IMG/VR virus record: IMGVR_UViG_3300031949_000044
Span: 1-56,859 of that record
Length of the DNA stretch: 56,859 nt
DNA from: a virus
Taxonomy: Duplodnaviria > Caudoviricetes
Reading direction: 5' to 3' (one strand)
The position numbers and the translations under genes were made by a program. How positions within the stretch are numbered: position 1 is the first letter of the stretch; each line of letters begins with the position of its first letter. Below the pieces are notes generated by a model that saw nothing but the letters and a program-made list of their open reading frames with translations, was not told the origin of the DNA and did no database searches. This document shows, piece by piece, positions 1 to 56,859 of this stretch.

Positions 1-99
1 AGCCAGGTCTACGAGGACTGGGCCGAATGCCCATCTGCCTCAAGATGATCCTAGACGCCTGCGAGGCGCACTACATCATGGGGGAGCGGGTGACTCAAG

Positions 100-309
100 T
101 TGACGCGACGGGCTAAGACCACGCTGATCCTGGCCGCCGTCTTCTTCGCTACCGTCCTGGTCATGTCCATGGCTGGCTGTCGCCCAGTCGATGGGCCTGG
201 TCCCCGGACGCCTGGACCTACCGGCAAGACGATCGTCCCCTGGGCTCCCAGTGCCACCAGGACACCAGGCCACGCTGGCCCAGCGAGTACTGGGGACACG
301 AGTCCATGA
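100..309 (+). CDS. Small putative lipoprotein/secreted protein
   Basis: Basic N-terminus, hydrophobic stretch, MAGC lipobox-like motif, Pro/Thr-rich tail; ATGA overlap with the next ORF. Confidence 0.5.
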   Translation: MTRRAKTTLILAAVFFATVLVMSMAGCRPVDGPGPRTPGPTGKTIVPWAPSATRTPGHAGPASTGDTSP

Positions 310-395
310 AACGGATCCCGTTCCCAGTACTCTTGATCCTGGTCCTGGTGGCCGGGTTTATGATCATGACATCGCTGGGATACTGCACCGGATAG
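306..395 (+). CDS. 29-aa single-TM peptide
   Basis: MKRIPFPVLLILVLVAGFMIMTSLGYCTG; start overlaps the upstream stop (ATGA). Confidence 0.45.
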   Translation: MKRIPFPVLLILVLVAGFMIMTSLGYCTG

Positions 396-407
396 CGATA
401 TCCCGGG

Positions 408-1357
408 CCGACTTGACTTCCCTTGCCTGATCCAGGCAGCCCTGTTCCGACTACCCCGATCCCTCCTAGCTCAACTCACGCCGACTTCCCTTGCCCATCC
501 CTGCCTCTGCGGTGCCAGCCAATCCCACCCGACAATCTCACCCGTACCGCCCCGACACTTCACACGCCGACATGCCTTGCCTTACCCCATCTCCTCGTTA
601 CGACGTTCCTCTCCACCCACCCCCTTCCCCGGTTCCGACGAACCCACCCCCTCCTCGCCAGATCGTTACGACATTCCCACCCGCGCCTGCACTTCCCCAG
701 ATCGACAAGCCTCTCCATCTCCGCTCGGTGCCGACCGCTACGACATCCCAAGTCCCGTCAAAACCCGCCTATTCGACATCCCGACTCTCGACAACCCTCG
801 TCTCCGCGACTGGCCAAACTAGTCCACTCCAACCCTGTTCGACCAACCTGTTCCCACCTTTACGACGAACCCGGTCCCGCCTGGTCTTCACCAACCCCTA
901 CGACTTCCTTCTGTGACAAGCCGGACCTACATCTCCCGTCCCAATACGACAGACCTTTCCCTGCCCAACCAACCGACATGCCTACCCACGCCATGATCGT
1001 GACCGCCCATTACGACAATCCCCGCCCACTCCTCACACCCCTGTACGACAGGCCATGCCACGAAAAGCCCCCGTCACCTCAGCCCGCTACGACTACCCGT
1101 TTCACGTCCCCGCACCCCTGTACGACGTGCCTATCCATGCCATGACCGCCCCCACTCTGTACGACAAGCCTTACCCGTCCTGGCCGACCCCGTGCGACAA
1201 GCCGATCCAGGTCAAACTCCACTCCGTCCGCACGACAATCCAGCCCGTTACGTGCTCCTATCATGCCGTTACGACAAACCTAGCCATCATCGATTCAGAT
1301 CAATCCGTTACGACAAGCCCCCCCGGTCTTCTGCACGCCGGCCCAGATGACAATCCA
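408..1357 (+). repeat. Pentamer-periodic array A (about 28 units, CGAC + (NNNCC/NNNNC)x~6); candidate guide-RNA array
   Basis: Example: gac-atgcc-ttgcc-ttacc-ccatc-tcctc-gttac-gac and gac-gaacc-caccc-cctcc-tcgcc-agatc-gttac-gac; the overlapping ORFs are low-complexity Pro/Arg/Thr. Confidence 0.85.
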
Positions 1358-1360
1358 CAG

Positions 1361-1397
1361 AGGGTAGCTCCTGGTCGCCACGATCAGGAGCTACCCT
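1361..1397 (+). terminator. Strong hairpin at the 3' end of array A
   Basis: agggtagctcctg / caggagctaccct perfect 13-bp inverted repeat, extendable by gtcg/cgat. Confidence 0.7.
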
Positions 1398-1403
1398 GTT
1401 GCC

Positions 1404-1679
1404 ATGACCGAGGAACGTTGCCCGTGTGAGGACCTGACCGACGCTGAGCTGCTGGCGTTCGCTGGCGAGGGACGGATCCCCAAGGCTCTCGGTCAGTACT
1501 GGACCCGCGGCGAGGGTGCCGCGAAGATCGGTTGGGGTACCGATGGGGCATTCAAGCGGTGCACCAGACTCCTCCGGGCGAAAGTCAAGGACATGGGCAT
1601 CGACATCGAGGGTCTCTGTGCTAACCTTGAAAAGCGGGCAACCGGACACTGGCCTGCCGAAAAGGTGATCGATAGCTAG
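1404..1679 (+). CDS. Conserved actinophage hypothetical protein
   Basis: YWTRGEGAAKIGWGT...RC...GLCANL...ATGHWP motif pattern recalled from actinophage proteins; AGGAG upstream. Confidence 0.7.
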   Translation: MTEERCPCEDLTDAELLAFAGEGRIPKALGQYWTRGEGAAKIGWGTDGAFKRCTRLLRAKVKDMGIDIEGLCANLEKRATGHWPAEKVIDS

Positions 1680-1686
1680 GAGAGGC

Positions 1687-2268
1687 ATGCGTACATGTGG
1701 ATGGTGCGGGCAGTCCATCGACCACATGGCAAAGATTGCCAAATACTGCTGCCTTCAACATAAAAAGAACGCAGCCTCTAAGCGACACCGAGAACGTAAC
1801 CCTGGTTACTATGCCCAGTACAGTCGATCTCCGACCAGGCTGGCGTACAACGAGGCCAACCTGGACCGCAGGCGCGAACAGTCTCGGCTCAGGATGCGAG
1901 TCCTGCGAACGGAGAAGCCAGAAGCAACGGCCCAGTACGCACGCGACTGGTGGCAGGCCAACAAAAATAAGCACTACGAATACAATCGTCGTCGCAGGGC
2001 CATGAAACTGGCTGGCGGCACTGGAGTCAGTGATACTGACTGACTGAAACTGTTGCGCAGACATAATTTTACATGCGCGTACTGTCCCCGGCGAGGCAAG
2101 TTGACCATGGATCATGTGGTTCCATTGACTCGCGGCGGTCGACACAGCATCGGTAACGTGTTGCCAGCCTGCACCCCCTGCAACAGCGGGAAGGGCGCCT
2201 CTCTCCTTGTTGAATGGAGACGGCGAGCGACCGGCGAATGGCCGGCGGAAAAGGGCGTAGAGTCTTAG
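1687..2268 (+). pseudogene. HNH endonuclease interrupted by an in-frame TGA (2041-2043)
   Basis: ORFs 1687-2043 and 2053-2268 are in the same frame; CAYC...TMDHVVPLTRGGRHSIGNVLPACTPCNSGK is an HNH motif; the stop lies where a Trp (TGG) would be plausible. Confidence 0.8.
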
Positions 2269-2279
2269 GCAGATCCACG

Positions 2280-2317
2280 GCAAACGACCCCAGTCACTGG
2301 AGACTGGGGTCGTTTGC
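2280..2317. terminator. Perfect 16-bp hairpin between convergent units; 3' end of array B
   Basis: gcaaacgaccccagtc-actgga-gactggggtcgtttgc. Confidence 0.8.
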
Positions 2318-2321
2318 GTCG

Positions 2322-3307
2322 TGGACTGTCGCAGAGATCTGGGATGCCAGGGTTAGTCGGCATGTCGTAGTGGCGTGGTTCGTTGGTGATACGGCTTGTC
2401 GTATAGGACGGGTTGGGCCTTGAGGGAACTGGGTCGTCGGAACGAATTGGTGAATTATGCATTGGGTCGTCGGAACGAATTGGTCAGTTAGCGCGGAAGC
2501 GGTACGAGCTGTCGAGGGGGGAGGTTCGAATTGGCTTGGATGGTCGAAATGGAGAGGCATGCCGGGAAAGGGGTTGGCTTGTCACCTGCGCGGAGGTGGC
2601 GCGGAAAGGCTCGTCAGTCGGGGCGTAGAGAGTTGGCTCGGCTCGTCGGATAGGGGCGATAGAGGTGCGTGCCGTGGTGTCGGTCAGTATTGGAGCGGAA
2701 TGATCCGTGAAGTCGTAGGGACCTGGAGTGGCTTGCGCCTGGCAAGTCGAACGGTTGGCCTAGGCGGAGGAGGCAAGGAGCGTCGAATGGGGCGGATGAG
2801 GCGAGGGGCGGTTTGTCGGGTGGATTCGACCAGTCTAGGTCGGGTGAGTCGGGGGGTGTGGTTCGAGCCGGGGAGTCGGCGCGGTTGGGGTATGCGCGGA
2901 GGTGGATGGGTGCGTCGGGCAGGACGGTACTGGGCCGGCACGATCAGGTATGTCGGTCTGGTGAGACTAGATCCGGCCGGGTGCGTCGGATGAGGTTGGG
3001 CTGGCGAAGACGCGGCCAGGTAAGTCGGATTGGGTGGGCCTGGAACGAGTCAGGCACGTCAAGAGGAGTGGCCGGGACGGGTCAGGTGTGTCGGTGAGAA
3101 GCGGAGCGTCCAGATGAGGCTTGGCCTGTCATATGGATTGGCACGAGAGTGGGTGGGGTGGGGAGTCGAATCGGGATGAGGTGAGCCAGGGCCGGGAAGT
3201 CGGCAAGGACATGGCCAGTGATGGTTGGGGAAGTCGCAGTGGCGAGGATCGCGAGGAGCTGGTCAAGGGTAGTCGGTTTGAGACGGGGAGAAAGGCTGGG
3301 GAAGTCG
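2322..3307 (-). repeat. Pentamer-periodic array B (about 30 units), downstream of the RAMP gene
   Basis: On the + strand, GGNNN pentamers with GG-NNN-GTCG delimiters roughly every 33-39 nt; same grammar as array A in reverse complement. Confidence 0.85.
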
Positions 3308-3308
3308 A

Positions 3309-3340
3309 CGCCGGGCTCCAGGTCGCCCCAGAGCCCGGCG
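3309..3340 (-). other. Hairpin between the RAMP stop codon and the start of array B
   Basis: cgccgggctc / gagcccggcg perfect 10-bp stem. Confidence 0.6.
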
Positions 3341-3347
3341 CAGTGAC

Positions 3348-4190
3348 TCAGGCGGCCTGAGGTACCACCGCCGCCGCCTTCTTGGTAGCGGCCTTCTTAG
3401 CCGGCGGCTTGACCACGAGCAGCTCCGCGCCAGCTTCCTTGGGCTCGTTGCGGGTCTGCTCGAAGTGGATGACCCGGTAGCGGCCGAAGCCCTGCGAACG
3501 CGAGGCACCGATCCCTTGCTGCTGACCGGTGACCCAGATCGTCCTCCATGCGGGGCCGGTGAACTCGTAGTCGCAGATCAGGTTCATCACGATGACAGCG
3601 CCATCGACGTACTCCTCGTAGGAGATCGAGGAACCGAACCGGGTCTGGACGAACCGCTGCGCAATCCCCGTGACCTCGGTGACCGGGATGATCCGGGACT
3701 TTGCGTTATTCGGGTCACTGAGCTGCCCGAGGTACAACTCATCTTCCTCCACGAAGCAGTGCTCCGGGAAGAAGTTGGTGATCCATTTCTTGGTCTCACC
3801 CCAGCCGGTGGCCTTCAGGTTCCCGGCCGCCACCGCGACGGACACGGCTTCCTTCAGCGCGGCCTTGGCCTGACGGCCCTCGATGTACCGGATCCCGGTG
3901 ATGGGATCGTGCCGGAAGCCGTTGATGTTGCTTTTCCTGATGACTTCCTCGACGGCGTCTTCCTTGGTGACGACCTCACCGGCCTCGGTCCGGGTGATTA
4001 GGACGCGGGCGACCTCGTCCTGAAGCAACTGGTTGTCATCCATCCCCATCTTTTTGCGCAACCAGCCTTCCACCACGCGGTCGTTGTTGGGGACGCCCCC
4101 TGCAATACGATCGCAGAGCAGGTGTACCTCGTAGCCGAACCGGAAGACCTTGGCCTCCTCTTCGGCGAACACGGACTGAATGTAACTCAT
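3348..4190 (-). CDS. Stand-alone RAMP (Cas7/Csm3-like RRM-fold) protein
   Basis: YIEGRQAKAALKEA resembles the RAMP YIPGSSLKGALR motif; C-terminal glycine loop GIGASRSQGFGRY; strong RBS AAAGGAGA; Lys/Ala-rich tail. Confidence 0.8.
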   Translation of the reverse strand: MSYIQSVFAEEEAKVFRFGYEVHLLCDRIAGGVPNNDRVVEGWLRKKMGMDDNQLLQDEVARVLITRTEAGEVVTKEDAVEEVIRKSNINGFRHDPITGIRYIEGRQAKAALKEAVSVAVAAGNLKATGWGETKKWITNFFPEHCFVEEDELYLGQLSDPNNAKSRIIPVTEVTGIAQRFVQTRFGSSISYEEYVDGAVIVMNLICDYEFTGPAWRTIWVTGQQQGIGASRSQGFGRYRVIHFEQTRNEPKEAGAELLVVKPPAKKAATKKAAAVVPQAA

Positions 4191-4225
4191 GTATTTCTCC
4201 TTTCAATTGGTGTTTCATTGTTGAC

Positions 4226-4931
4226 TGGATAGTCGTAGCGGTATGGGTGAGTGTGGACCTGGGACGGCAAGTCGTAGTGGGACTGGGATGTCTGGACCAG
4301 ACAGGGGTAGTCGTAGTGGTCCGGTGAGGACCGACGGAGCGTTGGCCTGGGGAGTCGGTCGGGGACGTAAGGGGTGGTACGCCGCGTCGATCTGGGTCGT
4401 GTCGTTCCAGGGCCGGACAGTCGGTAGAGGGAAGGGGAGTGCTCTGATCACGTCGTCGTGCCGGGTGGTCGGGTGTGGAGACGGGGGTCGGACGGTCTCG
4501 GTCCGTCGAGCTGGGGGGCATGGATAGGTCAGGCCAGACGAGTCGAAGCGGCTAGATTCGGGTTGGGTGGCTCGGGGTCGTCGTATTGGGGAGATCGGTG
4601 CGGGCAAGGGGTGTCGGTATGGCTGGACTCGCGGTGCACGGGCAAGGGAAGTCGGTCGGGGTAGGAGCAACCTGGGCAGGCGTGTCGTAACGGCTAGGAG
4701 GTCGTGACGCGGGATGAGAAGTCGGAGTAGGCGGGCAGTAAGGGGTCGTCGGATGGGGCGGGCCAGAGATGATGCAGGAAAGTCGCAGTGAGGCGGTCGG
4801 TCATGCATTGGTCAGTCGGGCGGACGTGAGAAGGCCGGGGTTGGCTTGTCGACGCGAAGTGGCCAGGGAGGAAGCGACTAGGCAAGTCGTACGGTTCGAT
4901 GCATCTGGGGTTGACGGGGTGGGGTTAGTCG
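4226..4931 (-). repeat. Pentamer-periodic array C (about 20 delimiters), immediately upstream of the RAMP gene
   Basis: GGNNN-GTCG delimiters mostly 32-34 or 37-39 nt apart; the first overlaps the stop codon of 4925-5455 and the last lies about 30 nt before the RAMP RBS. Confidence 0.85.
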
Positions 4932-5455
4932 TCCGTGCCGGTGAACTGGGCACGCATGGCTTGGATCTGAGCTTCGCTGAACACATCTCCTACAGTCCGG
5001 TCCCCCACTCTTCTGGAGAGTTCCCGGTAGAACGCGGCGAGGAAGCCGTTCTCTCGTGCCCGGTCCTGGTAGCGATCTGCCAGGAAACCCAGGTCTGTCC
5101 TGTTCATGTTCCGGAGTTTCTTCCGGTTATTCTCCCGGTCCACCGCGTGCATGGTCCCGAGAAATGATCTGAGTGGTTCCGTCTTGCCGGCCACGAAGTC
5201 ATCCAGAACGTCGTTGAAGTCCTGTTTCTTCTCTTCTATCACGCCCCTGGCGCGACGGCTGCGGTCCCGATAGTTGATCGCATCATGGAGTAGGTCCGCC
5301 GCTCGGACCTGAAGCCACCCGTTCAGTAGGTCCGGATCCTGAGCCAGTAGCTCAGAGACGATATCCTGCGCCACGATTCGGGATTGATATGTGTCAACCC
5401 CGGTGTGCCGTTCGATGACCAGATCCATCTCCCTGGTGAAATCCCTCTCTCCCAT
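4925..5455 (-). CDS. Helical hypothetical protein, candidate partner of the RAMP
   Basis: 176-aa ORF with GGAGG RBS, same strand and directly 5' of array C and the RAMP gene. Confidence 0.75.
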   Translation of the reverse strand: MGERDFTREMDLVIERHTGVDTYQSRIVAQDIVSELLAQDPDLLNGWLQVRAADLLHDAINYRDRSRRARGVIEEKKQDFNDVLDDFVAGKTEPLRSFLGTMHAVDRENNRKKLRNMNRTDLGFLADRYQDRARENGFLAAFYRELSRRVGDRTVGDVFSEAQIQAMRAQFTGTDD

Positions 5456-5528
5456 GCGTTCCTCCCTTCATTCACGTGTCAAGACAATGGCGTGCATGGA
5501 TTCCATAACGCCTCCCATCAGGAGAAGC

Positions 5529-5562
5529 GGGGTCCCGAGAGTAGGCAACCCCCCGGGACCCC
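5529..5562 (-). terminator. GC-rich hairpin after the ParB-like gene
   Basis: ggggtcccg...cgggacccc; extends with G-U pairs on the minus strand. Confidence 0.55.
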
Positions 5563-5574
5563 CTCCCCCTGAAT

Positions 5575-6435
5575 CTACTTCTCGGTCCAGGGATCCAGCT
5601 TGTTGGACCGAAGGTCCTTGTTATAGATGTCGACCAGGACCATGGCGACCGCACCGGCTTTGGTCAAACGCATGGCGTCGCGGAGCGTGGTCGCCTTGTT
5701 GATCACCTCGCGTGGGCCGCCAGGGACGGCGGTCAGCTTCTTGATCATGTGGCTGCCGTTGACCTTGTCGCCCCTGAACAGCAGGAGCTTCCCCATCCCT
5801 GCCAGGAGCGAGTCGTTCAGGGCGCCGTAGCGGTTACCCCACGCCCCGGAGAGCAGGGATACGGAGGTTTCCGCGAGGTCCACGTCCAGGGCGAACAGTC
5901 TCTCCAGGGTCTTTACGGCTCCGAAATTGCCGTCCGCGATGCCGCCACGCAGGCGCCACTCGTGCTTGACGAGGACGTTGAACATCTTTATTGCCAGCGG
6001 ATCCCGTTCGATAAGCTTGACCCGGAAGATGTCGAGCGGTTGCGGGTGCTTGGTGTTGTTCAGTAGGCGGAATAGCACTGCCTCTTCGGCCGGCGACAGG
6101 TCCTCAAACGCCTTGACCTGCACTTCCATGGACCCCTTGCCCAGAAGGGCTAGTGCGGCCTGCCTGTGCTGCCCGTCGAGGGCGTAGTACTTCCCATCCT
6201 CGCGCCGTGACGCGGTGAGCACGCCGATGGCCTCGGGCCGGTAGTCACCAGCGATGCTGTTGACCCGCTCCACGCTCAGGCGCCTCTGGAGCTTCGGGTC
6301 GATCTTCAGCTCCTGTACCGGCAGCTCGATCATGAAATACGATCGAACATTAGGCGGTGCCGCTAGGGCCTTCTCTACGGCCAGGTCGGCGGCCTCCTGA
6401 GCCTCAGCGTCCAGGCCGATCTTCTCTTCTGTCAC
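5575..6435 (-). CDS. ParB/Srx-like N-terminal (DGQHR) domain protein, DUF6551-like
   Basis: LKIDPKLQR...IGVLTASRR...YALDGQHR motifs; GTG start overlaps the upstream stop and has a GGAGG RBS. Confidence 0.75.
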   Translation of the reverse strand: MTEEKIGLDAEAQEAADLAVEKALAAPPNVRSYFMIELPVQELKIDPKLQRRLSVERVNSIAGDYRPEAIGVLTASRREDGKYYALDGQHRQAALALLGKGSMEVQVKAFEDLSPAEEAVLFRLLNNTKHPQPLDIFRVKLIERDPLAIKMFNVLVKHEWRLRGGIADGNFGAVKTLERLFALDVDLAETSVSLLSGAWGNRYGALNDSLLAGMGKLLLFRGDKVNGSHMIKKLTAVPGGPREVINKATTLRDAMRLTKAGAVAMVLVDIYNKDLRSNKLDPWTEK

Positions 6436-7001
6436 GGTCTCTTGCCCTCCCATCCTTTGAGCACTTGCGGTCTGCCTTCTCTTATCTTGCGGTTGTACCA
6501 CCCGGAGAGTTTCTGGCGCCCAGTCCAGATCTTCTTCGCCAGGGTGGCTACTTCCTCATCACTGATCTGCTCTGGAATGTGTTTCTCCAGCTTTTCCAGG
6601 ATGAGCTGGATCTGATCCAAGTGATGTCCCACTTGATTCATCGCCGATCTGTATTGCGCGGGATCCGTCGTCCCGTTCTGGGAATACAGAAGCCCAATTT
6701 TCGTGCGCAATGTGTCAGGTCCGAATTTGCCGGCCTCGAACTCTTTGAACAGTTCCCTTGCCTCTTTGGTGTGGTCGCCGTTCTCTAAATACGCGACCCG
6801 GTACGATTTCTGTAACCGGTTTAACTCGTACCGAGACATGCCGTGCTCTCGGCAGAACAGATCCTGGAAGTTCCCTCGACCGAACCGGGGTTTCTTGACA
6901 TGTTCAGCCAGGGCTTTGTGGTATTCGATAAACAACGCTTCCCAAGATGGGAATCCTGCTGGACGCGTATCCCTGTTTGGGTCGGCGCGTCGTCTACTCA
7001 T
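6432..7001 (-). CDS. Hypothetical protein (helical, possibly DNA-binding)
   Basis: 189-aa ORF translationally coupled to both neighbours. Confidence 0.7.
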   Translation of the reverse strand: MSRRRADPNRDTRPAGFPSWEALFIEYHKALAEHVKKPRFGRGNFQDLFCREHGMSRYELNRLQKSYRVAYLENGDHTKEARELFKEFEAGKFGPDTLRTKIGLLYSQNGTTDPAQYRSAMNQVGHHLDQIQLILEKLEKHIPEQISDEEVATLAKKIWTGRQKLSGWYNRKIREGRPQVLKGWEGKRP

Positions 7002-7213
7002 AGGCGAGCCCTAGCCGCTTCCCAGCGCTTTACCTCATCCATGCGAATGCGCCACGAGGCCCGTTTCCGGTCGCCGTCCGCCTGCTTCTTGGCGTTCAGG
7101 TTCTCCGCTGCCAGCTCCCCGCGACTGATCATGTTGTAGACAGCCTGCTTGGACACATTCCAGCGGCTACACAGGAACGCCACACCGACCAGGGTCGGTT
7201 CCTCTTTGTCCAT
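6998..7213 (-). CDS. Small HTH (excisionase/MerR-like) DNA-binding protein
   Basis: WNVSKQAVYNMISRGELAA...WRIRMDEV pattern; GGAGG RBS. Confidence 0.8.
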   Translation of the reverse strand: MDKEEPTLVGVAFLCSRWNVSKQAVYNMISRGELAAENLNAKKQADGDRKRASWRIRMDEVKRWEAARARL

Positions 7214-7237
7214 GTCCCTCCTCCCTTTGATCTTTGA

Positions 7238-7266
7238 ACTATATCCTACATAGCCTCTGGAGACAA
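7238..7266 (-). promoter_or_regulatory. Sigma70/HrdB-type promoter for the HTH-ParB-RAMP unit
   Basis: TTGTCT-N17-TATAGT on the minus strand. Confidence 0.6.
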
Positions 7267-9870
7267 CTACCCGGTCATATGTCCGAAGAACCCAGTTTGT
7301 CCGTTAAGCGCTATACCTACCCAGTAGACCTGACCGCCGCGCTTCGTCTCCGCGATCCCCGTGCTAGCTACCCGCTTGTTGAACTTTCGCTGCCCGAGTG
7401 CGATGAACCTGTTGGCCTGGCACCAGTTCTCGTACCTCTGGAACAGGTGTGCCTTGATGACCTCCGCGTCAGGCGTGGGAACGATCTGCTCTTGGGCGAA
7501 GGCAGTCTCCAGGAACTGGAGTGCGGTGTCGTTCTCCACCCGGTACTTCTCGCCCGCGTCCGTGACAGCCTGCGGTGCGCTGACTCCTTGCCCTCGGAAC
7601 TTGGCTAGACCCTCTAGGAGCCAGTTCAGGATCCCATCCGCCTCGGCCAGGAGCTTGTCCAAGATCTCGTGATCCTCGGTCGCGCTACCCTCGAACTTCT
7701 GGTTGAACTCAATGACCTTGATGCGTCCCCAGGCCGCCGGGTCATCCGGGTTGATCTTCGGGTTGTGGTTCGTGGCCATCCACATCACGGCCTGAGGGGT
7801 CCAAGACTGTGGCGCCTCGTACAGACCACGAGAAGTGATCGAGTCCTGGCCAGTGAGGCGCTTGATCAGTTCCTCGTCCAGCTTCGAGTCCTCGGCCGAC
7901 TCAGACGTTGCCACGAACCGCTTTCCGCGCAACGCGTGAAGCTCCACAGTGGACGTGTTGTCACCCTTCTTGGCTCGGAACAATGATGCCGCTGCCGTGC
8001 CTCCGTAGTCACCGAACACCTGGGTCAGGGTCTCGACCAGCTTGGACTTACCGGTTCCGGGAGGTCCGGACAGTAGAGCCATGGCTCGCCGGTTCGGCTT
8101 ACCCAGCAAGGAGTAGCCGGCCATCCGTTGCAGGAAGTCGCGAGTCTCGGGGTCCGGGATGACCTCCTCAAGGAACTGGAGCCAGCGAGGAGCGGTCGCG
8201 GCCGGTCGATATGTCGCACCGAAGGTCTTCGAGAGCATGTACCTGGGGTCGTGAGCCAGGAGTTCGCCACTCTCCAGGTTCAGGATTCCGTTGCGTACGT
8301 TCAGATACTTCGGGTCCACGTCGAAGTCATGGGCGTGCGCCTCGACTCCGGGCTCAGCCCGGTACATGGCGACCGTGCCCTCGACCTTGCTGTTGGCGTT
8401 CGAGGTGCTGGCCCATTTACTCAGTGCCGTGCCCTCCTCGCCCAAGAGCCCGGCTTGCTTTTTGGTGATCTTGTTCATTCGCTTGACGGCGGCCTTGATC
8501 GGGTCCTGGTTCAGCGCGAACCGCCAGGCAGAGCCTTCCCAGACGGCCCACTTTTTCATGTCCGCGCAGTATCGGTAACCGGTCGGGTACATGGCTACCA
8601 TGCGTTCCGCGTTGCCACCGTCACTGTGTTCGTACATGGAGAGATCAGGTACCGCGACCTGTTGCGGGACAACGGAATCCTCGGGTACACCAATCAGGAT
8701 CGGTGGGCACCAAGCGGCCAGCTCAACCGGCTCCGCGTCCATCATGACGGTGCGAGCCTCGCCGAAACCCTTCTCTCGCAAGGATTTGGCAGCCGCACTC
8801 ATGTCACCGGCGTGGTGGTATGCCGCGTACACATACTGTTTCGTGTGTTCCTTCTGTGCTTCAAGCTCAAGGACGTCGGTACTGAATATCCAGATCCTGT
8901 CCCGGTCCGCGGCGTGCCCGGTGGATGCACTGTGCCCATCCCTGCGGTCCTTGCCGGGTCGTACCCAGTACCTGGTCTCCCCGATCTGGTGGGAGAAGGC
9001 CCAGCCCAGCGGGATCAGGATGTCGGCCCAGTCCGTCTTCGCCTCGTAGTCGTCCAGGGGAGAGAGACCAGACAGAGGGGAGGGGGTGTTCCGGGGAGCT
9101 GGTCGTGGTGCCGGCTTCGGGATGACGTCCTTGGCAGCCAAGGTCGCTGACTCGGTCAGGTCGGCCATCGTATACATGGTGCCGGAGTTCTCGGTGAGGA
9201 TCTTGCACGGTCGCTCCATCCCCGCCTTCCGGTTCACCGTGCCAGGGATCCGGAGTACCCGGGCCAGGTCGTGGATGCCGGTCCCGTACTCGAAGCCGGC
9301 GCGCTCGAAGGCGTGGCCGATGATCCGATGCCACTGCTCAGATCGGGCCTGGAGTTCGGGCAGCCCTTCCTCGGTGACCCGGAGCGGATCCTTGAGTAGC
9401 CACCACGGATAGAGTCCGCCACCTGAGTGGATCCAGAGGGTTGGCTCGGGGAGCCCGGAGCTGGCCAGGATGATCTTCGCCTGCTCGACGGTCTCCGGAA
9501 GATCCAGTTTCTTGTGCCGGTGTGGCTTGGGACAATCGTCGGTACAAACCTCGTGCTTGTGGCCAGGACCACGCAGATCGATGTCGGCCCAGAAGCCGGG
9601 GAACGTCAGCGTGTCCTTGACCCCGCCTCGCTCACCCTTGTCCAGGCGCCTGGAGACCGTGGTGGCCCGGACGTAGATACCCTCGGTACCGCCGTTGTGC
9701 AGGGACTCTATGTAGTACAGGGCCTTGGAGACCCAGTCGGTCTTACTCAAGTCAATAGTTGCCCCGGCAAAGTTCCCCACGGAACAGATGTGCAGGAACC
9801 CTTCCGAGTCCCCGTGGAGCTGCTCAAGCCAGACCTGCGCCTCGTCCCGATCAAACCCGGCTTGTGGCAT
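7267..9870 (-). CDS. DNA primase-helicase (RepB/AEP-like primase fused to a D5/P4-type SF3 helicase)
   Basis: WADID, HSGGG..PWW and RVLRIPGTVN primase motifs; Walker A GPPGTGKS; IKRLTGQD and ATNHNP SF3 motifs. Confidence 0.9.
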   Translation of the reverse strand: MPQAGFDRDEAQVWLEQLHGDSEGFLHICSVGNFAGATIDLSKTDWVSKALYYIESLHNGGTEGIYVRATTVSRRLDKGERGGVKDTLTFPGFWADIDLRGPGHKHEVCTDDCPKPHRHKKLDLPETVEQAKIILASSGLPEPTLWIHSGGGLYPWWLLKDPLRVTEEGLPELQARSEQWHRIIGHAFERAGFEYGTGIHDLARVLRIPGTVNRKAGMERPCKILTENSGTMYTMADLTESATLAAKDVIPKPAPRPAPRNTPSPLSGLSPLDDYEAKTDWADILIPLGWAFSHQIGETRYWVRPGKDRRDGHSASTGHAADRDRIWIFSTDVLELEAQKEHTKQYVYAAYHHAGDMSAAAKSLREKGFGEARTVMMDAEPVELAAWCPPILIGVPEDSVVPQQVAVPDLSMYEHSDGGNAERMVAMYPTGYRYCADMKKWAVWEGSAWRFALNQDPIKAAVKRMNKITKKQAGLLGEEGTALSKWASTSNANSKVEGTVAMYRAEPGVEAHAHDFDVDPKYLNVRNGILNLESGELLAHDPRYMLSKTFGATYRPAATAPRWLQFLEEVIPDPETRDFLQRMAGYSLLGKPNRRAMALLSGPPGTGKSKLVETLTQVFGDYGGTAAASLFRAKKGDNTSTVELHALRGKRFVATSESAEDSKLDEELIKRLTGQDSITSRGLYEAPQSWTPQAVMWMATNHNPKINPDDPAAWGRIKVIEFNQKFEGSATEDHEILDKLLAEADGILNWLLEGLAKFRGQGVSAPQAVTDAGEKYRVENDTALQFLETAFAQEQIVPTPDAEVIKAHLFQRYENWCQANRFIALGQRKFNKRVASTGIAETKRGGQVYWVGIALNGQTGFFGHMTG

Positions 9871-9904
9871 ATGGCTTGTTCCTCCACAACATATAGCAAT
9901 GCAC

Positions 9905-9934
9905 TTGACCGCCCCCCGGGGGAGGGGTTACGCT
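9905..9934 (+). promoter_or_regulatory. Promoter carrying the conserved CCCCCGGGGGAGGGG spacer motif, antisense to the early operon
   Basis: TTGACC-N18-TACGCT. Confidence 0.6.
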
Positions 9935-10101
9935 GTCACCACACAACAGCGATGCACAGGACGGTCCCTTTTGCCGGGGGGCCGTCCTCGCTGCTGTTCA
10001 GCGACGTGGGTGTGAGCTTACGCCACGATCCCGGCTTCCGGTACGATCGGGGTGAAGGTGATCCTGCCCAGATCGATCTTCTCTTCTCCTCCCAGAAGAC
10101 G

Positions 10102-10138
10102 GCGACGGCTCCCGGTACACGTTCCCGGGAGCCGTTGC
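10102..10138. terminator. Hairpin/terminator
   Basis: gcgacggctcccgg / ccgggagccgttgc. Confidence 0.6.
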
Positions 10139-10150
10139 TATGTAAGGGAT

Positions 10151-10336
10151 CTAGGCTGTTTCTCGTCGGATGAGTTTAAGCAGCTCCAGGCCAATTTCGC
10201 CGGCTCGACGGTCGTTGAAGATACCGGCCGGAGTCTCGCTCCAGCACATCGAGGCAGCACCAAGAGCCTGATACACGGCGCTTTCGATAGGAATGGTGCC
10301 GTCATGTTCTGGGGTGAAATGGAACTCAGAATCCAT
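10151..10336 (-). CDS. Small conserved phage hypothetical protein
   Basis: MDSEF...AVYQALGAASMCW; start overlaps the end of the upstream gene. Confidence 0.6.
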   Translation of the reverse strand: MDSEFHFTPEHDGTIPIESAVYQALGAASMCWSETPAGIFNDRRAGEIGLELLKLIRRETA

Positions 10337-11237
10337 ACTGCTGCCGTTCCTGTTCCTGGTTGTACGGCTGCTGGACCTGCTGGCGAGCCAGGTCGTTGTT
10401 CTGATGCTGCATGGCCAGCCGCTCCAGCACGGAACCCTGAGCCGGCGGCTGCGGCGGCATGGGTGGCTGCTGGTACTGCGGTTGTGCCTGCTGAGTGGGC
10501 TGCTGAGCCCAGGCCGGCGGTGGCCCCTGCTCGTGGTGGGCGGGCTGCTGTGCCGGCTGCTGCTGATACTGCGGACGAGGGCCATCGCCGTACGGCCCGG
10601 TGCCAGGGTGACGTGCCGCGTACGGATTCATCTGACCCTCGTGGACGGGGCCGCCATTCCATCCGACTGGCTGCTGCTGGAACTGCGGCTGGGATTGTGA
10701 CTGCTGCCACTGTTGGGCCTGCTGTGGCTGTCCCTGCCACTGTTGCGCGGGCATGGAGCCCTGCGGCCAGCCCTCGTGCTGCGGCTGTTGGTTCGGCACC
10801 CACGGCTCCGGGTCCGGCGGGGCATCCGAGCGAACGAACTCGGGATTGGCGGCCATCCATGCGCCGCCCAATTCGACGGCATTAGCATCCCCGGACAGGT
10901 CCGTGATCACGTAGCTGCGGCCACCGTAGGAGTTCGCCACCTGGGTGAAGATGGCCAGTCGCGGGTCCGTGCCGACCAGGGACTTCAAGGTCTTGATCAA
11001 GCTGCCGGTGAACAGCCACACATTTCGGTACAGAACCGGAGTCCCGCCCATCAGCGGCCGGAGATCCACGATATCGCAGATCACCGGGTCAGCCAGTCTC
11101 CCCGTCCGCTGTGTCTGGGAGGTTCCCACGTTCCGCTTGTGGTCGTTGACCCAGATGATCAGGGGCCTGCCCACCAGGTCCTGAGCCCCGATCTTGGGGC
11201 CGCTGTTGTCCTGAATTGTCCCGAATGGTTGTGTCAT
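10326..11237 (-). CDS. ssDNA-binding-like protein with Gln/Pro-rich C-terminal tail
   Basis: About 140-aa globular domain followed by a disordered Q/P tail; located between the exonuclease and primase genes. Confidence 0.55.
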   Translation of the reverse strand: MTQPFGTIQDNSGPKIGAQDLVGRPLIIWVNDHKRNVGTSQTQRTGRLADPVICDIVDLRPLMGGTPVLYRNVWLFTGSLIKTLKSLVGTDPRLAIFTQVANSYGGRSYVITDLSGDANAVELGGAWMAANPEFVRSDAPPDPEPWVPNQQPQHEGWPQGSMPAQQWQGQPQQAQQWQQSQSQPQFQQQPVGWNGGPVHEGQMNPYAARHPGTGPYGDGPRPQYQQQPAQQPAHHEQGPPPAWAQQPTQQAQPQYQQPPMPPQPPAQGSVLERLAMQHQNNDLARQQVQQPYNQEQERQQYGF

Positions 11238-11466
11238 CTGCCTGTTCCTCTTCTACTACTTCGATCTGTCCCGCTTGCCGCCGGTCGTAGTCCGCCTGAT
11301 CGCCACGGGTCAGGTGATACCAGCCACAGTACCGGCACCGGTACGGTCTGCCGGGCTCCGGCAACTTGCGACCATACTCCGATGCCAGGTTGTACGAACC
11401 GAAAGATCCTTTCCCCTTGCGTCCTCGCCCGTGTGGGCAACGGGGACCGAACTTCGTATGCGCCAT
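11089..11466 (-). CDS. Small zinc-finger-like protein
   Basis: PYRCRYCGWYHLT motif; the 3' end overlaps the next gene, so the end is uncertain. Confidence 0.5.
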   Translation of the reverse strand: MAHTKFGPRCPHGRGRKGKGSFGSYNLASEYGRKLPEPGRPYRCRYCGWYHLTRGDQADYDRRQAGQIEVVEEEQADDTTIRDNSGQQRPQDRGSGPGGQAPDHLGQRPQAERGNLPDTADGETG

Positions 11467-11494
11467 CCTACGTACCCATATTCATTCTCCTTTG

Positions 11495-11888
11495 TGGATA
11501 GTCGCCAGGATCGGGCCGAGCCGCCAAGGTGATGGGCAGTCGCGTGGGTGGTGGGGGCTGTTCAGGCACGTCTCGTCGGTACTCTTGGTGCGCACTGGAA
11601 CGGAATGTCGGGAGGGCCGGGATGCACGTTTCGGGTAGTCGATGTGATGTGTCTTGCCGAGAAGCGGCGGGGATTGTCGTGCGGGCGGGCGGTCCGGGCG
11701 AGGGACGTCGGTTGTGTGTCGTGTGTCTAGTGTCGAAGCGGTGAGTCGTTAGGTGTCGGGGAGGGTTGTGGGTGGGTAGTCGTTAGTGGGTGGGCCGAAG
11801 ACGCGGTGGGTAGTCGTACCGGAGTGGCCGGTGGTGGTCGGGCAAGTCGCAGGGAGGCGGGAGGGAAAGGAGGGAGGCAGGGTAGTCG
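11495..11888 (-). repeat. Pentamer-periodic array D (about 11 units), directly after the Cas4-like gene
   Basis: GGNNN-GTCG delimiters about 31-39 nt apart; on the minus strand the first CGAC follows the TGA stop with no gap; ends gac-tatcc-a before an RBS. Confidence 0.85.
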
Positions 11889-12746
11889 TCAGCGACCCGG
11901 GCAGCCTGAAGCGTCAGGTCCCAGATCTATATCTCGGGGTTGAAAAAATGGGCAGTATGCACAGGATTGACCACTTGGGGTGGCTTCGATATCATCCCAA
12001 CGCTGAGGCTGGTTCATGATGTCGAGTTCCATCAGTCTACCAGCCAACCGATACATTCTGTCCAGGGCGCCTTGAGCGATTGCCCTGTCGTACGGGTACG
12101 TGAAGACCATCGCATCCGACAGCCAGCCGGCACGGGGCACGAAGTACAGGCTGACCTCGTCCACCGGGATACCGGAGTTCTCGTACCCCATCCCGTAGAG
12201 CTGAAGCTGGGTCTTGTACCCGGGCGGCACCTCTCCCTTCTTCAGCTTGGCGTGCAGCGTGGACCCATAGGTCTTGACGTCGACTACCCGTTTCTTGGAG
12301 ATCTGGTACAGGTCGGCGTGCCCATGGATCATCGGGTCAACCTGGACGGTCTGCTCGGTCAACCAGTCCTGCCCCATCCCCGCCCGCTGGTACGCCAGGA
12401 CGGCGCCCTCGATCCAGGCATGGACGGCAGTGCCCACAATCGCCGCCCATGGATCCATGGCCATGTTGACCTTGTCCAGGCCGGCGATCTTCATGCCTAG
12501 TTTCCGGTCGCAGGGATCGCCAAGCTCGGAAGGGCCTGGAGGGGCTTGCATGGACCGCTCGGAGTGTTCGTCCGCCCACAGGATGATCTCTGCCAGCTCG
12601 TGCTTCAGCGGGTCCGCGCCAGGGATAGCACCGAACATCGCACCAGACATAGCACTCCGATCGCATGTGGGATGTAGCTCCACGCCCTGGTCCAGCCAAA
12701 ACTTGGCCAACCGGACGCCACACACGTTACAGAGAGCCCCTGACAT
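11889..12746 (-). CDS. Cas4-family PD-(D/E)XK exonuclease
   Basis: PSELGDPCDR, HADL..VVDVKT, QLQLY and CAYCPF...CP (1+3 Cys pattern). Confidence 0.85.
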   Translation of the reverse strand: MSGALCNVCGVRLAKFWLDQGVELHPTCDRSAMSGAMFGAIPGADPLKHELAEIILWADEHSERSMQAPPGPSELGDPCDRKLGMKIAGLDKVNMAMDPWAAIVGTAVHAWIEGAVLAYQRAGMGQDWLTEQTVQVDPMIHGHADLYQISKKRVVDVKTYGSTLHAKLKKGEVPPGYKTQLQLYGMGYENSGIPVDEVSLYFVPRAGWLSDAMVFTYPYDRAIAQGALDRMYRLAGRLMELDIMNQPQRWDDIEATPSGQSCAYCPFFQPRDIDLGPDASGCPGR

Positions 12747-12934
12747 TACCGATCTCGCCGACCGTGCTGAAGATCCTTATGCTCTTCGCACAGTGCTGTC
12801 TGAAACGGGCGCAGAGGACCGTCGTACAACTTGGCCGGCTTCCGGCACATGAGGATCAGGAGACCAGGTCCCGAGTCATCCACGCCGGTGCTTGCCTCAC
12901 AGGTATATTGATCATCACGTGGAGACACTGGCAC
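12746..12934 (-). CDS. Small hypothetical protein
   Basis: 62-aa Cys-containing ORF coupled to the Cas4-like gene start. Confidence 0.5.
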   Translation of the reverse strand: MPVSPRDDQYTCEASTGVDDSGPGLLILMCRKPAKLYDGPLRPFQTALCEEHKDLQHGRRDR

Positions 12935-13012
12935 CCCTAACGGTTACGGTCTCTGATCATCTTGATCAACACCACCAGGATCACGATAGTGAACGCGATA
13001 CCGATGATCGAG

Positions 13013-13333
13013 CTAACCACGATCCGGCATCCGAGTCACGGACAGGTCGGTCGCCAGGGTCTTGGCCCACTGGACCTCGACGGCGTCCTGGAGGTCGATC
13101 CCGGTCTTGTGACAGAGACAGAGCAGCGCTGCGAAGACCCCGCCGACCTCGTCCTCCAGTTCCTTCATCCACTGCTCGCGGGTGCCTCGGATCCCCAGTT
13201 CCATCTTGACTACGGCACGAGCCGCTTCACCGGCCTCCTCGCACAGGGCCAAAGCCTGGAGTGGGACGCTGGTGTCTGGCAGGTTAGCGTCGAGCCAGAT
13301 GCCAACCCGTTCCTGATATTCACGCAGATCCAT
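13013..13333 (-). CDS. MazG-like nucleotide pyrophosphohydrolase
   Basis: LALCEEAGEAARAV...LEDEVGGV EExxE/EDE pattern. Confidence 0.8.
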   Translation of the reverse strand: MDLREYQERVGIWLDANLPDTSVPLQALALCEEAGEAARAVVKMELGIRGTREQWMKELEDEVGGVFAALLCLCHKTGIDLQDAVEVQWAKTLATDLSVTRMPDRG

Positions 13334-13334
13334 G

Positions 13335-13556
13335 CTATCTCCAGTCACAGCGTACGTAGACAGTCTTGTTGGGATAGTCAACAGTGTCTATCTTGCCTAT
13401 CCAGAGGGTGTCGAACTCAGGGTCGTACAACTCCACCAGTTCCCCGACCAGTGGCACCGTGGGCGGAACGTCGAACTCTAGGAACTGGAACCAGATTCCG
13501 TCGCTCCTGCGCTCGAACTCCAGGGCCGGTGCTCGGAGCTTTACCGGCTGCGTCAT
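13335..13556 (-). CDS. Hypothetical protein
   Basis: 73-aa ORF coupled to its neighbours. Confidence 0.6.
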   Translation of the reverse strand: MTQPVKLRAPALEFERRSDGIWFQFLEFDVPPTVPLVGELVELYDPEFDTLWIGKIDTVDYPNKTVYVRCDWR

Positions 13557-13969
13557 GGGCGACCCACATCCTTCTTCCAGACAAACATCCCCAGGACCCC
13601 CAGGTCCAGGCAGGTCAGATCCCCGGCCACACAGTCTTGGCGCACGGACGGGCCAGGCTTTCCCAGGTACATCGACGCGGTCCTCAGGGAGATCAGGTCG
13701 GCTGGCGAGATTCCGGCCCGTTGGAGCTTGGCGAGCGTGTCCAGGTAACCGAGATAGAACTTCGCGGCTCGGCGACTCGACTCCTTCCAGACCTGGAAGG
13801 CTGACCCATCCTCCCAGGTCTTCACGGTGGCCGCGTAGGTGCCCAGTAGCTGGGCCAGGGACACCATAGACAGCGAAAACTCAGCCCTGACCAGGGCCAG
13901 CCAACCGGACCTGATCACCTGAGTTCCGAGTTTGATGAGATCTTGATCGCGGGGAACGGTGATAGGCAC
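13553..13969 (-). CDS. HTH DNA-binding protein (XRE-like)
   Basis: LSMVSLAQLLGTYAATVKTWEDG; TAGGAT 5 nt before the start suggests a leaderless transcript. Confidence 0.65.
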   Translation of the reverse strand: MPITVPRDQDLIKLGTQVIRSGWLALVRAEFSLSMVSLAQLLGTYAATVKTWEDGSAFQVWKESSRRAAKFYLGYLDTLAKLQRAGISPADLISLRTASMYLGKPGPSVRQDCVAGDLTCLDLGVLGMFVWKKDVGRP

Positions 13970-13993
13970 GATTCATCCTATCCACCCCCTCCC

Positions 13994-14116
13994 CTACGTG
14001 AACGCGACCCAGGCCAGGACGAGGAGACTAATCACCACGCCTGACCAGATGAAGAACAGCAATGCGTTCGCCTCGTCCTCGCACCCCTGGCAGTAGGTGT
14101 GCCGGTGACAGGACAT
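13994..14116 (-). CDS. 40-aa membrane peptide
   Basis: Cys-rich N-terminus plus a TM helix; start overlaps the upstream stop. Confidence 0.45.
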   Translation of the reverse strand: MSCHRHTYCQGCEDEANALLFFIWSGVVISLLVLAWVAFT

Positions 14117-14376
14117 CAGACCTCCCTCGTGGCGCGTTCAATCGTGCTCCGGATCGTCGCTACCACCCAGGCGGTCATCACCCAGTGCGACATGAACATG
14201 ATCGAGAACCCCAGCAGGAAGGACGAAAGTGCCACGTCCACCTTCGACCTGTCCGGGTTGGATAGCCCGAATACGACGGTGACCGCTTCGAAGATAATGA
14301 TCACCAGGGTCAGGTGCGTGGTGACCCACTTCTTTCGAGAGAACAGCTCCTTGATCACATCCTTGAACATCTTCAT
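14116..14376 (-). CDS. Two-TM membrane protein
   Basis: Two hydrophobic segments; strong AGGAGGAG RBS. Confidence 0.7.
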   Translation of the reverse strand: MKMFKDVIKELFSRKKWVTTHLTLVIIIFEAVTVVFGLSNPDRSKVDVALSSFLLGFSIMFMSHWVMTAWVVATIRSTIERATREV

Positions 14377-14393
14377 CTCCTCCTTTCCTGTTG

Positions 14394-14469
14394 CGCCGCT
14401 GACAGGATTCGAACCTGCAACCTCCGGGACCCCCTAGGCCCGGTGTTCAACCGTTGACACTTCAGCGGC
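14394..14469 (-). ncRNA. tRNA-like RNA with a 10-nt anticodon loop
   Basis: GCCGCTG/CAGCGGC acceptor stem, GCAGG-TTCGAAT-CCTGT T arm, anticodon stem CCGGG/CCCGG enclosing CCTAGGGGGT; no CCA. Confidence 0.7.
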
Positions 14470-14521
14470 GATGGGTGGGGGTCCGGCGCACCACCCTCTT
14501 GGTTCCGGACCCCCACGTCTA

Positions 14522-15760
14522 TCAGTGTTGCGGGTAGAACGTCACCGTGTCGTTGGGACGGTCCTCGTCGCCCTCGACCAGGGTCGGCAGAGAGTCCTGC
14601 CGATTACGGCGAATGAGGAACATGAGGCCGGCGCCCGCGAGGATCAGGAACGCACCGCTACCGGCGATCCAAGGGACGGGGTTACCGCCACTGGTGCCGG
14701 TGAGTGCCAGACCGCCTGGGGCCGCGTTACCTTCCACGACCTCACAGCCGATGCCGTCTTTGTCGCTGTCCAGGTCCAACGTGTAGCCCGGCTCGGTACT
14801 CAAGATTGGTGCCTTACCGGCAGCTCGGACGGCGTCGCAGTTGGCGTACAACGGTGCTGGGGTCGTGGCCGGCGGGGTCGTGGGGACAACGGTCGGGGTG
14901 ACGGTTGGCGTCGGCGTCGCAGTTGGCGTGGCACAGACAGTCGGCTTGATGCACCTGACCCGCTTGATCGTCCGATCCAGGAACTTGACCTCCAGCCAGC
15001 CGTCCGTCGTAGTGACGCCGGTGAAGGTGTTGGTGCCCATGACCAGGGTCTTCAGCGATCCGTTGATCCACACCTTGACGCCCGGAGCCAGCTTGTTGAC
15101 CACGGTCACGTCGACCTTGCCATCGCACTGGACCTTGTAGGACACATCCAGACATTTGTCGATGTCGCCGAGGGACAAGCCGGTGATGTCGCCGGAGTTA
15201 CCGTCTGCGCTCTGGATGTGCTGCTGGTTGCAGCTTACGTACTTCCATGCCCAGGACGTCAGCTTGCCCTCGTGGCCCTCGGACCAGAGCTTGTCGACCC
15301 ACGGGCCGGTCGAGTCGGCGTTGGTGCCGCTCGGACTCCAGAAGGGCCAGTTGGTTGGGTTGGCCGGGTCGTAGGGCGCCACGTAGGTCGCCGTGAACTT
15401 GCCGGCGAAGGTGCCCTCGATGCCGGGGACCATGGGGTTGTTGTTCGAGGACTTGATGCCGATGGTCTTGAACGTCCCAACGTCCTCGCCGACGACCTTG
15501 AAGGTTGCCGTGGTGACCGCGACCAGGGCCTTTTCGACCTCAGGCATTACGACCGGCTCCACGCAAACCTTGACGGTGCGCACGAATGTGTCGGTGGCCC
15601 AGTTGTGACCGCCAACCACCGCGCTGTCCGGTCGGACCATGTTCTGGGTGACCGTCTTACAGTTCTCGTCCACCGCACCAGCGGGACCGGAACCGAGCGT
15701 GGCACCGAACAGGCCACCGGCGACAACCGCCACCAGGGCCAGAGCTACACGATTCTTCAA
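14522..15760 (-). CDS. Secreted cell-wall-anchored protein with an Excalibur Ca-binding domain and LAxTG sorting signal
   Basis: Signal peptide; P/T linker; YANCDAVRAAG...LDSDKDGIGCE; LALTG followed by a TM helix and RRNR. Confidence 0.85.
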   Translation of the reverse strand: MKNRVALALVAVVAGGLFGATLGSGPAGAVDENCKTVTQNMVRPDSAVVGGHNWATDTFVRTVKVCVEPVVMPEVEKALVAVTTATFKVVGEDVGTFKTIGIKSSNNNPMVPGIEGTFAGKFTATYVAPYDPANPTNWPFWSPSGTNADSTGPWVDKLWSEGHEGKLTSWAWKYVSCNQQHIQSADGNSGDITGLSLGDIDKCLDVSYKVQCDGKVDVTVVNKLAPGVKVWINGSLKTLVMGTNTFTGVTTTDGWLEVKFLDRTIKRVRCIKPTVCATPTATPTPTVTPTVVPTTPPATTPAPLYANCDAVRAAGKAPILSTEPGYTLDLDSDKDGIGCEVVEGNAAPGGLALTGTSGGNPVPWIAGSGAFLILAGAGLMFLIRRNRQDSLPTLVEGDEDRPNDTVTFYPQH

Positions 15761-15816
15761 TGCTCCTCCTTCTCTATGAAACCCGTGTATCGAACCACAG
15801 GATGGTGATCTTGGCA

Positions 15817-15966
15817 CTAGACCGAGGAACCAAGCTTGGTCCACTTGTTGTGGATCTTCCTCGCCTCGTCGTAGCTGATCTGACCCTGGACCTTCTCCCA
15901 GTACCGCTGCCAGACCTCGGCATACGTAGTGGGCGGGGACCACGGCTTGGCCGCACTCGTTGCCAT
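15817..15966 (-). CDS. 49-aa hypothetical protein
   Basis: AAAGGAG RBS immediately after the tRNA-like element. Confidence 0.6.
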   Translation of the reverse strand: MATSAAKPWSPPTTYAEVWQRYWEKVQGQISYDEARKIHNKWTKLGSSV

Positions 15967-15980
15967 GTGACTCCTTTCCG

Positions 15981-16046
15981 GGGGGAGAGCAGGACTCGAA
16001 CCTGCACCCTGTCCGTCGACTGCGCTGCCAGTTGCGCTATCTCCCC
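15981..16046 (-). ncRNA. tRNA-like RNA with a truncated anticodon arm
   Basis: GGGGAGA/TCTCCCC acceptor, GCGC D stem, GCAGG-TTCGAGT-CCTGC T arm; anticodon arm is only GTC-GACG-GAC. Confidence 0.75.
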
Positions 16047-16102
16047 GAGGCCGGAACCCTGCTGCTGTCAAAATCAGCAGGGGTCCGGCGGTCTAGCGGA
16101 TG

Positions 16103-17605
16103 TTACTCGTCCTCGTCCTTCTTCAGGATGTCCCAGCCCTCGACCCGGTGATCCACCAGCACGTCGCTGACCAGGTCCTCCAGAAGTCCGTCGATCGTCG
16201 GGACGTTGGCACCCTCGCGAGCGCCCTCCATGAGTTCGAGCTGACGCTTCATGCCGGCCGCCGCGTTAACCAGATCCTCCGTGTTGATCGGTTCGGTCGG
16301 GATGCCGCCGGCACGCAGGATCGCGTACCGCTTGGTGCGCTGAATGGCTTCGACGTTGAACGCCGGACCGTATCCCTTGAACGCCTCGGCGACCTGGGCG
16401 TAGTCAATGTCTCCGAGCATGTTCGCCGGGAGCACCGCCTTCACCAGCTTCTCGTAGCCTCCCGCGTCCAACGGTCCGATGTGGATTACCGCATCGAGTC
16501 GGCCAGGACGCATGACGCCCTTCTGGATGTTCTCCACATAGTTCGTGGTGAACACGGCCATGATCGCACCGGACTTGGCCTGGATGCCGTCGAGTGCCTC
16601 CAGGAGCTTGGAGATGAAGTCATCATCCCCGGCCTGCTTGGTGTCCAGGTCCTCGAACCAGAGCACGGCAGGCGCGTAGATCTTCGCGGTCTTGATCGCC
16701 TCGAACAGGTTGTCCTTGCCGGGACGCACTTGAATGAACGTGTGGCCGGCGGCGATCGCCTCCTGTGCCGTCAGGAGACCGGCCAGGGTCTTGCCCGTAC
16801 CGAACGGACCCTCCAGAAGCACGTGCCGCTTGGAGCCCAACTGTGCCGCCTTCGCCGCTTCCGGGTACCGCAGACCCAGCCAGACGTGGGCCTCCAGCTC
16901 CTTCAGGACGTCGTCGGAGTACACGACCTTCTTCGGGTCCACCGAAATGTCGATGAACCCGGGGTGCTGGCCACCATCGATGGCCTTACCCTTGTAGATA
17001 GAGTTGGTCCTCAGCTCCTCCTCCAGGCGCATGAAGAAGCCCTCGATCCGCGCCCGGAACCGCTTCGGCGCGGTGGCCTGGATGCTGCCAACGACACCGT
17101 CCTCCGAGACGTTGTACCCGACGTCGAAGGTGCACTCCAGGTTGGGGAGCCTGACCAGCCCCCACGGAACCTGGATCGACTCGGTCAGGCTGAGCGGAAC
17201 GGTCATGAACTCCGGTGGCTCCGGGCCGAACATGGTCTGGCGCGTGACCCCCATCCCGGTGTTGCCGAAGATCGACTCCAGGGTCCGGTGGAACGCGGCG
17301 GCCACGTCGTAGGGCCGATACTTGAACGTTCGGGTGACCCGGTGCTCCTTGGCGAGATCCCGCCGGTGCCGGTCGATGTACGCCATGAACTCGTCCAGGC
17401 GACCTTCGTACGCGGCCGGGATGACGATCCGCGTGCCCTCGTAGACCAGAGTGTCGTCGCGAACGGTCATGCCACCCAGGGCGTCCAGGAGCCGGAACGC
17501 GGTGTTCTGGATCTGCTCCGACTCGCTGGCAAAGTTCTCGGCCCGCTGGCGATCGGCTTCCACTCCCTGCATCAGGAGTTTGACATCGATCCCCGTCGTC
17601 GGCAC
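16103..17605 (-). CDS. AAA+ ATPase
   Basis: Walker A GPFGTGKT, Walker B VLWFEDLD, SRH TTN...MRPGRLD. Confidence 0.9.
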   Translation of the reverse strand: MPTTGIDVKLLMQGVEADRQRAENFASESEQIQNTAFRLLDALGGMTVRDDTLVYEGTRIVIPAAYEGRLDEFMAYIDRHRRDLAKEHRVTRTFKYRPYDVAAAFHRTLESIFGNTGMGVTRQTMFGPEPPEFMTVPLSLTESIQVPWGLVRLPNLECTFDVGYNVSEDGVVGSIQATAPKRFRARIEGFFMRLEEELRTNSIYKGKAIDGGQHPGFIDISVDPKKVVYSDDVLKELEAHVWLGLRYPEAAKAAQLGSKRHVLLEGPFGTGKTLAGLLTAQEAIAAGHTFIQVRPGKDNLFEAIKTAKIYAPAVLWFEDLDTKQAGDDDFISKLLEALDGIQAKSGAIMAVFTTNYVENIQKGVMRPGRLDAVIHIGPLDAGGYEKLVKAVLPANMLGDIDYAQVAEAFKGYGPAFNVEAIQRTKRYAILRAGGIPTEPINTEDLVNAAAGMKRQLELMEGAREGANVPTIDGLLEDLVSDVLVDHRVEGWDILKKDEDE

Positions 17606-17662
17606 GAGTGAGTTGTTGCTGCTAATGATCTTCTCCCTTCCTCGATTCCTTTGATGTGTACG

Positions 17663-17821
17663 TGGGGAGACCAGGATTTGAACCTGGAACCTACGGTGTG
17701 CCGGAGCTGGAGCCTTTCGGCGTGCGTCTCACATGCGGCGCATGTCCAACAGAGGTGACCAGGGAGGACGAGATCCCTATCGCTCCGGTGACCGTTGCTC
17801 TGCCCGTTGAGCTATCTCCCC
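17663..17821 (-). ncRNA. tRNA-like RNA with an approximately 90-nt structured insertion in the anticodon loop
   Basis: GGGGAGA/TCTCCCC acceptor, GCTC/GAGC D stem, ACGGT/ACCGT anticodon stem, CCAGG-TTCAAAT-CCTGG T arm; the insert is closed by CCGGAGC/GCTCCGG. Confidence 0.75.
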
Positions 17822-17851
17822 GGGCGGGGACCGAAGTCCCCCTTGCTGGTG

Positions 17852-18658
17852 TTACGCGACCACGATCAGGTCGCCGGTCGATGGTTGCAGGTTCTTGACC
17901 TGGCCCGCGTAGACCCGGCCTTGCCGCTGGTTGTCGGCACTCAGCAACTTGGCCGCTTCGATGGCTCCGGCCTCGTCGTACGCCTGGACCTCGTACCGCA
18001 CGACGGCGGCGATCGGGGCCTCGACGTAGAAGTACTTCTTGGCGGGTAGTGGGTCGAGCTTCAGCTTGCGAAGCTCATCGTTGATGCCAGAGAGGCACAA
18101 CCGAGCTTCGTTCTGAAGCCAGATGGCCTGCTCTCGCGCCGCCACCTTGAGGGCCTCGTACTCCGCCTCCAGTGTCGCGTACTGCTCCACCAGTGACACC
18201 TCGGCGCCGTCGACCGTTGCGGTATCGGCGGCCTTGGCGGCGTCGGCCTGGACGATCAGGTTCAGGGCCGTGACGTCGCGCTGGACGTTGCCGTCCCTGA
18301 GGTTCAGCACGGTGCGGTCCGAGCGGCCCAGGTGCTTGGCCCCGTCCAGCCCGATCTTGGCCAGCAGGGCCGTTGCGGCCTCAGCCTCGGTCGTACCGGT
18401 CACGCTGTACGTCCGGTCCAGGGTCGCCGGAAGCGTGAACTCGAAGGTCTTCGCCTCCGGCGGCTCCGACAGGCCCAGCGCCGTCAGGACGATGGCCCTC
18501 TGCGGATTGCTGACGTTGCCCATCACCGAGCCGACGATGCCGGCCTTCAGCTTGTCCAGCTTCTTCTGGCTGGCCGCGATGCGCTCGCGCCACTGGTCGT
18601 CGGTCAGTGGAAATGTGGCCCTGCCCGTGACCTTCGCGGCGGTTTCCTTGAGACTCAA
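17852..18658 (-). CDS. Hypothetical protein (coiled-coil segments)
   Basis: 268-aa ORF with strong GC3 bias and AAGGGAGAG RBS. Confidence 0.75.
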   Translation of the reverse strand: MSLKETAAKVTGRATFPLTDDQWRERIAASQKKLDKLKAGIVGSVMGNVSNPQRAIVLTALGLSEPPEAKTFEFTLPATLDRTYSVTGTTEAEAATALLAKIGLDGAKHLGRSDRTVLNLRDGNVQRDVTALNLIVQADAAKAADTATVDGAEVSLVEQYATLEAEYEALKVAAREQAIWLQNEARLCLSGINDELRKLKLDPLPAKKYFYVEAPIAAVVRYEVQAYDEAGAIEAAKLLSADNQRQGRVYAGQVKNLQPSTGDLIVVA

Positions 18659-18699
18659 GAATCTCTCCCTTCGTTGGGTCTTGCTTGGTTGATATAGGA

Positions 18700-18728
18700 A
18701 CAGTAGCCTACTCGGACTGTGTAGTCAA
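18700..18728 (-). promoter_or_regulatory. Sigma70-type promoter
   Basis: TTGACT-N17-TACTGT. Confidence 0.6.
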
Positions 18729-18735
18729 CCCCCGA

Positions 18736-19152
18736 TCAGAAAACCAACACCTCACATCCGAGCTGATTCGCTGACTCAGCCTTGAACATGCCTTGTGCGT
18801 TGTACCCGACCATGTACGCCGAACACCCCACATTTACCGGGTGTGGCCAATCCGGGAACACGTCGATCGTGGCGACTCGGCCCTTGATCGAGTTACAGGA
18901 CGCCTTGAAGATCCGCTTGGGCGTCTGGTCGTTGACCACAGCCGCCTGGATCCCCCTACCGTCTGCGCAGTCATAGTTCACTGCCGCGTGACGATACTCA
19001 CTGGTAGCGGTCAGCCGGACCTGACGGGTGCTGTCTGGGTCGTCTTGCCTGGGTTTCGGATCGAAGAACTTGCCGCCGGTACCCATGCTGATCACGACCA
19101 AGGCACCGATCGCGATCAGGAATCCAAGTATTCGAATACGTGAAGTGACCAT
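18736..19152 (-). CDS. Membrane-anchored surface protein (MmpS-like beta domain, tentative)
   Basis: N-terminal TM helix, beta-rich Cys-containing ectodomain, GGAGG RBS. Confidence 0.6.
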   Translation of the reverse strand: MVTSRIRILGFLIAIGALVVISMGTGGKFFDPKPRQDDPDSTRQVRLTATSEYRHAAVNYDCADGRGIQAAVVNDQTPKRIFKASCNSIKGRVATIDVFPDWPHPVNVGCSAYMVGYNAQGMFKAESANQLGCEVLVF

Positions 19153-19171
19153 TGCCCTCCTCTCCTATGCG

Positions 19172-19250
19172 TGGGGTGGGCAGGATTCGAACCTGCGCAT
19201 ACGGCTCATCAAGCCCGGGTGCCGCGCTCTACCATTTGAGCTACCACCCC
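19172..19250 (-). ncRNA. tRNA-like RNA with an expanded (about 15-nt) anticodon loop
   Basis: GGGGTGG/CCACCCC acceptor, GCTC/GAGC D stem, canonical T arm; CGGC/GCCG encloses ACCCGGGCTTGATGA. Confidence 0.75.
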
Positions 19251-19850
19251 AAGGTGCCGATCCAGGGACCCCTCTCCTTGCGGAGCAAGCGCCGGTGCCA
19301 AACCCATCAATGGGCCTGTGCGCGGGGTACCTGGATCGGACTTGTGAGCGAAGGGTGAAGGCATGCCCTCCCAGGGTGCTTCGCTCGGTCGCAGGGAACC
19401 TAAGGTGCCGTAACTGGACAGTCGGATCCGCCAGTGATGAGCACGCCCTTCCGATGGGCGTTTCCTGTGACGATATGGAGTCACGCCTTGCATCCGGGCT
19501 ACTCCTCTACCCCATTGGCCTGGATCCTGACTTTCCAAGTCCATCCGGCGGCAGCTTGGTGCGTTCGCGGGTTCCTGGGCGACGGTTACCCCAGGCAAAT
19601 GGACGGCCTTGACCGTTCTTTACCCACTTCGTGATCGAGATCCTCCATCCCCCACTTGGGCGAAGATTGCCTCTCGCCATCCAGAATCAGTGGCTACTGG
19701 ATGGACACCAGTCACGCGCTGGTTGCTTGTGTCCCTGGTTTCCGACTGGGTCGATCAACTCCAGTCACCTTCAGGAGATCCGCAGGCGATCAGTCAGGTC
19801 ATCGCGCATCTCTGACTGGAAGGCGTCTCCACGCCCGGGACCCAGGCGTC
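19251..19850 (-). ncRNA. Candidate large structured ncRNA
   Basis: About 600 nt without a credible ORF and dense in inverted repeats (ccgatccagg/cctggatcgg, gagcgaag/cttcgctc, ccatccag/ctggatgg, cagtcag/ctgactg). Confidence 0.5.
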
Positions 19851-19970
19851 TGCTTCAGAAGATCTACGTACCGGCGAGGACCACGATCACCAGGATCATG
19901 ATCACCACCGCGACCGCGATCAACGGTGGTGGCTGCCAGTCTTCCACGAAAACGTACTCCTCTTTCCTGT

Positions 19971-20046
19971 TGGTGGATCACCTGGGACTCGAACCCAGAA
20001 CCGCCTGATTAAGAGTCAGGAACTCTGCCAATTGAGTTAGCGATCC
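19971..20046 (-). tRNA. tRNA-Lys(CTT)
   Basis: Canonical cloverleaf, CCTGA-CTCTTAA-TCAGG anticodon arm, encoded CCA. Confidence 0.9.
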
Positions 20047-20320
20047 AGGCAAGTTGGTGGGGGGACCTGACGGAAGGGAGTCCAACGCCAGGTCCCCCGT
20101 TTCAGGTGGGAAGCACGCGGCGGCCTGGACGGGGAGAACGGGCTGGCCGCGTGCTTGTGGGGGAAGAACACCACCTGAAGTTTGATGCCGGGTTTGAATT
20201 TCAAGACCAACCCACCCGGGCCAAGGTCATGGTGCTGTACCACTGCCCGTATCTAGAAAAGGCTTCACCCGATCTTGCCTACGTGATCACCGTGTCGGGA
20301 GGCTAGTGTCTAGCCACATT

Positions 20321-20390
20321 GTGCCGTGACGGGACTCGAACCCGCGTTCTTCCCCTCGCGAGGGACGCTCTGCCACTGAGCTACACGACG
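20321..20390 (-). ncRNA. tRNA-like RNA with a 4-nt anticodon loop
   Basis: TAGCTCAGTGGCAGAGC D arm, GCGGG-TTCGAGT-CCCGT T arm, TCCCT-CGCG-AGGGG anticodon arm, C1:A72 mismatch. Confidence 0.7.
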
Positions 20391-20487
20391 GATCTTCCAG
20401 CTACTGATTCCACGTTCCACGGCTGGTACGCGTCCCCGCACCCATCCAGGTGCACCGCTTCCTGAGTCCTGGTCACTGGTCGATCTC

Positions 20488-20877
20488 TTACCAGCCGGGA
20501 CTACCGGCGGCTTTCAGTTTGGCTCTATATCTGCGAGCCTTCAGTCTCTGATGCGTCTTGCAGTCGTCACACTTGCAACCGTTGCGGTACATGGTACCAG
20601 TGCCGTGCGTCTTTTGGCTCTTCTCGTAGTTGCTCTTGATCTGGTGACATGCCCGACAGAGCACTTGGCACTTGACCAGCTCTGCGTCTCGGCGCACCCG
20701 GGACCAGGACCACACGGCATGATGGACCTTGGTCCGTGGGTTCAGATGGTCCAGCTCCAGATTCTCTGTCGAGCCACATTTTCGGCACGGTCCGTTGGCT
20801 GCGAACCAAGCCTCGCGGCGCTTGTTCATCCATGCCAATTGATACGCCGCCTGTTGGGCGGGGTCCTTGTACCCCAT
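20488..20877 (-). CDS. HNH endonuclease within the tRNA cluster
   Basis: CRKC...LELDHLNP...CQVLCRACH; C-terminal HGT..Y..GCKCDDC motif. Confidence 0.85.
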   Translation of the reverse strand: MGYKDPAQQAAYQLAWMNKRREAWFAANGPCRKCGSTENLELDHLNPRTKVHHAVWSWSRVRRDAELVKCQVLCRACHQIKSNYEKSQKTHGTGTMYRNGCKCDDCKTHQRLKARRYRAKLKAAGSPGW

Positions 20878-20901
20878 GTTGCGGGATACTACATGAACCC
20901 T

Positions 20902-20978
20902 TGGTGCCGGGGGCCAGATTTGAACTGGCGACTTCCGACTTATGAGGACGGCGAGCTACCAAGCTGCTCCACCCCGGT
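20902..20978 (-). tRNA. tRNA-Met(CAT), initiator-like D arm
   Basis: CTCATAA loop, TGGAGCAGCTTGGTAGCTC D arm, 1:72 mismatch, encoded CCA; lacks the three G-C anticodon-stem pairs of fMet tRNA. Confidence 0.8.
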
Positions 20979-21201
20979 GCGGACAGAGACCCACGGAGAG
21001 GTGCGTCCACGTGCGTAGGTCTCTGCCCTGGGTATGGGTGCCGTGCCAAGGGGATGCCCGGTAGGTGCTCGGCATGATTACCGCTGTTCACCCATACTGT
21101 CTTTGAAGATCCACTATGCAATTCTCAACCTACAGTAGCGCCTTCTGGAGTGCTACGCGGCTGAGTCTGCAACCTCCCCGTCGCTCTCCCTTGCATCCCA
21201 A

Positions 21202-21231
21202 ACGATAGACCCCCTCCCCCGGGGGTGTCAA
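21202..21231 (-). promoter_or_regulatory. Major leftward promoter carrying the CCCCCGGGGGAGGGG spacer motif
   Basis: TTGACA-N18-TATCGT, divergent from the terminase gene. Confidence 0.75.
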
Positions 21232-21286
21232 CCGGATTCTGCAAGATCTTTCCAGGTCCTGATCAACAGGCCCTAGTATTAGCCCT

Positions 21287-22717
21287 ATGGGTATGTCCAC
21301 AGCCGAACGTATCGCCAGGCTGCCGGCTGCCCAGCGAAAGAAATGGGTCGAATCCCTGCCCGATGACATGGTCCGGGAGATGTCGCGTGGGGAATGGTGG
21401 TACACGGCTCGACCGGAACAGGTCCCCCCTCCCGGCAACTGGATGGTGCACCTGGCACTCGCGGGACGCGGCTGGGGAAAGAGTCGTGCCGGCTCGGAGT
21501 GGCTGGTTGAGCGGACCCAGCTCCATCCATTCGATCGTCATGGCGCGCCAACTGAATGGCTGGTGATCGCGGAGACGCTGTCTGATGCCCGGACCATTTG
21601 TATGGAAGGACCAGCCGGGATTTTACGCGTCCTGGATCGTCGGGAGATCAAGTATCGGTACAAGCAGACCCCTCGTCCCATGGTGCTGTTCCCAGACGGT
21701 ACGAAAATCTACTGTGAAGGCGCCGACGATGCGGACGTAGCTCGTGGACGTAACGCTGCCGGCGGGTGGCTTGACGAGCTTGCGAAATGGTCCTATAGCT
21801 ACGCAAGCTGGTACGAAGGTATCATGCCCTCCCTCCGGGCCGACCTCGCCGGGGATCACCCACGGGTCTTCGTCACCACCACCCCGAAGCCGATCAAGCT
21901 GCTCCAGGAGTGGATCAAACGGACCGATGGGACTATTTCCCTGGTATCCGGGTCTACGTTCGACAACCGGGCCAACCTGTCCCAGCAGGTCCTCACGGAG
22001 CTGGAGAACCGGTACCGGGGAACCACCATCGGACGCCAGGAGCTGTACGGGGAACTCCTGGAGGCGATCGAAGGCGCCCTGTTCCGTCGCTCGGACATCA
22101 ACCGCAACCGGGTCAAGAGCATCCCGGATGGTTCTCGGGTGACCAGCATCGTGGTCGGCGTGGACCCTGGTCTCACGGACGAGGGCGACCACACCGGGAT
22201 CGTGGTGGTGGGCAGGAACAACAAGGACAACCACATGTACGTTCTCGCCGACCGTTCGACTCTGGGCGCCGGGCGCGAGGTGGCGATCATCTGCTGGCGG
22301 ACCCTGGCCGAGTTCGGCGGGGACTGGTTGGTGGTCGAGAACAACCTGGGTAAGCGCTGGATGTCCGATGTGTTCTCGGACGCGTACAACGAGCTGGTCA
22401 AGGATGGTCTCTTCCCTGCCGGCACACAGCCACCGATCAAGACCGTCGACTCCAAGGTCGGCAAGCAGACCCGGGCTCAACCGGTGGCCATGCGCTACGA
22501 GCAGAACAAGATCCATCACGTTGGGAAATACGATGATCTAGAAGACGAGATGGTGTCCTACATGCCCGACGTCAAGGACAGCCCGGACCGGATGGATGCA
22601 CTTGTCCACGCCGTTCGATGGCTTATGGCCCAGGAGAAGCGGTCCCTGCGGATGGCCTCTCCGCAACAAGTGGACGTGGAGTTCTCCCGGCTGATGAACG
22701 AGTTGAACCTGACCTAG
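21287..22717 (+). CDS. Terminase large subunit
   Basis: AGRGWGKS Walker A, WLDE Walker B, VTTTP, VGVDPG and DRMDA nuclease motifs. Confidence 0.95.
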   Translation: MGMSTAERIARLPAAQRKKWVESLPDDMVREMSRGEWWYTARPEQVPPPGNWMVHLALAGRGWGKSRAGSEWLVERTQLHPFDRHGAPTEWLVIAETLSDARTICMEGPAGILRVLDRREIKYRYKQTPRPMVLFPDGTKIYCEGADDADVARGRNAAGGWLDELAKWSYSYASWYEGIMPSLRADLAGDHPRVFVTTTPKPIKLLQEWIKRTDGTISLVSGSTFDNRANLSQQVLTELENRYRGTTIGRQELYGELLEAIEGALFRRSDINRNRVKSIPDGSRVTSIVVGVDPGLTDEGDHTGIVVVGRNNKDNHMYVLADRSTLGAGREVAIICWRTLAEFGGDWLVVENNLGKRWMSDVFSDAYNELVKDGLFPAGTQPPIKTVDSKVGKQTRAQPVAMRYEQNKIHHVGKYDDLEDEMVSYMPDVKDSPDRMDALVHAVRWLMAQEKRSLRMASPQQVDVEFSRLMNELNLT

Positions 22718-23175
22718 GCCGGATGCGGGGCGCCGACCACCCAGGCGCAGGCAACGTCGTATATGTACGGGTCGTTGCTCGTTGCGGCGCTGACCTCGTC
22801 CCCATTCTCGCGGACGTAACAGTTGATGGTTCCGAACCGCTCGTGTGAACTGACGTGACCAGTCCGCTCCACATGCATCGAGATCGTGGTTCCAGCGACC
22901 GCCATGAAACCACGGACGAAGATGCCATGACCGTTTCCGCTGCTACCGCCACCATGCAGGGGGATCTCCTCCGAGCGCCCGTTGATGACTAGTCTGAGTT
23001 GGGCCAGATTCAGGGTCGATACCGATCCGATCTGGATGTCGTAGGCGTGCTCTCCGTCCTTCGGTCGGTAGTCTACATACTTGTCTTTTCCCAGGCCGGT
23101 GATGTTCCCGTTACTGAGAATGGCGGCCAGGATTATCATGCCAACGAACAGCGCCAGTTTGCTCTGTACCTTCAT
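22714..23175 (-). CDS. Membrane-anchored surface protein (MmpS-like, tentative)
   Basis: N-terminal TM; C-terminal INCYVRENG...VAC Cys pair. Confidence 0.65.
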   Translation of the reverse strand: MKVQSKLALFVGMIILAAILSNGNITGLGKDKYVDYRPKDGEHAYDIQIGSVSTLNLAQLRLVINGRSEEIPLHGGGSSGNGHGIFVRGFMAVAGTTISMHVERTGHVSSHERFGTINCYVRENGDEVSAATSNDPYIYDVACAWVVGAPHPA

Positions 23176-23185
23176 TCGACTCCTT

Positions 23186-23596
23186 TCAACGTGGTGTGTG
23201 CTTACAGATCGCCTGGCCGGTGGGCTCGCTTCCTTGGCCGTCCACGATGATGGCGCCGTTGATGATCGTGCAGAAGACCGGCCCTGGTCCTATGGGCTGG
23301 GCGATGAGGAACACTCTGGTTCCCTTGGGGACGATGACGGTTTCTCGCCGGGAGTAGAACTCGATCTCCTTATCCCATTTCAGGTTCCAGACCTTCGGCG
23401 GACCAGGCACGGCGCCGATGCCATAGGACGCTGCGGCCTTGGTGTCACGCAGGGATGTGACCTGGAGCGTGATTTTGACGGCCTTACGTTCGGTTTCTTC
23501 CTTGTTTGCGTTCATCTGGAACACGGCGCTGACCGTGAGTCCGGCCAGTCCTACAGCAACGATCCCAGCTCCTTTGCTTCGCGTCTTCTCAGCCAA
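23186..23596 (-). CDS. Membrane-anchored surface protein (MmpS-like, tentative)
   Basis: N-terminal TM; LIAQ...VFCTIING...AIC pattern. Confidence 0.65.
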   Translation of the reverse strand: MAEKTRSKGAGIVAVGLAGLTVSAVFQMNANKEETERKAVKITLQVTSLRDTKAAASYGIGAVPGPPKVWNLKWDKEIEFYSRRETVIVPKGTRVFLIAQPIGPGPVFCTIINGAIIVDGQGSEPTGQAICKHTPR

Positions 23597-23605
23597 GGTC
23601 CCCGC

Positions 23606-23860
23606 CTACTTGATGAAAACGGCGAATAGGCCATAGCCGGACGCCATGATCCCGGCAATGAAGAAGGTGACGTACCGAACGATCGGATAGTTCTTCCACA
23701 CGTATGCGGCGATGGAGGCGACGACCAGAATCGCTACCACCGTCCAAAAGTATGGGCTTCCGATCAGGTCGCTGAGGATCTGCCTGAACTTCTCGGCACC
23801 CTCGTTGTCCGTGGGGATCGTGATCTCTCCGTCGCCAGGGTCGGGTGCGTAGAGCAGCAT
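23606..23860 (-). CDS. Two-TM membrane protein
   Basis: Hydrophobic helices; AAGGGAG RBS. Confidence 0.65.
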   Translation of the reverse strand: MLLYAPDPGDGEITIPTDNEGAEKFRQILSDLIGSPYFWTVVAILVVASIAAYVWKNYPIVRYVTFFIAGIMASGYGLFAVFIK

Positions 23861-23981
23861 GGATGGACTCCCTTCTCTCGCTTGTAGTATCTATAGCCTA
23901 CCATGGTCACCCCGGGAGGGGGAGGGGGTACCCGCCAGTAGTTACGCCCGTTCGTGCGCCATCTGAAACGATCGCTATACC

Positions 23982-24296
23982 ATGGCATCTGTGATCAATG
24001 TCCTGGTACTCGTGGTCCTGGTTCTGGCGGTGGCCAGGGTCTCCAGGCTGATCACGACCGATGACCTTTTCCTCTTCGTTCGAACCTTCGTCATCCGGAA
24101 GTTCGGCGAGGAATCAAAGATGACCACCCTCGTATTCTGTACGTGGTGCAACTCGGTCTGGTTCGGGATTGCGATGGCCGCGCTCACATTCCTCGCCGCT
24201 GACGCCCCCAAATACGTGGCCATGTCCTGGCACGTACTCCTGACCGGGCTCGCGGCCTCATACGTCACTGGTCTACTGGCGAAGTTGGAAGGCTGA
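23982..24296 (+). CDS. DUF1360-like membrane protein
   Basis: ARVSRLITTDD...LVFCTWCNSVW; the GTG at 23991 may be a leaderless start. Confidence 0.7.
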   Translation: MASVINVLVLVVLVLAVARVSRLITTDDLFLFVRTFVIRKFGEESKMTTLVFCTWCNSVWFGIAMAALTFLAADAPKYVAMSWHVLLTGLAASYVTGLLAKLEG

Positions 24297-24297
24297 C

Positions 24298-26205
24298 ATG
24301 GCCTGGGGCAACAAGGACAAGAACAACGAGCCGGAGAACCTGCCGGCCAAGCCTCGGAACCTGATCGCCTCAGCGGCCCGGATCAAGCTGGACGACCGGT
24401 CCTGGAACACGTACCGGTTCAAGGACGAGGCATGGCAACGAGAACTGTGGCGCCTCTACGACATCGTCCCGGAGTTCCGGTTCTCGGCCAACTGGGTCGG
24501 GAGTGCCTGCTCCAGGGTCCGGATCTATGTGGCCAAGGTCGACAAACTCGGACGGCGCCAGGAGGAGATCGAAGGTCCAGCACCAATCGCCGCACTGTCC
24601 GAGACCCTGTTCGGTGGCCCTACGGCCAAGGCTGAGGCCCTCCGCGCCCTGGGTATCAATCTCACCGTGGCTGGCGAGGCATACATTCTCGGACTTGGCG
24701 GCAATGCGGGGAAAGGTGACTGGTTCGTCGTCTCGCCCTCCGAGCTACGACGCGTGGTCCGTGGTGACGGTACCCGGGAAGTGTTGTACGGCGAGCGTGG
24801 ATCTCAACGGCCACTGGTCGACAGTCGGGACGTCCTGATCCGGACCTGGACTCCTCACCCGCGCTACATGCAGAAGGCTGATTCTCCAGGCCGCTCGGTA
24901 CAGCCGGTACTGCGTGAAATCGAACAACTCACGAAGTATGTGTTCTCGCAGATCGATAGCAGGCTGGTGTCGGCGGGGATCCTGCCCATCCCCAATAACA
25001 TGGACTTCCCGACCGATGGTGATGAGGACGCGTCAGCTTCCCAAACGATCATGGCCAAGCTGGCTGAGGCTGGCTCCGCGTCACTAAAGGGTGAAGGTAC
25101 GGCCGCTGGTGTACTGCCGCTGATTATCGAGGTCCCGATTGAGGCTCTGGATAAGATCAAGCTGGTCACTTTCGACTCGACCCTGAGTGAGCAGGCCAAC
25201 GAACTTCGGCAGGAGGCTATTCGGCGCCTGAGCCTGGGCATGGATATGCCGCCGGAAGTTCTCACCGGCATGGGCGAATCAAATCACTGGTCCGCGTGGC
25301 ATGTTGAAGAGTCAGCGGTCAAGATTCACATCGAACCAATCATGGGTCGGATCTGTGACGCGCTCACCAAGGGTTACCTGGCACCCGCGCTCAAGGCCCT
25401 GGGCAAGGATGCTGAAAGCTACTGCTACTGGTTCGACACCAGTCCGCTCACCGTCCGGCCGCAGCGCCTCCAGGACACCCTGAACCTGTTCGAGAAGGGC
25501 ATCGTGGGAGCCCAGGCCGTCCTCGCCGCTGGCGCCTACCTGGACTCGGACGGAATCACCGAAGAGGATGACGTTCGCCGGTTCACCCGCGAGCTGGTCC
25601 TGCGTGACCCGACCCTGATCATGGTCACCGAGATCCGGGAGATCATCGGTCTTCCCGACTTTGAGCCTCCAGCCATTCAGCCAGGCGCCCCTCCTCCTCC
25701 CAGTCCCGCAACTGGAATTCAGACCACGGGACCTGATCCGCTGCCGAACGCGGCTGGCTCGACAGCGACAAACGCTCTTGGTGGACCAGGCGGCGGATCG
25801 GGTCAGAGTTCCGGTAACTCAGTGACCGCTTCAGCTCAGGTGAGTCATACACGTGATCAGGTCCTCATGATGGGTGCCGAGTCCATTGTGTGGCGCGCCC
25901 TGGAGCGTGCCGGCACCAGGCTACTCGACCGTGGATCCCAGCGCGGCCAGTTCCCCGGCGTGCCGGCCTATGAGCTGCACACCAAGATGAGCGCCAAGAG
26001 CTTGGACCAGATCCAGGCCCTCCTTGAAGGTGCCTGGGTCCAGGTGCCGGTGACAGCGGCCCGGATCGGTGACCTGGATTCCAGCGCTCTCCAGGACGCG
26101 CTGTCCAAGTACTGCACCCTGCTTCTGATGACCAGTACCCCGCATCACGTGGAACGGCTCCGGATGTTCCTCGGCTCGGAGGGGCTGATCCATGCCTCTT
26201 CTTAG
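24298..26205 (+). CDS. Portal protein
   Basis: Follows the terminase; WQRELWRLYDIVPE and MPPEVLTGMGESNHWSAW motifs typical of actinophage portals. Confidence 0.85.
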   Translation: MAWGNKDKNNEPENLPAKPRNLIASAARIKLDDRSWNTYRFKDEAWQRELWRLYDIVPEFRFSANWVGSACSRVRIYVAKVDKLGRRQEEIEGPAPIAALSETLFGGPTAKAEALRALGINLTVAGEAYILGLGGNAGKGDWFVVSPSELRRVVRGDGTREVLYGERGSQRPLVDSRDVLIRTWTPHPRYMQKADSPGRSVQPVLREIEQLTKYVFSQIDSRLVSAGILPIPNNMDFPTDGDEDASASQTIMAKLAEAGSASLKGEGTAAGVLPLIIEVPIEALDKIKLVTFDSTLSEQANELRQEAIRRLSLGMDMPPEVLTGMGESNHWSAWHVEESAVKIHIEPIMGRICDALTKGYLAPALKALGKDAESYCYWFDTSPLTVRPQRLQDTLNLFEKGIVGAQAVLAAGAYLDSDGITEEDDVRRFTRELVLRDPTLIMVTEIREIIGLPDFEPPAIQPGAPPPPSPATGIQTTGPDPLPNAAGSTATNALGGPGGGSGQSSGNSVTASAQVSHTRDQVLMMGAESIVWRALERAGTRLLDRGSQRGQFPGVPAYELHTKMSAKSLDQIQALLEGAWVQVPVTAARIGDLDSSALQDALSKYCTLLLMTSTPHHVERLRMFLGSEGLIHASS

Positions 26206-26926
26206 CTGGGAGCGGCGGATCTTCGGGATCGTGTGGCGTTGGCTCCAGGATCTGATCGACGCTATCCGGGAAACGGTCATGCGGCCCTGGCGCCAGTACC
26301 AGAGCCAGCCGGACCCGGGTGGAGTGTTCATGTCCACAGGGCTGTGGATGACGGCTGTGGATGACATCATCGAGCGCCTGATTCCGGTTTTCAGTGAGGG
26401 CTACGAGCAGACGATCCCGGCCGATGATCGGGAAGACTTCGTCAGTTCCACGGAGGCGTTCGCCAGGACTCAGCTCGCCGAGACCAAGAACCTGCTGGTC
26501 AGAATCCCGGACGAGATCTACCACCTGGTCTTCGCGGAACTCAGCGACGGGATCAATGAGGGTGAGCAACCGAAGGATCTCGCGGCCCGGATCGACAGGC
26601 TCTTGACCACCAGCGGCTCGGAACGGTGGAAAGGTCGCGCTATGACGATCGCCATCACCGAGACGAACCGGGCCTACAACGCTGGTTCCTTTGCTGCCGG
26701 ACTCCGAGCGCAGCAACTGGAACGGACCACACTGTACAAGGAATGGTTGTCCAGCAGGGATGAGCGGGTGCGACCCGAGCACGAGGCGGCCGATACGCAG
26801 CGGGTACCTGTCAGTCAGCCGTTCATCGTGGGAGGCTTTCCGTTGATGTATCCGGGCGACCCGAACGGACCGCCGCACTTGGTGATCATGTGTCGCTGCG
26901 CACTTGGGATTAGGGACGAAGCATGA
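26192..26926 (+). CDS. MuF-like minor head protein
   Basis: TIAITE..AYN, KEWLSSRDERVRPEH, PGDP...CRC. Confidence 0.9.
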   Translation: MPLLSWERRIFGIVWRWLQDLIDAIRETVMRPWRQYQSQPDPGGVFMSTGLWMTAVDDIIERLIPVFSEGYEQTIPADDREDFVSSTEAFARTQLAETKNLLVRIPDEIYHLVFAELSDGINEGEQPKDLAARIDRLLTTSGSERWKGRAMTIAITETNRAYNAGSFAAGLRAQQLERTTLYKEWLSSRDERVRPEHEAADTQRVPVSQPFIVGGFPLMYPGDPNGPPHLVIMCRCALGIRDEA

Positions 26927-28704
26927 AGACCTGGCGTGGACCACTGGCCAACATCGGGATCCCGAGCGCGGACCGACGGGTCTTCTCCGCTGGCGCCCTG
27001 TCGCATCGGCCGATGCCACTACCGTTGCTGTGGCAGGAGAAGACCGGACAGAGCCACGGTGGCGCGGTCATCGTGGCGCGGATCTTGGTCGGCTTCGAGG
27101 AGGATCACCAGTTCTCCGCCGGTGGCGACTGGCTGCCAGTGGACAAGTTCTCGTACGTGGAACAGGCCCAGGAACTGGTTCGGCTGGGTGTCGTCGGTCC
27201 GAGCGTGGACCTGGAACCGGACTTCACCGTGTCCGTGGACACCAGCAACCCCGAGTCACCGTTCCTGAACTTCACCAAGGCCACCATCATGGGCGCCACC
27301 CTGGTACCGATGGCCGCGTTCGGGGCACCACGACTCGTGTTCGAGGAGAGCGAGGACACCAGAGTCCCTCTCGCGGCCCTGAGCGATGCCCTCCTGGCCA
27401 GTACCGCGAAGGCGCAGCCGGACATTGTCGAATGGGCCAGTGCCGTGGATCTGTCCGACTACCCGTTCTGGGATCGGGAAGACATCGCCAACTTCGCCGT
27501 CAACGGTTCTTCATGGCGGTCCATGCCGATCGCCGGTCGCGAAGACCAGTTCGACGCTGACGACGCGTACCTGCGGATCAGCAACTGGGCGAATGGGAAC
27601 CGGTCGGCGATGGAGAAGGCGTACCTGTACTCGAATCCTCAGGTCGGAGGCGTGGTCAAGGAAGCCTTCAAGATGCCGCTCGGTGACATCTACAACGGCA
27701 AGATGACCCTGGTCTATCACGCCGTGTACGCGGCAGCCGCACTGCTTGAAGGTGCCCATGGCGGTCTCCCGAACATCTCGGATCAGGAAAAAGCATCCGC
27801 GCGTCGGATCATTACGGACATCTACAAGAAGATGGCCGACCATTACAATGACCCGCAGATCGTCGCGCCGTGGGACCAGGAAGAGAAGTCACGACAGTCA
27901 GCTACGAGGCGGGCCATGACAGCATCCAACGCACCGGTCAAGCCACCGAAGGCGTGGTTCGAGGATCCGAAGTTCACCGGCAAGTCCCGTATCCAGGTCA
28001 CCGAGGATGGTCGGGTCTTCGGACACGCGGCTGCTTGGGATGAATGCCACACCGGCATGGACGGGGTCTGTATCACCGTTCCCAAGACCCGGACCAACTA
28101 CCAGTACTTCACCTTGGGCGAGGTGATCACGCTAGAGGGGGAAACCCTTGACGTCGGAACCGTCACCATGGGCACGGGACATGCCGCTGCTGAATGGGGG
28201 GCCTCTCGGAGCCTGGCTCATTATGACGACACGGGAACTCAGGTCGCCGTGGTCCGAGCGGGCGAAGACAAGTTCGGCATCTGGGTGGCAGGAGCTTTGG
28301 TTCCCGGACTGGCAGACGAACGTGTCGCAGAGCTTCGACGTTCACCGTTGTCTGGAGACTGGCGGCGCCTTCGGGGCAACCTGGAGATGATCCGGGTCTT
28401 GGCCGTCAACTCCCCCGGATTCGCGATCCTGCGCCAGGAGAACGCCCGACCCCTGTCGCTGGTTGCGGCGGGTATCGTGTCACCCATGGACTCCATCGTG
28501 GCCCCTGAGTCGACTCCCCTTGCCGTCGGCGAGGACCCGGAGCCTCAGGATCGGTTTGGCCTTGATGATGTTGCTATGGCGGCAGCTCGGATGGTGGAGT
28601 CCCGTCAGGATCGGCGCGAGCGACTGGAGATCCTCCTTGCCACACAGCAGATGGAGCGAGGTTCGCGCCTCGATGCTCTCCAGAAAATCGAGGCCACAGC
28701 ATGA
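26923..28704 (+). CDS. Capsid maturation protease-like protein
   Basis: Located between MuF and capsid genes; GRVFGHAAAW...HYD...GIWVAG...LSGDWR motifs. Confidence 0.7.
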   Translation: MKTWRGPLANIGIPSADRRVFSAGALSHRPMPLPLLWQEKTGQSHGGAVIVARILVGFEEDHQFSAGGDWLPVDKFSYVEQAQELVRLGVVGPSVDLEPDFTVSVDTSNPESPFLNFTKATIMGATLVPMAAFGAPRLVFEESEDTRVPLAALSDALLASTAKAQPDIVEWASAVDLSDYPFWDREDIANFAVNGSSWRSMPIAGREDQFDADDAYLRISNWANGNRSAMEKAYLYSNPQVGGVVKEAFKMPLGDIYNGKMTLVYHAVYAAAALLEGAHGGLPNISDQEKASARRIITDIYKKMADHYNDPQIVAPWDQEEKSRQSATRRAMTASNAPVKPPKAWFEDPKFTGKSRIQVTEDGRVFGHAAAWDECHTGMDGVCITVPKTRTNYQYFTLGEVITLEGETLDVGTVTMGTGHAAAEWGASRSLAHYDDTGTQVAVVRAGEDKFGIWVAGALVPGLADERVAELRRSPLSGDWRRLRGNLEMIRVLAVNSPGFAILRQENARPLSLVAAGIVSPMDSIVAPESTPLAVGEDPEPQDRFGLDDVAMAAARMVESRQDRRERLEILLATQQMERGSRLDALQKIEATA

Positions 28705-28868
28705 AGTGGATCAAGAGCAGCCGAAGCGCGGACACGGCCAACTGCGTGGAGATAGCCTGGGTACAGGAACAGGTCCTGCTCCGGGACTCGAAGGATCCGG
28801 AGGGTCCGATGCTGATCTTCGAAATCAAGGACTGGGTCCAGTTCCTGGACATCTTCAAAGACGAGTGA
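28701..28868 (+). CDS. DUF397 domain protein
   Basis: WIKSSRS...NCVEIA...LRDSKDP..PMLIF...W..FL. Confidence 0.85.
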   Translation: MKWIKSSRSADTANCVEIAWVQEQVLLRDSKDPEGPMLIFEIKDWVQFLDIFKDE

Positions 28869-29269
28869 CCGAACACATCTACCTGTCCACCGGTTGCTGG
28901 CACGGAAAGCACGACTACTGCGACAGCATGACCGGACAACAGGGCGAGAAACGCCCAGCGACGTGTAAGTTCTGCCCAGCGAAATGCATCTGTTTCTGTC
29001 ATAGAGAATGGGTCGTGGATCGAACGAGCAGCCTAATCGATCTTTCCGACGTCCCCTACATCGAGACCAACCAGTACACGTCCCTCTTCAAGGAGTCTTG
29101 TGGCACGCCATCCAAGTACCGAGAACCTGCTCCACTGGCTGGAGCCGAATCCGAACCTGCCAGAGGATCTAATTTGGGTTCCTCGGACGGTGCAGATCCT
29201 GGCCAAGGGGATGGTGGAACAGCTCCCGGACTCCCCGGAACTCGCCGCTGGTCTCCGGAAGTTGCTTGA
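28865..29269 (+). CDS. Cys/His-rich hypothetical protein (3' end uncertain)
   Basis: GTGA-coupled start; YLSTGCWHGKHDYC...CKFCPAKCICFCH; overlaps the next gene. Confidence 0.4.
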   Translation: MTEHIYLSTGCWHGKHDYCDSMTGQQGEKRPATCKFCPAKCICFCHREWVVDRTSSLIDLSDVPYIETNQYTSLFKESCGTPSKYREPAPLAGAESEPARGSNLGSSDGADPGQGDGGTAPGLPGTRRWSPEVA

Positions 29270-29330
29270 GGCGAAGGACTGTTTCGTCCGGGCGACCCTG
29301 GACGCGCAGCGATCTGGCAAGGAGGAGTGA
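29100..29330 (+). CDS. Small helical-hairpin phage protein
   Basis: AAGGAG RBS; PELAAGLRKLLEAKDCFVRA motif. Confidence 0.75.
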   Translation: MARHPSTENLLHWLEPNPNLPEDLIWVPRTVQILAKGMVEQLPDSPELAAGLRKLLEAKDCFVRATLDAQRSGKEE

Positions 29331-29331
29331 C

Positions 29332-29484
29332 ATGGCCTGCGCTTGCGGTAAGGGTGCCGGGAACTCTCAGGTCGCTCATCTGGTAACCCTGAAAGATGGC
29401 ACTACCAAAACCGTGGAGTCAGAGTTCGCGGCCCGTGTGCTGGTGGCCAAATCCGGTGGCGGTACCTACAAGAAGGTCGCGTAG
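29332..29484 (+). CDS. Small MACAC-type actinophage protein
   Basis: GGAGGAG RBS; MACACGK N-terminus. Confidence 0.65.
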   Translation: MACACGKGAGNSQVAHLVTLKDGTTKTVESEFAARVLVAKSGGGTYKKVA

Positions 29485-29487
29485 GCC

Positions 29488-29682
29488 ATGAAGTTGGCGA
29501 TCACCATCGCACAGTTCGATGGGTTCAAGTACGTCACGCTGGACGCTGAGCAAATCACCTTCCAGCACTCAGAAAAAGTGTCCTGGATCCGGCTCTGGTC
29601 TGGAGATGTGGTGACGGCGGTCCATACCTATTCGGGCGTGGTCAGTATGGTCCTCGATACCGAGGGTGCCGGTGAACGATAG
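29488..29682 (+). CDS. Hypothetical protein
   Basis: 64-aa ORF within the operon. Confidence 0.5.
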   Translation: MKLAITIAQFDGFKYVTLDAEQITFQHSEKVSWIRLWSGDVVTAVHTYSGVVSMVLDTEGAGER

Positions 29683-29802
29683 GTTCGTTGGCACGAACTG
29701 AATCAATCGTGCATACTGCTCAGTAAGACAGCGATGTCCGTGCAGTGAGCCGGTCGCGTGGAAGTCACCCATTCGGTGTACCCGCGAAAGGCCCACACAG
29801 AC

Positions 29803-31491
29803 ATGTTCATCATCCCGACCGACCTGAGCCTGTTCTCGGTCTCTGGCCTGGAGTCCCTGCGCATCCAGGCCGTGACGGAGTACAACACTCTCCTGGCCAG
29901 CGTCACCCACGACAACGTGACCGATGAACAGCTTGAGCGCCTTGAGGCCCTGAAGACGTTCAACGTCTCGGCGACCGCGCAACTGGCCGCGATGACCAAG
30001 CCAGTCGATGACGCCGGTCAGAAGGACCGCGCGGACAAGCTCGCAAGCTTCGACACCGCCGTTCTGGAACCGCTGGTCGTTGAGCCAGTGGTCGAGCCTG
30101 TGGTCGAAGAGCCGGTCATCACTCCAAGCCTGTCGGACATCGCCGGCCAGAGTGACAAGATCGACGTCCCGGAGACCAAGGACGAGACGCCCAAGTTCGG
30201 CGCCCTGGTCGCAGCGGCCGACACCCTGTTCCCCAGCGGCCAGGAAGTCAACCTGCGTCAGGTCGCGGAGGCGTTCGTCGCTCGTACGGCTGGCTACCGG
30301 GGCATGGGCAAGAATGCCTCCACCCAGCACTCCGTAGCCATGATCAACAGGGACTACCCTGGCGAGTTCACGGTCACGGGCGACGACAGCGACATGGACA
30401 TCCTCCTGGCCGTCGCGAACGAGACCCGGCTCCCGGGTGGCTCGCTGATCAAGAGCGCGGCCCTGAAGCGCAAGGAGATCGAAGCGGCTGGCGGCAACCA
30501 GGGATCCCTGACCGCTGCGGCCGGCTGGTGCGCCCCGTCCGAGACCCTGTACGAGGTTTGTTTCCTGGGCACGACCGAGGGCATGATCAATGTCCCGGAG
30601 GTCCAGGCCCGGCGCGGCGGTATCCGGTACAACCAGGGCATCGCGTTCGACGCCATCTACGGTGACGGTGCGGCGAACTTCTTCAACCTGACCGAGGCTG
30701 AGGTCGCCAGCGGCACGACCAAGACCTGCATCGAGATCACCTGCCCCAGCTTCGTGGACGTTCGGCTGGGCGTCACGGGTATCTGCCTCACCGGCAACAT
30801 CCTGACCCAGCGGGCGTACCCGGAAGCGGTGGAGACCTTCGTCCGCGCCGCGCTCGTGGCACTGGCCCACAAGGTCAACTTCGAGGTCATCCAGGACATG
30901 GTCGCCGGCTCTACCGCCGTGGCCCTGACCGCCGTGGCACCGTGGGTCGATGACGCCTCCGTGGTGTCCCAGGTCCTGTCCGCTGTGGACATGGCCGTCA
31001 TGGACATGCAGTACCGGATGCGGCTGTCGCAGGCTCAGACCCTTGAGATCGTGATGCCGTTCTGGATCCTCGCCCAGATGCGCGCGGACTGGATCCGGCG
31101 CAACGGCGTCCAGGACCTGACCCTTGCCGACGGCGCTATCGCTTCGGCGTTCGCGGCCCGGAACGCTAGCGTCCAGTTTGTATACGACTGGCAGGACGCG
31201 TTCTCCGGTCTGGCTACCGGTCCTGGTGCGGCAACCCCGATCACGGCCATGCCGACCAGCCTGTCCTTCCTGGCCTACCCGGCTGGGACGTGGGTCAAGG
31301 CCGTCAAGGACGTCATCACCATCAACTCGCTCTACGACAGCACCAAGCTCGCCACCAACCAGTACACCGAACTCTTCACCGAGGACGGCTGGGCGATGGC
31401 CAAGCTCTGCGGACTGTCTCGCGTCTACACCATCGGTGTTTGCCCGACTGGTAGCACCGGTATCCAGCGTGAGGTCGGCTGCGCCGCCTGA
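29803..31491 (+). CDS. Major capsid (hexamer-type) protein with N-terminal scaffold-like region
   Basis: LTAAAGWCAPSETLY motif recalled from cluster-B-like actinophages; strong codon bias; followed by a hairpin. Confidence 0.85.
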   Translation: MFIIPTDLSLFSVSGLESLRIQAVTEYNTLLASVTHDNVTDEQLERLEALKTFNVSATAQLAAMTKPVDDAGQKDRADKLASFDTAVLEPLVVEPVVEPVVEEPVITPSLSDIAGQSDKIDVPETKDETPKFGALVAAADTLFPSGQEVNLRQVAEAFVARTAGYRGMGKNASTQHSVAMINRDYPGEFTVTGDDSDMDILLAVANETRLPGGSLIKSAALKRKEIEAAGGNQGSLTAAAGWCAPSETLYEVCFLGTTEGMINVPEVQARRGGIRYNQGIAFDAIYGDGAANFFNLTEAEVASGTTKTCIEITCPSFVDVRLGVTGICLTGNILTQRAYPEAVETFVRAALVALAHKVNFEVIQDMVAGSTAVALTAVAPWVDDASVVSQVLSAVDMAVMDMQYRMRLSQAQTLEIVMPFWILAQMRADWIRRNGVQDLTLADGAIASAFAARNASVQFVYDWQDAFSGLATGPGAATPITAMPTSLSFLAYPAGTWVKAVKDVITINSLYDSTKLATNQYTELFTEDGWAMAKLCGLSRVYTIGVCPTGSTGIQREVGCAA

Positions 31492-31493
31492 TC

Positions 31494-31530
31494 CTGAGTC
31501 GGGGGGCTGGGAAACTGGCCCCCCATCAGG
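31494..31530 (+). terminator. Hairpin after the major capsid gene
   Basis: cctga...ggggggctg-ggaaa-ctggccccc...tcagg. Confidence 0.55.
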
Positions 31531-31562
31531 CTTCCTGATCACTATCCATAAAGGACAAGCAG

Positions 31563-31856
31563 ATGGCAGCAGAGATTCGCACGATCGCCACCTCGGGTGA
31601 CACCGTGGTACGGGCAGCTCCGGGCACCGTGTACGGGTACGCCTACCGGAACACGACAGCTCAGACCGACAATGTCATCACCGTGTACGACGCTGTCACG
31701 GCGGCGGGTACCAAGATCCTGTTCTCCCGGACCCTTGGGAATGCGGAGAACACCGGCCTGGTCCTGTTCCCCCAGGGCATCCGGTTCACGGTCGGTGTGT
31801 CGGTGGGTATCGCTGGGACGACGCCGAACACTGTCGGCCAGATTCTGGTGGACTGA
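31563..31856 (+). CDS. Small virion protein (paralog of the next gene)
   Basis: P.TVYGY..N...TV.D.....G.KIL.....TGLVLFP shared with 31860-32177. Confidence 0.7.
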   Translation: MAAEIRTIATSGDTVVRAAPGTVYGYAYRNTTAQTDNVITVYDAVTAAGTKILFSRTLGNAENTGLVLFPQGIRFTVGVSVGIAGTTPNTVGQILVD

Positions 31857-31859
31857 TCT

Positions 31860-32177
31860 ATGTCAGCTATCTACCCGCCGAGCAACGCGAGTATGCGGAC
31901 CATCCCGGTGGCAGCGGCCACAACTGTGCTCCTGGCCCGTCCGGCCACCGTGTACGGGTACTATCTGACGAACTCAGCAGCCGGTACCGCCGTTACCCTG
32001 ACCGTCTTCGACAACACCACGGCGGTTGGCGCGAAGATCCTGGCTCGGATCGACGTGGCCGCGACCGGTGCGACGACCGGCCTGGTGCTGTTCCCGAATC
32101 CGATCCAACTGACCGTTGGCCTTTCGGTGATCCTGACCGGTGGCAACTTGTCATACGGCTGGATCCTGGCCGACTAA
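31860..32177 (+). CDS. Small virion protein (paralog of the previous gene)
   Basis: Same motif pattern as 31563-31856. Confidence 0.7.
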   Translation: MSAIYPPSNASMRTIPVAAATTVLLARPATVYGYYLTNSAAGTAVTLTVFDNTTAVGAKILARIDVAATGATTGLVLFPNPIQLTVGLSVILTGGNLSYGWILAD

Positions 32178-32202
32178 TCACTGACAAAGGAAGGAGCGGG
32201 CC

Positions 32203-33024
32203 ATGGCGGTAGTCGCCAACTCACGGGTGTACATCAACGCACCCACTAGCACGCTGCCCCGCTATGGCCTGTTCTCCGTCGCCACCGGACCTCTTCCCAT
32301 CCCGGATATCCATGCTGAGGGTGGTGGCCTGGAGTGGCAGACGGGGCTCTGTGCCCTGCCATACGGGTACGCGATCAACTGCGAGGACATCACCCCGGTA
32401 GCCAAGACCTACCTGGCCGGTCCAACGACAGTCAACGCTGACCCGTTCGTTCTAGTGTCCTCGCTGGAATGCGGCTCGGTCGGCATGGACGAGGCCACCA
32501 TGCGCCGGATTCTCACCGAGCGGATGAACGCTGGCGCGCAGGCCGCGATCGAGGACATCTTCTCCCGGGAGCTGTTCGGCCAGCAGCCCGGACTCGCGAC
32601 CGCGACCGGTGTGGCCACCCTGACCGCCGCGACCAACGTGGCCAACGGCATCGGCGCCCTGGAATCCTGGCTGTACGCCCGGTACGGTCCGGCTGGTGTC
32701 ATCCACATCCCGGCTACCTACGCGTTCCAGGTCCAGTCCGGTGGCGGTCTTCGCTGGGACGGACGCAAGTGGCTCACCCCACTGGGCACATCGGTGTCGT
32801 TCGGCAACTATGCCGGGACCACGCCACTGGACGCGGCTCCGGCGGCCGGTCACACCACGTTCTACATCACCGGCCAGGTGACCGTCTGGCAGTCGCCGAC
32901 CGACCAGATGCCGTCCCTGGCCGAGGCACTCAACCGGTCCACAAACCAGGTCGACGCGATCGCGGAACGGGTGTACCTGCTCGGCTATGACTGCTTCGTC
33001 GCTGGCGTGGACGTGACGCTCTGA
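32203..33024 (+). CDS. Second (pentamer-type) capsid protein
   Basis: RYGLFSVA start, about 270 aa, positioned between the capsid and major tail genes as in cluster-B-like phages. Confidence 0.65.
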   Translation: MAVVANSRVYINAPTSTLPRYGLFSVATGPLPIPDIHAEGGGLEWQTGLCALPYGYAINCEDITPVAKTYLAGPTTVNADPFVLVSSLECGSVGMDEATMRRILTERMNAGAQAAIEDIFSRELFGQQPGLATATGVATLTAATNVANGIGALESWLYARYGPAGVIHIPATYAFQVQSGGGLRWDGRKWLTPLGTSVSFGNYAGTTPLDAAPAAGHTTFYITGQVTVWQSPTDQMPSLAEALNRSTNQVDAIAERVYLLGYDCFVAGVDVTL

Positions 33025-33296
33025 TGGCCATCATCAGCCCGGGACTGGGCGAGTTCGAGGAAGTGGGCAAGCAGCTCTTCGCCCTGGCCACGGATCGCAC
33101 GGAACGCCGGTCCGTTCTCCTGGTTCAGGAAGGTCCGGCCGGTACCTCCTACGAGGTTCCCGATGACCTGCATGACCGGTGGCTCGAAGAGTTCGGCCCG
33201 AAGCGACAGCCGACGATCCCAACTTCCAGCGAGCCAGCCACCCTCCGTCGCCGTCCAGGCCGTCCACCCCGTAACCCGCTACCCGAGCAGGAGTAA
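33024..33296 (+). CDS. Hypothetical virion-operon protein
   Basis: Translationally coupled 90-aa ORF. Confidence 0.6.
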   Translation: MAIISPGLGEFEEVGKQLFALATDRTERRSVLLVQEGPAGTSYEVPDDLHDRWLEEFGPKRQPTIPTSSEPATLRRRPGRPPRNPLPEQE

Positions 33297-33298
33297 CA

Positions 33299-34225
33299 GT
33301 GCCATCGGTTTGCGTTACCCCGTTTAAGATCCCTCGGGTCCGGGCGACTCTGCTGGATGCCTGCGGCGTGCCGGTTGAGGGCATCTGTTCCTCAGTCTCC
33401 ACCAAGGGCATCATCACGGTGGAGATGACGAAGGAGCTCCAAGAACGGAATGACTTCTTCGCCGAGAACGGTGACGGCGAGTTCTGTGTCCGGGTGACCG
33501 ACCCACCGAAGCTGAAGTGGATCAACCTCACGTTGACCTTCTGCAACGTGGACCCGGAACTCGTCAACATCATGACCGCAGAGCCGCTTGTCATGAGCGA
33601 CGCCACCGTCCCGGCGGCCATCGGAAACCGGACCCGGGAAGGTTCCGTGGCCCTGGCGAACTTCGCCCTGGAGGGCTGGACCCGGGTGGCTGGGACCAAT
33701 GCCTGCGAAGGTTCCCAGGTCGCGTATCTCTACAACCTATGGCCCTGGATCGTAGAGGGTATGGTCGGTGACCGAACCTACGAGAACGGTTCGGCGACCT
33801 TCACCGTGACCGGTCGTACCTCAGCAAACAGCGGCTGGGGGTCCGGGCCGTACTACGTGTACAGCTCGGAGTTGCCTGCCACCCTGGGCGACCCGGAGTT
33901 CCTGCCGGACGGCCCGATCACTGATGACGATCACCACATGTGGTTCCGGACGTTCATGGCCCCACCGGACGACGCTTGTGGCTGCACGGCCATTCCGCTG
34001 GTCTTGGCAACTCCCGGCGAGTTGGGACTTGAGGTCACGGTGACCTTCCCGGCCGGCTCTGCGGTCACCAACCCAGTGACCATCAACTGGGGTGACGCGA
34101 CCATCGTGGACTATGCCACCGGCACCACGGCTGTGCACACGTACGTGGGCGCCGGCACCTACCTGATCACGCTGATTCCGCGTAACAAGTCCTCGCAGGG
34201 TTACGAAGTTTCTGTAACCGTCTGA
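33299..34225 (+). CDS. Major tail protein with C-terminal PKD/Ig-like domain
   Basis: RATLLDACG...NGDGEFC...LTFCNVDPEL; INWGD...HTY...GTY PKD motif. Confidence 0.8.
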   Translation: MPSVCVTPFKIPRVRATLLDACGVPVEGICSSVSTKGIITVEMTKELQERNDFFAENGDGEFCVRVTDPPKLKWINLTLTFCNVDPELVNIMTAEPLVMSDATVPAAIGNRTREGSVALANFALEGWTRVAGTNACEGSQVAYLYNLWPWIVEGMVGDRTYENGSATFTVTGRTSANSGWGSGPYYVYSSELPATLGDPEFLPDGPITDDDHHMWFRTFMAPPDDACGCTAIPLVLATPGELGLEVTVTFPAGSAVTNPVTINWGDATIVDYATGTTAVHTYVGAGTYLITLIPRNKSSQGYEVSVTV

Positions 34226-34235
34226 TCGGAGTCAC

Positions 34236-35231
34236 ATGGCAAGGCTGATCGGACCGGACGCGGGCTCACGACTGGTCTACGTCCTGTCCGGCAGTCTGCT
34301 GCGATCGGCTGCCGGATACACCGCCACCATCTACTCCGACGCAGCCGGCACAATCCTGGCCGATATCGCCGCATACCAGCCGCTGATCCCCGGTACGCCG
34401 GGTGCCGTGATCGTCGGCTCCACGGTGCTGGTCAATTCCAATAGCCAGTTGCCGTTGTTCTGGTTTCCACTGTCTGGCCAGGACACGTTGTACGCACGGG
34501 TCGGTGGGGTGTCCTCGCCGGTCGTGGCCATCAATGCCGACTATGACGCCCGGATCGACCTGTTGATCGCTGCGTCTGGTGTCCTGTCGGTCAATGGCGA
34601 CATAGGACCAGCGGTCCTACTCACTTCGGTCAATACTCCGCCGGCCAGTATCGGTGCCGCAGCCACTGTACATGTACATGCTGGCGAGGACGTCACCGCC
34701 GGGACGGTAGCCACAGCCCGCCTGGACACCGGCGTTGCGGGGACTCAGGTAGCCCTGGGCAACCATACCCACCCGAGTACTGGCGGAGTCGCCACCAGTA
34801 GTGGCTACATTGTCGCCGGAGACCAGATCCTGACCAACGTCGGGTCTACCTGGACCGTAGTGCCTGGACTCGGGGGATTAACCATCCCTGCCGTGGTCGG
34901 TGACCGGATTGAGATTCAGTTCTCGTTCCTGGCCCGGATGCTCGGCACGAACTTCCTGGACTCCTGTGTGACCGTTGGTGGCGTCATTCAACGGGCGGCC
35001 AGCAACGGGACCGCGACTCCGGCGGTAGAGGGTGACCCAACCGCATACCGGGATGCTGGGGACAACGAGGTCCGGGGTACTGGACCGTTCTTCTTCACCG
35101 CAGCGTCCGGTGACCTGAGCGGTGGCAACGTCACATTTGGCCTGTTCTTCAAGGGCACCGGTACGACGTCAGTGGTCTACAACAGCGCCAACTATCCTTT
35201 CCGTTGGGTCGCGAAGAACTACGGCCCGTAG
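34236..35231 (+). CDS. Fiber-like/minor structural protein
   Basis: VLSVNG and HxH fiber-type motifs; beta-rich C-terminus. Confidence 0.6.
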   Translation: MARLIGPDAGSRLVYVLSGSLLRSAAGYTATIYSDAAGTILADIAAYQPLIPGTPGAVIVGSTVLVNSNSQLPLFWFPLSGQDTLYARVGGVSSPVVAINADYDARIDLLIAASGVLSVNGDIGPAVLLTSVNTPPASIGAAATVHVHAGEDVTAGTVATARLDTGVAGTQVALGNHTHPSTGGVATSSGYIVAGDQILTNVGSTWTVVPGLGGLTIPAVVGDRIEIQFSFLARMLGTNFLDSCVTVGGVIQRAASNGTATPAVEGDPTAYRDAGDNEVRGTGPFFFTAASGDLSGGNVTFGLFFKGTGTTSVVYNSANYPFRWVAKNYGP

Positions 35232-35245
35232 GAGATGATGGAGCC

Positions 35246-36028
35246 ATGGCAGTTCCCGTTGTAGGACCGGTCCCGGTAGCGCCCTGCAACTGGGATATCG
35301 ACACTGTTTGCTGTGACACCTGGGCGGGCTACTCCGACCTGCTCAAGGCTGCGGCCACCGAGTACGCGACCCTGATCCTGTGGGCGGCTACCGGCAGGCG
35401 GTATGGGCTCTGTGAGTACACGGTCCGCCCGTGCACCGAATCCGGTTGCGTGGACTCGATGGGACTGTGGTTCCTCGATGGTGAGTGGTATCCCTACATC
35501 CTGAACGGTCTCTGGTACAACGGCTGCGGTTGTGGTTCCTGTGGCGGTTGCGACTGCGATGGTCGGTCCAAGGTATGGCTGCCCGGACCGGTGGACTCCA
35601 TCACCGAGGTCACCGTTGACGGGATCGTGGTCGATCCTGCCCTGTACCAGGTTGAGGATCGGCAGTGGCTGGTTCGCGTCGATGGGCTGTCCTGGCCCAC
35701 TGGCACGGGAACCGCTGACTTCCAGGTAGTGTATTTCCGAGGCATCCCGGTTCCTGTCGCCCTGATGGTGGCCGCTGGGACTCTTGCCTGCGAATACGCC
35801 AAAGCCTGCCAGGGAGCCGAATGCAGACTGCCCAAGCGCGCCACCAATATCTCCCGGTCCGGGGTGCAGATCACGCTCCAGAACCTGGACGACTTCCTTA
35901 TGGCCGGGCTCACCGGAATCCCCGAAGTCGATATGGTGATCAAGGCCCTGAACCCGAGGGGACTGACTCACCGGCCGAGGCTCTTCTCCCCGGATGTTCC
36001 CAGGGTGAGTACGGTAACTTCACCATGA
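35246..36028 (+). CDS. Head-to-tail adaptor
   Basis: LWAATGRRYG, CRLPKR, TGIPEVD...NP motifs; position in the operon. Confidence 0.7.
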   Translation: MAVPVVGPVPVAPCNWDIDTVCCDTWAGYSDLLKAAATEYATLILWAATGRRYGLCEYTVRPCTESGCVDSMGLWFLDGEWYPYILNGLWYNGCGCGSCGGCDCDGRSKVWLPGPVDSITEVTVDGIVVDPALYQVEDRQWLVRVDGLSWPTGTGTADFQVVYFRGIPVPVALMVAAGTLACEYAKACQGAECRLPKRATNISRSGVQITLQNLDDFLMAGLTGIPEVDMVIKALNPRGLTHRPRLFSPDVPRVSTVTSP

Positions 36029-36177
36029 AACCTTTCATGATCAATGGACGGGCCATCGTGCCGGCTCCCTTCTGTTCCGGCGATCCAGGCAACAAGAGCT
36101 TCCAGGCCCATCAATGGCTGAGGGTCGGGGAGACCGAGTTCGAGTGCCCCGTCTGTGACGCCTACGGGAGGCTCTAA
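36025..36177 (+). CDS. 50-aa hypothetical protein
   Basis: Coupled at both ends; CxxC. Confidence 0.5.
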   Translation: MKPFMINGRAIVPAPFCSGDPGNKSFQAHQWLRVGETEFECPVCDAYGRL

Positions 36178-36722
36178 TGGCTGACACTCTCGCACTACCC
36201 CTCGCCCAGCTCCTGCTGGACTGTCTCTGTGTCGCGCTCACCGAGCAGCACGTGGAAGCCGACCGTCCCGAGTTCTGCTGCCTCCGCGCCGGGGAACAGG
36301 TCGCTCACGACGCTGGCACGGAACTGGACCTGTGTTGCGCTGGTCTCGCGTACGTACGTATCGGTCCCGTGTTCCCCACCGGTGCGACCGGTTCCCCGTT
36401 CCCCAGTCCTGAAACCGACGCGGCGATCACTGACTGTGGCGTCATGGCCTGGGGTGTCTCGCTGGTCGCCGGAGTCTTGCGCTGTTCTCCGCAGGGTGAC
36501 GACAAGTTTCCACCCACCTGCGAGGAGTGGAACGAAGCGGCCAGGATCGATAGCCTGGACAAGAAGGCACTCCGGCTGGCTCTGTGCTGTTTCCTGGAGT
36601 CGAACTCTCTGGACTCCGGTGACGTGGCGATCGGCGCGATCACACCAAATGGTCCGGCTGGAGGATGCCTGGAGAACTCCGTGGGTATCTCGGTCATGAG
36701 AATCAACAACGAGTGTTGCTAG
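36177..36722 (+). CDS. Tail terminator/neck protein (tentative)
   Basis: Position in the operon; GPAGGC motif near the C-terminus. Confidence 0.55.
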   Translation: MADTLALPLAQLLLDCLCVALTEQHVEADRPEFCCLRAGEQVAHDAGTELDLCCAGLAYVRIGPVFPTGATGSPFPSPETDAAITDCGVMAWGVSLVAGVLRCSPQGDDKFPPTCEEWNEAARIDSLDKKALRLALCCFLESNSLDSGDVAIGAITPNGPAGGCLENSVGISVMRINNECC

Positions 36723-36730
36723 GAGATGGC

Positions 36731-37090
36731 ATGGCTGAAGTGACGTACGCGGTGGCCAACCGATCGTTCGGTACCATCCGCAAGGGTGAAGTTATCGAGG
36801 TCACCGAGGATGACGCCCGTGGTCAGGCGTACCTGGCCTCCGGTTACCTGACCGTGGTGACGGACGGCAAGGGCGCCAAGAAAGTGAAGCCCGGCGACCT
36901 GGATGACAAGCAGCAATGGGACACCGTCGTCTGGTCCGGCGGTGTGACTCCCGGCGCTGGTTTCGATGGCCAGTCGATTGCGGCCAAGACTGGACAGCCA
37001 GTCACCGGAGATGCGGACGTGGCTGGCCTCAAGTCAACGCCGGTCGCGTTCGCCTCGGAGACGGCGATGGAGAAGCCGGCCAAAGAATAG
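36731..37090 (+). CDS. Hypothetical protein
   Basis: AGGAG RBS; high GC3. Confidence 0.6.
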   Translation: MAEVTYAVANRSFGTIRKGEVIEVTEDDARGQAYLASGYLTVVTDGKGAKKVKPGDLDDKQQWDTVVWSGGVTPGAGFDGQSIAAKTGQPVTGDADVAGLKSTPVAFASETAMEKPAKE

Positions 37091-37124
37091 CTTCTCATCG
37101 AACCGGGTCATGGATGATAGGTTC

Positions 37125-37625
37125 ATGGCCCGGTTCGTTCCTGACATCCCACAGATCAACATATTGTCGAAATCCCACGCCCTGGCCGAAGTGTCCAAGC
37201 TGTCCCGGCGCGTGGAAAACAGTGCGAAGCGCCAGGTTCGGGTCGACTCTGGGCGACTGCGGACAAGTATCGGTACCAAGATCACTGAGACCCGGTACAA
37301 GGTCCGGGCCAGAGTCGGTTCCAACGTCCGGCACGCCCTGGTTGAACACGAAGGGGCCAAGCCACACGTCATCGTGGCAAGACGGAAAAAGGCACTGTCC
37401 TTCTACTGGGATAAGGTCGGAGCGCAAGCGTTTGTCCCTCGCGGCGGCTACCCGGGTATGGGCCACATGGTCTTCCGGGGCCGGAACGTGTTCATGATCG
37501 GCAAGGGCTACGTGAACCATCCGGGCACGTCAGGGACCTTCTACCTGACCCATCCACTGGTGCTCCACGGAACGGAGCTGGGATTCCGGGTGGTTCTGAC
37601 CCCCAGGGTGGGGGGTGACGCATAA
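37125..37625 (+). CDS. HK97 gp10-like tail completion protein
   Basis: AKRQVRVDSGRLRTSI...VEHEGAKPH...VNHPGT. Confidence 0.7.
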   Translation: MARFVPDIPQINILSKSHALAEVSKLSRRVENSAKRQVRVDSGRLRTSIGTKITETRYKVRARVGSNVRHALVEHEGAKPHVIVARRKKALSFYWDKVGAQAFVPRGGYPGMGHMVFRGRNVFMIGKGYVNHPGTSGTFYLTHPLVLHGTELGFRVVLTPRVGGDA

Positions 37626-37632
37626 TAGAACC

Positions 37633-38019
37633 ATGGCGAAGCTCCCCGCTGCACTCAGCACGTCCACGATCGAGGGTCAGGTCGTGTCCGAGGTCGATGA
37701 CCGACAGGTCGGCATAGCCACCATCCGGGGCCGCGAAATCAGGATGTACTGGTTCACTGACGACCAGAAGATCGGCTTCATGAGCCTGTTCCGTAGCCTG
37801 GAGCGGGACCCGAATGTGGCTCGTATGTCCCGCTACTTCGATGTTCTGAACCGGCAGGCACGTGACCCTGAAGACATGGACTGGCTGGACGATCAGGTTA
37901 TGTTCGAGGGCCTCACCTACGAGGAGATCATCCCTCAGCTCCTTCAGGCCATGGGATTCACGGACCAGGAAGCCCCGAAGACCGGACCACAGAAGCGTGC
38001 CCGACGCGCTGGGCGGTAG
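37633..38019 (+). CDS. Tail assembly chaperone
   Basis: Upstream of the tape measure gene; basic C-terminus. Confidence 0.6.
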   Translation: MAKLPAALSTSTIEGQVVSEVDDRQVGIATIRGREIRMYWFTDDQKIGFMSLFRSLERDPNVARMSRYFDVLNRQARDPEDMDWLDDQVMFEGLTYEEIIPQLLQAMGFTDQEAPKTGPQKRARRAGR

Positions 38020-38022
38020 TTC

Positions 38023-38589
38023 ATGTCGCCGTACCGGGATCCGGTGGCGAGTCTGTCCCGCGACCCCATCGTGTTCGATTTGCGAGGGAAGAGGTTCACC
38101 GTCCCGGCGATGGCCGCGTCCAACTGGTTGACCCTCTTGCTCAAGGATCGTCTATCGCTCACGGACATCATCCCTGGCCTGCTGTCCGAGGAAGAACAGG
38201 ATGAGGTGAACCTGGGCGTCATTGACGGCAGCGTCACGATCGAAGAAATAACCACCATCGCCGAGGATGTGCTATCAGTAGCCTCTGGCCGGGACTGGTG
38301 GGTGACCGTTCGACTGGTCACCATCGCCAAGATGAACTGGGACATCATCGGTGGAGAGCTGGGCAAACTCGGCTTGGACTGGACGGTCACGCCTCTCGGC
38401 ACCTGGTTGGATGTGGCCTATTCGGTGATGCGGACGGCGATCGCTGAAGGCGGGGACAGCAAGACAGCGCAGAGCCGGTTGACCAAATTCGTCAACGATC
38501 TCGAACGGTCACCGGCCGACCCGAACGAGGAACTGGACGAGGAAGCCGAGGCCGAAGCGTTCATGCGGGCCATGCAGATGGCTTCCTAG
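38023..38589 (+). CDS. Second tail assembly chaperone
   Basis: Immediately before the tape measure gene. Confidence 0.55.
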   Translation: MSPYRDPVASLSRDPIVFDLRGKRFTVPAMAASNWLTLLLKDRLSLTDIIPGLLSEEEQDEVNLGVIDGSVTIEEITTIAEDVLSVASGRDWWVTVRLVTIAKMNWDIIGGELGKLGLDWTVTPLGTWLDVAYSVMRTAIAEGGDSKTAQSRLTKFVNDLERSPADPNEELDEEAEAEAFMRAMQMAS

Positions 38590-38629
38590 TAGGATGAGCC
38601 GGTAAACCCTGCGTGGGAGAGGTGACCTG

Positions 38630-40390
38630 GTGGCGCTCGGAGCCGCGTTCATTACCATCCACGCCGACACCGCGCCCTTTGCCAAGGAACTGGTCAAGGA
38701 AGTCAAGGCCATTCTCAAGGCCACCGAGTCATTGACCAAGGGTGATGCAGACCGACTCGGGCAACGGATCTCCGATGGCATCGGCGGGGGGATCAGGAGA
38801 AACTCCCACCGGGTCCGCAACTCAGTCAAGGATGCCCTGGACGTCGACAGGGGTGGGTTCCTTTCCAACTCCCTGAGGCACGGGTTCGGCAATATGGGCG
38901 TCAAGGCCGGAAGCGCCTTCGTCCAGGGTTTCAGCAAGATCGGTAATCTTCTGGCGTCCGGCCTGGAAAACGGGGTGAAGGCGGCCGGTAACCTGTTCGG
39001 ATCGATCTTCAACGTCTCGGCCAGCTCGCTGGCAGCCGCCTCGGTCATGGTCGCCTTGCTGATATTCACCGGCACGGTGGTTCTACCTGTGGTCATCTCA
39101 GGTGTCATCGCTCTGGCTGGCGCTCTCTCCAACCTGCTTGGGCTCTTCGCCATCATCCCGGCTGCTTTGGGGGTGGTCTTGGCCATCATCCTGCCTCTCG
39201 TAGCGGCGTTCCAGGGATTCGGTGAGGCCATTGGTGCAGTGATCAGCAAGGATCCAAAGAAGATCGCCGAGGCGATGAAGGGCCTGACTCCAGCGGCCCG
39301 GGGGGTCATCAAGGAACTCCAGAAGCTGATGCCGCTGTTTTCTCAGCTTGCCGACATCGCTCAGGAGGCGTTCTTCAAGCCCTTGGCCGGTGATCTGACA
39401 GCGCTGGTCAAGCGGGCCAGCCTGCCACTGCTGCATGGGTTCCAGATTGTCGGAGCTGCTGCCGGCGACTTGGTCAGCGGCATCCTGGCGGCGCTCTCCA
39501 AGCCCGAGATGGTCATCTTCTTCGATGACATGTTCAACGCGGCAGCAGAGGCGCTGACCATCCTGAAGCAGCCGATCATCGACCTGATCACGGCCTTCGC
39601 AGCCATGGCTCAGGCGTCGATGCCGGCGTTCCTGAAGCTGACCGAAGGACTCGGCGCTTTCCTGACCAAATTCTCCAACTGGATCACCCAGAACATCGAG
39701 GACGGATCCTTCCAGGCCTTCCTGGACAAGGCGCTGCTGACTCTCAAGGACATCGGCGACCTGATCGGCGCGGTCATCGAACTGTTCAAGGTCATGTTCC
39801 AGGGCACGGAGGAGGGTGGCCGGACATTCCTGCAACTGATCACCGCAGCTATCAGGGATTTGACCGCCTTCTTCAAGTCGCCGGACGGGCAACGAGCGCT
39901 CCAGGCCATGATCGACCTGGCCGTGGTCTTCGGTGTGGCGCTGGCTGGCGTGATTCTGGTCGCCGGGAAGCTGGCCGGTCAGTTGGAATTTGTGGCAGAG
40001 GTCCTCAGGACCATCATCAGGCTGCTGACTGGAATCGACATTCGAAAGCTGAACGTCGTCGGCCAGTCAGGTGGCACCATCGCCAAGGTTAGTCAGGGAC
40101 TGGGGATCCGTGCCGCCGCCTCCGGTGCCATTGTCACCCATCCGGAACTGATGCAGGTGGGTGAGGGCGGCGCACCCGAGGTCATCATCCCGTTGAACGA
40201 CAGTAACCGTGCCCAGCAACTGGCCGACCAGTCAGGGCTCTCCTCCATGCTCCGTGGCAACAGTGGGAACATCACGTTGATCGCCTATATTGGTGGGCGG
40301 CAGGTGGAGGCGTTCGTGGAAGAGAAGATTGGCTCGGCCTTCGAGTCGCAATCCCGCGCCCTGTTCTACGGTGCCCGGAGCGGTGTCTGA
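38630..40390 (+). CDS. Tape measure protein
   Basis: LGAAFITIHADT N-terminus, long Ala/Leu-rich helical body, GEGGAPEVIIPL C-terminus. Confidence 0.85.
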   Translation: MALGAAFITIHADTAPFAKELVKEVKAILKATESLTKGDADRLGQRISDGIGGGIRRNSHRVRNSVKDALDVDRGGFLSNSLRHGFGNMGVKAGSAFVQGFSKIGNLLASGLENGVKAAGNLFGSIFNVSASSLAAASVMVALLIFTGTVVLPVVISGVIALAGALSNLLGLFAIIPAALGVVLAIILPLVAAFQGFGEAIGAVISKDPKKIAEAMKGLTPAARGVIKELQKLMPLFSQLADIAQEAFFKPLAGDLTALVKRASLPLLHGFQIVGAAAGDLVSGILAALSKPEMVIFFDDMFNAAAEALTILKQPIIDLITAFAAMAQASMPAFLKLTEGLGAFLTKFSNWITQNIEDGSFQAFLDKALLTLKDIGDLIGAVIELFKVMFQGTEEGGRTFLQLITAAIRDLTAFFKSPDGQRALQAMIDLAVVFGVALAGVILVAGKLAGQLEFVAEVLRTIIRLLTGIDIRKLNVVGQSGGTIAKVSQGLGIRAAASGAIVTHPELMQVGEGGAPEVIIPLNDSNRAQQLADQSGLSSMLRGNSGNITLIAYIGGRQVEAFVEEKIGSAFESQSRALFYGARSGV

Positions 40391-41811
40391 TGGGCACCGT
40401 CACCGCGTACCCGGACCCGATCCACGGGTACGTATACCTGGAAGTGGATTGGTCCGATCAGCCCGCCTTGACTCAGGCCCGAGTATTCCGGGTGATCGTA
40501 GCGACAGGCGAGGAGGCACTGGTCCGGGTCCATACCGCCACGGACGGCACCGGTGAGCCGATCATCCTGAACGGTGGCGTAGCGACCCTGTACGACACGG
40601 AGGCGCCACTGGACGTCCTGATCTACTACCGGACCGAGGCCACCGGCTTCACCAGCCTGGGTGTCATCAACACCAACCCATACTTCGAAATCGACACCAG
40701 TGACTGGTCGGTTGTCGCCTCGAATACGATCGCGCGGAGCACGGTCCAGTCTCATCAGGGCGTAGCCTCATTGCTCGTCACCCCGACCGGTGGTGCGACA
40801 GCAGGTGCGGTCACCAGCCGATATCCGGTCACGCTTGGTGAGTCATACACGGTTACGGGCTGGTTCCGTTCCCAGCTCGGATGGCCGGTTACCAGCCTGG
40901 GTGTTGTGTGGCGAGATGGCGGGGGTACAAGTCTCAGCACTTCGCAGGTACTGTTCGCCCTGGTCGCAGCTACCTGGACATTCCAAATCGTCGTGGTCAT
41001 AGCGCCACCGAACGCAGTGACCGGGGAACTGCGAGTACGCCAGGAGGGGACACCAGCGGCCACCGATTTCTGGTACGCGGACGAACTGAAGTTCGAGGGA
41101 CCGCTGTCTGGCATAGCCACTTCATCCCAGGTGATCCTGGCTTCATCAATGGGTCTCTGGCTGAAGGATCCGTTGCGGCCATACAACGATCGACGGATCG
41201 TCCTGAGGTACAACGGATCCACATGCGTTCCCGGCAAGGCGTTGTACTTCAGTGGCCTCGCCGACGAGAGCTACGGAAATCGCGGCGATCTACCAGTCGT
41301 GGTGAACAAGCGAAACCCGATCGCGGTCACTCGTACCCGTGGCGGGATGGCATCCACACTCGGCCTGGTGTCCCGAACGTTTCTTGACCGGGACCTGTTG
41401 AAGGAGACCCTGGCGCCCGGATCGGTGCTCTTCCTCCAGGCGCCCAGCAAGTACGGCATCGAAGACACGTACATGGCCATTGGTGACGTGGACATCGGCC
41501 GCATGTCCAACGATATGCGCCAGCAGTGGCGTCAGTTCAAGATCCCGTTCGTGGAAGCGGACCGTCCCGCCGGCCTGATGTTCGGGACCCTGGGATCGCG
41601 ATGGATGGACATGTGCGATGTGTACGCCACGTTCGCTGCCGCCACTGCCGCTGGGATCAGTTGGTATGACGTGATGCAGGGAGCTGCTGGCGCACCCGGT
41701 GACGGCATCGTGGCGGGTTGGGCTACCTGGTCCTCGGTCGTGGGACAGTACGCCACTTGGACGGACGTGGTTGCCGGTAATGCCACCTGGATAGATCTGG
41801 TGGAGGGCTGA
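40390..41811 (+). CDS. Minor tail protein (Dit-like with a carbohydrate-binding insert)
   Basis: First gene after the TMP; NPYFEIDTSDW...YADEL CBM-like insert; WLKDPLRP. Confidence 0.7.
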   Translation: MGTVTAYPDPIHGYVYLEVDWSDQPALTQARVFRVIVATGEEALVRVHTATDGTGEPIILNGGVATLYDTEAPLDVLIYYRTEATGFTSLGVINTNPYFEIDTSDWSVVASNTIARSTVQSHQGVASLLVTPTGGATAGAVTSRYPVTLGESYTVTGWFRSQLGWPVTSLGVVWRDGGGTSLSTSQVLFALVAATWTFQIVVVIAPPNAVTGELRVRQEGTPAATDFWYADELKFEGPLSGIATSSQVILASSMGLWLKDPLRPYNDRRIVLRYNGSTCVPGKALYFSGLADESYGNRGDLPVVVNKRNPIAVTRTRGGMASTLGLVSRTFLDRDLLKETLAPGSVLFLQAPSKYGIEDTYMAIGDVDIGRMSNDMRQQWRQFKIPFVEADRPAGLMFGTLGSRWMDMCDVYATFAAATAAGISWYDVMQGAAGAPGDGIVAGWATWSSVVGQYATWTDVVAGNATWIDLVEG

Positions 41812-42914
41812 TGCTTGCCGGCGGGACCCTTGGCTACTACAGGAACATCCTCGCCACCAACCCTCGACCAATTCATCGGGTTGAAGTCTGGCGATCCGGC
41901 CTTCGTATCGACACATACGGCGACGAGGGCGTACCGATCTTGGCTGGCAACGTGTCCGCGACCCTGAACTCCCGAGTCACCAGGCAGGCCAACCTTCAGG
42001 TCCCCGAGTCGCTGTTCCCGGCTGATGAGGCTGGACTCTTGGCCCCGTATGGCAACGAGCTACGGATCTGGGCGGGCGTGGATGGTGTGGGCGGCCAGGA
42101 TCCGTTCTGGCAAATCTTCCGGGGCAAGATCCAGAGCACGTCCTGGACAGACAGCGTCACCATCCGGGCATCTGACCGGGCCGAAGAAATCATGAGTGAC
42201 ATCTTCCTTGCTCCGATCAACTCAAACGTTGGCACTACCATCAATGAACAGTTCGTCGATCTGATCAGCAACTCGCTCTCCGATGCCACGTTCGGTACCT
42301 CGGACAGTTTCCATAACCTGGTCCCCAAACTGACCTGGGAAAGTAGCCGTGCCTCCGCACTGGATGAACTCTGCAATGGCTCACGTGCCTTCTGGTACAC
42401 CCTGGCCAATGGCGACTTCGTGATGCGCCGGGTGCCGTGGTCTGTGCCGTCCGTGCCCGTGATGACACTGTCTGACGGTGAAGATGGCACCATCACATCG
42501 GCAACCATCGAACTGAGCCGAGAAGATGTATCCAACGTGGTAAACGTGGTCGGAGAGCGGTCCGACGGAACTCCTCCAGCGTTCGCACTGGTTGCTGACA
42601 ACGATCCATCTTCGCCTACCTGGGTCGATGGGGGATTCGGACGCAAGGGCCTCTTGGTGAAAGCCCAAACAGTCACCACGCCGGGCCAGGCGGCCGAGGT
42701 TGCTGAAGACTCCTTGCTCCGTCACCGGACCCTGACCCAGTCGTGGACGACAACTCAGATTTTCGATCCCGCCCTTGAGTTGGGAGACGCCGTCCTCCTC
42801 CAGGCCAAGGGACGGGAGAGCATCCAAGTGGCAGCTTCGTTCTCCTTGCCATTGAACGGAAGCGCGGAGATGACCGTATCGTGGAGAGCGCAGACACCAG
42901 GCAGTGAGGATTAG
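41811..42914 (+). CDS. Minor tail protein (baseplate hub-like)
   Basis: Position; LAPYGNELR and PALELGD motifs. Confidence 0.7.
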   Translation: MLAGGTLGYYRNILATNPRPIHRVEVWRSGLRIDTYGDEGVPILAGNVSATLNSRVTRQANLQVPESLFPADEAGLLAPYGNELRIWAGVDGVGGQDPFWQIFRGKIQSTSWTDSVTIRASDRAEEIMSDIFLAPINSNVGTTINEQFVDLISNSLSDATFGTSDSFHNLVPKLTWESSRASALDELCNGSRAFWYTLANGDFVMRRVPWSVPSVPVMTLSDGEDGTITSATIELSREDVSNVVNVVGERSDGTPPAFALVADNDPSSPTWVDGGFGRKGLLVKAQTVTTPGQAAEVAEDSLLRHRTLTQSWTTTQIFDPALELGDAVLLQAKGRESIQVAASFSLPLNGSAEMTVSWRAQTPGSED

Positions 42915-42916
42915 TC

Positions 42917-43474
42917 ATGGCAGTGACCGCGAACCGCAGCTACCCGTACTCGATCGCCGCTGACTCCCCCGCCGGCCACACCCAGATCCAGGCCCTCGCC
43001 ACCGCGGTCGATGTGGACATGGCCAACGTGGACCGGTTCTTCTCCGGGTACATGACCGCCGATATCTCGGTGACCAGCTCCACGGTATATGTCAACGCAA
43101 CTGGTCTCTCCTTCGTGATGGCCGCGAACACGCGATACTCGTGGGAAGCCAAGATTTTCTACAGCGCGGTTGGTGCCGCTGACCTGAAATTCGGTTGGAC
43201 TGCGCCAGCCCTGACAACCAACATCTACGGAATCATCGGCCTGGACTCGGCGGCCACGGCGGGTACCGGTGACACCAACTTCATCTACCGGACTCTCATT
43301 GATCAGGTGATCGGCGCCCCGACGGTAGTCAGCAACACGTTCGCGGTGGTCACTGGAACTTTGCAGACGGGGGCGAACGCTGGAACGTATCAGATCCAGT
43401 TCGCCCAGCAGGTATCAAACGCGACAGCCACCACCGTCCGGGCCAATTCCGTGTTGACGGCTCGGCGACTTTAG
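42917..43474 (+). CDS. Minor tail protein
   Basis: YPY...IQALATAVD N-terminus; beta-rich. Confidence 0.65.
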   Translation: MAVTANRSYPYSIAADSPAGHTQIQALATAVDVDMANVDRFFSGYMTADISVTSSTVYVNATGLSFVMAANTRYSWEAKIFYSAVGAADLKFGWTAPALTTNIYGIIGLDSAATAGTGDTNFIYRTLIDQVIGAPTVVSNTFAVVTGTLQTGANAGTYQIQFAQQVSNATATTVRANSVLTARRL

Positions 43475-43708
43475 ATGCCACACAAATTAGCGACCCACAT
43501 CACCGACTTCGTTGGCCCACAGACATCCAGGCGAGTGGGGACAGTCGTCAGTCTCGTGGGTACCACGGTCACCGTTTCAGTGGGTGGAGCCGAGATCGTC
43601 GTAGACGGGTACCTGGCCAGTTACACTCCAGTGGCGGGACACATCGTGTTCCTGCTTCGCGAGGACTCGTCCTGGGTCCTGCTGGGCCAGATCATCGGAC
43701 CGAGCTGA
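43475..43708 (+). CDS. Small tail tip protein
   Basis: GTVVS...YLASYTP..G..V...W.LLG motif. Confidence 0.6.
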   Translation: MPHKLATHITDFVGPQTSRRVGTVVSLVGTTVTVSVGGAEIVVDGYLASYTPVAGHIVFLLREDSSWVLLGQIIGPS

Positions 43709-43717
43709 GGAGTTGTC

Positions 43718-44287
43718 ATGGTGGCTACAACGACCCTTTGGTCAATCCCATACGCCCAGTCCTTTGATCCGTTCTGTGATGGTGCCGCGATCACGCAGGC
43801 GATGGCGGAACGGGTGGATGAGTTGCTCGATAGTCAGGACCTAGCCCTGGCCTTCCTGCAACGACCCGCGTACGCGTCCGTCTCGGTAACCACGAGCGCT
43901 CCGACCGAAAGTTTCCGGATTCGATACGACACTGTCGACGAGGACACCGCGAACCTGGTGGACCTAGCCTTGGATCCGTTCTCGATCTACCCGGATCCGC
44001 CTGGCATTTGGATAAGTGGAACCAATAGCGCGACCACGACTATTGCCGCTGGCGCCACGGAAACGTGGCAAACCGGTGTTCACTATAATCTACAAACGGT
44101 CTTCCAGGATCAAACGATCCGCGAAGAGACGAGCTTCAGAGCGATTGGTTCAATATCGACCGGGGTCATATATGTGGTTACGGAAGATTATCGGCTAGAC
44201 ACTAGCCTAGTTGGTTCCGGTGTCACCCTGGTGGCAGATATATACAAGGCTCGATTCTGGTCTTGGCGTTACTCGGATCTACCATAG
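43718..44287 (+). CDS. Minor tail protein
   Basis: IPY..D....QAMAERVD N-terminus shared with neighbours. Confidence 0.65.
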   Translation: MVATTTLWSIPYAQSFDPFCDGAAITQAMAERVDELLDSQDLALAFLQRPAYASVSVTTSAPTESFRIRYDTVDEDTANLVDLALDPFSIYPDPPGIWISGTNSATTTIAAGATETWQTGVHYNLQTVFQDQTIREETSFRAIGSISTGVIYVVTEDYRLDTSLVGSGVTLVADIYKARFWSWRYSDLP

Positions 44288-44295
44288 GAGATGGC

Positions 44296-44913
44296 ATGGA
44301 ATCGACCGACTCCCAGCTCCTGCCATATCCTGAGCCTGAGGACTTTGCCAACGGCAGCCAGCAACTAAAGCTTCTAGCTGAGGCTATTGACGCCAAGCTG
44401 GCCGTCCTCAATATGGGCTACGATACGATCCTTACTCGACCGACCGTCCTGAAGAGCGCCACTCCGTCAAGCCAGACGATCTTCGCGAATATTTCCACGA
44501 CCGTAAGTATCCCCAACGTAGTTTACAATTCCTCCAGTACCGCCACGCAGGCAAGCACCACCTCGATCAATTTGCCTTTCTATCCGGCTGGTATCTGGAT
44601 GGCTGGCGGTTATGTGGCGACCAATCCGGCGGGTGCCGTCAATCAGGACACATTACGGATCGTTACGCTTCGAGTCGTTGATCAGAGAATCCAACCTGGG
44701 ACTGGAATAGTCAGCTACGAAGAGATCTGGGATCACAGTGGCTCGCAAACCAATACCGGTGGTGACTTCACAACGTTCAGTCAAACATTCGAGATCCATG
44801 ACCCTGAAAATGCTTTCCTACAATGTAAATTGTTTCATGGCAACACCGGCAGCGGCCTAATTGTTACCGGAGCATTTCTCTGGGCTCTTTATATCGGAGA
44901 GTTGGCGATCTGA
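44296..44913 (+). CDS. Minor tail protein (lower GC, possible receptor-binding protein)
   Basis: LPYPEP.D....LAEAID N-terminus. Confidence 0.65.
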   Translation: MESTDSQLLPYPEPEDFANGSQQLKLLAEAIDAKLAVLNMGYDTILTRPTVLKSATPSSQTIFANISTTVSIPNVVYNSSSTATQASTTSINLPFYPAGIWMAGGYVATNPAGAVNQDTLRIVTLRVVDQRIQPGTGIVSYEEIWDHSGSQTNTGGDFTTFSQTFEIHDPENAFLQCKLFHGNTGSGLIVTGAFLWALYIGELAI

Positions 44914-45470
44914 TGCCAGTGACTGATACATTCGCGCTGCGGTATCCAGGCCCCTACGATGTAGTCAACGCGACTTCCTGGCAGAACCTGGCCACCGATA
45001 TCGACTCGGCGATGACGGTCGTGGATACCAAACGTGTCGCCGCCGTCAAGCCCAACTCGGCTCGCGTCTTCAACGACAGCACTCAGCTTCTCACGAACGG
45101 TGTCCCCGCCACCATCACTTACAGTACCGAGGAATGGGATGTCGGCGGCATAGCCAACCTCGGCACGAATAGCGATAGACTGACCGTTGGCACCGGAATC
45201 TGGCTTGTGGTCGGTGGTTTGCTATTCTTTGGCATGACGGTGATCAACCATGTTGAAGTAAATATCACCGTGAATGGCGCAAACTATTGCCAACATCGTA
45301 TTGGCCGTATTTACTCAGGAGCTTCGCCGGGAATCCAGGTTACCGGTCTGGTAGTGTGTACGGCGGCCACGGACTACGTGACCATGACAGCAGCCTGGAC
45401 TGGGACCGGTGGTCCCGCAACAGCATTCAGCGGCTACCTGCAAGCAACCAAAATGCGCAACTACCCATAG
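44913..45470 (+). CDS. Minor tail protein
   Basis: LRYP..D....NLATDID N-terminus; beta-rich C-terminus. Confidence 0.65.
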   Translation: MPVTDTFALRYPGPYDVVNATSWQNLATDIDSAMTVVDTKRVAAVKPNSARVFNDSTQLLTNGVPATITYSTEEWDVGGIANLGTNSDRLTVGTGIWLVVGGLLFFGMTVINHVEVNITVNGANYCQHRIGRIYSGASPGIQVTGLVVCTAATDYVTMTAAWTGTGGPATAFSGYLQATKMRNYP

Positions 45471-45478
45471 GAGTCGAC

Positions 45479-46279
45479 ATGGCTTGGAGGGCCGCCAATT
45501 CCCTTAGGAAGCTCCACTCGGACCTGAAGAGCACTTACCCGAGAGCGGTGCCACCGGCGACCGACGTCAATAGCTGGGGCATCATCGGGGACCTCGATCA
45601 CACCAATACCAGCGACCACTCCCCGCATGATTTCCCTGGCTGGGGGAACGAGATCGTCACAGCCGCCGACTGGCCTCACGCACCCAATCTGGGCCTGGAT
45701 GCCGGCAGGGTCGCCGAGTTCCTTCGGCTGTCTCGGGATGCTCGGATCAAGTACGTCATCTTCAACCGCCGGATGTTTTCCAGCTACACCTCGGGAGCCA
45801 CTTCCGGTTGGACGTGGCGCCCGTATGCTGGGTCTGATCCGCACGATACCCACGCACATCTGTCCGTGGTTGGCGACGTGCGGGCCGACGGAACACAACC
45901 CTGGTCCATCGCGCCACCAATCGCCAAACCCCTAGGAGGGGAAGACATGCAGGTTCTCGCTCGTGAGGTTCCAGGATCAGGACCGATCTGGCTGTGTGAC
46001 GGTATTCATCGCCGCATCGTTGCGGACGACCTCGTCAGTTCTGTGCAGTGGCTCGGCGCGTCGGGTGCCATTGGTCCATTATGGAATAGTGGCGCGATAT
46101 GGGAGGGCGCCGCCCTAGACGCGTTCGGTGTTTTGGACTCAGCGGAGATTGCCCTCACTCCTGCACAGGTTATCGAGGTCGCCGGCCTGATCGCCACGAA
46201 TCTCGCCACTAATGCCGCATTCCTGACAGCCGTCGCAAATGCCGTATTGGATGAGGATCACGCCCGTTCGGCCGACTGA
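45479..46279 (+). CDS. Endolysin (LAS/M15-like zinc peptidase)
   Basis: IGDLDH..SDH.P...VTAAD...KYVIFNRR...PHDTHAHLSV; lies before the holin. Confidence 0.75.
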   Translation: MAWRAANSLRKLHSDLKSTYPRAVPPATDVNSWGIIGDLDHTNTSDHSPHDFPGWGNEIVTAADWPHAPNLGLDAGRVAEFLRLSRDARIKYVIFNRRMFSSYTSGATSGWTWRPYAGSDPHDTHAHLSVVGDVRADGTQPWSIAPPIAKPLGGEDMQVLAREVPGSGPIWLCDGIHRRIVADDLVSSVQWLGASGAIGPLWNSGAIWEGAALDAFGVLDSAEIALTPAQVIEVAGLIATNLATNAAFLTAVANAVLDEDHARSAD

Positions 46280-46322
46280 CCGCTACAATTCAATCAGGTT
46301 CTGTGCCTAGGAGGAGGTTTCC

Positions 46323-46526
46323 ATGACGTCCTGGGTGCAGAAGCTGGTGATGGTGGTAGTGATCGGCGTCTGGAGCACCTACATGCTCTCTGCCACATTT
46401 CATTCCGGGGAAGTACCATCACCTTTCGTGTGGACAATCCCGGGAGGCACGTATGCGATGCTGACCGGACGGGTACCTACCTTCTGGCGACAGTCGTCAT
46501 CCGAATCAGAGAAGGAGAAACCATGA
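46323..46526 (+). CDS. Small membrane protein (lysis cassette)
   Basis: AGGAGGAGG RBS; TM helix. Confidence 0.65.
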   Translation: MTSWVQKLVMVVVIGVWSTYMLSATFHSGEVPSPFVWTIPGGTYAMLTGRVPTFWRQSSSESEKEKP

Positions 46527-46633
46527 ACAACGCAGCGGCCCTGGTGCTCGGATTGCTGGTCATGTTCGGGACGGCGATCCTGATCCTTGGCCTTCGGCGT
46601 GGTGTATCCGCTCTCCGGCGTAGCAGGCAGTAG
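46523..46633 (+). CDS. 36-aa TM peptide
   Basis: AAGGAG RBS, ATGA overlap, one TM helix with a basic tail. Confidence 0.5.
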   Translation: MNNAAALVLGLLVMFGTAILILGLRRGVSALRRSRQ

Positions 46634-46669
46634 CCCACACGTTCTGTCGACAGGGGCTACTCTGAGATC

Positions 46670-46933
46670 ATGTTCACCAAGGCGTTCCTCAAGGGTGCCG
46701 CAGAACGAGCACTCAAGACCTTCCTCCAGGTCTTCCTGACCGTGGCCATCGCACCACAGGTGGTGGGTGGACTGATCGATGTCCGTGGCATTGGCTGGGA
46801 GGATGGCGTGTTCTTCGGCCTCGGCGCCGTGGTGCTGTCCATGGTCACGTCTGCGGTGTCCCTGAACGTTGGCTCCAACGGCTCCGCATCGGCGGTGTCC
46901 GACCGTCCCACCGACCCGGAGAACCGTGGCTGA
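46670..46933 (+). CDS. Holin (r1t-like)
   Basis: FLKGAAERALKTFLQ motif; two TM helices. Confidence 0.85.
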   Translation: MFTKAFLKGAAERALKTFLQVFLTVAIAPQVVGGLIDVRGIGWEDGVFFGLGAVVLSMVTSAVSLNVGSNGSASAVSDRPTDPENRG

Positions 46934-47067
46934 GGTCCAGGCCACTGACATTCCGGAAGAGATCGTGGCCCTTCCTGACGAACGAGCAGGGAAGATTCAC
47001 AGCCAGGAGGGTCGCGTATTGATCACCTTGGCTGAGATTCTGACCCTCTGGGAACGGATCAACGGTC

Positions 47068-47616
47068 GTGGCTGATTGTCGGATGCGCCACTCGTGGGCC
47101 ATCTCCTGGGATGATCCACTCATGCCCCAAGAGATGATCCCGCTTGTCGACCCGGTGATCAAGGGGTGGTTGCGCCGGAAGCCGCAGTGGTGGTTCGATG
47201 GCCCGATACTCCTGGCCGATCCGTACGGCAGACTGATCTTCTCGGTCACCATCATCGCCAGGGACCGCTGGGAGTGCCACCGTAGGGCCTTCAGGATCGC
47301 TGCCGGAGTGGCGGCTGCCACCAAGACCAGGCTGACGGATTTCGGCGACTCAGCGCCGGCTCAGCTCCCCAAACACACGAACCGGGGACAGGGGAGACGG
47401 GGCGCCACGGGCCTCAAGCGTCCGTGCGCTGTCTCGTCGTGCGAGACTCAGGCGAAGACCAGGGGCTGGTGTCAGCCGCACTACCAACGGTGGCGACGTT
47501 GGGGTGACCCGGAAGGTATGCCGCCGAAGGAGACAGACGATGGCCCGAATCCAGATTCCCGTCACCAGACTGAGCCGATACACGCTGGCGGTCGCACCGA
47601 CCCCGACCACGGGTGA
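47068..47616 (+). CDS. Hypothetical protein with a C-terminal zinc-binding motif
   Basis: CAVSSC...RGWCQPHYQRWRRWGDP. Confidence 0.55.
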   Translation: MADCRMRHSWAISWDDPLMPQEMIPLVDPVIKGWLRRKPQWWFDGPILLADPYGRLIFSVTIIARDRWECHRRAFRIAAGVAAATKTRLTDFGDSAPAQLPKHTNRGQGRRGATGLKRPCAVSSCETQAKTRGWCQPHYQRWRRWGDPEGMPPKETDDGPNPDSRHQTEPIHAGGRTDPDHG

Positions 47617-47878
47617 CGCGACCAACGGCCATTGGGTGCTGAACGATGGCGCCACGTTCTTCGAGTTCCGGAACAATGGCGCAGTTCAGCGCCAGATCGA
47701 CATCCTGATCGCGGACACCTGGGACTCCGATCTCACGATCGCGGCTCGGACGTACCAGCTCACCGCGTCCGCCACGGATATGAAGAGCGGCACCTTCCCC
47801 ACCCACCTGTACGGGAACATGCTCCTGCTCGACGTGGCGCACAGCGACGTGAGGGTCCTGGCCTTTAGCGTGCTTTAG
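47540..47878 (+). CDS. Probable small virion protein
   Basis: AAGGAG RBS; GDATNG...NDG motif recalled from actinophage structural proteins. Confidence 0.6.
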   Translation: MARIQIPVTRLSRYTLAVAPTPTTGDATNGHWVLNDGATFFEFRNNGAVQRQIDILIADTWDSDLTIAARTYQLTASATDMKSGTFPTHLYGNMLLLDVAHSDVRVLAFSVL

Positions 47879-48177
47879 TCCTTCAGCCCGAGGTACACCG
47901 CGACCAGAGCGCCGATGGCTGTAATGATCGCGAAACCCTTCTGCCACGGGTCCCAGGACTTCTTGGCGGCCCTGTCTACCGCTTCGGAGGTCACCTGGAC
48001 CGTGGAATGGTCATTCTCCAGCACGTCTTTCAGGTGCTGGATGGACAGGGTCATCTTGTGAAACTCGACCACCAGATCGGCGAGATGGCCATTTATGGTG
48101 GCGAAGTGTCGGTCATGGGAGTCGAGTCTTTCGTCCGTGCCACCGTCCTTGTGGCCTCGTTCGTATTCTCTGTCCAT
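47875..48177 (-). CDS. Hypothetical protein with C-terminal TM helix
   Basis: Coiled region plus TM; TAGCCT 6 nt before the ATG. Confidence 0.6.
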   Translation of the reverse strand: MDREYERGHKDGGTDERLDSHDRHFATINGHLADLVVEFHKMTLSIQHLKDVLENDHSTVQVTSEAVDRAAKKSWDPWQKGFAIITAIGALVAVYLGLKD

Positions 48178-48361
48178 GACTCCAGGCTACGATAGACCTT
48201 AGTCAGGGCCGGATATGCCTGGAGGAGCCGACAGGTGCGCAGGTGCAGGATCAGCCGATTGAGCGCCTGATAGGGCCTCGGTGCCGTGAGCATCTCCCCG
48301 CAAGTACAGGAGATCTTGGTCTCGGTGTCGTGGATCTGAATCACCGGTATACAGATCAACA

Positions 48362-48562
48362 TCACAGCTCACCCCGTTCCTGGTACTTCTTGATCCTCAT
48401 CCCGATCGCGTACGAGGCACAGGACGGACACGCGTTCCAGCAGGGTCGATAACCCTCACAATCCTCCTGGCAACACGGACTGACGAGGATCTCTTCAATC
48501 TCCAGCCTCAGCTTCTCGTTCCACTGTGGCTGGGTGATCTTCCGTCTCAGGAACCTAAACAT
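48362..48562 (-). CDS. Cys-rich hypothetical protein
   Basis: GGAGG RBS; coupled to neighbours. Confidence 0.5.
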   Translation of the reverse strand: MFRFLRRKITQPQWNEKLRLEIEEILVSPCCQEDCEGYRPCWNACPSCASYAIGMRIKKYQERGEL

Positions 48563-48815
48563 CACCCACCTCCACGCCCTCAAAAAACCCGAACACTCCG
48601 AGCAGCAGGATCGCCTGCTCCGGCGACTCGACCCGGGCCTCACAGACCACGGCCAGGTTCGAGTCCCAGATGGCAACCCACCCCTCCATGCCAGGGTCCA
48701 GGGTCACCCGCCACTGAGACTCATGCCGGTACGTGTTGTCCGCGTTCAGTACGTCGGTCTCCTGCCTGAACCCCTGGGCCAAGAGGAGGGGCTTCAGTGC
48801 CAGTGCGAGATCCAT
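48555..48815 (-). CDS. Hypothetical protein
   Basis: AAGGAG RBS before MDLALALK. Confidence 0.55.
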   Translation of the reverse strand: MDLALALKPLLLAQGFRQETDVLNADNTYRHESQWRVTLDPGMEGWVAIWDSNLAVVCEARVESPEQAILLLGVFGFFEGVEVGDV

Positions 48816-48958
48816 CGTGTTCTCCTTCGCTGTCGCGCCGGCTCCCGGTATCGGAGTTGACACCGGGAGCATGTTCCGTAGGTCCAGATCGCACAGAATG
48901 TTCGGTGGTGCATGCCGAACCGGCATTGAAACTTCCCCATCGCGCCTTTATCTTGTTG

Positions 48959-49663
48959 CTAGTCGTCATCGCTCCATTTTTCTGGAACGTACCCCCCAAG
49001 AATAGCAAGTTTCAGGGTCACGCAGGCGTTGTCGTCAGTCTGGACCTCACCCGGCTTGAATCGGTCGCCGCAATCCATTTCGCAGGAGATATAGTACGTG
49101 CGTCCGTTAGCATCCGGCCTTGAAAGCGAATCGATAACATGGATCACATGTAAATTGGACAACAGGGCCAGTGCCCTGTGAAGCTGCGGATCCAGGATGG
49201 ACTTCAGGTACGCTTCAGCTACCTCGTTCGGGTTTGCCGATGCTGACGTGGGCGTCGGGACTGGTACGGGCGTCACACCAGTCATGCCGACCTGCCAATC
49301 GTCGGTACTCAGGATCTTCTGAGCCGCTTCCCTCGCCTCGGGAGTCATCGGGACCCGCAGTGCTCCGGACAGGACCCCCTGAGGCACGCAGGGACAGCCA
49401 CAGCAATTGTGAAAAGCGTACCGGTCGTTGCTCTGCTTGGCCCAGTGAGCGAACTGCTCCACGCACGGATGCGGGATGCCATGCTCACAGAACCGGACCA
49501 TGATTATGACGTTCGTGCCGAACGGGGCCTCCTGGTATCCGAGCGGCCAGGACTCCCACGGCCCTGGGATCTTCTGGTGTAGCGCACACGGCGGCTTGCA
49601 GTGCTCCTTGGCGTGATGCCGAAGCACTGTTCTGTTCACCATCACAGTCGTCTCTTCGAACAT
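48959..49663 (-). CDS. Hypothetical protein (Cys/His-rich N-terminal domain)
   Basis: GGAGG RBS; RFCEHGIPHP...HNCCGC. Confidence 0.6.
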   Translation of the reverse strand: MFEETTVMVNRTVLRHHAKEHCKPPCALHQKIPGPWESWPLGYQEAPFGTNVIIMVRFCEHGIPHPCVEQFAHWAKQSNDRYAFHNCCGCPCVPQGVLSGALRVPMTPEAREAAQKILSTDDWQVGMTGVTPVPVPTPTSASANPNEVAEAYLKSILDPQLHRALALLSNLHVIHVIDSLSRPDANGRTYYISCEMDCGDRFKPGEVQTDDNACVTLKLAILGGYVPEKWSDDD

Positions 49664-49992
49664 TCAGTTCCCTCCCAGGCTCTGGTACCAGGTGATCGCG
49701 AGTATCGCGACGACAGTGAAGACGATGATCCAGAAAACAACCCGGTCTCCGTTTCCGTTGCCGTTTCCGTTGCCGCCGCTCATCTGGTACTCACATACCA
49801 ATAGCCGACCACGGCGAGCAGGCCCAGCACCATGATGACGATGACTAGGCAGCCTTCCCTGGTATCTCTGGCCTCTCTGCGGTTCCTGTGTCGTGATCTC
49901 ACTGGCCTACACCCTTGAAAGCCAGGACCAGTCCGATAGCCAGTCCAATAGCCATGACCCAGAACAGTATCCTGTCCTTAGGTGCTGGTTCG

Positions 49993-50580
49993 TTACTCAT
50001 CTGTCTCCTTTCCTAGGTGCCTGACCTCCCCGTATCCGGCCATCTGCAATAGTGTGAGTCGGTCTTCGAGCCACATGAAGTGATAGTGCTGTTCGGCGAG
50101 GACGGCACCTCGCATCTTATGGATCACGACGGACATGTCTCCGGGTCCTTTGATCCCCAACGAGTCTGTGGCATGGAGAAGGTTGACCGGATCCTGTTTC
50201 ACGCCGTGTTTCATCTCCAGGACCCTGACCTGGTCAATCTTCGACCGAACGAACAGGTGATGCGCGCCTTCCCATCGCATGCAGGTCAGGAACTTCCCGA
50301 TGTTCCGCTCTCCGACGCCTCTGTACTTGATCACCAGGATCCCGTAGTCAGCGTCAGCGTTGACCTTCTCCAGGTCCACCTCGTTCATCCAGGGACCGAT
50401 GAGCATCCTGCCCTGGGTAGCCTTGACCTCGATCGCGATCCTGGGGTGCAGATCGATGTCGCCCACGTCCTTGGCGCCGGACAGGGAGAGCCGCTTGGCG
50501 TAGGGCCAGCCCCGGTCCTTGCAGTACTCCCGGACCATGGACTCAGCCGACGTGCCGGCCATCTTGGGCTTGTTGACCAT
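49993..50580 (-). CDS. Holliday junction resolvase (PD-(D/E)XK type)
   Basis: KMAGTSAE...DVGDI...IEVK motif. Confidence 0.8.
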   Translation of the reverse strand: MVNKPKMAGTSAESMVREYCKDRGWPYAKRLSLSGAKDVGDIDLHPRIAIEVKATQGRMLIGPWMNEVDLEKVNADADYGILVIKYRGVGERNIGKFLTCMRWEGAHHLFVRSKIDQVRVLEMKHGVKQDPVNLLHATDSLGIKGPGDMSVVIHKMRGAVLAEQHYHFMWLEDRLTLLQMAGYGEVRHLGKETDE

Positions 50581-50735
50581 CCCGCTCCTCCTCCCCGTGC
50601 TCCATCTTCAGATGATGAATCGCCATACCCAGGGCCTGGCTCCAGCGGACGTACCAGGTGATGTCCCGTCGTCCACAGGTGCATTCCCAGTCCCAGGCAC
50701 AGACGGGCCGGTCCTTGAAGACCTTGACCCGATAT

Positions 50736-51038
50736 TCAGATGGCATCGTTCACCCGGATCCAGTTCCAGACCCGACGCCAGAAACCCTTGCGGGTCAGCC
50801 AGAGCCTGGACCTGAGCTGGCGCTCCTCTTCGAGCTTCCGGAGGCGCTTCCGTTCTGCGTAGAGGTGAGCCATACCATCAGGGTGGTGCATCCACTCGGG
50901 ACGCTTGTGGGACCACTCGGCGTACTCCCAGTCGTACTCATGGACCAGCTCGTCCACGCCCAGGTTCCGACACAGGAGACACGTGCACACTCCGGACTCC
51001 TGCGTCACTTTCCAGATAGCCATCAGGTCATCATCCAT
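50736..51038 (-). CDS. Hypothetical protein
   Basis: Coupled ORF in the right-arm operon. Confidence 0.5.
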   Translation of the reverse strand: MDDDLMAIWKVTQESGVCTCLLCRNLGVDELVHEYDWEYAEWSHKRPEWMHHPDGMAHLYAERKRLRKLEEERQLRSRLWLTRKGFWRRVWNWIRVNDAI

Positions 51039-51253
51039 CAGTCACGTACCCCCAATCGGTTGTTGTGGATCGCCACGATGTACCGCGCGAGTTCCTCGGT
51101 CCACGTCTCAGCGAACACGCGAACCTGGCCATAGCCGTAGACTTCGCTGAGTCGATCAACTTGGAGGTTGATGATCGCCCAACCGTCACCAGTGACGTCG
51201 TTCTCGGTGACGTACCAACGCGAGAAGATTGCTTCCTCACCGGTGACTGGCAT
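51038..51253 (-). CDS. Hypothetical protein
   Basis: Coupled ORF; ARYIVAIHN motif. Confidence 0.55.
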   Translation of the reverse strand: MPVTGEEAIFSRWYVTENDVTGDGWAIINLQVDRLSEVYGYGQVRVFAETWTEELARYIVAIHNNRLGVRD

Positions 51254-51255
51254 GG

Positions 51256-51627
51256 TCAGACCTCGAACTTGTTCACGAACCGACGGGACTGGAACTGACG
51301 GAAGATCTCCGGTCGGGTCAGCCGCAACCGTTCGACGTTCAGGGCGCGGACGACCTTGTCCTCCTCGTAGATCCGGTACAGCTCGGGCTCAGCCCTCTGA
51401 AACTCGGCCTTCTGGAACGTGTTCGTTCTGGCCCATGTCACGGCCGTCACCCCGTTCACGGTCGCCTCTTCAGCGTCACCCAGGAGGGTCTCCAGCTCCC
51501 CGCGCAGCAGTTCCTCGATCTTGGCCCAAGCTTCCTTCGCGGCCTTAGCCTCTGTGTACCGCCTGAGCAAGTCCACCTGCGTGTCAAGCTTCACCGGTTC
51601 GGGTGAAACTGGGGCAGAGTCAATCAT
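51256..51627 (-). CDS. Hypothetical protein resembling the C-terminal region of YqaJ-type exonucleases
   Basis: LGDAEEATVNG..VTW...F....PELY..Y; AAGGGAG RBS. Confidence 0.6.
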   Translation of the reverse strand: MIDSAPVSPEPVKLDTQVDLLRRYTEAKAAKEAWAKIEELLRGELETLLGDAEEATVNGVTAVTWARTNTFQKAEFQRAEPELYRIYEEDKVVRALNVERLRLTRPEIFRQFQSRRFVNKFEV

Positions 51628-51653
51628 TATGTCTCCCTTCCTTGTCTGAGTAG

Positions 51654-51683
51654 ACTATATCACCCCCCGGGGGAGGGGGGCAA
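51654..51683 (-). promoter_or_regulatory. Promoter carrying the CCCCCGGGGGAGGGG spacer motif
   Basis: TTGCCC-N18-TATAGT. Confidence 0.65.
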
Positions 51684-51962
51684 CGGTTCGTCCTTCCGAG
51701 ATTCGGCGAGACCGGGACCCTCACGTCTCTTGATCTTCTCCCAGGCGCCACGAGGAGCACCGATGATCCGTGCGGCACCGTGCCTGGCCCCATGCTTGAT
51801 GATCAGACATCCGGAGCACCAGGCATCGTTGGCCGCCGCTATCTCGGGCGTGGAGTGGGCGCGCTTGCCGCAGCTACAGCAGACGGTTTCGATGTTGGGT
51901 CCATGGAGGGTCTCCACGTATGTGCGGTCCTGGTCGTAGTGATGGATGTCGCCGATCGCCAC
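51660..51962 (-). CDS. Hypothetical zinc-binding protein
   Basis: Two CxxC motifs. Confidence 0.5.
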   Translation of the reverse strand: MAIGDIHHYDQDRTYVETLHGPNIETVCCSCGKRAHSTPEIAAANDAWCSGCLIIKHGARHGAARIIGAPRGAWEKIKRREGPGLAESRKDEPLPPSPGG

Positions 51963-52128
51963 GAGCTACTCCCTTGGTACGCGAGCCTTCGTGTTCTTCA
52001 TGACCTGATCGGAGTCGAAGTCGCAAACTGAACAACAGCACCAACAGCCACCGTTGATCCAGCCCTCTTCGACGCCGTCATGCACCTGGTCATGGAATGC
52101 CTGTGCCTGATCGACGTCCATCGTGCTC

Positions 52129-52368
52129 TTATCCGAGGAGGTCGAGCTGGACCGCGTCATCCCCGCCTTCTTCCTTCTTCTTCTTGAGCCGGATGCACTC
52201 CGAGCAGATGTGCACCTCAAGATCCTTGCCGGTCAACGATGGCCCCACGTAGCAGTGCCACCCCATCGCCCGTGCTGCCTGGATGGTGGAGTGCCGGCTG
52301 CCCCGTTCCATGAACCGCGACCCACACTTGAGGTCACATTCGATGTCCTCGGCCAGGATCCAGGTCAT
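52129..52368 (-). CDS. Small zinc-binding protein
   Basis: ECDLKCG...GWH...HICSEC. Confidence 0.55.
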   Translation of the reverse strand: MTWILAEDIECDLKCGSRFMERGSRHSTIQAARAMGWHCYVGPSLTGKDLEVHICSECIRLKKKKEEGGDDAVQLDLLG

Positions 52369-52649
52369 TCGTCCCTCTCGTATCCCATTATATTCAAGAT
52401 CCCGAACACGATAGTCAGGACGGCGCACATGCTGGCCATGTAGCTAGCGAAGTCATGACCCTCTCCTGTGGGGAAGATGTACCACTTCATCACCAAGAAG
52501 AGCATGTTCAGCGCAAAGAAGAGAATCCAGACCCTGTTGCTCACGGCCGGTCGTCCTTGTTTCTGTTGCTGAGAACTACGAACAGGCCGATGGCGAAGAC
52601 GAGCCCGAGTGCCTGGCTGGCCGGGTTGGTCAGCAGATCATAGAGAAGG

Positions 52650-53045
52650 TCACCCATCATCGTCCATTTCCCTGATGGTTACCGACACCCCGTACCTCTT
52701 CGTGGATCCGTCATTGAACTCGACCTGGAACGCCTGCATCACAAAGGCGGCGTCCATGATGCTTCGCCCATCTCCACGATTCACCCAGTCGATCTTCACC
52801 TGCCCGTCCCCAGCGATCAGGATCGGGTACCCGGGCAACCACTCCTGGAGCTGGTCGGCCGCTACCTGAGCCAGGGCGAACGCTTCCGGTGACGGTGCCA
52901 TCCTCTGTTCCTCCTCTCTCTGCTTCTTCTGTCGATCCCTGGCGTGTCGTATCGATTCATTCATCTCGATGAACTTGTTCTTCTGCTCAACCGTCAGATA
53001 CATGCCCTGGATCAGCCTCAGTACCCTCTTTCCCGGCTCAGTCAC
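52650..53045 (-). CDS. Hypothetical protein
   Basis: Coupled ORF; start uncertain. Confidence 0.45.
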   Translation of the reverse strand: MTEPGKRVLRLIQGMYLTVEQKNKFIEMNESIRHARDRQKKQREEEQRMAPSPEAFALAQVAADQLQEWLPGYPILIAGDGQVKIDWVNRGDGRSIMDAAFVMQAFQVEFNDGSTKRYGVSVTIREMDDDG

Positions 53046-53464
53046 GCGGGGACCAGCTCGTGCTCCCCGCTACCCTCGTGCAGGACAGCGGCACCGAGCA
53101 TCTCCTTCTCGGTCATACCGAACTTGAACAAGGCCCGGTTCACACCCACGTTGAAGTCGGTGACGGCAGCATGCTCCATGCGGGTGAACAGGTGATGCCA
53201 GTACTCGGAGTACGCCTCGTCCATGTCGACGTCCTCCAGGGCCACGAGACCGTCAACGAGAGCGACAGCTTCCGCCGGGGACCAGTCCTCAGTCGCTCCC
53301 TCGGCAAGAACCTCCAGGCTGGAGACCAGAGAGATATTCTTGATAGTTGCTGCCATATCTGGTTCGATGTCTTCCGGCGTAATCCTCACCGGCTGACTGG
53401 CCTCCCGGATCCTCGCCACCAGGTTCCTGAACCACAGCTCCAGGATGATCAGGTACAGCGTCAC
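53042..53464 (-). CDS. Hypothetical protein
   Basis: AAGGGG RBS; acidic helical protein. Confidence 0.5.
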   Translation of the reverse strand: MTLYLIILELWFRNLVARIREASQPVRITPEDIEPDMAATIKNISLVSSLEVLAEGATEDWSPAEAVALVDGLVALEDVDMDEAYSEYWHHLFTRMEHAAVTDFNVGVNRALFKFGMTEKEMLGAAVLHEGSGEHELVPA

Positions 53465-53815
53465 TGTTCGATTCCCCTTCCTTGTCGAGTAGCTGTTGGG
53501 CGGTCACTTTGTTGACGGTATGGACGGTCGCGACCTCCCAGGCTAACCGGAAAGCTTCGTTGAGGGTTCGGACGTACTTGGCTGCCCAGAACGATGCGTT
53601 TGGCAAGACCTGGTAGGAGACATGGGCCGGATCGGTGTCACGCCAGATCCTGTCTTGGTTCTGAGTGCTGACGATCCACTGCTCCGGGCCGACCTTGGAC
53701 AGCGTCACGGCGAACTGGTTGACCCGGTCATGGGCCTCGGGCAACAGGCTGACGGTGTACTCGCTGACCCAACTGCACGCGGTCACCGGCATGGCGTCAG
53801 GACTCATGCTCACTC

Positions 53816-54121
53816 TCACGCCGCTCTCCTCTCCCGGTACAGGTGCCGACAGCCAGGCGGACACTCATCCTTGCGACACCTGATAACCAGTCGTCGTTGA
53901 TCCTCATCCAGGCCACCCCATACACCGAAATGTGCCGGTGGCACAGAATCCAGGGCTCTCTCCAGGCACTCTGTCCGATGTGGACACTTAAAACACAACA
54001 CCTTGGCTGGCATTGGATCCCACCTACCCCGGCGGTCTGGCGAAAAGAACAACTCCCCTCTACCCAGGCAGGGACGGTCGAGATCGTCGTACATGGACTT
54101 CTTGTACGTGGACCCGGTCAT
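53816..54121 (-). CDS. whiB: WhiB-family transcription factor
   Basis: Four-Cys pattern (C...CFKCPHRTEC) and FGVWGG motif. Confidence 0.85.
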   Translation of the reverse strand: MTGSTYKKSMYDDLDRPCLGRGELFFSPDRRGRWDPMPAKVLCFKCPHRTECLERALDSVPPAHFGVWGGLDEDQRRLVIRCRKDECPPGCRHLYRERRAA

Positions 54122-54409
54122 TCACCGCTCCTTGGCGTGCTGCTGCATCCAGGCTATAGCTGCCCGAACCCCGTCCAAGAACGTGGCATCCTCCAAGCGA
54201 ACCTGGATCCGAGCGGCCAGGACGTGTGGCTGCTCGCCAGCCAGTCCGACCAGCATGCCTTCGATCAGTGCCCGCTTCCGGTCTCTGGTCAGCAGCATGT
54301 GTTCCCGATCCAGTTCCTCGGGCAGGGAAGAGCCACGCTTGTGCGCCATCTCCCATACCTCGCTGTATCGCTTGGAGAAGTCTTTGTCAATCACCGGGGG
54401 ACTCGACAA
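54122..54409 (-). CDS. Hypothetical protein
   Basis: ORF abutting whiB. Confidence 0.5.
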   Translation of the reverse strand: MSSPPVIDKDFSKRYSEVWEMAHKRGSSLPEELDREHMLLTRDRKRALIEGMLVGLAGEQPHVLAARIQVRLEDATFLDGVRAAIAWMQQHAKER

Positions 54410-54702
54410 ACCTGGCCTGGACCCAGCCCCTGACCTTGAGGTTCTTGTCGCCCGCCGGACTCTCGAACTGAGTGGTCACTGGCTCGTTGTATTGGTTCGC
54501 GGGCACCTCGTCACGGAAGCCACACACCCGTTCCATGGCCATGTAGCTGCCCTTCGTCACCTGGCTGGTGTACTGATAGACACCCTCACCTATCTGAAGC
54601 CAGTAGCTCGGTTCCGGTTCCATGACTCCCCTCTCTACGATGTGTCCCGGTCCCAACGCGGATGGGTCTGGGTTCGGCAGCCATCCGCGTTGGGAGTGCT
54701 CT

Positions 54703-55008
54703 TCAGTCTCCCCCCGGGGGAGGGGGTGAGTCAATGGTCTGAGGGAACAGTGTCCGACATGAGCTGAAACGCCACGTACACGGATCGCTTGGTGGATACA
54801 GTGCCCAGACCGCTTCCTCCTGAAAGTCCAACAGATCCGCCCATGGTCGAGTGGCCCGCCACCTCTTCAGGTCAAACCAGCCATGCCGGTGATCGGCCGT
54901 GGTGAACACGAAGACATAGCCGCCATTGCCGTTCGCGTGCACGATCTCCAGGCCAGTGGTCAGAGCGATGCGTCGTAGCCACCGAGGCCCTAAGGGACGG
55001 AATCCCAT
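54703..55008 (-). CDS. Hypothetical protein
   Basis: 101-aa ORF in the operon. Confidence 0.5.
   Translation of the reverse strand: MGFRPLGPRWLRRIALTTGLEIVHANGNGGYVFVFTTADHRHGWFDLKRWRATRPWADLLDFQEEAVWALYPPSDPCTWRFSSCRTLFPQTIDSPPPPGGD
54705..54734 (-). promoter_or_regulatory. Promoter-like element carrying the CCCCCGGGGGAGGGG spacer motif
   Basis: TTGACT-N18-GAGACT. Confidence 0.5.
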
Positions 55009-55010
55009 GA

Positions 55011-55262
55011 TCAGTCAACCAGTCTGCGAAGTGTCTCGTCGTGCTCGGTGAGGATCTCTCCCAAGATCCGTTCGAACTCTGGGTCTTGGTCGTTGACCAC
55101 TAGTTCCGTAGACACCGGCATGGTGGAACTGCACGCGGCCATCTGAGCGGCCACCAGCTTCGCTTCCCGGACGTTTGGTGCCTCGACCATGACCTTCCGG
55201 TACTCGTGGACGCGGGGAGGGTATGCGAGGGCTACACCGACGATGATCGAGTAGACAGCCAT
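55011..55262 (-). CDS. Hypothetical protein
   Basis: AGGAG RBS. Confidence 0.55.
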   Translation of the reverse strand: MAVYSIIVGVALAYPPRVHEYRKVMVEAPNVREAKLVAAQMAACSSTMPVSTELVVNDQDPEFERILGEILTEHDETLRRLVD

Positions 55263-55272
55263 GTCACTCCTC

Positions 55273-55455
55273 TCAGGTCTCCCAGAAGATCACGATCAGG
55301 ATGAACCAAATGGTAGAGACCAGGATCTGGCTGGCCGCATCCTCGCGACTAATCGGCTTTCGCGGCTTGTCGATGATGGACACCGAGTACAGAGCCCTGA
55401 TCGCGAACGTGAGGAGCAGAAGCCACTTGAAGATCACTGAGGCCAGTTCCATCAT
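55273..55455 (-). CDS. Two-TM membrane protein
   Basis: Two hydrophobic segments flanking KPRKP. Confidence 0.6.
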   Translation of the reverse strand: MMELASVIFKWLLLLTFAIRALYSVSIIDKPRKPISREDAASQILVSTIWFILIVIFWET

Positions 55456-55742
55456 CCCTCCCTGCCCGGCCCAGGGAAGTTGACCTCGCCCGGGACACGC
55501 TTGGACTTGAGGAGATGCTCCCCGAAGCGCTCCGGTTCCGGCACCGAGTACACCGTCTTGTCCCGGGCTCGTTCGGCCAGAGTCTTCTCCCAGCGACGAG
55601 CGGCCCTGCGGTACATGCGCTTGGCGCCACGGAGGGTTGCAGTCACACCGACGATGTCCCCCTCCGGATCCCAGACGCTGTATGGCAGGTGGTACCAGCG
55701 CCCGTCATCTCGTTCAATCGTCCAGTTGCCTCGCTTGTCCAC
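55452..55742 (-). CDS. Hypothetical protein
   Basis: GGGAG RBS; coupled to the next gene. Confidence 0.55.
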   Translation of the reverse strand: MDKRGNWTIERDDGRWYHLPYSVWDPEGDIVGVTATLRGAKRMYRRAARRWEKTLAERARDKTVYSVPEPERFGEHLLKSKRVPGEVNFPGPGREG

Positions 55743-55754
55743 TCCCGTCTCCCT

Positions 55755-56009
55755 TCATCGGTCAGCTTCGGACACCAGCCGCCGGACCGTGGACTCGGTC
55801 ATCCCGAGCATGTCGGCCAACTGGATGTAGGTGAACGTGGTGCTGGTCTTCGCGTCCCTGGCAGCGTCTCGCCGTTCGGCCCGGACGATGGGGAGTTCCT
55901 CCTGTAACCAGCTCATCACTCTGGTCCAGGCCATCGTCCGGGCTACCGGGTCGGTGATCTGTGCGACCTCGTCCATGATCGCGTCCAGCTTGGCTATGTA
56001 GTCGAGCAT
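55755..56009 (-). CDS. Small HTH DNA-binding protein
   Basis: TYIQLADMLGMTESTVRRL. Confidence 0.7.
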   Translation of the reverse strand: MLDYIAKLDAIMDEVAQITDPVARTMAWTRVMSWLQEELPIVRAERRDAARDAKTSTTFTYIQLADMLGMTESTVRRLVSEADR

Positions 56010-56050
56010 CGTGGGCTCCTTGCCGGTGCGGGGATCTACCAGTCAGTAGA

Positions 56051-56350
56051 TCACACCCCGGGGGGTCCCGGCGAGCATTCGTCTTCGTTCTCCGGACCCA
56101 CATACCAGGCCCAGGTGTGACATTGTCCGCCCTTCCATCCTGACACCGCCTTGAACGATCCGGCTGGACGGTAGGCCGCGATCGAGGCGGATTTTATCCT
56201 CGAATCCAGCGGTACGGATCCGATGTCTATGAGCGCGGACTGTCGGGGTCGACTCTTGAGTTGCTCAGCCACGTAGGAGTGTGTGATCACCCTTCTTGGT
56301 GGCCCGTACAGCTCAGCGGGTGGCTCCTCCCACTTGATGATGCCGATCAC
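56051..56350 (-). CDS. Hypothetical protein
   Basis: IKWEEPP...WAWYVG; GTG start inferred. Confidence 0.5.
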   Translation of the reverse strand: MIGIIKWEEPPAELYGPPRRVITHSYVAEQLKSRPRQSALIDIGSVPLDSRIKSASIAAYRPAGSFKAVSGWKGGQCHTWAWYVGPENEDECSPGPPGV

Positions 56351-56435
56351 TTGAAGAACACGTACGTGACGACCACGAACGAGACCAGGTCGGCCACGAT
56401 GAACACGACCCAGCAGGCGACCTGAACCCAGCGCC

Positions 56436-56747
56436 TCATCCGCGCACCTCCGTGGTGACCATGGGAGGCAGCTCGGACTCCTTGGCTCCCAGTCCGGCCT
56501 CCACGCACACGGCATGAGCCACCGCGTAGAAGAACGCGTCCAGGGAGACCACCTCCTCGGCCACGAGGAACTGGACCCGGGTCGCCACCTTGGCGACGGC
56601 CAACTCGAACGAGGTCTCCCCGGCCAAGATCTTGGCGGCATCCACCAACTGTCCCCAGTTGTGCCCGGATGCCCGGACGTTCTGGTCGAGTTGTTCCACG
56701 TCCTCAGGAGCTACCTCGAATCCTTCTCCACCACACGTATCACACAT
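56436..56747 (-). CDS. Hypothetical protein (first gene of the right arm)
   Basis: AGGGGAG RBS; CDTCGG N-terminus. Confidence 0.55.
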   Translation of the reverse strand: MCDTCGGEGFEVAPEDVEQLDQNVRASGHNWGQLVDAAKILAGETSFELAVAKVATRVQFLVAEEVVSLDAFFYAVAHAVCVEAGLGAKESELPPMVTTEVRG

Positions 56748-56859
56748 CCTAGATCCACATCTCCCCTCTACTTAGTCTACTGTTCCTAGGCCCCATCAGG
56801 CCCTGGTGTCCGGGATCCACGACCCCCCGGAGCCAAGAGGCCAGGAGCAACCTGCCCGC

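Follow-up and report, generated by a model that had tools for sequence, protein, structure and literature searches.

VIPR, a months-old discovery related to CRISPR, is an RNA-guided device in which a RAMP protein, Vipr, works with vrRNAs written in pentamers, and DNA is read by a gapped code (bioRxiv 10.64898/2026.04.26.720920 and 10.64898/2026.04.26.720927). Of the seven types, only type II has had its G-based code solved so far. Small-RNA sequencing of types II, III, and V showed G-based fixed bases in every vrRNA examined, and the published pocket for position 3 in the Vipr of Escherichia phage SUSP1, a type II system, excludes purines (same two preprints). The guides of SUSP1 are ~100 nt long, with 9–16 YNNGG repeats ahead of a structured 3' tail that does not vary. 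In addition, the Methods of the first preprint give NNNGG, YNNNG, and NNNNG as alternative repeats, and the legends of figs. S17–S18 describe "staggered" vrRNA arrays. A subsequent entropy-periodicity survey reported non-canonical VIPR-like arrays with the motifs GAC/NN, CAC/NN, WGT/NN, and TGH/NN (bioRxiv 10.64898/2026.10.21.760802).

The locus described here lies in a 56,859-nt stretch of DNA (the window, analyzed as a whole) in which genes for a terminase, a portal, a major tail protein, and a tape measure protein were found, identifying it as a tailed phage. With a probability of roughly 0.88, the locus is a phage-encoded VIPR system that comprises a Vipr-type minimal RAMP, four arrays with ~74 short guides, and a 176-aa accessory protein. 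Considering that VIPR is already in print (2026 preprints), it is a further example and not a new class. A preliminary description had likened the locus to VIPR, and the published system agrees with that account: its pentamers are GGY/NN, each is bound by one protomer, and its targets are read by a gapped code. The closest likeness is to the type II system of SUSP1, which is also phage-encoded with one minimal RAMP and one accessory gene and shares the flanking non-coding arrays, built in 5-nt steps that each contain two hypervariable positions.

The Vipr-like protein and its partner gene

The vipr-like gene (3348..4190, minus strand) encodes a 280-aa minimal RAMP with a Cas7 fold and the G-loop GIGASRSQGFGRY at residues 226–238. 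Both motifs quoted for this product in the preliminary description are present, and the Cas7/Csm3 fold that it predicted was confirmed, the nearest solved folds being Csm3 and type VII Cas7. The best-scoring models in a BFVD search were viral RAMP-like proteins, and the family profile matched nothing relevant among PDB sequences. Comparison of SUSP1 Vipr with an 89-sequence profile by hhalign gave a weak match (E 7.8e-4, probability 25%, 136 columns) in which the RAMP core aligned, helix 1 and the G-loop included; a 35-sequence profile gave an E of 0.069. In this weak alignment, D177, W178, and R138, which hold G1 and G2 in the 195-aa SUSP1 protein, correspond to A229, S230, and E192/E193, and R179 of the pyrimidine pocket corresponds to the invariant R231.

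The RAMP had been called "lone", a term that has to be withdrawn. A gene at 4925..5455 (minus strand) adjoins it in 38 of the 59 viral loci, always upstream of vipr and on the same strand (tblastn). Its 176-aa, all-helical product has no Pfam, PDB, or Atlas assignment and belongs to no known family, and its AF2 model reached a pLDDT of 91.5. The gene preceding vipr in the Microcystis phage Mae-JY09 encodes a related protein (hhalign probability 97%). This vap-like gene is a conserved partner and the accessory protein gene of the system, as expected for VIPR, where a vap gene (vap1–6) stands beside vipr. The accessory gene follows vipr in SUSP1, whereas it precedes vipr here.

The protein family comprises 423 clusters at 50% identity, mainly from actinomycete phages and prophages but also from Mae-JY09. 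Homologues were located in 59 IMG/VR loci and 13 genomic loci, 12 of the latter in Actinomycetota, a distribution in keeping with the occurrence of VIPR mostly in phages or proviruses. Arrays delimited by GTCG adjoin the gene in nearly all of the 59 viral loci, in all 13 genomic loci, and in Mae-JY09. Matching arrays accompany homologues down to 28% identity, as the preliminary description had anticipated, and the two-gene-plus-array layout is kept in dozens of phages and prophages.

None of the cas models of PADLOC matched the 42 ORFs of the window, in agreement with the earlier reading of the locus, and only the HNH gene gave generic matches. The components of a class 1 CRISPR-Cas system (a repeat-spacer array with Cas10 or Cas14, Cas5, Cas11, and Cas6) were thus missing in the PADLOC and tandem-repeat searches, and the locus has, as in VIPR, neither a CRISPR array nor other cas genes. 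Csm3 and Cas7 of types III and VII bind crRNA with a 6-nt period in multi-protein effectors served by repeat-spacer arrays, all of which are absent here.

Four arrays with a punctuated pentamer code

Array A (409..1350) contains 31 delimiter sites and is C-rich on the plus strand, the sense strand of the adjacent plus-strand genes. The other three arrays are C-rich on the minus strand. Array B (2328..3307, ~30 delimiter sites) lies downstream of vipr, and array C (4232..4931, 31 sites), C-rich on the sense strand of its genes, occupies the entire gap from the stop of the accessory gene to 41 nt short of the vipr start. Array D (11501..11888, 16 sites) is placed between an ORF at 11089–11466 and an exonuclease gene at 11889–12746, both on the minus strand. 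The GC skew ranges from -0.29 to -0.55 over 401–1400 and from +0.39 to +0.54 over 2301–3300, 4201–4900, and 11501–11900 (calculated over 200-nt segments). Within the first 14 kb, GTCG or CGAC occurs 5–12 times per 250-nt bin inside the arrays versus 0–4 times outside, with the exception of the coding bin 9001–9250, which holds 6 GTCG. Strong skew and delimiter coincide nowhere else in the 56,859-nt window, and both measures confirm the four arrays at the places originally given for them.

The only Rfam matches were tRNAs; neither ribozymes nor other RNA families were seen in the arrays. A search for RNA runs covering positions 400–5500 listed none. Consensus scans yielded 2 promoter-like sites versus 1.2 expected and 3 terminator-like sites versus 3.5 expected, which is uninformative in high-GC DNA. 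The motif CTCCTTTGTGGAT was seen at 8 of 83 array starts versus ~1 expected, mostly in the ribosome-binding region of the next gene.

Splitting the window arrays at GTCG on the G-rich strand gave unit lengths that cluster at 33/34 and 38/39 nt. Among units of at least 23 nt, 25 of 73 have a length of 3+5n and 29 of 73 a length of 4+5n (54/73 in total versus 40% expected). In the 64 units of at least 28 nt, the frequency of G is 0.86, 0.84, 0.72, and 0.67 at positions 9, 14, 19, and 24, and 0.27–0.42 at the fully variable pentamer positions. Unanchored period-5 power was clear in array A (0.361 versus 0.191 +/- 0.033 in shuffles) and not clear in arrays B, C, and D (0.243, 0.229, and 0.172), because the register resets at each delimiter. 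The absence of a constant CRISPR repeat, also claimed earlier, is borne out by Tandem Repeats Finder, which detected nothing beyond 28 nt in 1–12500, and by all 74 window units of at least 23 nt being distinct, with an identity of 0.27, the chance level, at the two variable positions.

The code was computed family-wide on 348 distinct units from 60 sources. On the G strand, position 1 is G in 0.95; position 2 is G in 0.62 and A in 0.21 (purine 83%); position 3 is G in 0.47, A in 0.18, C in 0.21, and T in 0.13 (purine 65%); and positions 4 and 5 each reach 1.98 bits. Unit lengths peak at 28, 33, 38, 43, 48, and 53 nt, and even at 28% protein identity each step of the strict 5-nt lattice retains two maximally variable positions. 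A guide is accordingly built of 6–7 pentamers, each with one fixed, two biased, and two free bases, and successive guides are set apart by a 3-nt mark (GTC/GAC) that breaks the 5-nt register. "CGAC plus 6–7 pentamers NNN-(C)C", the original wording, is correct for the C-rich strand.

Flanking non-coding pentanucleotide arrays with fixed and hypervariable positions are the hallmark of VIPR and are seen here, with a fixed base at 0.95. The SUSP1 pentamer contains a pyrimidine, whereas position 3 on the G strand here is mostly not a pyrimidine and the canonical GGY/NN motif is not seen. Likewise, the units of 33–39 nt with 6–7 pentamers, a 3-nt mark, and no tail differ from the ~100-nt, tailed sense-strand guides of type II. 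Read on the G strand, the arrays fit only the related NNNGG or NNNNG repeats named in the preprint Methods, and the units abut without spacers like the "staggered" arrays of the figure legends. They also share a period of 5, an adjoining Vipr-like fold, and fixed trinucleotides other than GGY with the arrays of the survey 10.64898/2026.10.21.760802, and some of the motifs that it lists end in C, as nYC/NN would. Those motifs are reported to repeat ~10 times, with no mention of 3-nt punctuation or operon embedding in the passages that describe them.

The strand that carries the guides

The arrays had been described as a C-rich variant of the VIPR motif. At the DNA level this distinction falls away, since the C-rich pentamer is the reverse complement of G-R-n/NN, and a C-based reading is consequently a claim about the transcribed strand. 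As such a claim it is favored by the array-gene junctions and by the residue comparison with SUSP1.

Homology-anchored genes were used to count the junctions at which an array meets vipr or the accessory gene (99 junctions in 74 loci), a count that supersedes a noisy ORF-based tally of flank orientation (58 C-sense versus 37 G-sense). The C-rich strand is the sense strand of the gene at 93 of the 99 junctions. The median C-sense gap is 25 nt from array to vipr start (n=40) and 15 nt from accessory stop to array (n=33), and the two remaining C-sense sets have medians of 35 nt (n=13) and 36 nt (n=7), leaving no room for the promoter (or terminator) of an antisense transcript. The 6 G-sense junctions have gaps of 95–377 nt. 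The G-sense arrays of loci L036 and L039 are C-sense when set against the adjoining convergent gene. In the window, all four arrays are C-sense relative to their neighboring genes; the arrays of SUSP1 are G-rich on the sense strand of the gene, whereas those here are C-rich on it and fill the intergenic gap.

Arrays A and B, like the arrays in L003 and Mae-JY09, have a strong hairpin at the C-sense 3' end. The hairpin of array A (1361..1397) has a 13-bp stem, a dG of about -33 kcal/mol, and no convergent gene alongside; that of array B (2281..2316) has a 15-bp stem and a dG of about -35 kcal/mol, and also directly follows the convergent HNH gene. A further hairpin with a 9-bp stem, read from the sequence, lies at 3310..3339 between the vipr stop and array B.

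On this evidence from gene order and sequence, the precursor is probably the C-rich strand, formed as a single transcript through the accessory gene, array C, vipr, and array B, and bearing an nYC/NN pentamer with GAC punctuation instead of GGY/NN. On balance, the same would apply to the actinophage VIPR branch, with C-strand nYC/NN guides in blocks of 6–7 pentamers split by GAC, intercistronic in an accessory-array-vipr operon and cut to ~33–38 nt. In that case, with the residues holding G1 and G2 swapped and the arginine of the pyrimidine pocket kept in the weak alignment, the fixed part of the VIPR code would be able to evolve from a G-based to a C-based form, and the strand now assigned to some NNNGG arrays may be wrong.

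A less likely possibility is that the system is the same and the guides are the G-rich strand (G-R-n/NN, of the NNNGG or NNNNG kind), mostly antisense to the operon and transcribed from promoters in or near coding sequence. It would agree with the G-based fixed bases of the published vrRNAs, and G at position 1 (95%) with a purine at position 2 (83%) mirrors the published G1 and G2. In L041 and L046, moreover, G-sense arrays lie beside genes of the same strand in the order gene, terminator, array, which resembles SUSP1, and the hairpin after vipr in L055 has a T-rich tail on the G-sense strand only. Long untranslated RNA that is C-rich and G-poor is the classic substrate for Rho loading, and G-rich RNA resists Rho; G-strand guides would escape termination that a C-rich precursor may invite. 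The Rho argument, the fixed G plus purine, and the weakness of the residue alignment all count against the C strand. G-strand guides, however, would have to be expressed antisense at 93 of 99 junctions with the short gaps on either side, while vipr itself would still need C-sense transcription through the array. Their position 3 would also be a purine in 65% of units where the published pocket excludes purines, and the G1/G2-holding residues of SUSP1 are not retained.

Proposed function, targets, and significance

By analogy with the solved SUSP1 system, the protein would bind guide RNA and polymerize on it. One protomer would occupy each pentamer, sequestering the fixed bases and leaving the two free bases exposed for reading. 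Filaments would stop and restart at the 3-nt mark, and the short filament would read double-stranded DNA by a gapped code and silence a competitor element as its target.

Single-unit targets were sought with 374 distinct guides (units of 28–58 nt with a length of 3+5n, out of 1,578 units). When 14 reading rules were applied to 1.2 Mb of sequence (the window and related loci, arrays masked), none of them rose above order-shuffled guides. With the published 2-base, 1-skip rule, perfect matches numbered 33 versus 32–41 in the shuffled controls, and 128 adjacent pairs of units, read jointly across -1 to 8 nt at the junction, produced no signal. The sole 9-pentamer unit of the window had 1 match in IMG/VR, on a contig of 40% GC, with ~1 expected by a rough chance estimate. 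Each unit holds only 10–14 specifying bases under the published rule, little for unique targeting. This shortness, the empty target and RNA searches, and the weak sequence match to a published Vipr count against the VIPR reading as a whole.

The target searches, the few specifying bases, and the embedding of arrays between genes of one operon would also fit cis-acting spacers (untranslated leaders, Rho-dependent attenuators, or DNA-level binding repeats) in place of guides. Such spacers are nevertheless quite unlikely: the 5-nt lattice with two maximally variable positions is the published vrRNA signature and is conserved to 28% identity, the 74 of 74 distinct window units fit a guide repertoire better than an array of binding sites, and arrays A and D stand apart from the gene. 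A decayed or miniature class 1 CRISPR-Cas system (type III or type VII) stripped of its remaining cas genes is very improbable, since its resemblance to Csm3 and type VII Cas7 and the Cas4-domain-like exonuclease gene beside array D (best PHROG match nonetheless a phage exonuclease) are set against the lack of CRISPR repeats and of cas models among the 42 ORFs and against a layout conserved in dozens of phages and prophages, which speaks against decay.

As a VIPR system, the locus belongs to a very large, uncharacterized branch from high-GC phages that is open to experiment through three cultured hosts or phages: Mae-JY09 and two lysogens, Nocardiopsis tropica JCM 10877 and Streptacidiphilus carbonis NBRC 100919. 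With G-rich guides, the locus would add a further case of VIPR whose antisense layout is unusual. If the guides are C-based and embedded in the operon, arrays found by their pattern alone would need strand checks, the protein-RNA recognition code of VIPR would prove to be plastic, and the branch would offer another design, built on very short modular guides, for gapped DNA recognition that can be programmed.

A Cas7-fold RAMP in a tailed phage

Gene content marks the window as a tailed phage that lacks cas genes. Its PHROGs genes include a terminase, portal, head morphogenesis protein, major tail protein and tape measure protein, together with a primase, an exonuclease, a RusA-like resolvase and a ParB-like protein, and none of its 42 ORFs matched a cas model. 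The assembly consists of one contig, the window itself.

The ORF at 3348-4190 (-), here called vipr, encodes a 280-aa protein that carries both motifs quoted in the preliminary description and has no match in the Pfam, PHROG or PADLOC families. An AlphaFold2 model of this protein was built from 35 homologues (pLDDT 83). Foldseek comparison of the model with the PDB gave type VII Cas7 and type III Csm3 as its top matches (E 8.8e-7), and the best matches in BFVD were viral RAMP-like proteins. Judged from the model, the 280-aa protein is a Cas7-fold RAMP. The earlier proposal of a RAMP without accompanying cas genes was thus upheld on both points. In a 90%-clustered collection, 666 homologues were found at E <=0.001 (423 cluster representatives at 50% identity), with no named member among them.

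The viral VIPR systems with GGY/NN pentamers that had been named for comparison exist in print. In the accessible parts of two companion bioRxiv preprints (10.64898/2026.04.26.720920; 10.64898/2026.04.26.720927), a VIPR system is described as consisting of a minimal RAMP, named Vipr, non-coding RNAs of GGY/NN pentamers encoded on its flanks and, in most cases, a single accessory gene (vap). Each pentamer is held by one protomer with GGY flipped into the protein, while the NN bases pair with DNA and every third target base is skipped; most of the systems are viral, and they act by silencing competing elements. The Methods of the first preprint (10.64898/2026.04.26.720920) name the alternative repeats NNNGG, YNNNG and NNNNG, and a figure legend there gives "staggered" arrays as abutting VIPR guide RNAs (vrRNAs). 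A third preprint, likewise accessible in part, adds non-canonical fixed trinucleotides, e.g., GAC/NN and CAC/NN (10.64898/2026.10.21.760802). By the text of these partly accessible sources, the locus matches the published kind, which comprises seven types. It is a genuine, well-formed VIPR system with about 74 predicted guides in four arrays, carried by a genome of actinophage type.

Pentamer arrays and their code

The window contains four strongly GC-skewed non-coding stretches, namely arrays A (409..1350), B (2328..3307), C (4232..4931) and D (11501..11888). The skew ranged from -0.29 to -0.55 over 401-1400 and from +0.39 to +0.54 over 2301-3300, 4201-4900 and 11501-11900. When the first 14 kb was divided into 250-nt bins, those in arrays contained 5-12 GTCG or CGAC sites and the others 0-4, with the single exception of the coding bin 9001-9250 (6 sites). 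Moderate C-over-G skew (about -0.3) without delimiter enrichment also occurs in the short stretches 7201-7400, 48401-48700 and 56601-56800.

Read on the G-rich strand and split at GTCG, the arrays gave units most commonly of 33, 34, 38 and 39 nt. Anchored at the delimiter, the G frequency was 0.86, 0.84, 0.72 and 0.67 at positions 9, 14, 19 and 24, against 0.27-0.42 at fully variable pentamer positions. Each unit therefore consists of GTC followed by n pentamers, n being mostly 6 or 7, and about half of those in the window contain an additional base. Without anchoring, a period-5 test gave a clear signal for array A alone, because each delimiter resets the register. TRF found no constant repeat in the arrays, and all 74 units of at least 23 nt were distinct, their variable positions being 27% identical, as expected by chance. 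The four arrays and their lack of a constant CRISPR repeat, both claimed in the preliminary description, were accordingly confirmed.

The same code accompanies the protein elsewhere, as had been suggested for a check. Among 59 related IMG/VR loci (28-47% protein identity), GTCG outnumbered every other non-GG tetramer in the skewed segments beside the gene at almost every locus, its density there being 2-4 sites per 100 nt, loci of 46% GC included. The 1,578 units of these loci and the window showed length peaks at 28, 33, 38, 43, 48 and 53 nt. In 348 distinct units of 28-48 nt, read on the G strand, G made up 0.95 of the bases at the first position of internal pentamers, 0.62 at the second (A, 0.21) and 0.47 at the third; the fourth and fifth positions were unbiased (1.98 bits each). 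In the final pentamer before the mark, A or T made up about 75% at each of the last two positions.

Thirteen further loci were genomic, 12 of them from Actinomycetota, including Nocardiopsis tropica JCM 10877, Streptacidiphilus carbonis NBRC 100919 and Streptomyces strains. The sole match among deposited phage genomes was Microcystis phage Mae-JY09 (L061; PP395641.1, 37174-38976), in which the partner gene discussed below, vipr and then a CGAC array with a hairpin lie at the end of the linear record. The 517 nt 3' of its vipr homologue hold 18 CGAC and no GTCG in 33-nt units. This record is of a cultured cyanophage of about 70% GC, and the genes of the system are all annotated as hypothetical proteins.

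The motif CTCCTTTGTGGAT(A)GTCG was observed at the junction of an array with the next gene start in the window (11487-11504) and in the related loci L002, L007, L040 and L053. It occurs at 8 of 83 array starts, with about one expected, and is probably a shared ribosome-binding region. A related copy, CTGTGGATTGTCA, lies at array A with no gene start alongside.

No targets were found for single units (14 reading rules, 1.2 Mb of window and related DNA) or for paired units, and an IMG/VR scan with the only 9-pentamer unit of the window gave one match, in a 40% GC contig, which is about the number roughly estimated for chance. Under the published rule, a unit of 6-7 pentamers specifies only 10-14 bases; more positions may be read, or units may cooperate. 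Such searches do not separate guides written on the C-rich strand (nYC/NN with a GAC mark) from guides on the G-rich strand (G-R-n/NN), because the gapped pattern is identical in both.

The partner gene and other neighbours

The ORF at 4925-5455 (-), of 176 aa, had tblastn matches in 38 of the 59 viral loci, and in every matched locus it lay upstream of vipr on the same strand. The gene preceding vipr in Mae-JY09 fits its profile (hhalign probability 97%, E 7.7e-11), and the model of the 176-aa protein is all-helical (pLDDT 91.5). The ORF is treated here as a putative vap-type gene of the system and a new accessory gene. A GC-rich hairpin (5529-5563) lies between the stop of the ParB-like gene and the partner start, and the roughly 70 nt from it to the partner ATG at 5455 are the sole room for an operon promoter near the locus.

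The ParB-like, HNH and primase neighbours are not conserved with the system, recurring in 0-2 of the 59 loci. The HNH endonuclease gene (1687-2268, +) is split by a single in-frame TGA (2041-2043) into ORFs of 118 and 71 aa in one frame, the second aligning with PHROG HNH profiles (about 196 positions) over their C-terminal part only, and is either a pseudogene or a case of stop read-through. Array D is immediately preceded, on the same strand, by an exonuclease gene (11889-12746, -; PHROG 1674, E 2.4e-62) that also matches Cas4-domain families, though less strongly, and recurs in none of the 59 loci. A tRNA gene cluster (14393-20978, -; seven by Rfam, five by ARAGORN) includes an ARAGORN tRNA with a four-base anticodon (cggg) at 19171-19250 and a 159-nt Rfam match at 17663-17821, whose length suggests an insert or intron.

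Which strand would carry the guides

The canonical reading places the guides on the G-rich strand. In the accessible text of the first preprint, the experimentally sequenced vrRNAs are all G-based (10.64898/2026.04.26.720920), and the fixed G followed by a purine resembles G1 G2 of the published pentamer. The orientation of the arrays argues for the opposite strand. In Escherichia phage SUSP1, which has a type II VIPR of solved structure, vipr was located at 28474-29061 (-) with the published residues H17, R138, D177, W178 and R179 confirmed, and YNNGG tracts lie on the sense strand of the gene, whereas the window's family shows the opposite. Junctions were counted from homology-defined gene ends at 74 loci with a vipr match, duplicates removed, for arrays of at least 8 sites and junctions within 400 nt. 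The C-rich strand was in the gene's sense at 93 of 99 array junctions with vipr or the partner gene, with short median gaps (array to vipr start, 25 nt, n=40; partner stop to array, 15 nt, n=33; vipr stop to array, 35 nt, n=13; array to partner start, 36 nt, n=7). The six G-sense junctions had gaps of 95-377 nt. All 16 arrays of the genomic loci were C-rich on the gene's strand, and each of the four arrays in the window has its C-rich strand in the sense of the genes beside it.

The array spans the distance from the partner stop codon to the vipr ribosome-binding site, ending 41 nt before the ATG in the window; transcription of vipr must therefore cross the array in the C sense. In two of the exceptions, L036 and L039, the array immediately follows a convergent neighbour, to which it is C-sense. 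L041 and L046, with G-sense arrays next to same-strand genes, favour the G-rich strand. Strong hairpins lie at the C-sense 3' ends of arrays A and B and of the L003 and Mae-JY09 arrays, with no convergent gene at that of array A; at L055, a T-rich tail to the hairpin downstream of vipr is present on the G-sense strand only. Rho would be expected to load on a long untranslated RNA rich in C but not on a G-rich one, which counts against guides on the C-rich strand.

Residues of the protein may also point to the C-rich strand, through a profile alignment to SUSP1 Vipr (E 7.8e-4) whose weakness counts against this reading. A229 and S230 stand opposite D177 and W178, and E192/E193 opposite R138, residues given as contacts to G1 and G2 in the accessible part of the companion preprint (10.64898/2026.04.26.720927). 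R179, placed by the same source in a pocket that takes only pyrimidines at position 3, corresponds in the alignment to R231, which is invariant in both family alignments. On the C-rich strand, 95% of units have C at position 3. Taken together, we put the probability that the guides are written on the C-rich strand at roughly two in three. What this locus adds to the VIPR systems is a specific, testable claim, that in this branch the guides are encoded within the operon by its C-rich strand.

Follow-up and report, generated by a model that had tools for sequence, protein, structure and literature searches.

The locus raises the question of what the four C-rich arrays of a phage genome are, how they relate to one another, and which of their strands is functional. 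The window, by which we mean the whole stretch of 56,859 nucleotides that was analysed, carries four such arrays (A-D), together 3.06 kb of non-coding DNA in a 56.9-kb phage genome. The arrays are discussed here in relation to VIPR, phage gene-silencing systems first described in 2026, so that the kind is already in print as preprints. According to the accessible parts of one of these, VIPR consists of a minimal RAMP gene, a vap gene and pentanucleotide-repeat vrRNAs in the flanking intergenic DNA, and occurs mostly in phages (10.64898/2026.04.26.720920). The features on which the argument rests are the following (the hairpin at 1361-1395 and the elements at 5477-5562 were read from the sequence).

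409-1357, + strand: array A, 31 CGAC (409-1349) plus a terminal TGACAATCCA; C-rich on +
1361-1395, + strand: strong hairpin separating array A from the start codon (ATG) of ORF 1404-1679
2283-2312, both strands: two-way terminator-like hairpin past the end of array B (-), with an HNH ORF (+) on its other side
2322-3328, - strand: array B, 31 CGAC, ending in CGACAGTCCA; follows the vipr-like gene, past a hairpin at 3314-3345
3348-4190, - strand: vipr-like gene, 280 aa, between arrays B and C; RAMP (Cas7/Csm3) fold
4226-4934, - strand: array C, 31 CGAC, ending in CGACTATCCA
4925-5455, - strand: vap-like accessory gene, 176 aa, all-helical
5477-5562, - strand: hairpin (5529-5562) followed by TTGACA (5482-5477), upstream of the vap-like gene
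5575-6501: ParB-like protein
7267-9870: D5-type primase-helicase (D5_N/primase)
11495-11891, - strand: array D, 16 CGAC, ending in CGACTATCCA
11889-12746, - strand: Cas4-like exonuclease ORF

The original prediction had placed four arrays at these sites and assigned them to one system. Both points were borne out. CGAC was found on the C-rich strand 31, 31, 31 and 16 times in arrays A, B, C and D, against means of 6.2, 7.3, 5.3 and 3.3 and maxima of 15, 15, 12 and 8 in 500 mononucleotide shuffles per array, a 4-6 fold enrichment; GTCG occurred 0, 2, 3 and 0 times on the same strand, which is composed of 45-47% C and 16-19% G. No further region of the CGAC type was detected in a per-kb scan of the whole window. 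The arrays also have in common a 5-nt lattice, an end motif and some unit starts. The predicted terminal motif was exact in B (CGACAGTCCA), C and D (both CGACTATCCA); array A ends in TGACAATCCA at 1348-1357, so that its terminal delimiter is degenerate. Since GACNNTCCA is present in just 5 of the 109 CGAC units, its recurrence at three or four array ends is not due to chance. The 16-mer said to be common to A (481-496) and C (4640-4655, reverse complement) was found at both places; as about 0.01 such matches are expected over all cross-array unit pairs (a hand estimate from position frequencies), the excess is modest. Arrays A and D share a 15-mer, B and C a 14-mer, and every shared stretch begins at CGAC.

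The arrays are built of units with the form GAC followed by six or seven repeats of NN nYC, which gives 33 or 38 nt. Among the 107 CGAC-to-CGAC intervals of the window, 11 measured 33 nt, 9 measured 34 nt, 7 measured 38 nt and 11 measured 39 nt, the remainder being shorter or longer. The autocorrelation of C at lag 5 was 0.19, 0.22, 0.14 and 0.15 for arrays A to D, compared with 0.01 and -0.02 for two coding controls, and a 3-nt periodicity was absent. In canonical 33-nt units pooled over all loci (n=119), C occupied positions +3, +8, +13 and so on to +33 from CGAC in 88-94% of cases. The fixed trinucleotide is nYC in the window and RAC in low-GC relatives, and the reverse complement of the arrays follows the same grammar. 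G is not depleted at the variable NN positions, which appear rich in information. The original prediction did not mention the pentanucleotide code within the units, the RAMP gene between B and C, its helical partner or the VIPR preprints.

Comparison with other strains showed that the arrays change by whole units. The sequencing runs containing DNA of this phage are DNA metagenomes only, and strains in three other metagenomes, from three studies, differ from the window by unit-sized array indels. In array A, 33 nt are skipped (740->774) in X2, X3 and X4, which removes exactly the unit starting at 741 and identifies CGAC as a unit boundary, as had been proposed; X4 also lacks 77 nt of array A (1029->1107) and, in array B, 34 nt (3163->3198) and 36 nt (2326->2363). 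The genes between the arrays show point changes in these strains, many of them 3 nt apart. Two related loci, L056 and L057, have vipr genes identical at 807 of 840 nt and mosaic arrays; in L073 (81% amino acid identity) the array occupying the place of array C has one short unit in common with it. Such fast turnover of units, with the lattice kept, fits guides that carry specificity better than a bulk sponge.

The vipr-like protein has a C-terminal G-loop, GIGASRSQGFGRY, and a C-terminal tail rich in Lys and Ala. No family match was obtained in Pfam, PHROG or NCBIfam, and 666 homologues were found. Its predicted model (pLDDT 83.9) gave as best Foldseek match Csm3 (6ifl_F, E 7.7e-7), and it aligned to Csm3 9g9a_D in VIA with Z 11.6 and rmsd 3.8 over 162 residues; the leading structural matches were Csm3, type VII Cas7, Cmr4, gRAMP and Csf2. 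When the family was aligned by hhalign with that of Vipr from Escherichia phage SUSP1 (23 homologues), a stretch of 128 colinear columns spanning helix-1 and the G-loop was obtained with E 0.0059 and a probability of 6%, so the putative sequence homology to published Vipr is weak. A profile search (A1) of the SUSP1 genome yielded no match. The positions aligned to SUSP1 D177 and W178 are occupied by a nearly invariant Ala and by Ser, Asn or Thr, and R179 is retained. None of the 17 different ORFs scanned (1404-12746) was another cas gene.

Of 61 loci, 41 contain the vap-like gene together with the vipr-like gene, and in almost every case the former lies immediately upstream of the latter on the same strand. 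The predicted model of the vap-like product (pLDDT 93.1) resembled no known fold (best Foldseek E 1.2; best VIA Z 5.6), and no likeness to SUSP1 vap1 was detectable (hhalign E 0.18). The layout of hairpin and TTGACA upstream of this gene is kept in L073 and provides a candidate terminator and promoter, which might open a unit vap / array C / vipr / array B; the promoter scan itself gave a result at chance level.

Genes and arrays are linked in relatives. At least one array of the same kind was found in 54 of 60 IMG/VR loci containing homologues 28-47% identical to the vipr-like protein, and 67 of the 73 arrays in loci with such a homologue are C-rich on the vipr sense strand. Similar arrays occur in 44%-GC phages and in one cultured phage, Microcystis phage Mae-JY09. 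The arrays are thus read, with good though not full confidence, as vrRNA guide arrays of a divergent VIPR system in which the RAMP protein encoded between B and C is the Vipr homologue. Within the VIPR reading, the 176-aa helical protein is most likely the product of an accessory (vap-like) gene.

Targets were searched for with NN at +4,+5 (+5k), using 318 unique in-phase guides against 2.07 Mb of loci with the arrays masked. With zero, one, two or three bases skipped, guides of seven NN gave 0, 14, 1 and 1 perfect matches and guides of eight NN gave 0, 4, 0 and 0; the totals from three order-shuffles of the guides were 1 and 2 perfect matches. The 14 sites with one base skipped came from a single guide, in L034, and are the codons of Q-G-F-G-R-Y-E, the G-loop, in the vipr genes of 14 loci; the four sites, eight in a gene-only search, came from a single guide in L019 and lie antisense to K-V-A-E-G-W-L. 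No other motifs of the vipr gene itself are as conserved as these two, and it is the wobble base that is skipped in either case. Two guides in related loci therefore obey the published "NNx" one-base-skip code. A target was demonstrable for 2 of 345 in-phase guides, neither from the window, and the 22 in-phase guides of the window did not match their own genome or the 2-Mb set beyond chance level. One of the two target-matching guides also fits the vipr gene of its own phage (14/14); no self-targeting is reported in the accessible parts of the published VIPR work.

The arrangement of the genes bears on the strand. As had been predicted, array A lies among + ORFs, and arrays B, C and D come after - genes (3348-4190, 4925-5455 and 11889-12746, respectively). 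The first CGAC of array C overlaps the final codons of the vap-like gene and its last unit lies 36 nt upstream of the vipr-like ATG; array D begins at the stop codon that closes the Cas4-like exonuclease ORF, and its end directly precedes the RBS of ORF 11089-11466. Arrays C and D thus extend to the RBS of the following - gene and occupy the entire gap from the stop codon. This operon packing makes the C-rich strand plausible as the functional RNA. The hairpin at 1361-1395 was scored terminator-like on this strand in a flank scan, the one at 2283-2312 has TTTGC after the stem on both strands, and in L034 a textbook terminator lies on the C-rich strand downstream of the array.

It is possible, though we think it the less likely case, that the same VIPR-type system uses the G-rich strand as guide, antisense to vap, vipr and neighbouring genes, in units of GTC plus n x (GRn NN). 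The readable published vrRNA consensuses (GGY/NN, NNNGG, YNNNG and NNNNG) all fix G, and the G-rich strand fits NNNGG in high-GC loci and YNNNG (G-T-Y) in low-GC loci. The SUSP1 RNA consists of G-rich tracts, and in low-GC L056 and L057 vipr and the array are separated by a hairpin whose T-run lies on the G-rich strand. The target search is neutral, because the reverse complement keeps the same NN positions. Against this, the G-rich strand would make 67 of 73 arrays antisense to tightly flanking genes, and the 20-45 nt between array end and vipr start codon leave a divergent promoter no room. The six inverted arrays are all upstream of vipr; in four of these loci a spacer of about 120 nt intervenes, and in L042 and L047 it contains a shared promoter-like element (TGnTAnnnT-like) directed into the C-rich strand. 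The SUSP1 repeats, moreover, lie on the same strand as vipr, and D177 and W178, which read G1/G2 in the solved complex according to the accessible text (10.64898/2026.04.26.720927), are the residues replaced here. On balance we favour the C-rich sense strand, with some reserve.

On the preferred reading, each array would share a transcript with the adjoining genes, the RNA most likely being the C-rich sense strand; B and C would belong to one unit that starts at a promoter ahead of vap and ends at the hairpin at 2283-2312. Such a transcript would be a lattice of pentamers, each with a variable NN and a fixed trinucleotide, and, on the model of the solved type II complex, each pentamer may be bound by one Vipr protomer that hides the trinucleotide and presents NN. 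One NN would be dropped every six or seven pentamers, so that two fixed trinucleotides abut (nYC|GAC) and read CGAC. This phase break would close one filament, or guide, and open the next, so that guides of 33 or 38 nt follow one another head to tail, and it may double as the cleavage site; the originally suggested cutting of 33-39-nt RNAs at CGAC is plausible. The six or seven NN of a guide could then pair with double-stranded DNA reading NNx NNx and so on, the skipped base typically being a codon wobble base, and the outcome would be silencing of genes of competing phages, their vipr genes included.

C-rich, G-poor untranslated RNA is the classic loading substrate of Rho, which the array RNA would resemble. 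The arrays might accordingly be scaffold or decoy RNA that soaks up a rival Vipr, host Rho or Cas, or a Rho-dependent timing device in the operon; the lack of targets for the window's guides would agree with this, and satellite-encoded vrRNAs that redirect phage VIPR are described in the available part of one preprint (10.64898/2026.10.15.759431). We regard such a role as improbable, given variable positions that are not depleted of G, fast unit turnover on a retained lattice, and two guides of relatives that fit conserved coding motifs with the wobble bases skipped exactly in register.

The core recognised by T7-type primases is GTC. A DNA-level element (origin iterons, primase or partition sites, or packaging signals) read by the primase-helicase or ParB-like protein would suit this GTC of the arrays and the surrounding replication module of primase, ParB-like and exonuclease genes, but is highly improbable, since across the 60 loci it is the RAMP gene that the arrays accompany, neighbourhood clustering found no conserved primase/ParB cluster, and an origin has no place for a 5-nt lattice with variable dinucleotides, unit turnover or NNx coding matches.

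Among known systems, the backbone of Class 1 CRISPR-Cas (Csm3/Cmr4/Cas7) offers the best structural match of the vipr-like protein; further likenesses are the binding (predicted for the vipr-like protein) of one protomer to each short RNA segment, bases displaced at regular intervals, and arrays of short variable units that turn over as wholes. Unlike Class 1, which has a period of 6, the arrays have a period of 5 and no repeats of at least 20 nt, the guide information is discontinuous, and no other cas gene lies in the 17 ORFs scanned.

TIGR-Tas has a period of about 18 or 36 nt, conserved repeat edges and a Nop-domain effector. It resembles the present system in phage-borne tandem arrays, very short guides and split guide information, and differs in that the lattice here is 5 nt and the effector a RAMP protein. 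In the accessible text of one preprint it is cited as the 18-nt period class (10.64898/2026.10.21.760802).

The closest comparison is with VIPR type II, known from phage SUSP1 and a P. fulva prophage, whose vrRNAs are described in the available text as 9-16 GGY/NN repeats with a 3' tail (10.64898/2026.04.26.720920, 10.64898/2026.04.26.720927). In both, a small stand-alone RAMP protein carries a G-loop and a helical bundle as an insertion, the phage locus has two genes with arrays on both sides, and the tandem pentanucleotides are non-coding, with two hypervariable bases each; further common points are NNx matches to coding DNA that skip the wobble base and guides directed against other VIPR systems. 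Here, unlike in type II, the fixed trinucleotide is nYC or RAC on the vipr sense strand rather than GGY, the G-reading D177 and W178 are not conserved, guides have 6-7 repeats and abut without a structured 3' tail, delimited by a missing NN, this phage genome contains four arrays of about 30 units, the vipr-like proteins measure 222-280 aa instead of about 190, and the accessory protein does not detectably resemble vap1. Without GGY, 3' tail and the G-reading residues, the system is by its predicted features a non-canonical VIPR variant. The published small-RNA sequencing, as far as the accessible text goes, is limited to types II, III and V (10.64898/2026.04.26.720920, 10.64898/2026.10.21.760802). 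In the readable parts of the same preprints, the consensuses NNNGG, YNNNG and NNNNG also appear, with head-to-tail 'staggered' arrays (10.64898/2026.04.26.720920, fig. S18), and Vipr-like folds adjoin 21 clusters whose cores include, for instance, GAC/NN, CAC/NN, WGT/NN and TGH/NN (10.64898/2026.10.21.760802). Compared by text and legends, these non-canonical arrays share with those of the window a period-5 lattice, a non-GGY core and an adjoining Vipr-like fold, and the 'staggered' ones also have guides that run head to tail, each beginning where the previous one ends.

Counts of CGAC and its complement GTCG per kb across the window singled out exactly four regions, each of them a C-rich, non-coding array punctuated by CGAC. 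Their CGAC counts were compared with those of 500 shuffles:

409-1357, C-rich on the + strand: array A, 31 CGAC (shuffle mean 6.2, maximum of 500 shuffles 15)
2322-3328, C-rich on the - strand: array B, 31 CGAC (shuffle mean 7.3, maximum 15)
4226-4934, C-rich on the - strand: array C, 31 CGAC (shuffle mean 5.3, maximum 12)
11495-11891, C-rich on the - strand: array D, 16 CGAC (shuffle mean 3.3, maximum 8)

The C-rich strand of the arrays contains 45-47% C and 16-19% G and is, for all four, the strand of the neighbouring genes, as the original prediction had stated. The 16-mer said to be shared by arrays A and C was recovered at 481-496 and, reverse-complemented, at 4640-4655. A common end motif had also been proposed: arrays B, C and D do end in CGAC(A/T)(G/A)TCCA, but the last delimiter of array A is degenerate (TGACAATCCA at 1348-1357), and the motif is present in only 5 of the 109 CGAC units. 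None of the four arrays was detected by Tandem Repeats Finder, and an Rfam search of positions 1-13000 at E<=1 returned just two chance-level rows.

Autocorrelation of C in the arrays peaked at lags 5 (0.14-0.22), 10 and 15 and again at 33 and 38, whereas coding controls peaked at 3; the intervals between successive CGAC were 33, 34, 38 or 39 nt in 38 cases out of 107. When 111 CGAC contexts were aligned, C was enriched at +3, +7/8, +12/13, +18, +23 and +28, and also at -5 and -10. Canonical 33-nt units pooled from the window and its relatives (n=119) carried C at positions 3, 8, 13, 18, 23, 28 and 33 in 88-94%; a pyrimidine mostly precedes the fixed C, and the other three positions are approximately random and not G-poor. 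The array unit is GAC followed by six repeats of NN nYC for 33 nt, or by seven for 38 nt, NN being the two variable bases of each pentamer. CGAC is the final C of one fixed trinucleotide joined to GAC: the absence of one NN places two fixed trinucleotides side by side and shifts the lattice by 3. It is also a candidate cleavage site.

The window arrays contain about 67 units of at least 27 nt, counting the slipped ones of 34/39 nt, and occupy 3.06 kb, or 5.4% of the genome. About half of the full-length units in the window are 34 or 39 nt long, one base beyond the lattice prediction, and mostly end in TA before the CGAC (TACGAC examples in arrays A and C: 595-604, 663-672, 1007-1016). Among units pooled from the relatives, lengths of 33 and 38 nt are commoner than lengths of 34 and 39 nt.

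Two genes accompany the arrays:

3348-4190, - strand: RAMP (vipr-like) gene, 280 aa, between arrays B and C
4925-5455, - strand: gene for an all-helical (vap-like) protein, 176 aa, upstream of the RAMP gene with array C between them

The names refer to VIPR, a group of mostly phage-borne gene-silencing systems in which, according to the preprint text, a minimal RAMP named Vipr is combined with vrRNAs and an accessory gene, vap (10.64898/2026.04.26.720920; a further VIPR preprint is 10.64898/2026.10.15.759431). The RAMP protein matched no family in Pfam, PHROG or NCBIfam. It has at least 666 homologues, nearly all nameless metagenomic or viral proteins, and its C-terminal G-loop, GIGASRSQG(F/Y)GRY, is invariant in 35 homologues. 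A Foldseek search with its AlphaFold model (pLDDT 83.9) gave 96 matches at E<=0.001, with Csm3 first (6ifl_F, E 7.7e-7), ahead of type VII Cas7 and Cmr4. The best VIA-align match was Csm3 9g9a_D (Z 11.6, rmsd 3.8, 162 aligned), followed by Csm3 6ae2_B (10.9), type VII Cas7 8yhd_A (10.7) and then Cmr4, gRAMP and Csf2; the best 20 rows (Z 11.6 to 7.9) were RAMPs without exception. A minimal RAMP of the Vipr kind is defined by an RRM core, a glycine-rich loop and a thumb. With this modelled fold, the G-loop and a location outside a CRISPR locus, the protein is probably a minimal RAMP.

Comparison by hhalign of the RAMP family profile with 23 homologues of agp039, from the Escherichia phage SUSP1 (a type II example), gave E 0.0059 over 128 colinear columns at a reported probability of 6.3%. 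The colinear stretch joins the helix-1 motif and the G-loop. Against the single SUSP1 protein sequence E was 0.074, and the RAMP-family HMM found no match on the SUSP1 genome. The colinear alignment weakly suggests that the family is homologous in sequence to the published Vipr. In the preprint text on its structure, one Vipr protomer binds each repeat; H17 and D177 recognise G1, R138 and W178 recognise G2, and Y3 lies in a pocket with R179 (10.64898/2026.04.26.720927). In the hhalign columns D177 corresponds to a nearly invariant Ala and W178 to Ser, Asn or Thr, while R179 is retained.

Residues ~250-280 of the RAMP protein (window 3348-3440) form a Lys/Ala/Pro-rich, PAKKAATKKAA-like tail, which is present only in the closest relatives of the window's protein (P0002-P0006) and a few others. 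Tails of this kind are common on actinobacterial DNA-binding proteins; this one would be in keeping with an actinobacterial host and with DNA binding. The window is the entire assembly, a single contig of 56,859 bases, and its replication genes have a distant likeness to actinobacteriophage ones, among them:

7267-9870, - strand: D5-type primase-helicase, 26-29% identity to cluster K-like Mycobacterium phage primases

A nucleotide search of window positions 1-12000 against GenBank phages gave zero matches. The sequencing runs listed as containing the window's DNA are soil and sediment DNA metagenomes, with no RNA run among them, and a scan of metagenomes for close relatives yielded a single 2-kb locus. 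Between the gene downstream of array D and the primase region lies an ORF (10326-11237, - strand, 303 aa) without family match, whose second half is long and Gln/Pro/Gly-rich.

The model of the helical protein (pLDDT 93.1) had no analogue in the PDB. Pfam returned no match for the window's protein and scattered single matches among 29 members of its family, and no likeness to SUSP1 vap1 was found. When all ORFs of 61 loci with a RAMP-gene homologue were clustered, the helical protein was the sole further conserved neighbour: it occurs in 41 of the 61, at 176-190 aa, directly beside the RAMP gene and on the same strand. The locus thus has the minimal two-gene composition of a vipr and one vap gene; six different vap families are listed in the preprint text (10.64898/2026.04.26.720920).

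Scanning IMG/VR for exact peptides of the single RAMP protein gave nothing; an alignment-based profile did find loci, 60 in number, at 28-47% identity. Under a strict definition of an array (8 or more CGAC, a skew below -0.2 and a lag-5 signal), 54 of these 60 contain at least one array, and several of the six array-less loci end at a contig edge beside the RAMP gene. The arrays are C-rich on the RAMP-gene strand in 67 of 73 cases, 20 of these lying directly upstream of the gene and 12 directly downstream. Phages of 44% GC follow the same grammar, with RAC instead of nYC.

The only GenBank phage with a RAMP homologue (31.6% identity) is the cultured Microcystis phage Mae-JY09, in which 33-nt CGAC units directly follow the RAMP gene at the right end of the genome:

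L061 8735-9130, corresponding to PP395641.1 about 38460-38860: Mae-JY09 array region

All genes of this region are annotated 'hypothetical protein', and its GC content is very high for a Microcystis phage.

In VIPR, according to the preprint text, the NN pair with double-stranded DNA with a one-base skip, usually at the codon wobble base (10.64898/2026.04.26.720920). To apply the same code here, 318 unique in-phase guides, drawn from all loci, were reduced to their NN at +4,+5 (+5k). These were searched with 0-3 skipped bases on either strand of the loci themselves, 2.07 Mb with the arrays masked, and three order-shuffles served as control.

Perfect matches of guides at 0/1/2/3 skipped bases, and three-shuffle sum at skip 1
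5 NN: 69/83/92/90; shuffle sum 244
6 NN: 12/14/12/20; shuffle sum 41
7 NN: 0/14/1/1; shuffle sum 1
8 NN: 0/4/0/0; shuffle sum 2

Guides of 5 and 6 NN matched the 2.07-Mb set at chance level. All 14 skip-1 sites at 7 NN came from a single guide, the opening array unit downstream of the RAMP gene in locus L034, which reads CAx GGx TTx GGx CGx TAx GAx, the codons of Q-G-F-G-R-Y-E in the G-loop. This guide matches RAMP genes in frame at 14 loci, its own and 13 others. In L034 itself (10661-10681 and 10713-10750) the self-match is 14/14 NN in the one-base-skip register, and the G-loop codons lie ~50 nt upstream of the unit. Self-targeting is not reported in the available text of the published VIPR work; the self-match could be autoregulation or a (collateral) cost.

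The four skip-1 sites at 8 NN also came from one guide, in locus L019, which is the antisense of K-V-A-E-G-W-L with the skipped base at the wobble; a gene-only search gave 8 perfect and 3 one-mismatch sites. Two guides of related loci therefore obey the NNx code with a wobble skip. They are the only two of 345 guides with demonstrable targets, and these targets are the two most conserved motifs of the RAMP gene, the system's own signature gene, echoing the published 'vrRNAs that target other VIPR systems'. For the window, 22 in-phase units were searched against its own genome, where the best matches at skip 1 did not surpass those at skips 0, 2 or 3; in the 2-Mb locus set its guides gave just 5-6-NN matches, at chance level. 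One NNx pattern of 18 bases, taken from the unit of 48 nt at 482, had one match in IMG/VR, in a gene of a low-GC phage, which is about the chance expectation.

Contigs from three other metagenomes (three studies) carried the window's genes with point differences, many of them 3 nt apart; the same contigs break within the arrays or jump entire units. Jumps were seen from 740 to 774 (33 nt, all three runs), from 3163 to 3198 (34 nt) and from 1029 to 1107 (77 nt, two units), and the loose contig ends were other array-like sequence. Loci L056 and L057, whose RAMP genes are identical at 807 of 840 nt, have arrays that are mosaic, with about 36 units in L056 and about 13 in L057; L073 (81% protein identity) has one short unit in common with array C. 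Such turnover is the behaviour of guide arrays under conflict.

The C-rich sense strand was moderately favoured as the RNA. Arrays C and D each take up the space between a stop codon and the following RBS, and array B ends at a two-way hairpin that it shares with the converging HNH gene. Upstream of the helical gene a hairpin and TTGACA are kept in L073. Inverted arrays lie upstream of the RAMP gene in 6 of 6 cases and are followed by a spacer of ~120 nt in L042, L050 and L051, and by a similar one in L047; a TGnTAnnnT-like element common to L042 and L047 points at the C-rich strand. In L034 the C-rich strand carries a strong terminator, and the G-reading residues are lost in the RAMP family. 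A guide RNA from the G-rich strand is the less probable alternative. It would agree with the vrRNA consensuses in the published text, all written with G, since the G-rich strand fits NNNGG or YNNNG, and the hairpin that follows the RAMP gene in low-GC phages carries its T-run on that strand. The NN are shared by a guide and its reverse complement, which makes the target test blind to this choice. Scans for sigma-70 promoters and terminators were at chance level in the window and in L057. Terminators in the array flanks had no clear asymmetry: 4 on the C-rich and 5 on the G-rich strand after the array, 3 and 8 before it.

The conserved spacers of L042 (2569-2686) and L047 (9870-9995) contain a small hairpin (TCCGG..CCGGA) and a pair of TGnTAnnnT-like elements in opposed orientation; they are candidate divergent promoter regions. 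In the window, TGACTGACTGA at 2038-2048 provides a stop in all three frames between ORF 1687-2043, whose product is Cys-rich, basic and without family, and the HNH-domain ORF 2053-2268. The pair resembles either a single HNH endonuclease gene split in two or two small genes.

G-quadruplex formation on the G-rich strand was rejected, as low-GC relatives have GT, not GG. Long ORFs do traverse the arrays, e.g. 423-1145 (+); a coding function was rejected on the 5-nt period, the lack of 3-nt periodicity and unit lengths that are not multiples of 3.

We give even chances to a joint reading with the C-rich strand as the RNA: a distinct 'C-type' VIPR lineage in which the RAMP reads a pyrimidine-ended core (nYC/RAC), not GGY, through a rebuilt G-loop, and dozens of one-helical-turn guides (6-7 repeats) lie head to tail in the operon mRNA, delimited by one dropped NN (nYC directly followed by GAC), with no repeat, tail or ribozyme. 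If so, a 57-kb phage holds ~70 guides in 3 kb, and some guides of the lineage aim at conserved, catalytic-site-like vipr motifs, in anti-VIPR warfare or self-regulation. Guides against vipr's own motifs point to VIPR-versus-VIPR conflict or autoregulation beyond the Enterobacteria phages studied. By retaining the 5-nt lattice and NNx while swapping the fixed trinucleotide and the reader residues, such a lineage would reveal the essential parts of the code and would broaden the design space of programmable DNA-binder tools. Head-to-tail guides of 33/38 nt with a two-base-deletion delimiter would surpass every known guide-array format in compactness, and large, fast-turning arrays are a readable log of phage-against-phage conflict in soil. 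The cultured carrier Mae-JY09 makes the questions of strand and processing testable.

Among known systems, class 1 CRISPR-Cas has direct repeats of ~24-40 nt with spacers and cas genes (Cas5, Cas6, Cas10/Cas8, Cas1-2), whereas only CGAC and the 5-nt lattice repeat in the window; in 17 different ORFs scanned in 1404-12746 no Cas family was found except a Cas4-like exonuclease PHROG. TIGR-Tas combines a ~18/36-nt period with a Nop-domain Tas, in contrast to periods of 5 and 33/38 nt here, and no Nop domain was found among the same 17 ORFs.

VIPR, discovered months ago, has been proposed as the ancestral form of the RAMP effectors of CRISPR and as a programmable DNA binder of very small size. Among its defining traits are vrRNAs that are expressed and co-purify with Vipr, and programmable repression. 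The vrRNAs are described in preprint text as 9-16 YNNGG pentamers with a 3' tail; seven types are distinguished, with the alternative repeats NNNGG, YNNNG and NNNNG, and the small-RNA data in that text are for types II, III and V only (10.64898/2026.04.26.720920). The window's system is not type II (SUSP1-like), which has a vrRNA of ~100 nt with 9-16 repeats and a conserved, structured 3' tail, because its abutting units have 6-7 repeats and no tail. Nor is the canonical GGY/NN present: on the sense strand the repeat core reads nYC/NN, and on the opposite one GRn/NN. The preprint texts admit 'a related consensus' beside GGY, and a language-model survey describes 21 clusters in which non-GGY cores, e.g. 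GAC/NN and CAC/NN, lie beside Vipr-like folds (10.64898/2026.10.21.760802). The family may already be covered by the published types, which were compared by text and legends only. With VIPR in general the window shares intergenic, flanking repeats of period 5 with hypervariable positions. The arrays and the RAMP are most likely a VIPR-type guide-array system, a non-canonical variant that differs from the characterised type in its grammar (GAC + n x NN nYC), its scale and its RAMP.

Follow-up and report, generated by a model that had tools for sequence, protein, structure and literature searches.

Non-decoding tRNA-like elements between the genes of a phage operon: candidate signals for RNA processing

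Five of the seven tRNA-shaped elements found in a leftward phage operon retain the acceptor, D and T arms of a tRNA, lack an anticodon arm suitable for decoding and are not followed by an encoded CCA, and elements of the same kind are conserved in fold and position in related phages. They are most likely cutting and stabilizing marks for a long phage mRNA rather than tRNAs. Judged from the sequence, the chances are about even that these tRNA shells are cut by the host RNase P and RNase Z, whereby the polycistronic early transcript would be split up and stable RNAs without decoding function set free.

The tRNA-shaped elements of the window

The window, that is, the whole 56,859-nt stretch of DNA analysed (IMGVR_UViG_3300031949_000044:1-56859), comes from a soil phage that has no cultured relative (the best TerL identity to any GenBank phage was 36%). 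The Rfam tRNA model (RF00005) detected seven tRNA-shaped elements on its minus strand between 14394 and 20978, and our own covariance model recovered the identical seven elements and no extra one. The array consists of two normal tRNAs with encoded CCA (Met-CAT and Lys-CTT), which were absent from the preliminary description, and five aberrant elements, numbered here by increasing coordinate. The features of the region, from the head of the operon to its tail, are as follows.

21202..21231, minus strand: promoter-like site 5′ of tRNA-Met, heading the leftward operon (TTGACA and TATCGT, spaced by 18 nt)
20905..20978, minus strand: canonical tRNA-Met (CAT) with encoded CCA, resembling an initiator in that A1 and C72 do not pair and the anticodon stem contains three G-C pairs
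20488..20877, minus strand: HNH endonuclease gene (phrog_4234, E 4e-41) between tRNA-Met and element 5
20321..20390, minus strand: tRNA-like element 5 (RF00005, 46.7 bits), with a C1/A72 mismatch and discriminator C
19974..20046, minus strand: canonical tRNA-Lys (CTT) with encoded CCA
19172..19250, minus strand: tRNA-like element 4 (RF00005, 55.3 bits), with a 7-bp acceptor, a 4-bp anticodon stem and a 15-nt loop
18736..19152, minus strand: 138-aa ORF, the first gene past element 4, without Pfam or PHROG match
17852..18658, minus strand: 268-aa ORF, a distant relative of a gene family of about 250 aa, without family match
17826..17842, minus strand: GC hairpin with a 6-7 bp stem and a TTCG loop, without U tract, 4 nt upstream of element 3
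17663..17821, minus strand: tRNA-like element 3 (RF00005, 53.7 bits), with a 7-bp acceptor and normal D and T arms
16103..17605, minus strand: AAA ATPase gene (phrog_10440)
16051..16087, minus strand: long GC hairpin without U tract, 4 nt upstream of element 2
15981..16046, minus strand: tRNA-like element 2, 66 nt (RF00005, 49.0 bits), with the anticodon arm cut to a 3-bp stem and a 4-nt loop
14522..15966, minus strand: 49-aa ORF (15817-15966), then the gene of a secreted/membrane protein with an Excalibur calcium-binding domain
14477..14514, minus strand: GC hairpin with a 10-bp outer stem, without U tract, 7 nt upstream of element 1
14394..14469, minus strand: tRNA-like element 1 (RF00005, 43.6 bits), with a 7-bp acceptor, a 5-bp anticodon stem and a 10-nt loop

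The promoter-like site was the sole sigma-70-like match on both strands between 13500 and 21500; as this count is not above that of shuffled sequences (1 versus a mean of 1.4), the site is a candidate promoter and a weak lead. The HNH gene shares about 70% nucleotide identity with HNH genes lying within the tRNA arrays of Bxz1-type mycobacteriophages.

The preliminary description had reported five tRNA-like elements with intact acceptor, D and T arms, which was borne out by the scores (43.6-55.3 bits, all above the gathering score of 29 bits) and by matches covering the full length of the model (positions 1-71) in each case. In our own parse the acceptor stems of elements 1-5 contain 7, 7, 7, 7 and 6 pairs, in line with the 6-7 bp given earlier, the shortest being due to the mismatch in element 5. 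The T stem is fully paired (5/5) in all five and carries a TTCGAAT, TTCGAGT or TTCAAAT loop; a D arm and a TTCRA-type T-loop are present throughout. In none of the five is the anticodon arm that of a decoder, which would have 5 bp, a loop of 7 nt, U33 and a purine at position 37. The arms of elements 1-4 are as previously described, the insert of element 3 measuring 92 nt, but the 4-nt loop ascribed to element 5 was not found: its arm can be drawn as 5 bp with a 5-nt loop or as 4 bp with a 7-nt loop containing C33. The insert of element 3 is branched and sits on a 5-bp stem; the predicted fold of the whole element is a cloverleaf whose extended arm branches three ways (-67.9 kcal/mol, z = -3.1), and a 25-nt piece of the insert reappears (21/25 identical) in the insert of an element of a related genome (G015, 32063-32169). 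The discriminator is followed by CAA, CGG, CGT, CGC and AAT in elements 1-5, respectively, and never by CCA, as had been stated.

All five elements are intergenic and lie on the strand of the operon, at message boundaries. The stop codon of the preceding gene is located 30-56 nt 5′ of elements 1-3. Four elements had been said to lie just 5′ of an RBS; a scripted search confirmed an SD-like motif and a start codon 14-19 nt 3′ of three, namely an RBS and the ATG of an 86-aa ORF 17 nt from element 1, those of the 49-aa ORF 14 nt from element 2 and those of the 138-aa ORF 19 nt from element 4, and the fourth, element 3, is followed by a purine-rich stretch, noticed by reading. The ATPase gene may start about 20 nt further upstream, behind this stretch. 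The GC-rich hairpins claimed for three elements are indeed present, about 3-7 nt 5′ of elements 1, 2 and 3. The 70 nt preceding elements 1 and 2 fold more strongly than at least 95% of the background windows (-31.7 kcal/mol, background fraction 0.014, and -29.6 kcal/mol, background fraction 0.044, respectively), while the 70 nt before element 3 are not exceptional (0.23), and the hairpins before elements 3, 4 and 5 are no stronger than background. No terminator-like hairpin was found among the upstream hairpins of the window, which, together with the promoter-like site heading the operon, lends indirect support to a possible co-transcription of the elements and the genes around them. The unremarkable hairpins before elements 3-5 and the absence of an RBS close to element 5 speak against reading the elements as cutting signals.

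Conservation of fold and position in related phages

RF00005 matches were obtained in 17 of 21 TerL-related viral records (45-61% TerL identity). Leaving out two relatives with ordinary tRNA sets (G003 and G018), 61 matches of at least 29 bits were counted in the 19 other records, and 55 of these failed the strict anticodon-arm test and are thus aberrant in that arm, the test, like the ORF calls, being a home-made heuristic. These phages carry 3-8 elements per genome of 55-59 kb. The aberrant elements span 58-159 nt; 41 have a fully paired acceptor (7/7) and 54 a fully paired T stem (5/5), and a TTC T-loop (53), A14 (52) and the D-loop GG (52) are similarly constant, even though the 55 elements have 38 distinct acceptor stems. 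In an alignment of 31 sequences, 97.0% of the cells pair, compared with 68.3% after shuffling and 42-48% with the partners slid, and 15 of 16 pairs in the acceptor, D and T stems changed on both sides. Since these stems stay paired via compensatory changes, selection acts on an RNA fold; covariation across relatives had been proposed as a check. Canonical tRNAs at these sites in relatives, mutated in all arms, would have refuted the preliminary description, but the opposite was found, the orthologous sites being occupied by other elements that lack an anticodon and keep the acceptor, D and T arms intact. The earlier argument that damage confined to one arm speaks against random decay gained strong support from the relatives. 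It should be considered that a search by a tRNA model favours intact acceptor and T arms, and badly decayed copies would be missed; the positional and strain-level results below are less open to this bias.

G003 has 5 canonical tRNAs among 6 matches, and G018 has 36 matches, of which 27 pass the strict test and 34 were given an anticodon by ARAGORN. As these relatives carry real tRNA sets, the elements clearly descend from tRNA genes. The discriminator is followed by CG in 37 of the 55 aberrant elements and in 22 of the 36 matches of G018, and by CCA in only 2 of the 55; this common trailer suggests one 3′-processing route for the aberrant elements and the tRNAs of G018.

In the 16 genome regions surveyed, the elements are without exception intergenic and point in the direction of the operon. 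The most constant position belongs to the gene family of about 250 aa (25-62% identity), which has an element 33-86 nt upstream in nine of nine related genomes, the copy in G017 being a weak match of 17.7 bits with an intervening 45-aa ORF. The arm at this site varies from 5 bp with a 7-nt loop up to a 56-nt insert. Among all matches, the top score (70.6 bits) belongs to an orthologue in G019 (9641-9713), in which a 5-bp stem carries a loop of 7 nt with GAA. In the nearest relative, G001, the ATPase gene and a 260-aa gene are each preceded by an aberrant element, just like in the window, and a GC hairpin stands before the element of the ATPase gene; G001 has neither the Excalibur cassette nor counterparts of elements 1 and 2. 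The orthologues of each window element differ in loop length and sequence, the orthologous sites of the window and G001 comparing as 109 nt versus 33 nt and as a 15-nt versus a 5-nt loop. Strain variants of element 4 occur in two other metagenomes; the differences listed, which include 5 substitutions and 2 insertions, all fall at 19205-19221, that is, in the innermost stem pair and the loop of the anticodon arm. No RNA sequencing run was found to contain the sequence. The 61 clade matches are preceded by 70-nt stretches that fold more strongly than 295 background windows (mean -26.3 versus -20.5 kcal/mol, Mann-Whitney p = 2e-9).

Subtypes, arrays and wider distribution

Several subtypes could be distinguished. 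That of element 5 (C1/A72 and discriminator C) is present in at least 8 related genomes; one with a 6-bp stem and a TCAC loop and another with G3:U70 and A73, the latter sited elsewhere in the genome, are also conserved across genomes. Subtype ‘a’, found in four genomes, has a 46-nt replaced arm of which 39-44 positions are identical (85-96%), its flanks being 48-73% identical and its acceptor stems swapped. This conserved middle points to a function dependent on its sequence, for which a role in cutting alone would not account. Three inserts having different stems share a hairpin whose loop is conserved. In G009, G012, G016 and G019, tight arrays were detected, in which 3-5 elements are packed into about 1 kb with hardly any good ORF in between; these exceed the need of gene punctuation and suggest that the actual products are the RNAs or the spacers. 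Fully armless forms with 6-13 nt in place of the arm and with paired acceptors occur as single copies, in 58 acceptor/linker combinations, in at least 111 other viral contigs, and also in prophages of cultured bacteria. Neither this wide spread nor the conserved replacement arms of some subtypes figured in the preliminary description.

Possible functions of the elements

The acceptor/T minihelix and the elbow are all that RNase P, RNase Z and the CCA enzyme require. The shells retain only what tRNA-end processing would read, namely a 7-bp acceptor stacked on a 5-bp T stem, the D/T elbow and a CCA-less trailer. The elements would be transcribed within the leftward early/replication operon, then RNase P would cut at the 5′ end of the element, leaving an upstream mRNA that ends in the GC hairpin and may thereby be shielded from 3′ exonucleases, and RNase Z would cut past the discriminator, so that the downstream mRNA would start a few bases before its RBS. 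The excised RNA of 66-159 nt would be stable, probably CCA-tailed and non-decoding, with a possible role of its own. The roles of RNase P/Z processing signal and mRNA stabilizer proposed earlier would fit the anatomy, because the elements are intergenic, co-oriented, preceded by a hairpin, followed by an RBS and devoid of CCA.

The closest parallel is offered by the t-elements of plant mitochondria, which are tRNA-derived, lack an encoded CCA, stand at mRNA ends, are cut by RNase P and RNase Z, CCA-tailed and base-modified but not aminoacylated, and are few, eight being annotated in Arabidopsis (Forner et al. 2007, PMC1920247; PMC11658184). The phage elements resemble them in tRNA origin, tRNA-like fold, missing CCA, inability to decode and location by coding messages, and the mechanism of t-elements is the one proposed here, cleavage of the phage elements being suggested by analogy. 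Unlike the organellar t-elements described there, the phage elements are viral, number 3-8 per genome, often stand in arrays, and their anticodon region ranges from full deletion to inserts of more than 90 nt, sometimes with conserved cargo. Mitochondrial tRNA punctuation, in which excision of tRNAs by RNase P/Z reportedly frees the mRNAs (as Ojala, Montoya and Attardi are said to have described in 1981), likewise involves tRNA-shaped units between the cistrons of one long transcript, but these are working tRNAs, whereas five of the seven phage units cannot decode. Non-decoding RNase P/tRNase Z handles that set the ends of an adjacent RNA, or free one, also occur at the 3′ end of MALAT1 (mascRNA) and in the TMERs of murine gammaherpesvirus 68 (tRNA-like units), the TMERs being virus-encoded; they differ from the phage elements in being eukaryotic, in depending on nuclear enzymes and, for the TMERs, polymerase III promoters, and in having no link to a translated polycistronic mRNA. 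The tRNA-like domain of tmRNA and the bacterial Y-RNA-like YrlA mimic the acceptor/T-arm half without an anticodon, a half that the phage elements also keep; unlike them, the phage elements are plain cloverleaves whose 5′ and 3′ ends form the acceptor stem. Membership in these families was rejected, as neither a tmRNA nor a YrlA Rfam match was found in the window at the gathering threshold or at E <= 1, and no Ro60 homologue (TROVE) was detected among its 74 ORFs by Pfam.

The tight arrays, the several distinct subtypes each kept across genomes and the middle of subtype ‘a’, constant within a diverging shell and flanks, would also suit RNAs acting in trans after release, for which the intergenic site would merely be convenient for transcription and excision; we consider this possible, though tentative. 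Such an RNA could be a sponge for factors binding the acceptor end, the T arm or the elbow, for example, 3′-end-targeting defence toxins, or a small RNA whose working part is the hairpin replacing the anticodon arm, and the hairpin shared by three inserts and the lone armless copies in other viral contigs point the same way. The arms are, however, not conserved between the window and G001, and one of them is a strain-level hotspot, which is a poor fit to sequence-specific cargo; moreover, no tRNA-related enzyme, Ro60 or known anti-defence gene was identified by Pfam among the 74 ORFs. Evasion of anticodon nucleases of the host has been described for phage tRNAs whose anticodon loops are altered (van den Berg et al. 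2023, PMC10264068). Like those tRNAs, the elements are phage-borne, tRNA-derived, set in an actinophage context and changed mainly at the anticodon loop, but those tRNAs still decode, while the elements have completely lost the geometry of the loop; no mention of decoy, truncated or pseudo tRNAs was found in the excerpted text. Anticodon nucleases are excluded as the target of a sponge by the absence of the loop, and the earlier suggestion of a decoy against them is disfavoured, because the loop is just the missing or variable part. Action in trans is compatible with the processing model and would require the same cleavages.

A role at the DNA level is unlikely. It would make the near-identical 17-25-nt T-arm and D-arm sequences boundaries at which homologous recombination shuffles, between phages, cassettes in which an element and an RBS are combined with at least one gene and a hairpin. 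The accessory-looking genes bracketed by elements, which differ between the window and G001, the HNH endonuclease gene within the array and the acceptor stems swapped around the middle of subtype ‘a’, as intra-element recombination would give, agree with it, but it does not require pairing, and the stems nevertheless remain paired by way of compensatory changes; recombination at the elements may be a side effect. We regard it as very unlikely that the elements are functionless, decaying pseudogenes from a cluster like that of G003 or G018. Descent from tRNAs is evident from the real sets of these two genomes, and copies damaged in other arms would escape the tRNA model, yet decay does not account for damage limited to one arm in 55 elements, for compensated stems, for an element kept at one site in all nine genomes next to a protein of 25-62% identity, for listed strain differences only in the anticodon arm or for precisely armless forms with paired acceptors in so many other contigs and combinations. 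Dead DNA is not usually retained by phage genomes over such divergence. That some elements are working tRNAs with odd anticodon loops, element 5 serving as Arg-GCG or loops of at least 8 nt serving in recoding, is extremely unlikely. ARAGORN labelled elements 1 (Pro-AGG), 4 (a four-letter anticodon) and 5 (Arg-GCG), and the G019 orthologue has regular stem and loop lengths; but ARAGORN tolerates introns and odd loops, so its anticodon names are no evidence of function, the orthologues vary in the loop, and U33 is missing from the two best candidates. To our knowledge, no anticodon can be presented by loops of 4, 5, 10 or 15 nt or by an insert of 92 nt.

If the elements serve as processing and stabilizing marks, the anticodon arm, released from decoding, would be free to drift, to shrink away or, in some lineages, to become conserved hairpin cargo. 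The class of anticodon-less, tRNA-shaped elements extends far beyond this phage and its relatives.

The leftward operon of the window and its tRNA-model matches

The window is an entire IMG/VR virus record (56,859 bases, ~61% G+C, completeness estimate 97%), in which ORF calls and searches with Pfam and PHROGs revealed a tailed-phage gene set. Near-identical DNA is present in soil and sediment metagenomes from several studies; for 14300–21200 the search yielded DNA contigs and no RNA dataset. Among GenBank phages no close relative was found, the top identity of the terminase large subunit (TerL) being 36%, and the element region gave no megablast match and only tRNA and HNH fragments with blastn. 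Relatives (38–41%) of the window ATPase occur in Gordonia phages and Mycobacteroides prophages; the ATPase stretches of Fryberger and McProf, the two examined, have other gene contexts and carry no tRNA annotation.

Gene layout of the window
From 21.3 kb, plus strand: TerL, portal, MuF-like protein, major head protein and tail genes
~21.2 kb down to ~3.3 kb, minus strand: leftward operon, including genes for HNH endonuclease, AAA ATPase, Excalibur-domain protein, MazG-like protein, Cas4-like exonuclease, primase/helicase and ParB-like protein

The Rfam tRNA model (RF00005) identified seven full-length matches in the window, all on the minus strand within 14394–20978, and our own covariance model found the same seven with no extra.

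tRNA-model matches in the window
14394–14469, minus strand: element 1, D-to-T region with a 5-bp stem and a 10-nt loop
15981–16046, minus strand: element 2, D-to-T region with a 3-bp stem and a 4-nt loop
17663–17821, minus strand: element 3, D-to-T region with a 5-bp stem and a branched 92-nt insert
19172–19250, minus strand: element 4, D-to-T region with a 4-bp stem and a 15-nt loop
19974–20046, minus strand: tRNA-Lys (CTT), ordinary
20321–20390, minus strand: element 5, D-to-T region with a 5-nt loop on a 5-bp stem or, alternatively, a 7-nt loop without U33 on 4 bp
20905–20978, minus strand: tRNA-Met (CAT), ordinary, with initiator-like features

Both tRNA-Met and tRNA-Lys have a 5-bp anticodon stem, a 7-nt loop and an encoded CCA. 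Elements 1–5 have a common core: the acceptor stem is 6–7 bp long, the D arm contains A14 and GG, and the T stem has 5 bp and a loop of the TTCRA type. CCA is absent directly after all five. Since they fail the defining anticodon-arm feature despite passing the Rfam tRNA threshold, these elements are not working tRNAs. The preliminary description had reported five tRNA-like RNAs with damaged anticodon arms; parsing and the flanking bases bore out the arms described for elements 1–4 and the missing CCA, while the loop of element 5, given there as 4 nt, proved to be 5 nt (or 7 nt without U33), and the two real tRNAs had been left out. Pfam detected no CCA-adding enzyme, RNA ligase, Ro60, RNase or synthetase-like domain in the 74 window ORFs, and the same tRNA-related enzyme classes were absent from the 22 + 8 ORFs scanned with PHROGs. 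Mimicry of tmRNA or YrlA by elements 1–5 was rejected, as no such Rfam match was obtained and Ro60 was lacking from the 74 ORFs.

All seven matches are intergenic and have the same orientation as the operon. A start codon and a Shine-Dalgarno-like motif lie 14–19 nt downstream of elements 1, 2 and 4, between element 3 and the ATPase gene there is a purine-rich stretch, and neither arrangement follows element 5. GC-rich hairpins without a U tract are located 4–7 nt upstream of elements 1–3. A GC-rich hairpin before three elements had been noted from the outset; of the four elements originally placed just 5′ of an RBS, three are supported by a motif and element 3 by its purine-rich stretch only. 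Strong hairpins also precede both real tRNAs. The recurring order is stop codon, hairpin, shell (a tRNA body of acceptor, D and T arms without a decodable anticodon arm), RBS and start codon. Within 13500–21500 a single sigma-70-like promoter match was found, at the operon head (21202–21231), a count no higher than in shuffled sequences.

Some further features of this region are worth recording. Between tRNA-Met and element 5, the gene for the HNH endonuclease (20488–20877, minus strand) shares ~70% DNA identity with HNH genes that Bxz1-type (cluster C) mycobacteriophages carry within their tRNA arrays; tRNA cassettes may have a homing nuclease as a travelling companion. The ~0.6 kb from tRNA-Lys to element 4 (19260–19900, minus strand) contains few ORFs, the sole one noted being a 27-codon, membrane-like ORF immediately after tRNA-Lys. 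Strain contig X4 differs from the window here by many 1–2-nt indels and by replacement of the segments 19388–19564 and 19744–19825, and the region is probably non-coding and fast-evolving. The listed start of the AAA ATPase ORF (16103–17640 region, minus strand) is a GTG ~57 nt past element 3; ~20 nt upstream of it lies a strong purine-rich RBS with only ATC/ATT codons behind it, and the ATPase of the relative G001 has TTG at the position matching this start region, so the start codon may be non-standard.

Aberrant elements in relatives and their conservation

Relatives were collected via the ATPase (G001, 59% identity) and via the terminase (G002–G022, 45–61%; 21 records, mostly 55–59 kb). 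G001 carries a single normal tRNA-Trp together with three aberrant elements. In one of the three the anticodon region is 35 nt long, another combines a 31-nt insert in the D loop with a 5-nt anticodon loop, and the remaining one has an extended arm. Two of the three occupy window-equivalent sites, one before the ATPase gene, with a GC hairpin ahead, and one before a 260-aa gene, with a weak upstream fold. Of the 21 terminase relatives, 17 have RF00005 matches and the other four are fragments 14–38% complete; in total, 103 matches of at least 29 bits were obtained over G000–G022. Two relatives carry ordinary tRNA sets: G003, with five canonical tRNAs and one partial match, and G018, with 36 matches, of which 27 pass the strict test below and 34 are assigned an anticodon by ARAGORN. 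In G018 (loci L104 and L105; ~56 kb) the matches spread across ~23 kb, an unusually large set for the phage size.

Elements were classed as canonical or aberrant by a strict anticodon-arm test (at least 4/5 stem pairs, 7-nt loop, T33, R37), with one borderline case reassigned by hand. Once G003 and G018 were set aside, it was passed by only 6 of 61 matches, the remaining 55 being 58–159 nt long. In four elements the D and T arms are joined by a 9–11-nt linker alone (one of the four scoring below 29 bits), and several relatives carry arrays in which 3–5 elements are packed into ~1 kb and the spacers contain few convincing ORFs.

Plain decay of former tRNAs, to which we assign a lower probability, is opposed by four lines of evidence: intact arms, pairing, position and strain differences. 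Acceptor pairing is 7/7 in 41 of the 55 aberrant elements, 6/7 in nine and 5/7 in five, the T stem is 5/5 in 54, the T loop begins with TTC in 53, and A58, A14, the D-loop GG and T8 are kept in 55, 52, 52 and 49, respectively; tRNA models, by which the elements were detected, prefer intact acceptor and T arms, a bias that affects the positional and strain results less. The 55 elements have 38 distinct acceptor stems, and in a 31-sequence alignment 97.0% of the cells are paired versus 68.3% after shuffling (0/500 shuffles as high) and 42–48% when partners are slid by 1–3 columns, with changes on both sides in 15 of 16 pairs. An element lies 33–86 nt upstream of a ~250-aa gene family (members 25–62% identical, only faintly similar to the 268-aa ORF of the window) in 9/9 genomes, the one in G017 being a weak tRNA-model match with a small ORF intervening, and the arms at this site include, at one extreme, 5 bp with a 7-nt loop (C33) and, at the other, a 56-nt insert, with tetraloop hairpins in between. 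In strain contigs of two other studies, ~3% different from the window over 1.8 kb around element 4, all the listed differences in this element (five substitutions and two insertions) fall at 19205–19221, wholly within the anticodon arm. These patterns argue that the aberrant elements are not products of decay. The preliminary description had seen damage limited to one arm as evidence against random decay, which the 55 elements substantiate, and had asked whether stems covary and whether relatives instead carry canonical tRNAs mutated across all arms; the stems keep pairing, and the relatives point the other way, with 55 of 61 aberrant and their acceptor, D and T arms largely intact.

Several subtypes are conserved across genomes: one with C1/A72 and discriminator-C, to which window element 5 belongs, one with a 6-bp stem and a TCAC loop, in which some T loops have drifted from TTC, and one at another locus with G3:U70 and A73. 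A further subtype of 95–96 nt, found in four genomes, has 46 nt in place of the anticodon arm that are identical at 39–44 of 46 positions, while the flanking 100 nt are just 48–73% identical and the acceptor stems, with down to 4/14 bases in common, are paired in every case. Its middle is a conserved cargo carried in exchangeable shells. The anticodon-arm regions of the window show no comparable conservation in G001; as an exception to the unconserved window arms, a 25-nt stretch of the element 3 insert is 21/25 identical to an insert in G015.

Four orthologues of the 6-bp/TCAC subtype (L087:1297–1368, L101:2590–2661, L092:1260–1330 and L100:1115–1187), with the T loops TGCGAAT, CGCGAAT and CGCATAT, were missed by the Rfam search and scored 56–62 bits with our own model; the elbow contact may be altered in this subtype. 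In L096:1073–1145, L097:3078–3151, L085:3020–3092, L095:1536–1609 and L093:2507–2610 the 5′ flank forms a 6-bp hairpin abutting the element with zero spacer. By eye, its intergenome differences are compensatory, so a possible small ORF that starts in a conserved spacer and extends into the element was set aside. Inspection by eye also revealed ~25 nearly invariant nt upstream and ~35 conserved nt downstream, the latter including a 7-nt complement of the element loop, so that CCUCACG of the loop is a candidate for pairing with CGUGAGG ~25 nt downstream. The G3:U70 and A73 elements (L081:693–762, L098:735–802, L102:721–789 and L085:3192–3246) are short-armed or armless, that is, with a short linker in place of the arm, and three of these four elements are distant from the main array. 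G3:U70 with A73 is the acceptor identity set of tRNA-Ala, and these elements might be chargeable with alanine yet unable to decode.

Armless elements outside the clade

IMG/VR was searched with an exact pattern requiring a D arm followed by a T arm within 6–13 nt. With a looser first version only 6 of the 80 loci could be parsed as armless; the tightened pattern matched at least 119 IMG/VR stretches, at least 111 of them combining a 5/5 T stem with at least 6/7 acceptor pairs and at least 96 having 7/7 acceptor pairs. At least 58 acceptor/linker combinations were represented, the commonest linker among those listed being 8 nt. In bacterial genomes the same pattern gave 118 parsed matches, 27 of which had at least 6/7 acceptor pairs. 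Neighbours were inspected for three elements in IMG/VR contigs and six bacterial ones. Five of the six bacterial loci, including those in prophage regions of Corynebacterium flavescens CCUG 28791T, Microbacterium sp. AG1240, Streptococcus porci DSM 23759 and a Glutamicibacter strain, adjoin phage-family genes (terminase, portal, tail or ParB-like), and the sixth, in Microbacterium hydrothermale, has no phage-family match nearby. GenBank phages yielded no end-to-end match to one armless element or to the 1.2-kb stretch around another.

The other 91 of the 118 bacterial matches were unpaired in the acceptor register used and were left out of the armless count. Most of them are Bacteroidota loci (L336–L454) from dozens of genomes, in which an AACAGA-type linker of 10–13 nt joins the D and T arms and just ~4 acceptor-like pairs form in this register. 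They may represent a separate tRNA-like element, possibly chromosomal.

Proposed processing, alternative roles and significance

Selection acts on the 12-bp stack of acceptor and T stems, the D/T elbow and the CCA-less trailer. Bacterial RNase P, RNase Z and the CCA-adding enzyme recognize these parts, and none of the three enzymes needs the anticodon arm. The dinucleotide CG follows the discriminator in 37/55 aberrant elements and 22/36 G018 matches, which suggests a common 3′-processing route for the two groups. On the basis of the stop codon–hairpin–shell–RBS–start codon layout, the best-supported reading, for and against which the case is evenly balanced, is that the shells are predicted processing marks excised from the polycistronic transcript. 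Such cuts would leave a protective 3′ hairpin on the upstream message and a short leader on the downstream one, and would free a stable tRNA-shaped RNA. Elements 1–5 share the sequence-level features of processing signals of the t-element type; two reports describe plant mitochondrial t-elements as excised likewise, CCA-tailed, modified and not charged (PMC1920247, PMC11658184).

The released RNAs might instead act in trans, as decoys for acceptor- or elbow-binding factors or as tRNA-framed cargo. The ORF-poor arrays of several relatives, the cross-genome subtypes and the conserved 46-nt middle in exchanging shells all point beyond punctuation; however, the window's own arms, save for the stretch in element 3, are unconserved in G001, and we regard a trans-acting role as rather unlikely. 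It is compatible with the processing reading, as both depend on the same cleavages. A DNA-level role as recombination boundaries and residual decoding were given lower probability.

Mitochondria and a few eukaryotic RNAs already provide examples of processing by means of tRNA-shaped handles. The kind is therefore not new; what appears new is its occurrence in bacterial viruses, in numbers and with the anticodon arms deleted or replaced, and full-text searches of openly accessible articles turned up no account of tRNA-like elements from phages that lack an anticodon. We tentatively propose, as a joint reading that may well fail as a whole, that anticodon-less tRNA shells constitute a widespread, unnamed class of phage RNA. 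The tRNA body would be kept merely as a handle for host tRNA-end enzymes and a nuclease-resistant frame, with modular use as empty operon punctuation, as arrays or with interchangeable hairpin cargos replacing the anticodon arm. The class would be a natural counterpart to the laboratory "tRNA scaffold", and the window clade, with up to ~8 shells per genome and several conserved subtypes, its richest source so far.

As armless copies are present in prophages of harmless strains in culture, the class is directly testable. If the reading is true, many odd tRNA calls from phage genomes would find an explanation, tRNA-framed RNA expression and bacterial multi-gene processing cassettes would gain natural designs already tested by evolution, and the conserved cargos together with the C1/A72 and G3:U70 subtypes would raise the question of whether some shells act on host tRNA-binding factors as well. 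Tailed phages would then recruit RNase P and RNase Z via tRNA-shaped handles to shape their own polycistronic messages, an added post-transcriptional layer in phage gene expression that annotation pipelines throw away because anticodon-less "tRNAs" are dropped or mislabelled.
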